DNA of 64,000 nt, taken from assembly GCA_973895155.1 (NCBI GenBank), contig OZ316896.1:2418001-2482000 (forward strand), written 5' to 3'. The notes beneath the pieces were generated by a model. The model had not been told where the DNA came from. It searched no databases and was given only the letters and a program-made list of their open reading frames with translations. Numbering within the stretch: the stretch's first letter is position 1; the number at the start of each line of letters is the position of its first letter. A program made the translations under genes and the position numbers. Positions 1-64,000 of this stretch are shown piece after piece. The DNA is from Marsupella aquatica (taxonomy: Eukaryota; Plantae; Marchantiophyta).

Positions 1-11134: not shown

Positions 11135-13817
11135 TCAAGGCAGCTTCCCATCTAAAGTCAGGAGCACTTTATAGAGCTCAGGGCGCCGGTCCCTGAATAT
11201 ACCCCAACTGGCACGCTTGTAGTAAATACTGTCAAGGTCAAATTTGGCCACCAGTACTGTGTCAGTCTTATCATCAGCTTGCTGTACAATCTCCCCAGTT
11301 GGACCTGTTCAGTTCACAAGTAAACAACACACACTGTCAAGTCTTACTTCATGCTCCTCCCTCTTCATTCTCAAGTAGGAAAGGGCTAATGGTACGAGAC
11401 TGAGTTCCAAGGTACTGTACCTGCAATGAACGAGTGCCCATAAAAAGTGATTTTACTTGGTCCGTTTCCGGTCTCTACGGTCTCTGCCCCTATCCGGTTG
11501 GATGCTACCAGTGGCACCTGAGAAAAAGTTGGAATGTCGGTGAAGTGACCGACGGCAAAAATATGACACAGACGGACAATAGGTCAAACGATGAAGAAAA
11601 CTGCCAGAGCTTCAGTCAATTTCAGTCCTCTTGAAATGACTAAATACGCATGGAACATAATACCTGAATTATAGAACTTACCAGATTGGCTCCAGCGTGC
11701 CCTTGCATTACTCTTTGCCAATGCGGAGCTGAATCGATAGTACCATCTTGAGGCTCAGTACCAATGGCCGTTGGATAAAACAACACTTCAGCTCCCATCA
11801 ATGCAAGAGATCTAGCAACTTCCGGAAACCATTGGTCCCAACAAATTGCTGGATGACAGCCAATTTTCCACACCACAACTGCGTCAGAGATGTTGTGATC
11901 ATATCGCTCCACTACAAGCTACACTGCAACTGCCAGACCTTGACGTTGATTGATGCAGGACCTATTATCTCACAGAAGACCAGAGTCGCGCTTACGGGAT
12001 AATCCTATACGCCTTCCCGACTTACAGTATCTTGAAAAAAATCAAAACAATCCTTTGTACATTTACTACAATTCTCCTTTGTGGTTTAGAATTTCTATAG
12101 ACACTACAAAAGGGTTATCAATAACCGGTCATCTATTGTTTATTTCCTGCCGTTAATTACCCCCTTGAGAAAACATCTGCTGCCCGAGTCATCTACATGA
12201 AATCCACCTAGGAATCAATTGAAGGAGGATACAACGGACATGACTCATCTGCATATCAATCAATTCGTTAGGCAAACTTACCTACTCCTATCTTTGCAAA
12301 TTTAGTCTGGAAAACCTGCAGCGCCACAAGAAGGACCAAACGGATAATGTCAACTCCCAAATCCCAATTGTCCAACCACATTGTTGCATAAGAGCTCCTC
12401 AAACTTCACGTTCTACACAGTCTGATACATATCACACAAAAAACTAAAGATGAACTGAGGAAATATTCACCTTGAATCCTGTATCTCCAGGATTGAAGTA
12501 GAATTTCTCTTGATAACCTGCACAACACTTAATTGGAAATTGAGCTGGGGTAGGAGAGTCCGGCTACACGCAAAGACTTCTTCCCTACCTTTCTGAACCC
12601 TCACAGAGGAAGGTCCATCTTCCATACCCAGAACAGTTCTAAGACAATTTTATGAGCTTTCCAGGTAGCCGGAAGTTAAATTCCAATATCCGCGTGGTTG
12701 AGCCACCGCATTCCGGACATGTGTGGCATTGAACTAAATAAAGAATACCAAGAGAAGCAATCAAAGAAAACAGTATCTTTGAAGGACTAAAGAGACCTGG
12801 TCCATCGGGGATATGAGACTTTCGATAAAGTCCAAGATCTGTTCCATCCGCATCAATGATGACAATAGAGTTGTAATGAGCGCAGTTTGCTTTCTCGAAG
12901 AAACTGACTGGAATTACCACTTTAAGCTCCTTGGCTAGGGTTTGCATTCTGATCAAGAATTTTACAATTATGAAAGATAAGATACAACATCTAATGTAAT
13001 GCAACGAGACCAAGAAGGAATTTAAAATTTGAAAAATATGACACAACATCTATCGTTATTCCTGCAAAAAAAAATCAGGAAGAATTGGAGCCAAGGATAG
13101 TCAGCAAAAGACATAATCAAAACCAAATCAAGAATTCTTCGTTACGTACCTTTGGATAGTGGGATGACCCTCCCTTGGGTGGGCTCGCCCAAAAAAGTCT
13201 TCCCTCTGTGCCTGGCAAAAGTAATAACCTTCGAACAGCTCCTGCAAACGAATCAAGATGAAGAGTGTATTGTAAGGCCACAACACATATGTTGGGCAGA
13301 AACTGGCCCATAAATGATAGTACCTGGCACGTTTCTGTCCTGCAAGAGAATGAATTTTGATGATGACTGTTAAGCAATCATCCGAACTGCCTGCGGAAGG
13401 CCTAGCTCAATTATTCACGGTAAAGGTTCACCTGGATCAGAATGATGTTAGCCCCCTTGGCTGCCGCTTCTCTCACCATCCTGTTCCATTGATCCCAGGT
13501 AAATTAGCCAATGACCGTCAAGAATTTAGTGATACTTTAAATTCTTGGGAATAAGCATCGAAATGGTCTCCACACTGAACGAATTCTCCGCTGATCCTCC
13601 CTACTCACACAGCAATTGATTGGCTCCCTGAGCACCAAACTGCAGCAGCAAGAACAACATCTAACCTTCCTGATTTGAATAAGCAGCTGGTGAATCCAAA
13701 TCAGCCAAGAGAACCTAGGTACCTCTCCGCTTTGTCCACATTCGTTTTCACGTCGTCGGTGCAAGTGAATTGCAGCGCCGCAACTCCCACCTCTCCCCTC
13801 TTCTCCGTCCCTCCCAT
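11135..13817 (-). CDS. NLP1: N-carbamoylputrescine amidase (nitrilase-like protein 1), multi-exon
   Basis: Exons give MGGTEKRGEVGVAALQFTCTDD, ELFEGYYFCQAQREDFF, LAKELKVVIPVSFFE..YRKSHIPDGPG, AICWDQWFPEVAR..YPTAIGTEPQD..MQGHAGANL and WGIFRDRRPELYKVLLTLDG. The Glu-Lys-Cys nitrilase triad motifs are present. Confidence 0.95.
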
Positions 13818-14267
13818 CTTTGCTGCTCTTCTCTCTTTCTGTCTCCTCTGTTCGTTCCTTATTGGCCTTTACTCCCGATCGTCACCCTGTTCTCGCAGTG
13901 TCACGGACTGACTCTCCCGCACTCCTTCGATTGATTGTTGTTCCTGCACAATCAATTTCTCCCCAGGCGGACCTCTGTTTCCCAAGCTATTCGTAATCCC
14001 AGTCCAATCTGAACATCGTGAGGAAATCTCAGTGTCCTCCGTCTGGACTCCGAGCAATTGGAATTGGTGGAGCTCGTTCCTTTCTCACTTGCTAAAACCC
14101 CCCTCAGGTTTCTGTTGCTCCTTGCTCAAAATCGGAGGCTTCTGATCGTCGATGCCACGAGATGCGAAGTTGGAGCCCGGATTTATCTCACCCGTGCACC
14201 ATGCGATTGGGATGTACTTGCTGGGACTTATCTCACCCGTACACCATTTGTCGTAGTGGACCCCCTA

Positions 14268-14935
14268 CTGGGACCAATGTTGCATGGGCTGTGTCTTTAA
14301 ATAGGAGGGCAGGTTGGGACCAACGTGGCATGGGCTGTCCTTTAGGAAGGCTCATGTAAACATTTTTGGAAGCCATTGCTATTCGGGGTAACTGCACATC
14401 AAAATATGACATATACTATGTAAGACACCCCTGCATACCTTGATAATCCTAGTTTTTCTTTCTTTCAATCAATGAATGCAGTCACACCCCTGCATACCTT
14501 GATAATCCTAGTTTTTCTTTCTTTCAATCAATGAATGCAGCCACATTTTGATGTGTGATTACCAATAAGGTTGCTATTCCCATAATCTGTTGCCCTGAAA
14601 TAATCTTTTTCCAAACATCAATAGGAACAATAGGAAGGTAGGTTGGCACCAATGTGGCATGGGCTGTGTCCGTAAATAGGAAGGCAGGTTGGGACCAACG
14701 TGGCATGGGCTGTCCTTTAGGAAGGCGCATGTAAACATTTTTGGAAGCCATTGCTATTCCCATAATCTGTTGCCCTGAAATAATCTTTTTCCAAACATCA
14801 ATAGGAACAATAGGAAGGTAGGTTGGGACCAATGTGGCATGGGCTGTCCTGTCCATTAGGAGGGAAGGTTATTGTCATTTAAACATTTTTGGAGGCCTTG
14901 CTATTCCCATAATTTGTTGCCCCAAAATAATATTA
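14268..14935. repeat. Tandem ~180-bp repeat array (about 3 units)
   Basis: gggaccaa(t/c)gtggcatgggctgt...catttttggaagccattgctattcccataatctgttgccc recurs near 14270, 14641 and 14821. Confidence 0.85.
14385..14570. mobile_element. MITE-like insertion (Mutator-type 9-bp TSD)
   Basis: Flanked by TTGCTATTC at 14376-14384 and 14571-14579. Imperfect inverted ends (ggtaactgcacatcaaaatatgac / gccacattttgatgtgtgattacc), internal 59-bp tandem duplication, and an empty site in the adjacent repeat unit. Confidence 0.7.
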
Positions 14936-16014
14936 TCTGAACACAAATTAGGTAGTATAATGCATGTCTGAGTAGGGGTTCTAGCCTGAACCCCTGCTCT
15001 GTGAAAGCTCAGAAAACCTTCTAGGCTGTAGCTGTCAGGTTTTCTTCACTTTCTTGGAACAGGGTTACAGGCTAGTAACCAAGACCAGACCTGCATTGAT
15101 ATCCTATACATGCCCCCGGCCACTTTGCTGCAAGGAGGATGCTTATGATATGCATTACTCAGGGATCTTTTTTACCCGTTCAATGTGGTAACTGGTTTTA
15201 TGGACTCTAGGACGATTCACTTGCTTGACCCTCTTATGCAGTTTACACCAGAGTTTTATCATCCTCTTCCATTTGCTGACAGGTACTGCGGCATTTAGTT
15301 TTGTTGTCTGGCTGTTTTGGGGTTGGGCTCTTGGCTTTTTGGCCTTTTGGTTGTTCCCCCTTGATTGGGTTTTTTGCCAGAGGGATCATGTCTCATGGTT
15401 GACTGCCTTCTATTTTTTGGCAGTTTGACATATATTATGGAGTCGCTGTAATTGATACATCATGGAGGCATCAGGCTAGTCTAGTTAGGGACATCTTGAA
15501 AGTTGCCTTGAAAATAAGTTTGGTTTGTAAAGTTGATTGGATGTTCTTCTAATGAGCTAAAGTGAGTCTTGAGATGTGGAGCAATTGTGGAGATCAAAGG
15601 AAACCCTACTTCCTAAGCTTGAGTGTGTGTTCTTCTCTATAAATGCTTTACAATGAGCAAAATCAAGAAGGGCATTAATTCAGGGTATAGTACATTGATT
15701 TAAGGTCCATCATGGGTCTCCATCACTCATGGAGTCCATGAAGTAACACTTTTCAATTTGGGGTTCATTTGGGGTCCATCAAGTACATCTCTCCCCAAAA
15801 AAGAGAATCAGGAAGGGCATGAATTAAGGAAGCATCAGTCCCAGTAACTCCACATCAAACATCAAATATGTTGTAGGCCATAACTCCATACCATGACAAA
15901 TCTATTTTTTCTGTTTAAATCATTGACTTGTACACCTATATTACCACATTTGTATGTGCAATTACAGGGACTATTCTTATCTTTCAAATTGCCAAAAAAC
16001 AAAGGGCACCCAAT

Positions 16015-16366
16015 TGTTGAGCATAGACGTCAATCGCAGCGGTAAGCAAATGACACATCTAACGATCAAGTAGTCGACATAGAGAGATATGTGATTCACC
16101 TCCACATGAGGCTACGCCCACGGGAACACACAAGAGCTTTATTGCACTCTAGGCCGACCGGGCCATACCAAGCTTCCACAACACAAACTCTCCTTATCTC
16201 TCAACTGACTCCGTAACAATGAACCTAAGTTCCACTTATGCAAACAAACACCACTTGGCATATAGTGTGCATCCTAGTGAACTTAACCACGTCTCCGACT
16301 ACAGTTAGCCTAACTACATTTACATGTCGTAACCCTAAACCCTAGACCTTGAGTAAAAACCTAACA
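16015..16366. mobile_element. Solo LTR (352 bp)
   Basis: Begins TGTTG and ends TAACA, with flanks CCAAT/CCAAC. It interrupts a repeat whose intact copy is at ~16550-16650. Confidence 0.7.
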
Positions 16367-16917
16367 CCAACAGGGAGACATGATCCCAAAGGCAAAAGAA
16401 GGCGAAATACCCAATCAAGTGAAAGGAACCAAAGAGCCAAGGAGAACCCCCAAAAGCCAACCACAACCTAAAACTAAAACTATTATGTTTAAATCATTGA
16501 TTCAACACCCTATATTACCACATTTTTGTAATGACATAGACACATAAATATATTTCAAACTGTCAAAAACAAAAGGTGCCCAACTAGGAGACACGATCCC
16601 TTAGGCAAAAGACACAATCAAGGGGGAACAACCATAGGGCCGAAAAAGGTCAGGAAGCAAAGAAACAAAGAACTATCGCAGACCCAAAAACCAGGGTCCC
16701 AAAGCCTACCGATCAACTAACTGAAGAGCCTGGTAAAGCTCAGACATGAATTGCATAGGAGAGACAAGCAAAGTAATCTTACTAGAGGCTCTAATACCAA
16801 TAGCCTCACCCTTAACAAGAATAGTGAATGCCTCCACTACCTAAAGCGCAACAAATGCACTCATCACAAACACCAAATAAAGGAACTCACTTTGCAGAGA
16901 GCCCAAGGGGAGGGCAG

Positions 16918-17020
16918 CACTGGCGGTTGCTAGTTCTGACCGGATGCAACCTGTCATCCCTCTTCAACTATACCCACTGGCGGTTGCTGGTTCTGACCGG
17001 ACGCAGCCGGTCGTCCCTCA
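16918..17020. repeat. Short tandem duplication, ~57-bp period
   Basis: cactggcggttgct(a/g)gttctgaccgga(t/c)gca.cc.gtc.tccctc occurs twice. Confidence 0.8.
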
Positions 17021-19370
17021 CGGGCCCTGCCCACTGCAGTCTGAACGGACAGACCTCAATGTGGTTCTCAGCTTCGTCTGATGCTGAACGAGAGAACGAG
17101 CAACAAGAGAGCTGAGGAAGGGGCTCATGAATTGGCTGTGGTTATGATTACGGTGCAGTTTGCTGAACGCGATGAGGGTGTTGTCAAGACCAATGACTTC
17201 TCCTCTGTTGATGCCATCTCCCTGCTCTCGATATGGCTTCTCCGGCAAGTTGCTGCTGCTGCAAAGGTGTTCAGTTTGATTCCCTCCGGAACGCATTCCT
17301 ACGTAGTTCTGATTTTAAGGGAAGAGTGTTCGCGGAGACGAAGGCGATAGGGAGAATGGATATTTGATTTGCTGCTCTTGGTCAGGATTAATGACTTTTC
17401 TTCGTTGATACGATCTCTTTGTCCCACGTTGAACGAGCAGTTGGATAAATCTGAGTAGTGAGTAATGATATTTGTCCGTCATTGGACCTACTCTGTCTTC
17501 TAGAAGTGTTCAATTTTACTGGTTGCATATCGATTGTAGATAGGGCCGATGTGAAGCGATGCCCTGTCCAGATTCAAACTTTCGAGAATAGAAATGTCGT
17601 CATGAGTCTGGGAGCTCGAGCTGTGTTGCCCTAACAAAGGAAGGCTTGAAATTGAGTCTGTGGTCAGTTCCGTTGCTTGATATATTGTTTGGGTGAAATA
17701 ATTTTGGCGCGACGCTTTGTTTTCGTGAATTTTAGATAGTTTGCACAGAGGATTGATTGCAAATGGTATTGTCACGATTCCATGACAAGTAATTAAGCTG
17801 TTATCCGTTGATACTTTGAAGAGCAAAATAGTAAATAAGGGATGCATGCACGTTGGTTGCAGATTCGGAGCAATGTCAGCTGTATTGGAATACGAGAATA
17901 AAAATATGCCTGGGTTTTTGAATTCGGGACGACACCACAATTTGAAGAATTTTCCTGCCTTGACCGAGAGCGACAGCGTGAACAGTCAGTAGAGCAAATG
18001 CTCCTCCCGAAATCAGCAATCATCCCTAGTTGTTCAAGCGAGAGGCGAACGAACGGTATAATCTGTCAAAAGTCTGGCAAGCAGGCATTGGTTCTGGAAG
18101 GAACTGGTTCGAGATTTTGACATCTGGAAGAGTCGACAAAATCGCTGTGCAAAGCAGTTGGGAAATTTTGGATTCATGAGCATTCGGTAGCAGTGTAACA
18201 TGCCAGGTTAGAGGGTAGTGCACCAATACGGTCTTTCGCATTTACTCTTCGGTTGGTATCTATGAACGAGATAACCTCCAGTACGGTTGGAGAGCCATCT
18301 TGCGGAAATGCCTCAGGACAAAAGTTCTAGTCAATTCAAAACCTATCTGCGCTACTGGCCTCTAATCTTCGGAATGTATTCTGTTGGGAGTTCATTCCAA
18401 GGGTCCCATACAACAAGGCCGAGGCAGCTAGTCGTCACGCGTATTCTGAGTTTCGTTTCCCCCGGCACAGCGTGTTGGAGACGGGGTTGGACACGAGTAG
18501 AATTCGACGGGAAGTGATGGCCATGAATTCAGTATGACCTCTCTTCTGTACCTGAACGATATCCCTTTCCTCCCACTGACCATGGAGCAAAAGTGGTTGC
18601 AGCCCGTGCGTGAGCCGTATGCTGAAAATGCGTTTTGTTTCATCTCCGTGGATGGCGAAAACAATTTCTTGAGGTACTTTGAAAGCTTCTTTATCGTCAC
18701 TCCACTGCCGTATACCACTTGGCCATGCCCACTTTATTTGGCTTTCAGTTGTTCGTTCGTTCTATCACTCATCTCTACGTGTACAGTGCATTGCTGCTTA
18801 AGGTGGACTGACTTATACATTTCGATTACGCTGCGTGTTTGGTTGTGATGATCCAATGCTATGAACATTGGGATGCAGTTTGTCGGAAGCTTTTCCCTAT
18901 CTATAAAAGGCTGGAACTACAGAGCTCTTCGGTATCATGATCACATTGATGATGGAACCATGGAGTTCTGTTGTTCAAGACCCTTTGTCAAACGGCAGGA
19001 AGTGCCCCGTAGACTGGCCTCCTGAAGAGTGCGAATTGGGCACTGTACGCTTACTACCCAATTCGATGCGACAGCAAATTGGGCCATCGGTGGCTCCTTA
19101 CAAATGACCTTTGAATGACCGTGTTCCAATGTGGCAGAAGCTTCCTATAAAGTATTCAAATTCGATCCGCTGAGAGCCAAACTGCAGTGTGCGCTTGATG
19201 AGACGAGATTTCCAAGAGATACATTTTTCTGAAATATTGGCACTTCTTCATACCAAGTATGTAAGAGGGGTACTAACAAGAGCAGCGTCCCTATTCCGGT
19301 CTCAGAAAAGGGTGCTCCCCCAAGAGGCCATACAGAACAATTAGCTCTTTAGTTTTGAGCTTGATTCAAG

Positions 19371-22300
19371 ATGCCGAAGGCACAACAAGCGGCTAGTGAT
19401 ACTGGTGATGAAGATGAAGGAAATACTGATGAAGATGCGGGAAGGTACGGGAGTGGGGATGGAGAGGAAGGTGAGACCGACGATGGTGGTGTTGATGAGG
19501 ACGCCGAGGGTGCTGACGGAGGCGAGGCTGACGAGGAAGGTTCTGATGACGAGGATGGGAATGAGGGAAACTCCCAAGGGGATCCAGATGACAACGTTGA
19601 TGAGCAAGCTGATGGCAGGCCTGATAAGAGACAGCAGCGCTCACAAGTTGATAGAGATAACGTCAAGAAGAGGAAAACAGACAATAATTCAGAAGATTCT
19701 GGAAGCAGTGGGAATAACTCCAAATCCAGTTTCGACCGATCTCGCAAACTCAACATGAAAGTAAGTTCCCTCTTATCTGTCTGATGAATACCTCTCAATA
19801 ACTTTGTTGCAAATCGCTTGGGTACGTCCATGTCCATGCGCCATGTTCTTTGTCTGAATGTACTATGTTCGCATGAATCTTCTCTGCTTTAGCAAATGAG
19901 ATGCTCGCTGCTGTGAATTCAGATTCTTGAGTGCCCCTTTGCTTGCAGGCGCTTCAGACAACAGTTCGAGATAAGGAGTTGCCATTGAGAATTGCTTATG
20001 AACAATTGGACGAGCTTGCAGCTAATGCAGAGTTGGTGCGATCTGCTATCGAGAAAAATCGCACTATTCTCGATGTTCAGGTGAAAGGCAGCTGCTTGGC
20101 CATCCGTTTTGCTGTGACTTAATGCTTGATTACTGCACCTTTAAATCATAAATAGGTGGATCAAACTTTGCATTACTCACGGGCTGCACTTATCAGCTGC
20201 ACGGCAAAATTTGACACTGAGACTTTGACTTCTAATTTCTTGCCGAAACATTTCGCTCAAGTCAGGGATGGATGGGTGTCATTGTGGGAAGCAGGTGAAG
20301 AAAAGTAACTCAAGGTACTTGCGTGCTGCTTTTGCAGCCTGGAAGCTGGACCTTGATTGGCAGAAAGCAAAGAGAAGAGACATCAGCCGAGCAAATGCAT
20401 CGCGAAGGAAGTCTCTGATGCTGCGTGCGTTCAGAGCATGGGCAAAGGACCACCTGGTTCATGCCAAATTCAAAAGACTTCAAAAATCGGCCGTGGTCGT
20501 CATTCAGCGCCACACTATGAGGCGTTGCTGGTATTGTTTATCCCCAAATTTGAACTGTATTAGATTTACGCAGTTGGGAGACCCTTATTGTACAGTTGTG
20601 ATGGAGAATTTCTGCCTCAGCTCACCCACTCTCAACTAACAAGAATTTTAATGGAGCTCTGGCGTTGCGATTAATCTTGAAAAGATGCCTTTGAAAGGGT
20701 AGTTCCTTTCATCTTCTCTGATCGAAAGAGAGAACAGTGATCTGACCTAGAGGGGTCCTGTCCGTTAAAAACTTGATCTGATCGCTGTGAAGACATGGTT
20801 TGGCGTAACGAATTGGGCTGCTTGTCAAGATTACAAGGCAGAGGATAACATCATGCCCATCATTTTCTGTCGGTTATTTTGCTCAAGCCAGAGGCGTTGG
20901 AACGAGCTGATTTATCAGTCGTTGATGGAGCCTCCCTTCCAGCCGAAGGGTAGCTACCATTTGTTGATGCGGAAGGCATCGAGAGTTTACTAGAGGAGAG
21001 GTCATTTAGTTGAATGAAAAACGCGATTTGAGTTCTACTCCGCAAACACCATCATTCGATCACAAATCACCGGAACGAAAACTGTTGTATTGCTATCGAG
21101 CGAGTTCTTCCGAACATTCATGACACCACCAAGTAGTGTTGCATTCTTTGTGCAAGGATCCTAGCATCTAGCATCCTCTGATTTGTGGACCCTTGAAAAT
21201 TATGGTTTGGTAGATCAGTGGCAGTCTGGGTGAATCGCTCTGCCGAAGAAATGTGTCTGTTTGATCTTCAAGCCATTTGATTGGGTCAAGAGTCTCAGCA
21301 ATCCTTTTTTGTAGAAATAATTAAAAAATAGGGACGAAATGAATTCTTCTGCTAACATTTCCTTGTGCTTTACCCCAGGAAAGCATGGATTGCGTTGATC
21401 AAGGAAAAGTTGCGAGAGCAAGAAGACTACAGGTAAAATCTACTAAATCAGCATTCAAGTAGAAGTATTCACTGGGGACGGAGAGGTCCTGTTTGGGTAT
21501 CGCCCTTATGTAATATATTATTTCTAGAATGAGTACCTGCTGAAGATGAAATGACGTCGGCCTACATGTAGTAATTTAGTACGTTTGGCAGGAAAGAAAA
21601 GAGGCTGGTGAAGGATATGGACTATAAGCACCAAGAACAGATATGTCGTCGAGCTTGTAATTTTATGTACAGATATCGATTACGAAGAATATTCTTGGCT
21701 TTCAAGGTGAGTGGGACTCTTGTTGACTGTTGAAATCATATGTTGTCCTTGCAAACAAGGTGCGAATGTGATAGAAATGACACATCTCTTGTAAGTAAAA
21801 TGCCAACTCTGTAGATTCCGTCTGGGGCCAAGCATAATCTTTGGGACAAGGAACCCACCAACCCAGCCGAGACTTAAGTTGGTAGCTCTATGACGCCTGG
21901 ATTGGGTGTCTCTTTGGTTTCCTGTTGGCCGTACGCCAACTAAGCACTCGACTTTCAGTCCTAAATATATTCCTTTAGCGGTATCCAGGTAGTTTCAACA
22001 TCTTTTTTGCACCTGCGCTATATAGGTCTCCCCTATGCGCTACTCATTCAGGTTCTCCTTTAGTTTACCGACTTAAGACAATTCTTCCGTAGACCATCAT
22101 TTTTGCTTATCTTGAGACTGATAGAAAATTTATTTTGCAATAGGTCCTGTTCCACTCAGCATGACTGCACTGTAAATCTTCGCTCAAGGCTGACTCATAA
22201 AAAATGTTAGCTCCAACTACTCTTATAGCATTCACCGGAATATCCATTTCTTCTGCCTAATATGGGTCCCAATTTCATAATGTGGAAAGAATTTCGAAAT

Positions 22301-25300
22301 CCGCCAGCCACAACATCTCACCTCCTTGCACATCCTGCAGCTCCAAAACTCTGCTCTAGTCACTCATGTTCATTCCTTCATTCATATGGCACGTCTTGGA
22401 GGCGATTTAGCTTTATTCCCTTTATATTCTAGGAGGTGGACTTCCTTACCACTCTACTTGTAAGCTCACCGACGACCTTGTTCTCGCCACTTCTCTAATC
22501 CGTTTTAGTATTGCAGGATTCCACTGAATCTTCGGAAGACTAGTATCTTTAAAAGAATTTGCTCACATGACTGTAGCATCCCATGTCCTGAGCCTGCAAA
22601 CTGTACCTGATCAATTAGCGGCTTAGAGGATAAAACGCTGAAAACAGATTTTGGAGCCAGTACGTCAACTGTACACCGACAACACCCTGCACCTACTGCA
22701 GCCCTCACCACTGTCGAGTCTTCGGGTGATCAGGATCAGCTGGGTCAGATCACCAAAGCTCACAGTAGTAGCAAGATTAAAATGCTGTTGAGGGATCGCG
22801 GTGGAGGACAATACATGATGGGACTCGTCTTTAGGGTCCTTGACTTTTGAATCTATTGATGAGATGACAGCTTCTCTTTTTAGAAAGGTGGCTTGCTCTA
22901 ATACATGTGGAGCCCTTGATCTCTTAGAGAGTGGAACTCCTTTCTAGCCCTAAAAATTGAATTGGACACGAAGTCCATGGGATGCAAGCTAAGCAGCTCT
23001 TCATGTGTTTAGTCCAAGCAATGGACAGAGGAGATATCTACTGCATATTTTGCCTATTAAACAATCTGCACATGCAGGGCGCCTCATGCTCCCATGAACA
23101 GATGAACTATTCTTCAGGAGTCGAGGACTCGTGATAAACTTCACAATACTCCCAAATCCCTCCAATCCAGCTTTCAACACTAACTGTTTACTTACTGTAT
23201 GACTGTTGCACTATCTCGCCAAAGTATAAGAACAGATTTCTATTCAAAAACCAACAATGGATGTGAAGGGTTTTGCAAGTTTACAGGATCATTCCCAAAG
23301 TGAAGGTTGAGGAAGGACGCTCTTTAGAGTTCACTGCCCTAACTTGGGAAGGGCACTTGTAATATTTTTTGTACAACCCTGGTTGAATAACTGTTATGCC
23401 CTGATTCAAACTTTGAATTTCTGATCCCATTTTGCAGAATTCAATGGTTAATGTAATCTCGATTGAAATGTACATTTTCAGCATTTTGACGGGCAAGGTT
23501 CTTGTACAGGATGGATGTAAGGTCAGTCGACTGCATGATCAATGGGAGCGTGGGATTGAAAGGCATCTTTCGAGGAGGAAGTTGAAGCGTCTTTTCCAGG
23601 GCTGGAGACAAGTAACTGCTGCGTCTAGATTCGTACAAGGATATCTTCAGTAATACATCATTTCTCTTGAATTGTTTGGGTTTTCTCAACCTCGTTGCAG
23701 TCTTTTGAGTATGGGACATCGGATGAATGTGTTACCAAATTGCTAGGCTAAATTTCTGTCTATCAGAGTCTGCTGGAAGGTACTATTCGGTAGCGGTCCC
23801 TAAAGTAACGTGATTCAAGGTGCTGGGCATATGTTGAGTGATGCATGGATTGTTCCCCATAAAAATGAATCCTTCAGACTAGAGGAGAATGTTAGAAATT
23901 GAAACCCCATTCTTTTCAGCTACCATATTGATGTTGTGATGCTGTAGGAGAGCAGGGCTAGACTGCGAAAAAGGAATTTGAGGCAGTCTTTCAAGACATG
24001 GAAATCAGGAATTGGAGAGATGAGAAGTAGGGCTGAGAACCTTGAAGGTTTCTCTCTCAAGTCTTCTACAAACAAACTGGCAGAAGCGTTTACTACTTGG
24101 GCTGGCCAGATTCTTGGCAAGGGGGCACATGGGGAAAAGTTGAGGAAATTCATTGAGGCTGCACACCGGAGAAAAATGCAAAATGCATTTGGTGCTTTCG
24201 TTGATGGTTGTTCTAAGGCTAAGCATCAACGTATGACTAGAAAGCGTATCTTCAAAAGAATGCGAACCTGGAGACTGAACAAGGCTTTCCAGGCCTGGAT
24301 CTGTTACATGCAGGTACATCTTCAGCCGTACTCCTACTTCTAGCCTAGGCACTGGGCACTTGCGAAGTGTTGCCTTTTAGTACTTTTCTCCATTATTCCT
24401 GCGGTATTACCGGATGTAAACTTTGATATCAAGAGATGGATTTATATGCAGATTCAAGCTCAGAAAAAAATGGCACGACTCCAAGAGCATGTAGTCACAG
24501 TGGAGAAGGAGAATGATAGACTTCGGGTTGAAAATGAACGGTTAGGACAAGTGATAGACTCCGGTAATTGGGGTAAGGATAGGATTACAGAGCTGATCCA
24601 AGCTGGGCAAGTCCTTACTGGGGAAAGAGATGCTTTGACGAGACTGTTAGGCCGCATGCAGCGGCAACATTCATTTGCTCTTGATCAACAAAGAAAACAT
24701 GAGGAGGACGTTCAAGAACTCAAGAGGGAACTTATGGGCAAGGTATCCACGATGAAATGCTCTTCATTCGTTACGGTTCTTCAGTTAGTAAGGCAAATGC
24801 TTTTGATCTGGCTGTATTTCTGGTGGCAATACTAACAATGATCTCCCTTTTTCATGTTCAAAGAAGCACTTGGTACGCAACAAATTGCTTGTAAAGGGTG
24901 CATCAAGCTTCAACTCCTTGATCAAAGCAATGCGAGAAGATGTAAGTGGCTTAGTCCTATGATATCAGTTGTATTATTCAATGATTTTTCTGTAGATCCG
25001 AAACGTAGTGACCGGGTTCTCCTGCAGGTAGAGACTGTGTTTGCGTCTAGTTTTGGCTATACGATAGAATTTGGTATCATAATTGTTTCAATGTCCTACT
25101 TGCAGGTTTTAAAGAATGGAAACGATCAAGAACTTCTGTATACAATCGACAAACTAGCAATGGATGAGGTATTATCTTATCCAATTCTGTTGTACGTAAA
25201 TTCCACTTTCAGCATTAATATGTGCTTAATTCTCCCAAGAGACGTAAGACGAGTGTTACTGTGGCAGGTCACGGTTTTTCCTGATGGAGATCTCTCTGTG

Positions 25301-25729
25301 AAACATATGCCTAAATTTGAGAGAGGGAAAGGAAATTGGTCACACGACAATCGTCCTGACTCCAACTCTCAGACACGGCCAGCTCCAACAACCCCAAGAT
25401 CTTCTACTCCACCACCAACGAAGTCTTTCAGAGCAAGGACACCTGTGAAAGCTCGGACAGGTGACAAAGAGATATCTACTTCTCAGTCATCCCTTATCCT
25501 ATCGTCAAAGACGGCTCCGGGTACACCAAAGCATGTGAGACCAAAGACTCCTATGCGAGGTCGTCCTCTTAATCACTTTGACTATGCCCAAAACACCCGA
25601 AGCAGTGATCAAGAAGCACCACTTGGGACCCAGACTGTTGATCGGGAGGTTACTGTTAAAGCTCCTCATAGAGACCTTGGAGTGATTAAAAAATATCCAC
25701 ATCAACCTTCATCGACTCCCATCTCTTAA
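19371..25729 (+). CDS. Acidic N-terminus, Sfi1-like Trp repeats and coiled coil; probable centrin-binding/basal-body protein, ~11 exons
   Basis: Exons near 19371-19760, 19949-20080, 20295-20529, 21378, 21592, 23510, 23948-24312, 24452-24742, 24864, 25106 and 25268-25729. Repeated L/M-x-x-x-F/W-x-x-W motifs: LRAAFAAW, LRAFRAW, MRRCWKAW, LKRLFQGW, LRQSFKTW, LAEAFTTW, LNKAFQAW. Start codon uncertain. Confidence 0.7.
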
Positions 25730-27704
25730 GTCCTTTGGATGCACCTCGTGGAGCGAAATTTGTCATTTGAGTACATCGATACCCTGCTTGTCACGACAAT
25801 CACGACAATCATTGTCAAGTTTTCTAATTGCTCACAACCACAAGTTCTGGGCATGTTACATTGTAAGTAAAGCTTCGTTGGATGTTTTACAGGATCAATT
25901 GACAGCAGAGTTCATTGGCTTAAGATGAATATGTCATGTTTGTACATCATTTTGCCATCATGTAATATAATTTCATGCATCCTTTGCCTGCCATGACCTC
26001 TGTCATGCTCCCTGACTGAAGTATGGGAATGAAAATTTTCTTTTGAAAGCAAGCCCAGGATTGGAACAATAAGCGCAGCTTGCTGATGTTAAGGGTCAAC
26101 GGAACACTTGAAGTGATGCGTTCCACTTCATTCTTAAGTCCCTTTCTTGGTGATGGTAGATTTTGATCTTTGAGCTTTTCTGAATTCGTTACACTTTGTC
26201 ACTCGCTGGTTCTTCCTCCTTATTGTTTTTCATCTGCCCTCTGCTCGATTAGGAGTCTGTGAACTGAACAGTTAATTCATTAACACCCAACATCATAACC
26301 GAGCCCACGGATTTAGGCAAGCATATGTTGCGTGTGACCCTGTAAACTAACCGTCACAAAACAAGACGTGAATAAGTATTTGTTGCAATCCAAAAGTGAG
26401 TCACTACGTATGTTTTTTAGTGGATCAAGGCTTAGGCAGGGCATCAAGGGCACAAAGAAACGGTTTAAGTACACTTGTGAATCATCCCAAAATTGTGCCT
26501 TAGTGTGAGCAGCTGAATCCTTTCAAATTCTTACAGACCAGGTTTAGGCATGACGGGAGGCATGGGTCACTTGCTATCTCCTTGCTGACCATCTTCCATA
26601 CTAACAAAAAGGGTTTTTTGCAACATAAACACATCGAAGTTCACGGTTTGTGGGCAATCCTACCACTTTTCCCTGCAGTCTGTTTACAAAAACCAATCTA
26701 GGCATAGCTAATCATGGCCATTTGATGAGGGTGATTTTTCAAAAAATCCCAATATCCACAGGCTGAAGTTCAAAAACATCCCTTGCAAATGCAACTGCAG
26801 ACAAACAGGATCTCCAAGTGCTAGGTAGTCACATGATGATATCACCTGTTTGTCAAACAATTCCCACATCTTAACTAGTCCATATTGTGCCAAGGGAATC
26901 TTCTCATCTCTTGAACTGGTCAGTGTTTGCTAGTAAGTATACCTTACATGTAGGGTAAAGATTGGCATATTAAGTAGAAGTTGTACCAGTTTGACTTGCC
27001 CAGGTGAGCTTGCTAACCTGAAGCATGGAATGGATATGAACATTGAAGATTGAAAAACTATGATGACAACATGCCAAAGAAGGCCACCCAAGGCTTGGAA
27101 TAACAAGTGGTTTGAAAGTTTATTGAGATTGTTCATTAAAGTCCCATGCTATTTGAACTTTGTTTGGTTAACAATCCAAGGGTATTCTTGAACTTAAAGC
27201 CCGGATGGACTGGCAGGTTGTCCATGAAGCCCCCATGGATAAAAGAAACTTGGATGGACTGGGCTAAAACATATAAATATGCATGGATACTATTCTTTAC
27301 TTTTCTGTCCATACAAAACAGTGTCAATGATCAAAGCATCACTTCTGTCCAAAGATTTTCCCCGTCACTAACTCTGTCCTCACTGATGTCTTAAAGATAT
27401 TTTGTCAGAGGTCAGAGCACTTTAATTGAATGCTTCGCTCCATTCCCTAAATAGAGTTCAATAAAAATATAAAGTATATTTAGGTCCTTATATAAATACT
27501 TGATTTGGCCTCTATGCTTTATCAAACTTCGAGTATGAGTGCTTCACTTTTTACTCATAGTGCCTCAAGTAATTTGCTCAATGGTAAAATACCAAATGAA
27601 CTTAATTTACTCCAAAAAATAATTTAATGTTTATAAGCCCGGTTAAAAGGGAATCAAGTAACACAGTGACTCATTAACCAAAGGAACAATTCTGGTTAAT
27701 TGTA

Positions 27705-27900
27705 ATGTGCGAGCAAATAGTAAAATTTTTCCTCGCACGAGCAAAAAAAATTCCTGCATGACCCCTATTTTCTACATGCAATTGCCTCACTATCAACTAC
27801 CTGGCTGGTAGCATCTCTTTTGGGGACTCCCTTTTTGCTAGTGAGCTCGCTAGCCATCTGCAGCCTTTAAAAAACACCAAAAATGTAAGAGCACCAAAAA
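27705..27900. repeat. Dispersed repeat, related copy at ~36380-36545
   Basis: Shared tcct(c/t)gcac(g/a)agcaaaa...ttttcta(c/t)at(g/c)caatt..cctc.cta.caac...ttttggggact...ttt(t/g)gctagt. Confidence 0.6.
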
Positions 27901-29693
27901 GCAACTGAAAATTGGAACCATTATTGTCTCGCTATCAAAATCTCCTCACTATCAAAATCTCTTGTTTGCTCGCAACATAGAATACCTCAACAATTCTCAC
28001 CAAGGAGGCTATGGGGCATATCTAAGGCAAAAATAATCTCAATTTTTACAATGGATTCATATTTTTCTTCACATTTGTTAAAGATTCTAGGGCATTGACA
28101 CTTTGCGGAATGACTATACTACTTTCAGAAATGCTTTTACATAATCTTGTAGTTTATATAACATTGCTCTTGTTACCGGGATTGAAGGAAGTTTTTCATT
28201 GTGGAGGTAAAGGAAATTTTAATTTGCATAAGCAGTTGTTGAATATTATTTTTGACAGACCATTGTTCTTGTTGTAAATAATGTTTTGACTAATTTATTG
28301 CTATAGTGCTATTTGAGATTTTTTGGGGGAGTATTGTTAATGAATCCTATTTTTTAGAGAGCGCTGCTCTTGTTACAAGGAGCGCTTCGAGTACTTTGCC
28401 GCGGCGGAGATGCGGAAGATTTTAAATGTGTGTTTTCATTCCATTTCATTGACATCCTCAAATTGACTTTGAGGTGAGCACGCAATGTTCTTAGAGGGAC
28501 AGAAATGTAGGTAAACAATTAATGAGAGAGTTTACCATCCATTTACAGTTGGGCTGTCTCATAATTAGGTGTAAAATGGTCTGTCCCTTGTCACAGTCCA
28601 TGGGGATAGATGGGAGAACGTAGCAGTCCATCTGGGCTTTTGTTTCGGTATTCTTTGGAGACAGATAAATAAAATCCCTGAAAGGATGTCATGCATGCTT
28701 GCTAACTTGTGGTTGTGTCTTAAGACCAAACCCAAAAACAATGTATCACGCAATCTTGTTTGCATGATAAACCCTCCCAAGGTGATTCACAATATCAAGC
28801 ACAATAGTGACCATTTTCCCAGGGCCATTTTCTAGCCATTTTAAATGATTATTATCCATCATTTTAAATCCTAACTAGCTTTGTTCCTGGAGCCATCCAT
28901 GGGTAAACTAATGGGACCAAAGGTGATCACATTGAGAGAAATGATGGCCTGACCAAGTTTTTGCTACCATGTTAGCACCAGCCCCCAACACTAACAGCTA
29001 TGATATTATCTAGCATACATCCATTCTTACTCCAACTTTGAATTGCCCAGATATGTGAGGTTGATGCTCCGGGTTTATTTTAGTGTATATTTTGGGGTAC
29101 CACGTGCTATCTTAGCCTAATATAAATACACATATTTTATAAAGAAACTATTTCAAGAATAATACATATTTTCAATATTACTGATTTATTTTATTTAATG
29201 ACTTATATATTAGAGAATATTCTATAAATGTGTTTATGATATCCTCTTTTGCCTCGTACGCTTTAGGAAAAAATTCTATTTTTTTATCAAAAATACTTGT
29301 TGTGGAGTGCACATGGTTACTAAGATTTTTTATAGTCAACCCCCATCCCTGGTTGGGTAAATTTTGGCTATTTAATATCTTCTTGATTTAGTATAGTTTT
29401 TAAATTGATAATAGGATTATGTTATCATTAGCCTCGTCATTAGCCCAATGCCCGTGCATTGCCAGTATTGTCAATAGTAAAGTGTTCACAAGCATAAGTG
29501 AGATGGCCAGACAGTCAAACACTGCGGGGAGTAGGCAATTCAATTTGGCAACTCAAGGATCTTGAGAGCTGGGGAGCATCACAAGTTGGGGCGCTGAAAC
29601 TGTGCAGAATGACATCTTTAGGCCTATTTCATGGTTAGGAAAAATGTCACCATAATCAAGCAGGCCAGTGAGGTTTCCCGCTTGACTGACACT

Positions 29694-30158
29694 AAAACAA
29701 ACCATGAGAGAAAGAGCAGAGTTGCTTATTATAGTGTTTTAAATTAGATTAGATTAAGTATAAACTAAGTAGGAAGGTAAGAGGGTCTTGAAAGGTGATT
29801 TGAAACTTACTTTGGAGGGAGATTGTGATGGCATGTGCATGACTGAGCCTTCAAAAACAAAGCATGAGAGAAAGGGCAGAGTTGCTTATTATAGTGTTTT
29901 AGATTATATTAGATTAAGTATAAACTAAGTAGGAAGGTAAGAGGGTCTTGAAAGGTGATTTCGAACTTGCTTTTGAGGGAGATTGAGATGGCATGTGCAT
30001 GACTGAGCCTTCAAAAACAAACCATGAGAGAAAGAGCAGAGTTGCTTATTACAGTGTTAGATTAGATGAAGTACCAACCTAAAAAGGAAGGTAATTATAA
30101 CCTAAGAGGGTCTTGAAAGGTGATTTTAAACTTACTTTGGAGGGAGACTGAGATGGCA
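29694..30158. repeat. Tandem repeat, 160-bp unit x3
   Basis: aaaacaaa(c/g)catgagagaaag(a/g)gcagagttgcttatta... at ~29694, 29854 and 30014. Confidence 0.9.
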
Positions 30159-30652
30159 TCTTTCATTTGGGGTCATTTGTGAGGACAAATTATGTTTTCA
30201 AGGCAAGCAAAACACAAAAAACACGCAACTTATTTCTTGAGGAGAGATATGCTTAGTAGACCCCTTTCTGGGAAAAGTTTGCTTAATCAATCTCCTCTGT
30301 ATTTTTCTCTAATCTGGATCGTTGATGGACCTTTCAATCTCAGATTTGGACCGTTGATAGATCTCAAGGGGTTGATCAAGTAACAAATTTCATTTTGGGG
30401 GTTATCAAGCAAATACCTCATTTCTTGAGAGAGAAGGAATTGATTCGGAGCTTTGGCTGCTTTTGTGGGGCGTACTAATGTCTTAGACTCGACTTTGCTA
30501 CAGATTATGTGCACCTGTTCAATCTCTCATTTCTGTTCTTTAAAGATATTTGGGAGGTAACCGCTCTGGGATTTGGAGCTCGGGAACCTTTCGACTCGAA
30601 GCAGAGCGGTGGATTCAATTGAAACACAGGGTTTACAGCAGGACGAGGCACC

Positions 30653-33600
30653 ATGAGCAGCATTGGCACCGGGGTAAGCTTTCCCTCCTTGCTCCCGATT
30701 CTTTAGTGTACAGACGAAGCAATTGTTTTTGATGTTTGATTTGATGTGAGCTGTTGGCAGTATGATTTGTCGGTGACTACGTTCTCACCCGACGGGCGCG
30801 TCTTTCAAATTGAGTACGCAACCAAAGCTATCGACAATAGCGGGTACGAATTGTACTGACTCAGACTCTTGTTATAGGCTGGGACACTGAATGACAACTC
30901 TGCTGGCATATTTCCGTTAGGCTGGTCGAAATCTACGCGGCTATTGATAAAGCCCTAATCGTTAGCTTGGCGATCATGAAATTCCAGTAAGGGTTACAGG
31001 GTGAAGTGTTTAGTTAAGTTCCAGTTAGGGCTTCAGGGTAATGTTTTGAGTTCAATTTGTCGGGAAGCAGTAGAAGAGGGTCCATCTGTAAGCTGTCTTT
31101 TTTCACGAACGGCAGATTAGGTCGAAGTTGACGTTTTCTCTCAAAATGCATTCCACCCTCGTCCTCCCCATGTCCCGGGCCAAGGGGAGTAAGGAAAGAA
31201 GTGAAGTTACTGTTCTCTGCGAGAGGAGTTCAGCCTTAGTGCTTGCAGGCCTCTACGAAGTAAGTCATGAAGGAGTAGGGAATGAACGGTAGACTTCGAT
31301 CGCAAAGTATGGATAATCCTCTTCCTCGCACTGTAGTAGTAGAAAGAGTAGTGAATGTGATAGTCTCAGAAGTCAATTTGACCTGTTGATATTCCCTGGT
31401 AATTTCGACTGTATAACAGACTGCTATGGTGGTTGTTGGACTCGCAGAACGGTTGTGGGTATCAAATGCAAGGATGGGATAGTTTTGGTAAGGCGATATC
31501 TCCACTCCGTGAATGCTGGTTTTCGTCCCTTATAATAGTATCCACGCATTTGACCGTCGTGGCTGATTGTCTATCCCGGCACCATATTAGCACGATTATT
31601 ATTAGCACTTTAAATGCAGACCTATGCTAAAAAGTACTGATTGGATTGAAACGAATTGTTTTAGGGAGTGGAGAAACTCATTGCCTCAAAGATGTTGCTG
31701 GAAGGATCCAACAGAAGAATTCATTCTGTGAATCGTCACTCTGGCATGGTAAGTAACTGAAGCTTATATCACAATTGAAGGGTGGAAAATATGAGCTTCA
31801 AGGCATACTTTCAGTAGAATACTTTACCCAAGGTTCTCAGTTTATTGGCTGCCATGATCCTGTTGTGCTGGGGATTGGTAACTGCAGAGACTTTGACGTA
31901 TCTTGTAATTCTCAGCATATGGATCTAGGATTTCTCGAAATTTCGGGAGAGTGGATTCTTTTTTCTTAACCGGTTTTTTAATTCAATGGCAACTCACATC
32001 ACTGAAGTGTATACTGGTCATATCAATTTCTTTATTTCCAGGGGCTGAAAGATGGGTTTTATTTAACCAGTCTCTCAGTTTCGAATCAGGGCTTTTTACT
32101 AATTCGCTCGTCGATGGAACTTCTTGAAAATCATCGAATCTTGTGCTGGTTTCCGGCAGGCTATTGCTGGGTTGGCAGCTGATGGAAGGCAGATAGTAAC
32201 GCGTGCTAGAGCAGAGGCTGCAAATTATTTAAGGTGTGTTTGCAGCAAGTTTTCCACTATAGATTGCTGTTAAGAAGCTTTTGTAAGCAGAACGTAGTGT
32301 ACGTGCTGAATATTCAAAGGTGTTTTCTTGTCATCTTATGCTCGTATCCGGCTGGAAAATATTCAGTGCCCTTCTCCAGCTCAATCTCAACTTCATCCAC
32401 ACTCCTTCTATATCCTATGCCATAGACTGCAAAACTGTCGTTCGATGAGATAATAAGTGAAGATAATATTTGCGGATGGGTGTGGTGAACTTGGACAAGT
32501 GAAGCCCAAACGCCGAACCCTATTCTGCTATCACAGACGATTCTGTTGATAGATCTGATGTAGAGTCGTTCAAATGGGTTTTTGCCTAATTTAATACCCC
32601 GGCGTGGGTTGGTCTGTGTTTGTTATACTTGAGACCTGGGTTTACGTGTAACATTCTCGATTCCAGCGACCGTCAGGTGCCGCTCGGACCCTAGGGATGA
32701 GAAATCCGAGACCTCTTCGATATCGAACTGACTACTTCACTATTAGGTTGGATCTGGACAGTTTGAACTATAATTGTCCTAGGTAGGTGTACAATACATT
32801 TGGTTATTTGCTTAACCACAATTCAACTTTGCTTCTTGCTATTTGCAGCTTCTATGGGGAGGAGATCCCAACCAAAGAACTCTGCGATAGAGTTGCTTAC
32901 TATGTACACTTATGTACCCTTTACTGGTGGCTCCGGTTTGTAGTCCATACCACTTTGAAATGATAACTTCCTTTGAGTTCTTTGGAGAGTCTGTCTAAAT
33001 TTGAATAAGGAATCTTGGATTGAGCATGTCATGGAAATGGGTTCACGATTTGGGAAGGTGGATCACAGGCCGTACTTAGATTCTTGTCTAGCCTTACTAA
33101 TTGTCGATTTGAAGGTATACTTGATAGCTTTTCCAGATCATTGGATAGTAGTCTTGCTTTTCTCCTTTTGTTGCTGTCGTTGTTCTGTGTCGACTCGTTT
33201 GCGTCTACTTACTTGCTTGTGATTGATGTATGCAGACCCTATGGTTCTGCTGCAATTTTAGGAGGATACGATAGGGACGGGCCCCAATTGTACATGATTG
33301 AGCCATCCGGTGTTGCTTATGTACTGTCACGCCTCCAACTCTTGTCATCTTAAAGAATTCATTAGGCAGAACGGGTCCACCGCTTCCTGTCATTTTTCCT
33401 CGAAAGGGACTCTTAAACCAGATAAATGGGTCCTGTTACATTTTTCTCAGGCATCCAGTGGCAATGGGTGATACTGATCTGGATAGATATTTCTGGTGCA
33501 GCGTTACTTTGGCGCGGCTGTAGGAAAAGGTCGACAAGCAGCCAAGACGTGAGTGTTCTCTATGGTTGATCTCATGATTCTGGTGCACATGTAACTCAGT

Positions 33601-34500
33601 GTGATGTATGAATGGCTTTTGTGATTTGTCGTTTAGGTGTTATTTTTGTCAGATGTGTGTTATAACAGGGAAGCTTAGTATTGAAATACATGTTTGTGCT
33701 GATCCTCGTGAAATCTGAAGCTCGTGAAACATACTGTTTAATAGGGAGATTGAGAAGTTAAAACTTTCGCAAATGACATGCCGGGAAGGAGTTATTGCGG
33801 TGGCAAAGATGTAAGAACTTTTCTTTCCGTTCAGGTTCTTTTCACTTGGCATCACTGCAAGTTCAACTAGGTTCTTAAATTTTTTTTCGCATCGATTGTT
33901 TCAAAATTTGCACGATAGTTCGATTTCTAAAACTAGAATGGAGACAATTGCTATATGTGGCTTTTTTTACTGTTCCAAGTGTTTGAAGGTGTTGTCTATC
34001 ATGTGCCAGAAGAAGGTTTAGATCTATCGTATTTCGTGCTTCATCTAATCAATGTCCAAGGGGATCACTGACTTTAGTGACCATCCTCGAGTGCAGAATA
34101 TATAGTGTCCACGATGAAGCTAAGGACAAGGCTTTTGAGCTGGAAATGAGTTGGATCTGTGAGGAATCCAACCGAGAGCATCAGCGGGTGAGATTTTTGT
34201 CTTCCCCTCGTCCTGTCAATGAACTTCATCACTGTATAGAGTGCAAAAATGCGGCAGAAGTCAAAGTCCCGGTTGGAGCAGCTCTCATGGTAGCATACCA
34301 TCGTACTTAATTCATGCAAGGGTTCATACAGATATACTTGATGCCTGTGAATTCGAAATCGTGGTTCCAATTAGATTAGATCAATTCAGATGAAATGCTG
34401 AAGTTTTAGCCTATGGACGTGGCAGGTTCCTTCTGATCTTTTGGCGGAAGCGAAGGCAATTGCGAAGGCTGCACAGGAAGAAGATATGGATGCTGACTAA
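30653..34500 (+). CDS. PAG1: 20S proteasome subunit alpha type-3 (alpha7), multi-exon
   Basis: MSSIGTG|[28 protein letters not shown]|[13 protein letters not shown]|[11 protein letters not shown]...[12 protein letters not shown]|[17 protein letters not shown]...[19 protein letters not shown]...EEDMDAD*, with canonical GT-AG introns. Confidence 0.96.
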
Positions 34501-34812
34501 GTACATGATTTCTTTGGAAAGTGCCTCAGCTGCCAGATGGTTGGTGTCAGGCAATGCAATAGTTTCTGTGTGCGTTCTCCAGATAACGCAGCTAGCGTGA
34601 TGCCGTTTTCCATGCGAGCGCCTCTGAACTTACGTGGTGCCCGAAGCTTTTTATGAAATAGAGGTGTGCACACATGTTGCACTGTTTGCACGCTCTTAGG
34701 TCACATTTTGTTTTTTCCTAAGCTGCCCTTGCAAGAAAGGCAAAAGAACGAGAGATCGAAGGCGCAGTGCGTCCTTAAGGTGTGAAATCATATCGATCCA
34801 TTAGAAACAGGC

Positions 34813-35040
34813 CTGGTCATTCGCATCTCACCGATGAAGGTCATGAAACACAGAGAAATCAAGGGTACCCCGGTCCTTGGGTGACTTTGTTCAACATTGA
34901 TAACAGGAGATCTACGAATTAGTGCTCCATTCTTGGTCATTCGCATCTCACCCATAAAAGTGATGAAACACTGAGAAAGCAAGGGTACTCCGTTCCTTCG
35001 GTGGGTTTGTTCAAAAATGATAACAAGAGATGTAAGAATC
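34813..35040. repeat. Tandem duplication, 120-bp unit x2
   Basis: tggtcattcgcatctcacc...gaaacac(a/t)gagaaa(t/g)caagggtac...ttgttcaa...tgataaca at 34814 and 34934. Confidence 0.85.
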
Positions 35041-35574
35041 GATAGTTCGTGCACCTTCGAAGCCATTGTACAAATGCACCCATTTTAAAAATTTGCGAAA
35101 ATAGCTTTCTCAGTCTTCAATCGAGGTTTTCTTAGAATCGCTTTTTGGCATTGCCAGAGAAATGTCCGTTTGATGTCCACTTCGAGTCTGGAAGGAGGCC
35201 AATTAGGGTTTAGGGTAAGTAGCTCGCCTCAGTTGACTATCCAATTGTGGCAGCACAGAAAATCCAGAAACATTGCTCTCTCCAACATATGAAATTTTGA
35301 AGTTGTTTGCTAGCAAGATGACGAGCGCCATGGAGGCCCTCCAGCGTTACTCTACATGCCATGATGAGACCCTTGGGTGGTGCATGGACCAGTATCTTAG
35401 GACAAATGTGGAGGGAAAAGTCTGAAAATAAACCTAATTTTTTAATGTTTGCAATATAGAAACTGTGATCAGTCAATAGACCTATTCTTGAGCCAAGTGA
35501 CCAGCCAATAGACCTATCCTTAAGTCAAGTGGTGATAATAAATGATGCAATTTAGTTTTTATTTGGAAAGCGTG

Positions 35575-35706
35575 TGAATTGCGGCCTACTTTTCACAAGC
35601 TAGGGTCTAGAGTGAAGCGCGAATTGCAGCCTACTTTTCACAAGTTAGGGTCTAGAATGAATTACAAGCTAGGGTCTAGAATGATGCCTCTAGACTGTAA
35701 CTCTAT
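35575..35706. repeat. Short tandem motif (acaagctagggtctaga x3), related to inverted copies at ~49080-49290
   Basis: gcctctagactgtaactcta at 35686 is the near reverse complement of tagagtcacagtctagaggc at 49086. Confidence 0.6.
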
Positions 35707-36574
35707 GGTCATCATGTGTATGGAAAAAAATTATGACATGATTATGATATATGTACATGTCAATTTTATGTGATAATTTTTAAATATTTATATTCAAAAA
35801 ATATAGATAATATGGCCCCATCACACCAGAACATATGTGCATAGAACATAGATGTGCATACAAAAAGCATGATGTGCACATCAAGAAGAATGATATATTA
35901 TATATGACTATTAAAATGATAATTTTTTTTTATCATTTTATTAATCTTCAAAGAATATGAATAGAGAATATATTTTGATAATTCTTTTATTGTTTTCTTC
36001 GCTATTCACTTTCAAAGAATGGGTAATCGAAGCTAGTTTTTTTCATTTTTCATGCTGCACTTTTCATACTTTTGTGACAAATGTTTTGCAAAATTCTTGG
36101 CATCATTGTGCCATGTCATCTTTTGTCCCAAGCCTAAGCATGTGTCCTTGGATGCTTGGATTTTTCATAGACTTGTTGTGTTTAGGGCAACACTGGCAAA
36201 AACGGTGATGTTTAGGAAAAGGGGAAAAATTAAAGAAAAAAATTAAAAATTACAATCCAAACAACACTGAGCCAATTGGGTAAACAAAGCAAAATATAGC
36301 CATTTTTATTACTTCTCAAGTATTGGCAAAATAAGATAAATCACTTGAAAAAAATTATTGATTACTTGGGTCATTTAGCGTGTGGGGAAAGTGAAAAAAT
36401 GTCCTTGCACAAGCAAAATAGTTACTCACATGTTTTTCTATATCCAATTCTCCTCCCTAACAACCATGGTAACATCCATTTTGGGGACTACTCGTTTGGC
36501 TAGTTTGGTTAGCAAAACAAAAAGAATACAAAAGTAAGCAAAAATCAAAAGAAACTTAAAACCACTAGTGACTA

Positions 36575-36645
36575 GTTGATCCCCGTTGGAGCCCGGTTAC
36601 TAGGTAGATCAAGTGTCTAGTAACTGGGCTCGGACGGGGATCAAC
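36575..36645. repeat. Inverted repeat/hairpin, 29-bp arms and 13-nt loop
   Basis: gttgatccccgttggagcccggttactag ... ctagtaactgggctcggacggggatcaac, 3 mismatches. Confidence 0.85.
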
Positions 36646-37544
36646 CGGGCTCTGATATTGATCTGTCTAGTAACAAATCCAACAAAGCTAGTACCTGATC
36701 AATTCAAGCAAGTTAACACAGTGAGAGGAAGCATTTAATTGATATTTTTCATGTATGTCACACCAGACCCGTGACCAAAACTGATATCTGTAGTGCAAAA
36801 GGTTTTGACAATACATTCTGGGGCCATTTTCGGGCACCCATCACAAATGTGACCTAAAGTTGGGCCAATACACTACATGCTTAGATGCCAACAGCTTCGA
36901 CATGCATGCACAAGCTTCCAGAATTATAAGTCTACAGACCTAGTTATTTATGTGCCATACTGCAATAAGACACTAGTAATATTCGCCATATGACGTGGCA
37001 AAACATTCGACAACGCACACGAGTATGCAATCACATAACAGCCAGAGAAGTGGCATTGGCCCCAATTGCTTCTGGTACAGACACCCAATTGTTGCTGTGT
37101 TTCATTCACAAAGACTGGACAGATATTCAAATGATGTATGTTCTGTACAAGAGATTACAAACACGAACAGGGAGCTTAGTTGGCAACGGCATGAAAGTAC
37201 GCAAAATCTTGACAGACAGGGAAGCCATGAAGCTCGTTGAAAGCAAGACAATTTCCTGCTCAGAGCACCGTTGATAATATTGTACATTGGCATCATACCT
37301 TAACTTACTTTCATCCCCTAGGACCTTAGCACGTCCCTCCTAAATTTCAGTAATGGTTCAAGTCCCACGTCTAAAGACTAACTAGACATACAATGATGCA
37401 TAAAATTCTACCCACCGGTAAATTATTTATCAAGGAGACTGCATTGCAAGGCTACCTTGGACCGATGACTAACGTACTGTAAGTGGGACTTATTACAACA
37501 CTATGGTACAAGGCACTGCAGTCCTGTTCGTTCAACGGAGCCTT

Positions 37545-40500
37545 TCAGTGTGCAACTGCTGTTGATGAAGTCAACTGCAGAAGGAAGGTGGGCTTGATCC
37601 ACTTCTCCCTTTCATCTGCAAATGCTGCTTCCTCCATTGTGAAAGTCACACCCGGATCTGGCCACGCCTCCGATGGTGACAGGACTGCTTGTTCCTCATC
37701 GGACTCAACATTGCTTAAGCTTATGAACTCCATTGACCCTTCATTAGAAGTCTGGCCATTCTCAACGACCGTTGAAATTTGATCATGGTTTCTAACAACG
37801 ACTTTACGTCTGATTGGTTGTTGCTCTACTGTAGAGAAATACCTCTGCTTGCTCTTTACACCTAACTTTATGCCACTTACTGGTACATCAAGCTTAACTT
37901 TCTTCTTGGGATGGTGAAATTTGCACGTTGATCGGTCAAGGCACTCTCCTGTCTCCGCATAGACAGAACAGACATACGTGTGCTTTTTGTTGCACTGCAA
38001 AACACAGATGTAATTTACTACCACTGATACTTAGAGTCTTAGTGCTCAGTACTAGATCGTTGGATATTCATGCATGCAGCTGAAAACTGTGAGAAGGGTA
38101 AAGCAGGTGCTGAATCCATCCTTCAGAAACTTGTGAGGAAACTTGGTCTCACAATTTTCGGTGCACTGAAGACACACTGGCGGCTTGTGACGTGCAAATG
38201 CCTCCGGCAACATCGGCTTTTCTACTTGCGACTTGCACTGGCCATCGAGCCTCACAAGAGGGCTCCGATGGTCAGTGCAGCACATGTTAAAAAGCCATCT
38301 AACAAATAGTGAGAACAAGCATTCAAGAAGTGAAAATATACCTTATCTCCGTCTTTGCAGTACCCTCGAAGAAATCCATCGCAGTAAGAAGCTTTCGGAT
38401 TCACGCTTACATGTCTATATGGACAATTCTCATTTGTGCAAAGACCTGTAAACCAAATGACCCTCCAAATCAGGAACGACACCCACTGAATATGATTCCT
38501 TACAGTGCCCGATTGCGAAGTGAAAGACTGAATTTATTTAGCACTGGGGGTCAATCAGGCCTATTAGGAACGACTACAAACCTTCCAGAAAGAAGGAACA
38601 GTCCGGCATGCGCTCAGGAATGACCTGCAATAAAACGGAGGGTGGTTGTGTTTAGGCCAACAATCAGGATTGTGAGGGGCTGTCTCAAAAGAACTGATCA
38701 TGGTGCTCAAGCTTCAAAGCACAGGGCTCAAATCTCCTTATTCCGGAGTTTAGTCTCACAAAAAACTATACCTTGTGAGTCAAGAGGCACTGGACATCCG
38801 TGCAATTCCCCTTCAAGAACTTTGTGCAAACCGCCACTTTTTCGGGATCATGGATGTAAGGACATTTTCCGCTCTCTTTGTTGCACTTTCCAAATTTTGT
38901 AAAAAACTGGCAGTACTGCTGCTTCTTGGCACCCCGCGATCTTGCATTGTGCAAACTCCACCGAACCTTCTCACTGGCAAGAGCACGACTGGCAGTCTTC
39001 GGGTCTCGAACAAGTTGATTCCCGTTTCCAACTCTCAAATAGCTGCACATAAAGGACAAGCTGTGAAAAGCAAGCAGAGACAAAGATCAAATGCATTGTG
39101 AACCTGAGGGCTTATACTTCTACAAAATTTCAAACGGATTATGCACCACTGCCAGCAACTCAATCCTCAAAGTAATCTGAAGCCAAAAAGGATAACCTTT
39201 ATTGAGAAGTTGAGGTAAAAGAGTAACTTACACAGTGCCACCAATTATTGACCTTCTTGGAGTCAGAAGTGGTGAGGTCATAGCCCATCTTGCTGAAGAA
39301 CCTTTATCTGTAGTTCCAGCTTCTCCTTGTAAATCTACGATAATCCACAAGTAGGCAGGACTTAAGATCCCAAACAATAAAGCAGAAACAGGTCAATCAT
39401 CAAGCTTGCCCATGCACGAGGTTGCTGCATTGCTACATGCTTCCTCTTTGTCAGGAGATCTGCGAAGTGCATGACTCTCAGAGATCTTGTTGAAAATGTT
39501 CTTGAAATACCTTGGACTCGCTGTAGTGTCTTCGACGCAGCATCCATCTTGTATCGTACTAGTCCAACCCACACAATTCGTTGTCCTTCACCTGTCGCAT
39601 GGAAAACTATCTCCTTAGAAAGTTCAGAAACATCACTCCCGTTTGAGCAGAAAATCCAACTGTCGTTGCAAATGAAACCTCTGTGAGCATGACCAAATTG
39701 CAATTTGAAGGAGATTTTCCGCATAATTGAAAAATGATATTGCACTTCATCTGCCTACGGTGGCAAGACTGTACAGCTCCTCTTGTGAGACTGATCTTTC
39801 AAGTGCTGTGTGAAGCCAATCAAGCGAACATGGAATTAGTGCCTGGCGTGGCATGAACATGTGCAAACATCTTTGACAGGTCTGCAGCTTTCCATTCCGA
39901 TTCCCACCTCGTGCAGCCTTACGAACAGCTCTTCTTTCATCCTTCGCTTTTGCGGCAGCCTCCACAAATGCCTCTTTCTCTTTTCTTTTCCTTCTCTCCG
40001 CTTCTGCAACAGCCTTCGTGACCTCCTGGATCAGCGGAAAATCGTAAAGATGAAGCCACAATGTGAGTTTCTGCTACAAAGTTTAACTTATAGGTTTAGG
40101 CATATTGTCTTAGAAATGATAAGATCTTCCTAATGCTAACAGCATCTGGGTAACAGCAAACCCTGATACTCTACAAACACACATCACACCATAAAGCGTC
40201 AAGATGTCGATATGACTTACCACACTAACAGTCCATATAAAAAGTAAGACGGTTTCCTCCTTCACTTGCCAAAATATTAAACATAAGCTGACTTGACCAA
40301 CCAGATTCAAAACCAGAGAATTGGGCCCGTTTCGGGCACGAGACCATTTAAAGATATCGAGAATGCGACACTAACCTCACTTGCTTGCTTGGCACGTTTT
40401 TCAAGGGACTTGGTCCACTTCAGATTACCACCGCCTACACTCATAACCCCTGATCGACGCAAGGAGAAACCATCTGCTGAACGTGTGTACACAGGCTGGA

Positions 40501-43500
40501 CTGGTCGTACTTTGCGCAACCTTTTACTGCAAATAATCAATACATCATTTGAGATCAAAGACAAGTGACCAAGTGTTGGACCGGAAATCCAGATTATAGA
40601 TGCACTTGACCATGGATCTTACACAGCACAAAATTTGGCTCCTAAGGAGTGATTCTGACGTCATACCTCATCAGAAACAGGAGAGATCCCTTCTTAACTT
40701 CCGGCAAAGGCCTGAGCTTCTGAGACCTTACAGGTGTCCTCAGATTGTTTGGCCTCTTCCAAGGGAACAACGATGACCCTGTACGCCGATTTTCAGCGGA
40801 AGAGCTGTTTGCATCTGCACCGTTTAGTGTCCATACCCAAGATGAACGCCCTGGAAAATCCTTCTTCAATCGCATACCTGCTGCCACATAAGGGATGACT
40901 TTAGGAGACCCACAAATCGACCGAAATGCTCTTGCTACCCTGAGCTTAAGGCCGGAACGGTGACAATCGCTCATGCAAATAGGAAACTGGTCAACAAAAA
41001 GAACGTCCCGGTTAAACATACTGGTAAAATTTCCTCACCACAAACACAAGGAGATAAGAATTGAGATATGACCTCTGCCCCGCCTCATCTTCTTTAGAAC
41101 TAAGGTACTTCCACGTCCTTGTTCTTCTGGAATGTTAGAAGAGAGGCCACTGCCTAGCGAATTTCGTGCAACATTTCGACCCAAACTTCCTTTACCAGAA
41201 ATGCTACGAACAAGTTGATTAGTTTTCCTCTTGAAATAATGACCCAGCATATAACCAGTCTTGTTGGCGTGCATACCGTCAGTATCCACCGATAAAAGAT
41301 TGGAATTTTGTGGGGGAGCCACAACAAGTTGGTTCGCTTTCCTACGCACATACAATCTATTGGTACTGCCCGGCGTTTCAAGAAATCTACTGCCTAGGTT
41401 TCCTGGCACAGATATTAAATCCGTGCTGTGGCTGGAAGAGGTCTTATCGATACATCTGCTCACACCAACTGCGCCTGAACGATCATCAGGTCTATCAAGG
41501 ACTGAGAGTTCAGGCCTATCAAGGACTGAGAGTTCTGGGGAAGATTTCACTCCAGTTGGCTGCTCCTGGTGTTGTCTCAAGAGTTTACTAGGGTTAACTT
41601 GCGGGTCTGATGCCTGTAGAATAGCTCGTGGTGAGGTTTTCATGAAAGCTGATTGTGAAGATTGTGACTTACCGAGGTCACTGTTTCTACTAAAGATCTT
41701 CGGAAGGTTGACCGGTCGTACAGAGGATGCAAAGGCTGCATCACTCTCAATGATAGGAGCTAAGTATTTTCTATTTGTTGAAAAATAGGGTTTCGAGGTT
41801 GTAGGATTTGAAGTAAAAGCGTTTCTAGAAGGAACGGGTTTCGTCATGGGAAGTGTCTTCGGCAAGGGCCTTGCTTGTCCTGGAATAACGGAAACGGCCT
41901 TCATATCGTTTGTAGATGGCAAATTTGATGCCCCAGGAGCTCTTACTAGGCTATTTCCTTTCCGCACATACGCAGTACTTTGGCCACTTTTGGATCTACC
42001 GGCTGATTGAATTACTCCACCAAATGACCTTGTTGATCTAAATACATTGGCATTAGTAACAGGTGTAGAGCTAGAGGACGTGCCTCTGCGCCATGTGTGA
42101 GCCCCGGGAGCATGCGATGAGCTTAGCTGCCCCCCCGGAGCAGGCGCAGCTGCAGTAGCCTTTTGCAAGAGTGGCAATGGCGGGTGCTGCTCCTGGGGAA
42201 TTGAAGGTGATTCTTCAAATTGTACTTGCCCTAATGGAAGGTCGTGGGCAGTCGATTTCAGATCCTTTACGGCATCATTGGAAATAATCACACTTTGTTC
42301 AGCTTTGTTAGGCTTATCAAGGGGTGACAAGGATTCATCCCCTGCCTGCCCTACCGGTGGACAGACATCCTTCTTTGACCCCTGGGTGACCGCCGTGCAA
42401 TCCGAATTCCTTCCCTCGGACACAGAATCCTGACCCTGATCCTTGGTTGGCAAATTCGAGCTCTCAACGATATGATGGTGCATAGATCCCAAGTCTGTCG
42501 GTGTTTGATCGATTCGTTCGCCGATATGAGCATTCAGATTCGCTCCAAAGAGTCGTACTTCTTTTGGTGTTGATAAAGCAGAGGATGACATAGGTACAAC
42601 TGAGATCCCATTATCTGTTTCTTCATCAGAATGACGTTCCAAAACCATCATTTTAGAGTTACCTTCCAAGGACTGCAAACATGGCAGGCTCATCACTGCA
42701 GGTGGAAGATTTGGATGCTCAAAATCTACAGCATCCAAAGAAGCTTTCGATGGATCCATATCTGACCCTGAGCCAGTAGGAGTAGATCCCATACCGATTG
42801 ACTGAATAGTTTTTGAAGCAACTTCAGATGGCTTACCTTCACTGATAGGCTGCTTACCTCCCAGGTCTGGCTGGGATGAGGTATGGTCGCAATCGAGTGG
42901 GGAGGTATTACTTCCGAACCGTTCAGACTTTGAATCTGGACTTGGACTTTCTTGCCCTGACAGGTCTTCTGAGGAAAGTATTGACAGACTACCTTCACGC
43001 TTTTCTTGATTTAAATTCTGTACGGGGATGACAGCCTCTACGGGTAGAGAGGAGCTTCTGTGCACAACCTTTTCAGTATCGAGAACGCTTTTCTTCAAAA
43101 TTTGGTCCTTCCTGTGGCCAGTGGCAATGACTTTAGGATGCACCTTCAATCCATTGCCGGGCAATTGATCGGACCCTTCAGCAGCTCCCATCTCTGAGGA
43201 ACAAAGACGCGCAGTACCCCCAGAATCCCCTGATGGCAAGGCAACCCCGTCCTGACAGGATATCGACTGGTCTGGATTCGTAAGTTTTGGACTCTCGACA
43301 AGCGTAAGGTCCTTCTGCAAGCCTCCTGCGCCTTGCTCTGACGGAGAAAATACTTTCTGACCATAAGGGACCAATCTGCTTACAACTGACTCTAGTTGTG
43401 GCGAAACATCCTGAGCTTGAACTTTCTGTGAATCTTGGTTTGGCCATTCACACGGCTCTGCTTGCCTACCAGGAACCCGCTCTGCAACAAAATTCTTTAT

Positions 43501-46395
43501 ATTTAAATTCTTCAATCCAGAATCTTCAAACTCCCGGGAAAAATCAGTGCTCCTGGATCTGCTGGAAATTTGGAAGCCAGGAAATTCGTGAGGGCTGCTG
43601 TGGACTTCATTACGTGCAGATGTCTCAACAGGAACACTGGGAGACTTCGTACTCGATGATGGCAGGGACACCTTATCATGGACTAAAAGAAGACTGTTAT
43701 CCTTCCATTTGGTCTCCGCAGCTGTTCTCGTCGAATTAGTCTCGGGTCTCAAACCAACCAAGCGGGAAAATATCGACTTATGCCTGTGAGGTTCAGGCTC
43801 ATGTCTTTCGGTACGTGCGATCAGTTCATCCTTCACAAGTTGGGAATAAGGTGGAAAACGGTCCTGTGAAATGGGCTTCTCAAGATATTGTGGGCGAGGT
43901 GAGCAATGTGATCGCGGATTTTTCTCCAAGTTAGCTGCTGGAGACCGCCCTTCATACTCCTTCCTCTTTGCCAAACTAAACCGATCTCTTCCTGAGTTGG
44001 CGAGGAATGGATCCTCAGAACCACATCGAAAACTTCCTCCACGTTGTGATAACAGTCTGTGATCCTTGTTAGTCGCCAGGCTATCAACGCGAGCTTGGGC
44101 GGTGTCTCGAGTTTTGTACTCCTCAACCTTCACGATGCGCTGGCCGTGCTTCTGCAATGAAATGGTCATTTCTCCAACAAGTCGACTATCCTTCGCTGTT
44201 GCAGTTGTTTTAGAGGTACTTTTCCGTTTCATAATGTTTGCGGTTCGTCCGCTTGATTCCTTCCTAAGTCTGTCTGACAGAAAACTGTCAAGCTCTCCAC
44301 CTCCGGACCTACTGTCTCTGAATTCTCTGGAAGAGTTTAGAGGCCTTAAGTCCCTCTCTCTCCGCATAGTGTCCTGTACCTGATTCTGATTCTGGTGCGG
44401 TCCATCATAGTAGAGCCTCCCCGCTGATTTGGAATTCAAACCACTGGTACGGCTTTGCGATTCCTTGATACCTTCTCTACTACTACGCATGTCCAACAAG
44501 TCCGATTCAAAACCTGCACCCACAAGCTCAAACCGAGATATAGTTCGCTCGTTATTCTTATATCTTGGAGATGGAGGACGCTTCCGGGTCAGCAAAGACT
44601 GCTCTCTCGACCTGCCTTTGGGCTTCAGCTCATCCCCCTCTAGAATTCCGTTCTCCCTTGCTTTCGGAGAGCTTGAAGAGCGCGACTGTGGCCTCGAACT
44701 TGGAAGGAATTGGAGAGCCTCCGAGGAATATACTGAACTGCTGTGATTTCGGAGACCAGTGCCTTGAATTTCCACGTTCGGTGTACCTTCTGTTCTAGAG
44801 GATATGACAAGGAGATCTTGCTCTTGCTTGAGAAGGTGGGTCTTAGATTCATGACCGTGCTGCTGCTGAGCTTTCTGAGAAATGATTGGAGGCGGTGGAG
44901 TAACCTGTCCCTCTTCGTGCTCATCATCCTCAGTCTGCAGCTTCCAGTAGTTCCCTTTGTGTTGATGAATTTCCTGATTCGGTTCATTTTGTTGCACATT
45001 CGCGGCGGGACCATCCTCCTGTGACTGCAGCTGCTGCCAATACTTTGCTGCTTTGTGTTTCTGCATTTCCTGATTCCGTTCCTTTTGATGTCCTTTCGCT
45101 TGGTGCGCGCCCTCCTCCTTCCTAAGCTGCTGCCAATACTTTGCTACTTTCTGCTGCTGGAATTTCTGATTGCGATCCTTCTGTTTTCGCACATTCGGTT
45201 TGTGCTCATCTTCTTCTGCCGGCAGCTGCTGCCAGTACTTTCCTCTGTGCTGCTGAACTTCCTGATTCCGTTGTTTTCCCTGTGCATGTACTTTGTGCTC
45301 ATTTTCTTCAGCCTGCAGCTGCCAGTATTTTGCTGCTTTGTGCTCCTGAGTTTCCTGATTGCTTTCTTTAAGTTGCCGAAATCCGGATTGAGGCGAACGA
45401 AGTGGAAGAGGAGTACCTGAACTGTTCATTCCCGAGAGCTTTCTGTGCCTTGTCAGTCTTTCTCTATCCAAATTAGCCTCCTCCTCTCTATTCCTTTTCC
45501 TTGACAAATTTTCCAACTGATATCCACGGCCAATTGCGTGATGTGCTCTTTCCAAGTTACGTGAAGACGACCGATCACCATAGCGAGCGATTAGTTCAGC
45601 ATGACCATTCTCCTCAGCTCCAAACCTGATTCTCCCATTTCTAGTAAGGGGATCCAACAGCTGCTCTTGTTGCTGCTGCTGGGCGGCCACAGCAGGACGC
45701 TCATGATAAGCCCTAGGCATCTCCACTCGAGCAGCTTCGTCGATAAGGCTTAAGTGACTTCTCATAGCGCTCTTCATAAAATCGTTACTCAAAATCCCAT
45801 CCGTTTCTCTAAGTCTAAGATTACCCGCGAAGACTTCTCGAGGAATAGCCCCCCTGGGGAACTCTCCTCGCGAAAGGTTTCCTACGGATTGTTGTTGCTG
45901 CCTCAACCTGACCTGCGGATCATCAACGCGCAAGTTCCGATCCATGCGCCCTCTAGTAGATATAGATCCAATGTGCCGGATTATACCCCCTCCATCCCAG
46001 TCCGTTGGTTGGCCTCCAGGCCCGGGACCCTGATGCACCAACGAGTTCGCTAGACTCGGCAATGGCTGAATCGGGTTCACCCGACGCTGATGCAAGGCCA
46101 TATCGGCGGCGAGTGCTCGCTGCTGCTGGTCATGTGCAGCACTCCACAAACCCCCGGCTCCTCCTCCAGCCATCCTTCCGACCTCTTCCTCCTCTAATCC
46201 ATCGAATCGTTGGTGCTGGGCGAGGGAGAAGTGCGGATGATGCTGCTGCTGCAGCGTCTGGAATCCCACTGATCCTCCTCCTGCTCCAACTGCGGATGCT
46301 GCAGCTACAGGGTGCTGCTGCGGCAGCCTGGCACCGGTAACCCGATCCCTCCTGCTATTATCTATAAGAGACATCAATGGTCGAGGCCCCGCCAT
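37545..46395 (-). CDS. SOP1: Large CCCH zinc-finger protein, SOP1/C3H7 (ZC3H3-like nuclear exosome cofactor)
   Basis: A ~5.3-kb first exon carries YVRKGNSLVR, YVRRKANQLV and YFKRKTNQLVR. Later exons give SLEKRAKQASE, YLRVGNGNQLVRDPK..ALASEKVRWSL and five tandem CCCH fingers (YCQFFTKFGKCNK..CPYIH, VCTKFLKGNC, etc.). First ATG at 46395; stop at 37545-37547. Confidence 0.88.
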
Positions 46396-46610
46396 AAAGC
46401 CCCAATATCTAGTTGGACTCAACACCGGACGTGATAGGTAGATTGATCGATGCTCGATTAAACGACCTAATCCATCTGTTCGATTACAGCAGTCATAATT
46501 GATATGTGGTCATGAAAACAGACCTTACGATGCCGATCGCCGCTCCAACGCATCATGCAAGCGGAGAAGCAGACATCAGACAAGCAGACACCAGCGCAAA
46601 GTGGCCTTAG

Positions 46611-46829
46611 AAATCCTCTAATTCCGAAAACTGTTTTCCTCCCGAAGCTCCAATTTCGTAGCATCCAACCTAATCAAGTAGTTCAAATCGATTAAAAGCA
46701 GTCCAGTCCACCGCCAAGCGGCCTCAAAAATCCTCTAATTCCGAATTATATTTTCCTCCCGAAGCTCCAATCTCGTTAAATCCAACCTAATCCAGTAGTT
46801 CAAATCGATTACACGCAGCCCAGTCCACG
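46611..46829. repeat. Tandem duplication, ~117-bp unit x2, in the SOP1 leader
   Basis: aaatcctctaattccgaa...ttttcctcccgaagctccaat...tccaacctaatc.agtagttcaaatcgatta...cagtccac occurs twice. Confidence 0.85.
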
Positions 46830-47489
46830 GCGCGGCACGGCCCGGCCCGGTCCAGTCGGATCCCTTCCTGTCCAATCTACAATACAAGAATTTAACCAAC
46901 CAACGGCAATGACAAACGATCAGACAACGAAACGACTAGATGATGATCGAGCAATCTCGTTCCTTTCGCGCACTGTGCGAAAATCAAATCAACTACTTCA
47001 CTCCGAATTAGGCCAACACGCGTTTGACTGTGGCCCTAACGCAAAGCCCGAATGCGGCTCGAACGGCATCGAACCTAAACGCAAAACACTTATTACTGAA
47101 GGCTTGCTACCCTTCTCGGTTTCAACCGAGACAAAAAAAAACATTCGAGTCTGTCCGTTTCTTTGACCGATGTTGGATATCCGACATGACGAACTGATGA
47201 TCAACAGTAATCAGTCACGCACGGACGGAATTTATTCAGGGGGACTGACATAACAGAGAGCACTAAATTCCCATTGTCGCCCAGAAGTCCGACGAAAAGC
47301 ATCGGTCTTCGTGCCGTAGGGGTTGTACTACAAGCTTTGCTACACTACTACAGTACCAGACAGATTTGGAACTCTGGAAAGGTTCGCTGTTCATGTGAAA
47401 TCAGTAGAGACTAGAGAAGGCGCTGAAACGGTCATCTGTCAGTGTTTAGCGTTCGAAAGCGTGACGGAGCAGGTATCGATGTATAGCGT

Positions 47490-48173
47490 GTGAACTCGTC
47501 ACTTCACGGTGGCCTTTTGGTTTTTTACTGGGTTACTCTTGACTTGTTTGGCCTCTTTGGCCTTCTTGGGGTCTTTTGCTTCCCCCCTTTTTTGGGGGTT
47601 CTTTCGCCTTTAGGACCATGTCTCCCTTGGCGTGTATGTCTTTTTGGTGATATATATGACACTCCATTTTGGACTGATCTATTGTACTAATATGCACTAT
47701 TTTTGTTCTAACTGTGAACTCGTCACTTCACGGTGGCCTTTTGGTTTTTTCCTGGGTTACTCTTGACTTGACTTGTTTGGCCTCTTTGGCCTTCTTGGGG
47801 TCTTTTTCTTCCCGCCCTTTTTTTTTGGGTTCTTTCGCCTTTAGGACCATGTCTCCCTTGGCGTGTATGTCATTTTGGCAGTGTGATATATATGGCACTC
47901 CATTTTGGACTATTCTATTGTACTAATATGCACTTTTTTTGTTCTAACTGTGAACTCGTCACGGTGGCCTTTTGGTTTTTTTCTGGGTTACTCTTGACTT
48001 GTTTGGCCTCTTTGGCCTTCTTGGGGTCTTTTCCTTCCCCCCATTTTTTGGGTTCTTTCACCTTTAGGACCGTGTCTCCCGGTTTGGCGTTTCTGTCTTT
48101 TTGGAAGTATGACATATATGGCACTCCATTTTGGACTAATCTATGGTACTAAGATGCACTGTTTTTGTTCTAA
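47490..48173. repeat. Tandem repeat, ~225-235-bp unit x3; member of a dispersed family
   Basis: gtgaactcgtcac..ggtggccttttggttttt at 47490, 47714 and 47950. The tail (catgtctc...ttttggcagt.tga.atatat) also occurs at ~8040-8070, 15330-15440 and inverted at 15980-16650. Confidence 0.9.
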
Positions 48174-48327
48174 CCAGCAAGTGCTTTAATTGCTCATAAA
48201 TATATGGAGAATAGTTTAGTGCCTCTCAAAGCCTTCAAAATTGCAGACAATGGCTTTTGGCAGTAACTTTTCACAAGCTTATATAAAAGTTCTTTTTTGT
48301 CTTTTTGGAATAGCCTGTAGAGTGACT

Positions 48328-48651
48328 TATTGTTGGCAAATGATCATTTTGTGTGGCTTATGAATTTGGTAGTCCAAATCTTTTTTGGGTCAGTAATTTA
48401 ACTATTGAGATAAGGTCTATCAAATTTGAAGCTGTGAGACTCCCTTATGTGCCCATTTCCACTGCCATCCAACTTAGTTGTGTCCCGAGTAACATATTGT
48501 TGGCAAATGATCATTTCTTGTGGATTGTGAATTTGGTAGTCCAAATCTTTTTTTGGTCAGTAATTTAACTATTGAGTTAATGTCTATCAAATTTGAAGTG
48601 AGACTCCCTTATGTGCCCATTTCCACTTCTATCCAACTTAGTTGTGTCCCA
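48328..48651. repeat. Tandem duplication, ~167-bp unit x2
   Basis: tattgttggcaaatgatcattt...ccaacttagttgtgtccc at 48328 and 48495. Confidence 0.88.
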
Positions 48652-50437
48652 AGAGTAATGGGAAACCATTTTGGAATCATTGACTAATATTTTCTACATT
48701 GTCACTCTTGGTTTTGTCCAACTAGCCCATGCAAGCTTTGCTGACAAAGAAATGGTGACTATGATCATGCCCATTCACCCCAACTCTAGTTGTGCCCCTC
48801 TAGTCATGGCCAAAAGGCTTCATTCCAGACTGTAAGGCTGTGCTTCCTATCCTGCTTTATAGATGAAAGCGCCTGAATGCCCATTTTTCGAACTAGCCCA
48901 GGTTACCTCTTCTTTGAACTTGAATAGAGGAGAAGACAATAAAAGTGTCAACAAAATATATTTGCTATCACTATGTTTTGAAGGCTAATGAAATGATAAA
49001 AAAAACATCATGTCTGGACCCCATCATTCTAACAATCATACATAGCATAAAATCCTCCTTCTATGCACATGTTTGATGGTGAAGCCTAGAGTCACAGTCT
49101 AGAGGCTTTAACTCTAGACCTCAACTCTAGCTTCCCTTCACCCTTTATATATAAGATGGCAACAGATGATGACAAAGTCAATATGCATGACATATCATAC
49201 ACCCCATCCTGCTCATTCACATACATTTGGTGGGGCCCTTGAGTTATGGTCTAGAGGCTTCACTCTAGAAGCCTAGACCCTAGCTCTAACTTGTGTTCCG
49301 GTTTATGTTTGCGCTTGATAACAAGATTATAAAGTTTGCCACTTTTTTAGTTTAATTACTACATTGCCATCTTTTTCTACGGTTGGTTAAGCAAAGTAAC
49401 TTTGATTAGTTTCGAATGATCCAATGGTTAACATCTCATCAGATTATATCATCGAATATTTGTTATCATCCTCAACTTTACCTTAATACCCTCACCCATC
49501 CTCAACCAGGGGGACAGGGAAGTGGGCAAGAGAGTCGGGCAACCAACCAAGATGGGCAGAGCAAGTTGGGGAGACCAAATTAAGAGACCCTACTCAATCT
49601 TAAGACTTGGAAAGGGTGTTGTGATTAGGGTAGAGGACATGATGGCCATCTGTGAGTAAAACCTGGTTAGATGTAGATTAAGAGACTTGTTGTTAACTAG
49701 ATTTACTTTGTTTACCTAACAATGGAAAATAATGGAAAATAATAATTGAACAGAATGTAGTAAATCTCAAAACTCATTTATTGTGGCCCGTTGAGCCCCG
49801 CAATTCCTATGTTGCACAAAAGGTGAAAACATGAGGATCTATATCTTCACATTTACTAATGTATGATTGGCTGATCCACGTAAGTGTAGAACTTTCTTGA
49901 CATTAGTTGCCCGGGCAAGTGTAGCCCAAGGTGTAACCTCCTTGCGCCAAATGAGGTTCTGAGATCAAACTTCATGAGTCAACTATCTTTTGCATAAACC
50001 CACATCTCAAGTTGGGCTTCACCATAGCCCCTTTGCACACAAAGGACTTGACACTTGGAAAAATTGGAGGTCACTATGGTATCATATAAATGGAAATGGG
50101 CAGCCAAATATCATCAAAGAGTGTGACTCAAGTGCTTGTAATTACATCGGTGGTCTGGCATTTACTGGTGGTACTTTAGTGTAACATGTCAACACTCCCA
50201 TTTGAGAAAATTGAGACCTCCCAAAGGATGAGACATCCAAAAAAGTGAATGCCTCTATGAACAAGTTGTGGTTTATGACTAATTAATCACAATCATAAGA
50301 CCTTATTATGGCAGTGTTTTGACACACTCTAAGAGGCCTTATCTAGCTTTGGATCTCACTTTAGATAGATTTGTGGGTTCATTCTAATAGTAATGTCCTT
50401 AGTGTCTGCACATTGATGTTCAAACTTATAGGTCCAA

Positions 50438-53400
50438 CTCACATGTGAGTTGCCCTTCACAACGCGGCTCTCAAACTAAAACTTGTCATCATATTATTCA
50501 CTTAGGCTTTGATGTCAAAAGCCCCTGGTCAGGCAGGCTTGCCAACATCTTTTGGGGAAACCCACGGGCAAAGGCTGCAACCTTCCTCCCCTTGCAGGTC
50601 CCACCCTCTACATGGGGATTACAACATATATATAAGCCCTTCATAATTCTCCTAAGCGGAGGGTACCTCAAAGATGAGTCTCAAACTCAGGCGTGCACAC
50701 ATGACATGTAGAGGGAAAGAAGATTGAGTAGATATTCTTTTTTTCAGAAATTGTAGCTTGATTGAGGGTTGCATTGTGAAGGGCCGCTATGAGACAGCAA
50801 AGCAAAAGGTGGAAGTAATCTATGGGAAAGATGATGAAGAAAAAGGGATAGAGAATCCACAACCGGATGATATTGCGAATGACTGTTAAAGGAAGCAAAA
50901 AGTTGACCAGGCTGACAACAATGACAACAATGACATTGTCAATAAAAGGTACTATATGATTTGATTTAATCTATTTCTCCACTTCACTGTTCAGTGTGTT
51001 TGTTCACTGTGAGGTTCATTGATTTTCTCATGATTGATTCTTGTATTGGTCCAATGCAGTAAAGACTTACGGCCATTCAGGTCAATTAAACTTGATAAGG
51101 GTGGAGACCTCAAATGAAGTCGCGCGTGGGCCAGGCTATGGTACTAAAAGAGAGCCATCAGCACACTACGCACAACGACCCATAGTTCATAGAAACTTTT
51201 CACTAGGACAATTTGGGGAATTTTTGGCCAGCAAGAGGAGCAGCTTGGAGTGAGACATGATCAGTGTGAATCAAAATTTTCACTCTATCACTAACTATAG
51301 TACAATTTCAATCAATTTAACCAATTGTTGATTCAGGTGAATACCTAGCCCAGACCACAACTTAGGCAAATTGACTATGCAAGTAAGGGATACAATTTGA
51401 ATGTGAATAGTGTAACAGAACATTGACACGCATAACTAGTGTAGATCTCTAGAGCGGGAACCATTATGTACATTTCACTATGCAGATTATTTTACGGTGC
51501 AAATTACAACACAATAGCACACTCAAACTGTTTATGAGCATTATCTTAGTATGTTTCAGATTTTTTTATAGATATTCATTCTACACAGTCTTTTATTTTA
51601 CGGATGACAACACAATAGCACACTCAAACTCTTCATGAACATTATTGTTTAGAGATTAATATTTTGCAGATTCTTTTATTATATGGATAATTTCATGCTT
51701 CAATGACGAATTGGTTCTTGGAATGCTTTTTAAATTGGATGATTTGGAAGAAGTTATTTCAATGGTGGACCTGCGTTGAAATAACCTGAGTGTTGTTGAT
51801 GATTATGGTTCTTTCAAGCGTCTGGCACATGGCTGGCATGTGTCACAATCATCTGCACGCTGCCTAACACCCCGTGGTGTGCTGGTATATGACTGACATG
51901 TGACAGTCATATGTAGCCCAAAGTCGATACAGGTGGTAATTGGCATTCAAATACACTTAACTGGTAATGAGAAATTAAAAATGATAGGTGGAGAAACTGG
52001 ACAAGGACCATAATAATGGAAACCATGACCTTAAAGTGAGACATTTAGGGCTGCATTGTGAAGGGCCACTCACATGCGACCCTCAATGAGCAACAAAGTT
52101 TTGTAAAGCTCAATTCACATTTGAGCAAGTTTCTTGCAAAAGTCAGTTCCATCTTGAGCTGAAATTTGTGCAGCCAAAACCTGAGCTTCTTGGACCTATC
52201 ATAGCACTAATAGGCTCCTTCACTCCTATGCCCTATAATTTGCATACCGACTTAGGCGGGACGACTCTCTGCAGCCTGCCTGGTGACCAAACTGGTCCTA
52301 CTTTTATCTGTTGCTAACCCAATCAATAGGTAAAATTGCATTCTTTGTACATTTCCCACTTAGCTTTTTTAGTGGTACTCATAAAGTAGAAAACCACACT
52401 ATAGTCTTGGGACTATGGATAGGCTGAACAAATGACAAAGGAATAAAACAAAGGTAGGCTTGCAGTGGGTTGTGGTCCCTGATATGCATAAAAGAAACTA
52501 ATGTTGACAAGCTAGGAGCAATAACCAACACAAGATTCTCCTGCAAGTGCTCTAAGATCATAGTTACAAAAGCAAACTACTGAAAGCAAATGTAAGGACA
52601 ATAAAAGGGAATAAACTTATCAACAGATACAATACATGAAACGTAAATAACACTGAAGCCAAAAGAAGAGGATGAAATTGCATGGCATTTTGACCTAGCA
52701 AACATAGTCGCGCACACTCTGTGAGTGAATAGGTGACCAAAAGCTAGAAGCAAACAAGAGCATGCAAGCTGAGCACAGGAGCGACAAACGGATGGATCAG
52801 AATTGACCCAGCAGGGAGATGTGGCCCCATAATAAAAGAACACACAATCTGAAAGTACAATAAAAATCATACAGTTGAAGCTACGAGAGATATATATGGT
52901 CTCTCATATGTCTCCTCGCATACGCAAGTTTACATACGGTCACCCTATATCTGGTAACGGAGACCATATGGCCTTCATCCTATACAGACCAGCAATTCAC
53001 TGAGCAAGATGTACCCGACTGAACCGCCTTACGTGCCAGGTCTGACAGCACTATCCATGCATTTCCAAAGGCAAGGGCCGGAAGCTTTCAAACCCTTGCA
53101 AGTCTTGATCTTTGTCTTGTGAAAAAAACAAGAAAAACTGTACACTCTTCCAAATTTTGTAGTCCTTGAATATAAGGGAACTAGATTTGTGTGGGGAACC
53201 AGGTTTTGTTATCAAGGAAGCTATGCTACTTTTCCCCGTATCAGTATCGGGACTCCAAAGGGCCGCAACCTTGAAGGTTCGCAGATGCAAGTTGGCCCTT
53301 ACAAAATTTTGTTGCTCGATTGAGGGCCGCGTTGTGAAGGACTCCTCACATGCCAATTGGGGAGTGTGGGGCTCCGTTGAGGGCTGCATTGTGAAGGGCC

Positions 53401-53470
53401 CCTCACATGCCAATTGGGGAGTGTGTCGCTCAGTTGAGGTTGCATTATGACTGGTTGCTCATGTGTGAGT
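50438..53470. mobile_element. Probable decayed DNA-transposon region with reiterated motif gagggc(t/c)gc(a/g)ttgtgaagggc..ctcacatg
   Basis: Motif at ~50440 (inverted), 50765, 52048, 53322 and 53378. Inverted pair at 52080-52123 / 53282-53326. No intact ORF. Confidence 0.4.
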
Positions 53471-53514
53471 TGGACCGTAATACCTGTCAGGGAAAAAGGT
53501 TACCAATGTGTAAC

Positions 53515-54170
53515 CTTTTCTACTAGGTGCCACCATTTCCATAACTTGTGCCAAGAAAGTCTTGCCCCATAATTTTTTTCCTGAGCAGGTATTATGTATG
53601 ATACTGACTCTTTGGGTTGGGGTTCTAGTCTGAAACCCGTTCTAGTCTGAAACCACAATGCTGTTATGGTCGAATATCATTTCCTCACTTTCTGGTCCCA
53701 AGGTTACACACTAGTATCCCTGGGCCAAACATCATTACCCTTTAGTTACAAGGGGCAACCAGTTCCTCACTTTCTGGTCACAAGGTTACACACTAGTGTA
53801 TCCCTGGGCCAAAAGTAGTAATTCCTGTTAGGAATAAAAGTTTCTACTAGGTGCCACCATTTCCATAACCCTTTGCCTAGAAAATCTTGTCCAGTAAATG
53901 TTTTTTGGACAGGTATTATGTACTATAATGAATGTTTGGGATGGGGTTAGTGTCTTTAACCTGTTCCCACAAAACCTGTTCCCACAAAGCTCAGAAAAAA
54001 CTTCTCTACTTTCTGGTCAGAGGGGTTATAGACCACTAACCCTTTCCTCACTTTCTGGCCAGGGTTATAATCACTTTCAGGCCAGGGTTATAATCACTTT
54101 CAGGCCAGGGTTATAATCTAGTAACCCCACACCAAGCCATCATTACACTATACATTACCCTTTACTTACA
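53515..54170. repeat. Nested direct repeats
   Basis: tttctactaggtgccaccatttccataac at ~53517 and 53842; ttcctcactttctgg and ggccagggttataatc reiterated. Confidence 0.75.
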
Positions 54171-54692
54171 AGAGGCTTTACTTACAAGAGGCACAAGAGG
54201 CACAGACCCCAGTGCGATTCAATCCCCTCCAGTGTACACGAGCACCTCAGTCGGGACCGGGTGGAGCGAACTTTCATTGTTGATTTACCAGATTGGCTGG
54301 CCGGAGCACTTGGAAGTGCAATCGAAAGCACTGACCCTGGACAGAATCATGCCGCGCTCCTAGGGACAAGCTCATCCCTTGCCAGAATTTGAGTTTTCTG
54401 CCCCAGTTTGGACACAGTGCCATTGTCGAGCATCGGTTTGAGGCATTGTGCATTTAGGGTCTTGCTCGTTGCACTTTGAAGATGCAGGATTTGTCTCTCG
54501 CTCAGGCCCGATTTTTGCCGGTGAATTGGCAATCTCTCGCTTTGCACTCTGTATTTGCGTCTGATTCGAGAAGTGAATGCTCCGTTGAGTTGTGGACAGG
54601 TGAAAGAACAGTTAGGGTTTTGTGGGAGCTTTCGCGTAGGAGGTGATAGGCTCGACTTTTTTTTCTTAAGAAGTGGTACTACCGTAGAGAAG

Positions 54693-56225
54693 ATGGCGTT
54701 GAAGTTTCTAAATAAAAAGGGATGGCATACGGGGAGTTTGAAGAATCTGGAAACAGTTTGGAAGGCGGAGCAGAAGCACGAAGCAGAGCAAAAGAAATTG
54801 GCTGAGTTGAAAGTGCAGCTGCACAAGGAGCGAGAAGCTGAGGAATTGCGGCAGCTTCACATTGCGTCTGGCATTGCTCCGCGGCAGGATCGTCTTGAGT
54901 TTCTCTATGACGCTGGACTTGGAGTTGGAGGTGGAGCGAGTAGTAGCAAGCCTTCGACGACTGAAGAAAAGAATTCTGCAAAGACCTCATTAGAACCCGG
55001 CAAGCAGAACAGAGGGGAGCAGCCATCAGGTGAGACATTTGCCCCAGCCGTTCCAGGAGCTCTGTTCTCGCAGACGAATTTCGTATCTGCAAACGATAAG
55101 TGGCGGAAGATTCACAGCGATCCGCTGTTCCTCATCAAGCAGCAGGAACTGGCAGCGCTGGACCGCATAAGAAAGAACCCGGTGAAGATGCAGATGCTGG
55201 AAAGTCAAGCGCGTAAGACACTGAAGCCAGAGAAGGGCAAGGCTGCGGCTGACAGCAGAAAGCACAAAAAAAGAAAGCATGAACGAAATGACGATGAACA
55301 CCGTCGGAGGAAGCATGAACGGAACGAGGATGAACGCAATAGGAGGAAACATGACCGGAAAGATGATGATCACGATATGACCAAGCGCGACCGGGAAGAG
55401 GATGAACAGCAGAGGAGGACTCGTGAACCGGAAGAGGATAGAGCTCGTAGGAGGATGCATGAAAGCGAGGAGGATGAACCACGTAGGAGGAGGCCTGAAC
55501 CGGAGAAGGGTGAGACTCTTAGCAGGAAGCATAAATGGCAGGAGGATGACAAACACGGGAGGAATCATGGACTGGGAGAGGATGACAACAATAAGATGAA
55601 CAATGACAGGGAAGGGGATGAACCTCGTAGAAGGAGGCATGAGCCGGAAAGGGGTGGAAATCCCAGCAGGAAGCATGCACGGGAGGAGGATGACAACCAC
55701 AGGAATTATGGACGGGGTGAGGACGACAACTATAAGAGCAAGCATGGGGATGTACCCAGGAGGAGGATGCATGAAAGGGAAGATGATGCACCCCGTACGA
55801 AGAAGCATGAACGAGAAGAGGTTGACAATCCTAGCAGGATGCATGAACGACAGGATGATGACAAGCACTCGAAGAGTCATGGACGGAGAGAGCATGACAA
55901 TTACAGGATCACGCATGACAGGAAAGAGGATGGACCTCGTAGGGGGATGCATGAAAGGGGAGAGGATGAACCCCGGGGGAGGAAGGATGATAGAGAAGTG
56001 GGTACGTTTCTTAGAAAAAAGCACTATCAGGAAGACAACCGCAGGAGAAGTCATGGACGGGGAGAGGATGACAACTATAAGAGGAAGAATGACTGGGAAG
56101 AGGGTGAAACCCCTAGGAGGAAGAATGAACGGGACGAGGATGACATGCACAGGGGGAGTTATGGACCGGTAGAGGATGGATCCCCTAGGAGGAAGTCTCT
56201 CGTACAAAGCCTTAGAAGTGACTGA
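54693..56225 (+). CDS. CWC25: Pre-mRNA splicing factor CWC25 homolog, intronless CDS with charged repeat tail
   Basis: MALKFLNKKGWHTGSLKNLETVWKAEQKHEAEQKKL (CIR N-terminal domain), RQDRLEFLY and SANDKWRKIHSDPLFLIKQQE. ATG at 54693; telo-box TAGGGTTT at 54613. Confidence 0.88.
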   Translation: MALKFLNKKGWHTGSLKNLETVWKAEQKHEAEQKKLAELKVQLHKEREAEELRQLHIASGIAPRQDRLEFLYDAGLGVGGGASSSKPSTTEEKNSAKTSLEPGKQNRGEQPSGETFAPAVPGALFSQTNFVSANDKWRKIHSDPLFLIKQQELAALDRIRKNPVKMQMLESQARKTLKPEKGKAAADSRKHKKRKHERNDDEHRRRKHERNEDERNRRKHDRKDDDHDMTKRDREEDEQQRRTREPEEDRARRRMHESEEDEPRRRRPEPEKGETLSRKHKWQEDDKHGRNHGLGEDDNNKMNNDREGDEPRRRRHEPERGGNPSRKHAREEDDNHRNYGRGEDDNYKSKHGDVPRRRMHEREDDAPRTKKHEREEVDNPSRMHERQDDDKHSKSHGRREHDNYRITHDRKEDGPRRGMHERGEDEPRGRKDDREVGTFLRKKHYQEDNRRRSHGRGEDDNYKRKNDWEEGETPRRKNERDEDDMHRGSYGPVEDGSPRRKSLVQSLRSD

Positions 56226-57584
56226 TGCAAGTGCCTAAAGCTTAACTGAAAGATCGCGTGGCAGCTGTGAAGTTGTCGATAGGAACTTGCAGGGATCATG
56301 CTTGTCCTCGGTATATAATAGGACCTACATAAGTAGGAAAATGGGATGTGATCCTTGATTAGCCAGCAGAGAGCCTAAACCTCTCCTTCGCGAAACGGAT
56401 TGAAACAATTTGTGCCAAGGACTACTGCCGATTATCTGTCTTCGTTGGGCCATCTATTTTCTGATGGAAGATTGCATTGCTTCGTCAACTCGGTAGATTT
56501 ATTTCCACTGGTAGAGCGTAGAAGTTATAGTGACGAGTTTCCTAATTTAGTCTCCTGACTGAAAGGGGAATGCATATTTTTGCTAGTTGTCGAAAATTTA
56601 TCGAAAATTGGTCGAGCTTTCCTGCAAGGTTTCATAGATTTAGGGGTTTGATGTTCACTTGCCTAGATGGTCAAGTTATCACTTCCTTCTGTGACCCACT
56701 GTCGGTTGGATTAGACCCCGAATTGCAGCGTGAGAAGCTCGGGCAGCTATGTAGAGGTTGAATTGAGTAAATTTGAATCTCAATTCTATCATTTCAAATG
56801 GATTGGGTTGGTTTTGCACTGGATACCACTGGATGCGTCAGAGAGAGAATTGCAGTTTGTCAGATTCATTTTTGTAGTGAAGAAATGCAACAAGAGAGCG
56901 AGGGAGAAAAAAGAAGAACCCAGTCTGGCTTTTCCAGTGTCTGAACGACGGCTTAAGTAAGAGATTGAAGTGAGCGTTACCTTCTTTGTCTTGGATGTAA
57001 GACGATACTGTTGTCTTGAGGGCCCACTTCATCACTTCGGTCTCTTTGTCTATCAGTAGAGTATTTGCTTCCAAATGAGTTGTCAAGTGCAAGAGCTTGC
57101 AGTGCCGTTCTGGTGAATGATAGAACTTTAAAATCTCTGTAATAGCCGATCAAACTGAGGCAGCAGATTTCATCGCTGCTGCTTATCATTGCGCTTTTAA
57201 TTAAGCAGAAACTAAAAATAATTCCACCTGGCAGGCTTACAACCGGTCTTGACGCTCGATCTGTGAATGCACGGGTCGATGTGACTGCACTGCAATTGCT
57301 TTCATTTCGTTCCATGAAACCTTTCTTGAACACATATTCTTCATCTACCGTATACAAAGGGAATTCGAAGCCTGCATATCTCCTTTTATTGATCAAGAAG
57401 GGTCACTCCACTACGACAGACCTTGCAGTTTGCACACCAGATTCGGAAACCTGAACTGTCTACTACAGTGTTGCAAAGAAGTACCACAAGTCCATGATAA
57501 CCCCTCGACTGCCTCATGCCACCGCGTGTCCCTTGAACGTATCTCGTTGCAAAAACCCCATGACCTAGACCGATTCTCTGCAAT

Positions 57585-58133
57585 CTAGAACATTCTCAGG
57601 AGCTTATCAACTCCTGGTAAGCTCCTGGTATAGTCCTGTGGAAAACTAAACCCTGTCAGAACTCTCTTCTCTGTGTACAGGCGCCCCGTTAATGGCATGA
57701 CATTCCAATACATTGTCAAATTGAAGTCCGTTCCGCGTAGATGGCTTCCTTGGTCCACAAATGGATATTGATATTTGTGTCTCAAGCGACGATTAATCAA
57801 CGCATCTTCCTTCTTTTCTACGATCAGATCCCACAGAGAGATCTGATTGAGCTGGTTCTTGGCAGATGCGTACTCAGCAGCCACGAACACAAACAGCTGC
57901 TTGGTGTTCCAGGTGAATACCGACCGCAAATCTGCAGAAATCCCTAAAGTCAATTTCGCCTCATCGTTGCCATTGTTCAGTCTCTGCAGCACGTCCACGT
58001 TGAGAACCTCCAGATGAACCTCCGGCGACGCAGAATGCAAAGTATCCGTAAACGAAGCTAGCAAGCAGAGGCCGACCAAGACCGTGACCCCGAACGTGAG
58101 GACCGTATTGGCTCTAAACAGAACGGAGTGCAT
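57585..58133 (-). CDS. SPCS3: Signal peptidase complex subunit 3 (SPC22/23), intronless CDS
   Basis: MHSVLFRANTVLTF, one TM segment, ADLRSVFTWNTKQLFVFVAAEY...NQISLWD...DQGSHLRG...WNVMPLTG. The true ATG is at 58133; the longer ORF call starts at a non-ATG codon. Confidence 0.93.
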   Translation of the reverse strand: MHSVLFRANTVLTFGVTVLVGLCLLASFTDTLHSASPEVHLEVLNVDVLQRLNNGNDEAKLTLGISADLRSVFTWNTKQLFVFVAAEYASAKNQLNQISLWDLIVEKKEDALINRRLRHKYQYPFVDQGSHLRGTDFNLTMYWNVMPLTGRLYTEKRVLTGFSFPQDYTRSLPGVDKLLRMF

Positions 58134-58155
58134 GACTCGCCACCCTCTAAATTTT

Positions 58156-59203
58156 CTCTCTGAGGAGAACGGTGCTAACACAAATATAATACACAGTCAA
58201 AACACTGAGGTTCGCATAGCTTCAATTTTTGGTTGGCGAGCAGAAACCACACGTCGATGTGTAAACTAAGACCCACACTGGTTCGCCGACAACATTCAAG
58301 TAAATTCAGGCAACGAGTCTCGGACCAACAATTGATCCTTGCCGACGGATCCTGGCTTCGGGTCGATGTTCAAATTTTCGCCTGGCCTTGAACGAGAAGA
58401 CACTGTATCACGAGCTGCAATTCACCTACTTCAAAGCACCGCGTGGGCGACTCAATGCAGCTTCTCCCTCTGTAACAAGTTAATTAATAACGATTGTTAT
58501 ATTGTTATACGCCCGCACGGAAAGGAAAGGCCAACGCTCATCCTTGCCATAGCGGAAGACAAAGAATTCCTGTTTCAAATGACAAAGCTAATGAAAATGC
58601 AGAAGCCGACTCGATTGACCACCTCAAACAGGAAAAGAAACGAAAGGAAATGCCGACCCACTCCAAAAAATCCTCGACTGCCATCAAAATCGTTCGAGGA
58701 AAAACCGTAAAGCAATCCTAAAGAAGAAATCGATAATTACAGAAAACGGCCGGCAATGCCAAACTCCGAACCCGCTGAAAGCTGGAATCAACGGACAGAG
58801 AAACACATGACATAGGCAGAAGCAGCGACATCAAACACAAGAAATCACACTCCCCCACCGAAATCCTCACTGTCACTATCGACTCTCAAAAAAACCCCGA
58901 ACAGAACATATTCAAAGCATCGACCCAAAATTCGAAAATGTATCAAACCGAAAAAGACGATGCAAACCTGCTGCGCAACGAACCAACAACAACATCTACA
59001 GAGCTTCAGACGACAATCTGAACGATTTCCAAAGCTCACGACGACCTCGACTCCAACCAAATAGAAGAAACATGAAGTGCCCCCTTTACTCACCGCCACG
59101 CCTCGCTCATTTGCCGTCTCCTCAATAATCTCCCTCTCACAACGATCACGCCTTTCAGCCCTCCTCTCTCGATACCTTCTGCGCCTTCTAGTGGGAAAGA
59201 ATT
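58156..59203 (-). promoter_or_regulatory. SPCS3 5' leader (exon 1 + ~0.92-kb 5'UTR intron); left arm of the inverted duplication
   Basis: Reverse complement aligns end to end with 61739-62772. Donor GTGAGT at 59093-59088; acceptor TTAG ending at 58175. Confidence 0.8.
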
Positions 59204-59207
59204 CTGT

Positions 59208-59322
59208 AATTAGTGTTATGTCCAAATTAGTCACACTAATTTATATATGTACATTATTTAGTGAAACCACATCACGGTATTTAGTGTTATGTACAAATTA
59301 GTCACACTAATTTATTTATGTT
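59208..59322. repeat. Tandem duplication, ~72-bp period, at the edge of the inverted arm
   Basis: ttagtgttatgt(c/a)caaattagtcacactaatttat occurs twice. Confidence 0.8.
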
Positions 59323-59904
59323 AACTTGATCAGAAAGTAAAAGTAAGAGGGCTAGAGCATCTATTAGGAATGTAAGGGCTCGGGAACAGGAGAGCATTTT
59401 TTTGGTGTTGAGAGCTCTCTAGTAGTGGAGGGCTGGCTAAAGCATCTATTGAGTATAAAACCATTCTTGTATTTTTAGTAGAAATAACTTTTATTTACTT
59501 TGCCACTAAAGATGTTTTAATTGAAAATACCATGATTTCATATATGAATCATAAGTTTACCGAGGTAACCAGAGAACTATATACAAAAACAGTGACATTT
59601 TTGTAAATACAAAAAAAAATAGTGACAATATTATAAATTCAAACAACTTTAATGACAATGTACTTAAAAGCTGTTCATAGAAAATAAAAATGCTTTCCAA
59701 TCATGGCTCTACTGGTCCCCTTGTTCTCTGGAATATATCTCAGGGATTTGCAGCATGCGGGGTGCGGCCATAGCTGATGCCCGGACTCGGGGTTGGCTCT
59801 CATCATTGGCTGCTATATGACTCTCCCTGAACACACCTCGGACTCTCATCTTGTGACCGCATATTATTATCCTCCTCCCTCTTCAAGGCGATTCAAGTAA
59901 TTGA

Positions 59905-60142
59905 TATGCCATTCGGTATACATCTTGGCTTCCTAGGGAGTTTACATTGGAGTCTCGACGGGTACACATGTTGGCTTCCTAGGGCATATTCATTGGAGTA
60001 TCGACCGGTATAAGCTGTCTGCTCCACCGGCTGTGGTGGAGTACACATTGGTATATCGACGGGTACATGCTATCTGGCCGGCTGTGGTGGAGTACACATC
60101 GGAATATCGACGGGTACAAGCTGTCTGGCCGGCTGTGGTGGA
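59905..60142. repeat. Degenerate tandem repeat (~45-55 bp units)
   Basis: catt/cgg..t.tcgac(g/c)ggta(c/t)a..ct.tctg..ccggctgtggtgga reiterated. Confidence 0.75.
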
Positions 60143-60414
60143 TGGGGATGGCAAGTCCATTTCAGTTCTCGTGAAGGTTTTCTAGCCGATGTTTACTTCT
60201 TTGGCTACTCTCTTAGGATAGCATTCTATCCTCCTTGGGGTCCTCCCTCCCTCTCTCTTCTGCCTCCTCCCTTCTGGCGGTCGGGGGGGAGGTCGCCCTT
60301 CACCTTCACTGGGTGTGCTCCTTTCATTGCCCCCTTAATTGCTCTTGTTCCTTCCTGCCTTCTCCTCCCAGGCAGGCTTTGTTTTTCCTCTGGGTTCTCC
60401 TTGGAATAAAGTTT

Positions 60415-60468
60415 TAAAAATAAAAATAAAAAATAAAAAAATAAAAAAATAAAAAATAAAAATAAAAA
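60415..60468. repeat. (T-A4-7)n microsatellite
   Basis: taaaaataaaaataaaaaataaaaaa... Confidence 0.9.
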
Positions 60469-60874
60469 TGATGTGACTTATGGCCTTGAAGCACACCTAA
60501 GTCATTGGACAGAAACAACTGAGAACCAGATAGCAAAAATAATTCAATCATACATTCAAGTAACCCAGACTGGTTCATCTGACTAGTAACAAATCCAACC
60601 AAGCTGCCAATATTAACTGACTAGGAAAAGACCCAACCAGACTGCCTTGATCCGTACAAGTAGCCAATATTAACTACAATAACTAGTAACTAACCCAAGC
60701 AAACTACCTTCATCTATGCAAGCAGTGCAACCAAGTGACCCTGATCCATAGAAACAACCTGGTTCATCTAATAGTAACAAATTCTCAAGATTCTAATTAG
60801 ACTTCAAAATTTTGCAACTTCACTTCAAAATATGAAAACTAATAATTGCAATAACAAAATCCACTATGAGTGTA

Positions 60875-61495
60875 ATTCAATGATCAAGGTGATCTGATTC
60901 CGGCATGCAAAATCCTAGCTCTGCAAAAATCCATGTAATCCAATTGAGATACAGTTCAATGATTAAGTTAATATTATTCCAGTGTGCAAAATCCTCACCC
61001 TTCAAAAGTCCAGGTAATCCAATCGAGACACTTCCATGATCAAGTTAATCTTATTCTAGCGTGCTACATTCAAGTCCTGCAAAAGTTAGAGTAATCTAGT
61101 ATCAAAAGAATTCACTTATGAGGGATGATCCAGTATCTAAGTAATTCATTGATCACTGCAATCATAATATTGTAGTGTGCAACATCCAAGCCTTGCTAAG
61201 TTGTTGGGGTAATCTAGTATTGAAGTAATTCACTCATCAGGAATTATCTCATTCGAGTGTACTACATCCAAGCCCTCCAAAAATTGGGGTAACCTAGTAT
61301 CAAAGTAATTCACTTATCATATCTTATTCCAGTGTGCAAAATCAAAACCCTGTAAAAGGAGGGGTAATCCACTAGGCAACTAATCCACTCATTAACGTAA
61401 TCATATTGGATACCTTGTATTTATCAAAATGAAAACCCTGTAAAAATTGGGGTAATACATTAATCAAGTAATATACTCATTAAGGTAATCAAATG
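60875..61495. repeat. Degenerate tandem array, ~70-80-bp unit, about 8-9 copies
   Basis: Recurring tattccagtgtgcaaaatc...caaaa..ggggtaatc.a.t...agtaattcactcat. Confidence 0.75.
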
Positions 61496-61738
61496 GGCTA
61501 CCGTGTATGTATCCCTTTTTCATATTCTCCTAACCAACATCAATCGAATTATTACATGTACATGTATTCAGACGCTAAATTAAGGTCGTTTCGTTGGGTT
61601 TGTTACAGTAGGTCAAACTTGATTAATACAAGGTGGCTTAGATGCTTGTATTAATCAAGGAATAAAGGCCCCCTTGCGTTCTCAAATCGGTGATTGCGGA
61701 GTTTGCGACCGTGTTTCAAGCCAGTGTGAATTTGGAGG

Positions 61739-62772
61739 AACTCTTTCCGACGGCAAGGCGCAGAAAGGTAGCGAGGGAGGAGGGCGGAAAGGCGTGATCG
61801 CTGTGAGAGGGAGATCGTTGAGGAGACGGCAAATGAGCGAGGCGTGACTGTGAGTAAAGGGGTAGTTTATGTTTCATCCCTGTGGTTGGAGTTGAGGTCG
61901 TCGTGAGCTTTGGAAATTGTTTACAGATTGTCGTCTTAAGCTCTGTAGATAGTGTTGTTGGTTCGTTGCGCAGCAGGTTGCATCATCTTTTTCGGTTTGA
62001 TACTTTTTTCACTTTTGGGTCGATGCTTTTGAATATGTTCTGTTCGGGGTTTTGTGAGAGTCGCTGGTGACAGTGAGGGTTTCGGTGGGGGATTGTGATT
62101 TCTTTGTGTTTGATTTCGCTGTATAAGCCCGGTGATTCCAGCATTTAGCGGGTGCGGAGGTTGGGATTGCGGGCCGTGTTTCTGAAATTATCGATCTCTT
62201 CTTTAGGGTTGCCTTACGGTTTTTCCTCGAACGTATTTGATGGCAGTCGAGGATTGTTTGGTAGCAGTCGAGAAATGGGTCTGGCATTTCTGTTGTTTCT
62301 TTTCCTGTTTGTGGTGACCTATCGAGTCGGCTTCTCATGTTCATTAGGTTTATCATTTGAAATACAAATCTTTGTCTTCCTTTTTGGCAAAGGATGAGCC
62401 CTGGCCTCTCCTCTCTGTACGTATAACAATCGTTATCAATTAACTTGTTACAGAGGGAGAAGCTGCATTGAGTGGACTACGTGGTGCTTTGAAGTGGGGG
62501 AATTGCAGCTCGTGAAACACTGACTTCTCCTTCAAGACCAGGCGAAAATCTGAACATTGACCCAAAGCCAGCATCCTTCGGCGAGGTGCATTGTTGGCCC
62601 GAGACTCGTTGCCTGAATTGACTTGAATGTTGTCGGCGGACCAGTGTGGGTCTTAGTTTACACATCGACGTGTGATTTCTGCTCGCCAACGAAAAATTGA
62701 AGCTATGCGTATCTTAGTGTTTTGACTTTGTATTTTATTTTTATGCATGCAGGCACCGTTCTTCTCAGAGAG
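61739..62772 (+). promoter_or_regulatory. SPCS1 5' leader (exon 1 + ~0.90-kb 5'UTR intron); right arm of the inverted duplication
   Basis: Donor GTGAGT at 61850; T-rich tract and TGCAG acceptor ending at 62752. Homologous throughout to the reverse complement of 58156-59203. Confidence 0.8.
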
Positions 62773-62814
62773 GACATTACAGACACTACAGAGGAGTAAT
62801 TCCAGTGGAGCAAC

Positions 62815-63111
62815 ATGGACTGGCAGGGGCAAAAGCTTTCGGAGCAGCTCATGCAATACTTACTATTGACATCCGCTGGTGTGTCCTTTTTGACTGGATT
62901 TTTCGTATCGTCTTATCGAATGATGCTTATCATCTATGTGGCTGGGGTATTCGTCACTTTTCTTGCCACAGTCCCTGAGTGGCCTTTTTACAACTATCAT
63001 ACCTTGGAATGGTCTGAGCCACCAACCACCGGCGCGCCCAGAAGCAAACTGCTGAGGTCAAGGCAGCAAGAAGCCGCCAAAAAACCAGCCAAGCCCGTTG
63101 CGAAAAGATAA
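62815..63111 (+). CDS. SPCS1: Signal peptidase complex subunit 1 (SPC12), 98 aa
   Basis: MDWQGQKLSEQLMQYLL, two TM segments and VPEWPFYNYHTLEW, the typical SPC12 signature. Confidence 0.93.
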   Translation: MDWQGQKLSEQLMQYLLLTSAGVSFLTGFFVSSYRMMLIIYVAGVFVTFLATVPEWPFYNYHTLEWSEPPTTGAPRSKLLRSRQQEAAKKPAKPVAKR

Positions 63112-64000
63112 TACATCTGCCTTATTTGCGTTGCCGCCTTAGGGATGCAGCAGCGTGGTTTAGATATGAGCAATGACTGATTTTCCCATCATTCTACAAT
63201 ATGCCTGTGATTTCATTGATCTCAGATACCGTCCTCAAAGCTCAAATTTCGGATCGGCCTTCCAGTTCTGTAGATTTTTGGTCACATATTGTTTTCACAT
63301 TCATTCTGTAACTGTTGTCCTTGCTATTGATGCTCTGTTCAAAGCTTCTGCGTAGCTGGAGAGTATAGAAGTTGAACTGTACAGTGGAAAAGTCGGAAGC
63401 ATAGCGGTTCGGTGGGACATTCTTAGTAAGTGCATGATATTTGGAAACAAACGATGAGCATTAATTGGTGCTTTGAGCCGAGAAATTGATCTCTTTATGG
63501 CACACGGTCATGAAGGCAGTGTCCCTTTAAGCTCTGCCACGGCTTGTCTCTTGGAATGCGGAAGTTAAGTCTGACAATCTTACGTGGTAGTGGTTTCTTG
63601 TACCGTGGTAAGTGGTTTCTTGTACCGTTTCAAACGAAGGACCAGAGGGATTGCAGATCACAAATGATTATATGTTGTTGTACTCGTCCTCTCTCGTTCT
63701 ATTGGATTGCATTTTGTTACCGTAAGCAAGTACGCTAGGAGAGGGTTACACTGAATGTGACCATTGTGGACTCTGTTTGCTGGAACTATATTAGCGGTGG
63801 AAAACTGATATGTGCCGAATCGTACTGCTTATTGACTTCTACTAAGGAACTCTGGAACATCGAAGGTGTTCTGTAACACCGCCGGCTCTAAGATTGCGGT
63901 GCAAGTACTTATGTGTAGATTGTTCCAGCAGAAAGTGCCCTCCCAAGTAATGATATGAAGTAACTTCTATCCTTCGACTCACATAGCCCGAGCAAAGAAG

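What the first reader, a model, noticed from the sequence alone, without database searches (positions are those of the whole stretch)
57585..63111. Two non-homologous signal peptidase subunits (SPCS3, SPCS1) sit head-to-head with duplicated copies of the same ~1 kb 5' leader
Seen: 58156-59203 (minus) and 61739-62772 (plus) form an inverted duplication, roughly 80% identical by eye. For example ccagtgtgggtcttagtttacacatcgacgtgtg is exact in both. Each arm has a purine-rich first exon, a GTGAGT donor, a ~0.9-kb intron and an AG acceptor. Homology ends 22 nt before the SPCS3 ATG and 42 nt before the SPCS1 ATG, and the two CDSs are unrelated. Known: SPC22/23 and SPC12 are subunits of the same ER signal peptidase complex, and complex subunits are rarely clustered in plants. 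Inference: a regulatory cassette was copied so that two subunits of one complex are physically clustered and co-regulated, an operon-like arrangement. It could derive from an ancestral shared-leader or bicistronic locus resolved by inverted duplication, or from a retrocopy capturing its partner's leader.
Basis: partly seen in the sequence, partly recalled or inferred. Interest (0 to 1): 0.92.

Follow-up and report, generated by a model that had tools for sequence, protein, structure and literature searches.

The report
Partner genes share a copied leader
In what is likely a leafy liverwort, the unrelated genes for two subunits of the ER signal peptidase sit back to back, each behind a copy of the same 1-kb front end; one gene is likely an intron-stripped retrocopy that took over its partner's leader, which would tie the two subunits' expression together.

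Summary
Real. 58150-59204(-) and 61738-62778(+) align over 1,081 columns (88.9% identity without gaps; shuffle maximum 62 against score 1,440). Each arm is a predicted first exon, a 919/903-nt GT-AG intron and the start of exon 2, ahead of an SPC22 (SPCS3) or SPC12 (SPCS1) ORF. Promoter-side DNA, coding regions and 3' flanks share nothing. The pairing is not unique to this genome. In Calypogeia fissa both homeologous SPCS3/SPCS1 pairs lie on one contig each, with accessions 1 and 4 apart. Marchantia and Sphagnum keep them unlinked. SPCS3 here lacks four coding introns inferred for its relatives, and C. fissa holds decayed, apparently intron-bearing SPCS3 remnants elsewhere. Best reading: an SPCS3 retrocopy, likely replacing its parent, runs on an inverted copy of SPCS1's 5' exon and intron. 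The arms (K 0.12, uniform) look 2-6 times younger than the linkage on a rough protein calibration, so the leader was either copied later or re-homogenised by gene conversion. No trace of a bicistronic ancestor was found. Splicing, start sites, co-expression and genome-wide copy number are untested: no RNA reads or genome were available.

The parts
57585..58133 (-). SPCS3 (SPC22/23) coding sequence, one uninterrupted ORF of 182 aa; likely retrocopy
   Evidence: single gap-poor tblastn HSP to C. fissa and Marchantia proteins; intron sites of relatives inferred
58134..58174 (-). predicted exon 2 5' UTR of SPCS3 (41 nt; the first 25 nt homologous to arm B)
58175..59093 (-). predicted 919-nt 5' UTR intron of arm A (GTGAGT donor, T-rich TAG acceptor; 12 ATGs inside)
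   Evidence: 11.0% mismatch to arm B intron
59094..59204 (-). predicted purine-rich first exon of arm A, with a weak-context upstream ATG (14-codon uORF if spliced)
59205..61737 (.). 2,533-nt unique spacer: AT-rich, CpG-depleted (o/e 0.47), with 45-, 51-, 79- and 88-nt local repeats; no homology between its two ends
59205..59330 (-). AT-rich DNA abutting arm A (27% GC, 1 CpG in 100 nt; TATA-like word at -43)
61638..61737 (+). GC/CpG-richer DNA continuing upstream of arm B (45% GC, 5 CpG in 100 nt); likely the native SPCS1 promoter
   Evidence: function inferred
61738..61849 (+). predicted purine-rich first exon of arm B, with the same upstream ATG (4-codon uORF)
61850..62752 (+). predicted 903-nt 5' UTR intron of arm B (GTGAGT donor, T-rich CAG acceptor; 11 ATGs inside)
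62753..62814 (+). predicted exon 2 5' UTR of SPCS1 (62 nt; homology to arm A ends at 62778)
62815..63111 (+). SPCS1 (SPC12) coding sequence, 98 aa, uninterrupted as in relatives
   Evidence: 39 of 42 fetched SPCS1 loci have a continuous ORF

Best explanation
An intronless SPCS3 gene, likely a retrocopy that replaced its intron-bearing parent, sits head-to-head with SPCS1 behind an inverted copy of a 1-kb first exon and predicted intron that likely came from SPCS1, so both subunits would be made from mRNAs with nearly the same spliced leader. Shown: the arms, their borders, the uninterrupted ORFs, the same-contig adjacency of the two proteins' accessions in C. fissa, and their separation in Marchantia and Sphagnum. 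Inferred: (1) retroposition of SPCS3 before the split from Calypogeia; (2) SPCS1 as leader donor; (3) the leader was copied, or last homogenised by conversion between the inverted arms, well after the linkage arose; (4) the shared exon and intron, not the upstream DNA, carry any common control (downstream promoter elements, intron-mediated enhancement, a leaky uORF; mechanisms recalled, untested). Inverted arms cannot delete either gene by crossover, which would help the layout persist.
For: Arms and borders. Mismatch is equal in exon 1 (13/111), intron (97/879) and exon 2 (3/25), and uniform along the arm (chi2 p 0.98 in 100-nt bins), as after one copying event. Four SPCS3 coding introns are inferred from mis-spliced or partial models of Marchantia and Sphagnum proteins (P0038, P0015, P0056, P0182, P0179); all four sites are continuous here. 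C. fissa remnants P0041/P0043 lie on other contigs, begin at the first site, one has an insertion at the second, and both leave the alignment at the fourth in a way that back-translates to a GT donor. Three residues are derived in window + linked C. fissa copies but ancestral in the remnants, and three are derived in window, linked copy and remnant P0041. Donor direction: 14 of 20 distinct SPCS1 upstream sequences have a pyrimidine-rich YAG within 6 nt of the ATG; a retrocopy would not bring an intron from its parent; CpG-rich DNA continues upstream of arm B only. Linkage: CAM6097020/CAM6097021 on one 18.97-Mb contig and CAM6111128/CAM6111124 on one 9.44-Mb contig. Arms have CpG o/e 1.17 and 0.98 against 0.62 for the window, like unmethylated gene starts. 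In yeast Spc3 is essential and Spc1 dose shifts substrate choice (PMC8277137, passages), a reason to couple them.
Against: No transcript, start-site or expression data were obtained. Intron sites in relatives come from protein models, not DNA. No poly(A) remnant (no A-run of 7 or more in 1,359 nt) and no target-site repeat at the arm ends. The leader intron is not universal for SPCS1: 5 of the 20 upstream sequences, including all 3 Sphagnum-type ones, lack the near-ATG acceptor, and 1 is truncated. The tree on 76 columns leaves the remnant's place open and supports window + linked C. fissa copies only at 82/76. Homology running up to the ATG was not significant (p 0.06-0.14). The neighbouring CWC25 is also intronless, so in-place intron loss is possible. 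The window's SPCS3 has a 2-aa insertion and a 14-aa tail, and a second SPCS3 elsewhere in this genome cannot be excluded. C. fissa strand, spacing and leaders were not seen.
Confidence: 0.6

Rival explanations
1. An ancestral locus had one leader serving both ORFs (alternative last exons or a bicistronic mRNA) and was split by inverted duplication with reciprocal loss.
For: Consecutive accessions in C. fissa could be two products of one locus. Polycistronic mRNAs are common in green algae (PMC7896298, listing and abstract start).
Against: No remnant of either ORF on the other arm by tblastn at E up to 10 or by DNA alignment (889 nt seen behind SPCS1). In the second C. fissa homeolog three accessions lie between the two. 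Marchantia and Sphagnum genes are unlinked. It would still need the retroposition.
Confidence: 0.12
2. The copy ran the other way: the leader evolved or was captured in front of the SPCS3 retrogene and later overwrote SPCS1's own 5' end.
For: Sphagnum-type SPCS1 loci show no near-ATG acceptor, so the intron need not be ancestral for bryophyte SPCS1. Retrogenes often gain new 5' exons (PMC5470649, passages).
Against: CpG-rich promoter-like DNA continues upstream of arm B, while arm A abuts 27%-GC DNA. 14 of 20 SPCS1 upstream sequences carry a 5' UTR acceptor.
Confidence: 0.1
3. The arm is a transposon or a third gene's 5' end that inserted twice and was recruited as leader.
For: Copy number outside the 64-kb window is unknown (no genome held).
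Against: No terminal inverted or direct repeats (4-7 of 10-20 positions match). CpG not depleted. No Pfam hit for the two antisense ORFs and no Rfam hit. Borders coincide with a predicted exon-intron-exon unit. No other copy in the window.
Confidence: 0.1
4. The history is as in the best explanation, but it is a frozen accident: the retrocopy only needed some broad leader, and the two genes are no more co-regulated than other housekeeping genes.
For: Upstream DNA is not shared. Uniform divergence with 18 indels shows no specially conserved element. The uORFs have diverged. A 2.5-kb gap is rarely broken by chance.
Against: Landing on a subunit of one's own four-subunit complex is unlikely without selection (inference). 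The pair appears to have stayed together while a flanking C3H gene lies on another contig in C. fissa (one homeolog seen). Arm divergence is low for the age of the linkage.
Confidence: 0.35
5. Assembly artefact (fold-back read or haplotype mis-join).
For: Read support could not be checked.
Against: Arms differ at 113 of 1,015 columns and by 18 indels, have a unique spacer and unique flanks. The adjacency recurs twice in an independent C. fissa assembly.
Confidence: 0.02

Closest known systems
Chimeric and 'orphan' retrogenes (review PMC5470649, passages read; PMC3548309, listing only)
   Same: Intronless copy, 5' exon and control region taken from another gene, parent apparently decayed (in C. 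fissa).
   Different: The host gene is not disrupted: its leader is duplicated. The donor encodes a subunit of the same complex. The copy stays next to the donor in inverted orientation.
Retrogenes driven head-to-head from a neighbour's bidirectional promoter (11% of mammalian cases per PMC5470649, passage)
   Same: Divergent orientation next to an existing gene.
   Different: Arm starts are 2,533 nt apart, and each gene has its own copy of the leader. One paper states that no yeast or human bidirectional pair encodes two subunits of one complex (PMC5572396, passage); I recall exceptions such as HADHA/HADHB and histone H2A/H2B pairs (recalled, no call).
Drosophila siren, a chimeric gene with a retroposed promoter (title seen in a reference list; text not held)
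   Same: Two non-homologous genes end up with copies of one 5' control region.
   Different: By its title the promoter moved there; here the coding part likely moved and an intron-bearing leader was copied as DNA. Details not read.
Polycistronic mRNAs of green algae (PMC7896298, listing and abstract start)
   Same: Unrelated ORFs under common 5' control.
   Different: Opposite strands, two transcripts; no single mRNA is possible.
Eukaryotic signal peptidase complex subunits SPCS3/Spc3 and SPCS1/Spc1 (PMC8277137, passages)
   Same: Both proteins are ordinary family members.
   Different: Only the gene layout is unusual; SPCS3 has a 14-aa C-terminal extension.

Membership tests
SPCS3 / SPC22 and SPCS1 / SPC12 protein families | Pfam score above the curated cut-off over the whole model | tested here: met
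   166.7 bits (cut-off 25) and 94.3 bits (cut-off 23.6)
Retrogene (SPCS3) | All coding introns of the parent lost together | tested here: met
   Four intron sites inferred from relatives' protein models are continuous in the ORF; sites not seen as DNA
Retrogene (SPCS3) | Located away from the parental locus | tested here: inconclusive
   C. fissa remnants are on other contigs; window neighbours CWC25 and C3H map to one Marchantia chromosome, SPCS3 and SPCS1 to other contigs; the ancestral position is not fixed by this
Retrogene (SPCS3) | Poly(A) remnant or target-site repeat (marks of young copies only; not required of old ones) | tested here: inconclusive
   None found; expected to decay over the estimated 70 million years or more
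Retrogene (SPCS3) | Expressed | not tested
   No RNA reads obtained; intact ORF, 90% identical to C. fissa
Orphan retrogene | Parental intron-bearing gene lost | tested here: inconclusive
   In C. fissa the hits are two linked full-length copies and two frameshifted remnants; this genome is not held
Chimeric retrogene | 5' exon derived from a non-parental gene | tested here: met
   Arm homology to the SPCS1 5' region; direction of copying inferred
Bidirectional-promoter gene pair | Head-to-head orientation | tested here: met
Bidirectional-promoter gene pair | Start sites under 1 kb apart (definition in PMC5572396) | tested here: inconclusive
   Arm starts are 2,533 nt apart; true start sites unmapped
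Polycistronic / operon-like locus | ORFs on one strand in one transcript | tested here: not met
   Opposite strands; no ORF remnants on the other arm
Transposable element (arm) | Terminal repeats or target-site duplication | tested here: not met
Transposable element (arm) | High copy number in the genome | not testable with these tools
   No genome held; two copies in 64 kb
Concerted evolution of the arms | Arms more alike within a species than between species | not testable with these tools
   No C. fissa DNA; only a rough age mismatch

The most novel reading that the evidence does not exclude
Leafy liverworts built a two-gene cluster for one protein complex by retroposing SPCS3 onto an inverted copy of SPCS1's first exon and intron. 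For 70 million years or more, gene conversion between the inverted arms has kept the two unrelated subunit genes on the same leader: concerted evolution of regulation without shared coding sequence, locking subunit ratio.
Probability: 0.3. Interest if true: 0.87.

Novelty: new variant of a known kind. Interest (0 to 1): 0.68.

Why it matters
How eukaryotes come to cluster subunits of one complex, and whether clustering serves dosage balance, is an open question with few cases caught with a traceable origin. Here the steps can be ordered and tested: unlinked in Marchantia and Sphagnum, linked in two leafy liverworts, the likely parent still visible as remnants, and a copied leader that can be swapped in reporter assays. 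If conversion maintains the arms, it is a way to co-evolve the regulation of non-homologous genes.

Tried and rejected
Homology upstream of the arms, between the 3' flanks, or between either CDS and the other's flank: none above shuffles (41-84 of 100 shuffles reach each of six scores). Homology extending to the ATGs: suggestive (6 of 10 nt before the ATG, and 6 of the first 7 coding bases match) but not significant (p 0.06-0.14). Patchy conversion tracts or conserved islands: none (chi2 p 0.28 and 0.98). Coding role of the arms: 13 of 18 indels are 1 nt, and the 114- and 115-aa antisense ORFs have no Pfam hit. Structured RNA: 0 Rfam matches at E up to 1 in 56200-64000. A 24-nt exon-1 word shared by both arms: 0 matches in metagenome contigs. 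Arms against the 42 SPCS1 loci: best E 0.031, chance level. SPCS3 near other SPCS1 loci: 0 of 42, though only 13 have over 5 kb on both sides and none appears to be a liverwort. Deciding which gene is the resident from Marchantia synteny failed: CWC25 (MARPO_0104s0032) and C3H (MARPO_0097s0070) are linked to neither subunit, and no C. fissa CWC25 was among the 120 of 402 hits listed. The tree did not place the remnant. Earlier scan notes: nothing in 4 answered look-ups. No complex prediction was run, since the pair is textbook.
Full report
OBSERVATION. The duplication is real. 58150-59204 on the minus strand aligns to 61738-62778 on the plus strand over 1,081 columns with 902 matches (83.4%; 88.9% without gaps), and no further copy occurs in the 64-kb window. 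The score is 1,440 against at most 62 in 100 shuffles. Each arm reads, in gene sense, as a 111/112-nt purine-rich exon, a GTGAGT donor (59093, 61850), a 919/903-nt intron and a T-rich YAG acceptor (58175, 62752), 41 and 62 nt before the ATGs. The introns hold 12 and 11 ATGs, so translation would need either splicing or a start downstream (inference). The ORFs are SPC22/SPCS3 (182 aa) and SPC12/SPCS1 (98 aa) by Pfam and are unrelated. Homology stops at both ends: nothing above shuffles upstream, in the CDSs or in the 3' flanks. What is shared is the predicted transcribed leader, not an upstream promoter.

ORGANISM AND LINKAGE. The closest named proteins are from Calypogeia fissa (90% and 71%), then Marchantia (73% and 65%), so the source is likely a leafy liverwort. 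In C. fissa, SPCS3 CAM6097020 and SPCS1 CAM6097021 lie on the same 18,966,709-nt contig, and SPCS1 CAM6111124 and SPCS3 CAM6111128 on the same 9,444,519-nt contig. Adjacency is inferred from accession order; strand and spacing were not seen. The two sets fit the recent genome doubling of C. fissa (Ks 0.05; bioRxiv 10.1101/2025.04.01.646537, passages and section 5 read; its supplements are closed and bear on the Ks values). In M. polymorpha the genes are MARPO_0014s0146 and MARPO_0041s0086, in M. paleacea Mapa_003910 and Mapa_002036, and in Sphagnum on linkage groups 10/15 and 12. None of 42 other SPCS1 loci has SPCS3 in its flank, 13 of them with over 5 kb on both sides. The linkage is thus likely a derived trait shared by at least two leafy liverworts, and an independent assembly argues against artefact. 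A C. fissa copy of the window's C3H zinc-finger neighbour is on a third contig, so the pair may have stayed together while flanks changed; only one homeolog was seen.

SPCS3 IS LIKELY A RETROCOPY. No relative's gene was seen as DNA, but mis-spliced or partial protein models mark four coding introns. A Sphagnum model joins at the start of the lumenal domain (P0038); another skips exactly one internal block (P0015); a Marchantia model reads through at that block's end (P0056, also P0182); metagenome fragments begin at the last exon (P0179). The window's ORF is continuous across all four. C. fissa has two more SPCS3-like models on other contigs (P0041, P0043). They start at the first site, one has an insertion at the second, and both end in a frameshifted stretch whose last residues back-translate to a GT right after the fourth site, where the window's same frame shows continuing code (inference from protein). 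They share three derived residues with the linked copies (P0041) and keep three ancestral ones that window and linked C. fissa copies have both changed. This fits a decayed parent that split before the two species did. A 76-column tree of 11 rows (P0043 left out as frameshifted) does not resolve the remnant and gives the linked clade only 82/76. No poly(A) remnant was found. The neighbouring CWC25 is also intronless, so in-place intron loss is not excluded.

WHOSE LEADER. SPCS1's CDS is continuous in 39 of 42 loci; the other three are broken copies. Of 20 distinct upstream sequences, 14 have a pyrimidine-rich YAG within 6 nt of the ATG, 1 is truncated and 5 do not, among them all 3 Sphagnum-type ones. 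The 14 look like flowering-plant proteins (my reading, no label from the tool). A 5' UTR intron before one coding exon is therefore common for SPCS1 but not shown for bryophytes. Upstream of arm B the DNA stays CpG-rich (5 CpG, 45% GC in 100 nt), while arm A abuts AT-rich DNA (1 CpG, 27% GC). Together with the point that a cDNA brings no intron, SPCS1 is the likelier donor.

AGE MISMATCH. The arms differ at 113 of 1,015 columns (K 0.12, s.e. 0.012), evenly over exon 1, intron and exon 2, with 18 indels. Pooled protein distance to C. fissa is 9 times that between its homeologs, giving Ks about 0.46 (0.19-1.4 from only 5 differences); a Marchantia calibration gives about 0.78 (using Ks and dates). 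The arms therefore look about 2-6 times younger than the linkage. Either SPCS3 first landed head-to-head and the leader was copied later in this lineage, or an old duplication was re-homogenised by conversion or inversion crossover. Slow evolution of unmethylated intron DNA (CpG o/e 1.17 and 0.98; 44 of 67 CpG sites kept in both; transitions 53, transversions 60) could explain part of it. This calibration is rough.

HOW IT LIKELY WORKS. Two divergent transcripts would each splice out a 0.9-kb intron and carry leaders of about 150-175 nt that are close to 88% alike in the shared part, with a weak-context upstream ATG (14- and 4-codon uORFs). Shared control would act through exon 1, the intron and the UTR. 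Both RNAs carry the arm in the same sense, so they cannot pair with each other, and the CpG content argues against silencing. In yeast Spc3 is essential and Spc1 level shifts cleavage of membrane segments (PMC8277137, passages), which offers a motive for coupling. Co-regulation itself is untested, and a frozen accident remains a live rival.

RIVALS. A bicistronic or shared-leader ancestor leaves no remnant. A transposon origin lacks terminal repeats, CpG depletion and coding or RNA family hits, but copy number could not be checked. RNA evidence was not obtained, so splicing and start sites stay open.

KNOWN SYSTEMS AND NOVELTY. It works like a chimeric, probably orphan, retrogene that took 5' exons from another gene (PMC5470649, passages). 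It differs in that the donor is its own complex partner, stays intact next door and keeps a near-identical inverted leader. It is not a polycistronic locus and, unless starts lie inside the spacer, not a classic bidirectional pair (PMC5572396, passages). Six searches of the held library aimed at this layout or its parts listed no paper whose title or abstract describes it; one search listed 20 of 40 hits, and most subscription journals are not held. Verdict: real, a new variant of a known kind, interest 0.68.

Noticed in passing
window 57609-57630 (-): An 11-nt tandem duplication at the end of the SPCS3 CDS shifts the frame past the likely old stop and gives a 14-aa C-terminal tail absent in C. 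fissa and Marchantia; a 2-aa insertion lies earlier in the lumenal domain.
   Followed up: partly
window 59110 (-) and 61833 (+): Both first exons keep one upstream ATG in weak context, out of frame with the main ORF; predicted uORFs of 14 and 4 codons.
   Followed up: partly
window 59206-59321: A 45-nt AT-rich direct repeat (93%) abuts arm A and contains a TATA-like word 43 nt before the arm start; may be an insertion supplying a promoter.
   Followed up: partly
window 54693-56225 (+): CWC25 splicing-factor gene, intronless, 510 aa, with a degenerate 36-nt (12-aa) repeat tail, tail-to-tail with SPCS3.
   Followed up: partly
window 59914-61513: Spacer holds degenerate tandem arrays of 46, 51, 79 and 88 nt and an A-rich microsatellite.
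   Followed up: no
L009, 1,052 nt upstream of position 10001, opposite strand: In a flowering-plant-type locus SPCS1 sits head-to-head with a histone H3-like gene (H3 identity recalled from the peptide).
   Followed up: no
window 5520-6623 (-): Intronless 367-aa ORF with no Pfam hit; looks like a secreted hydrolase by eye.
   Followed up: no
window 50431-53476: A short 22-41-nt repeat family in both orientations upstream of CWC25, in CpG-depleted DNA; likely transposon remains.
   Followed up: no
window 38766-46395 (-): C3H zinc-finger gene with a 1,786-codon first ORF; Marchantia and Riccia orthologues share a chromosome with CWC25, while the C. fissa hit is on a contig without the SPCS pair.
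   Followed up: partly
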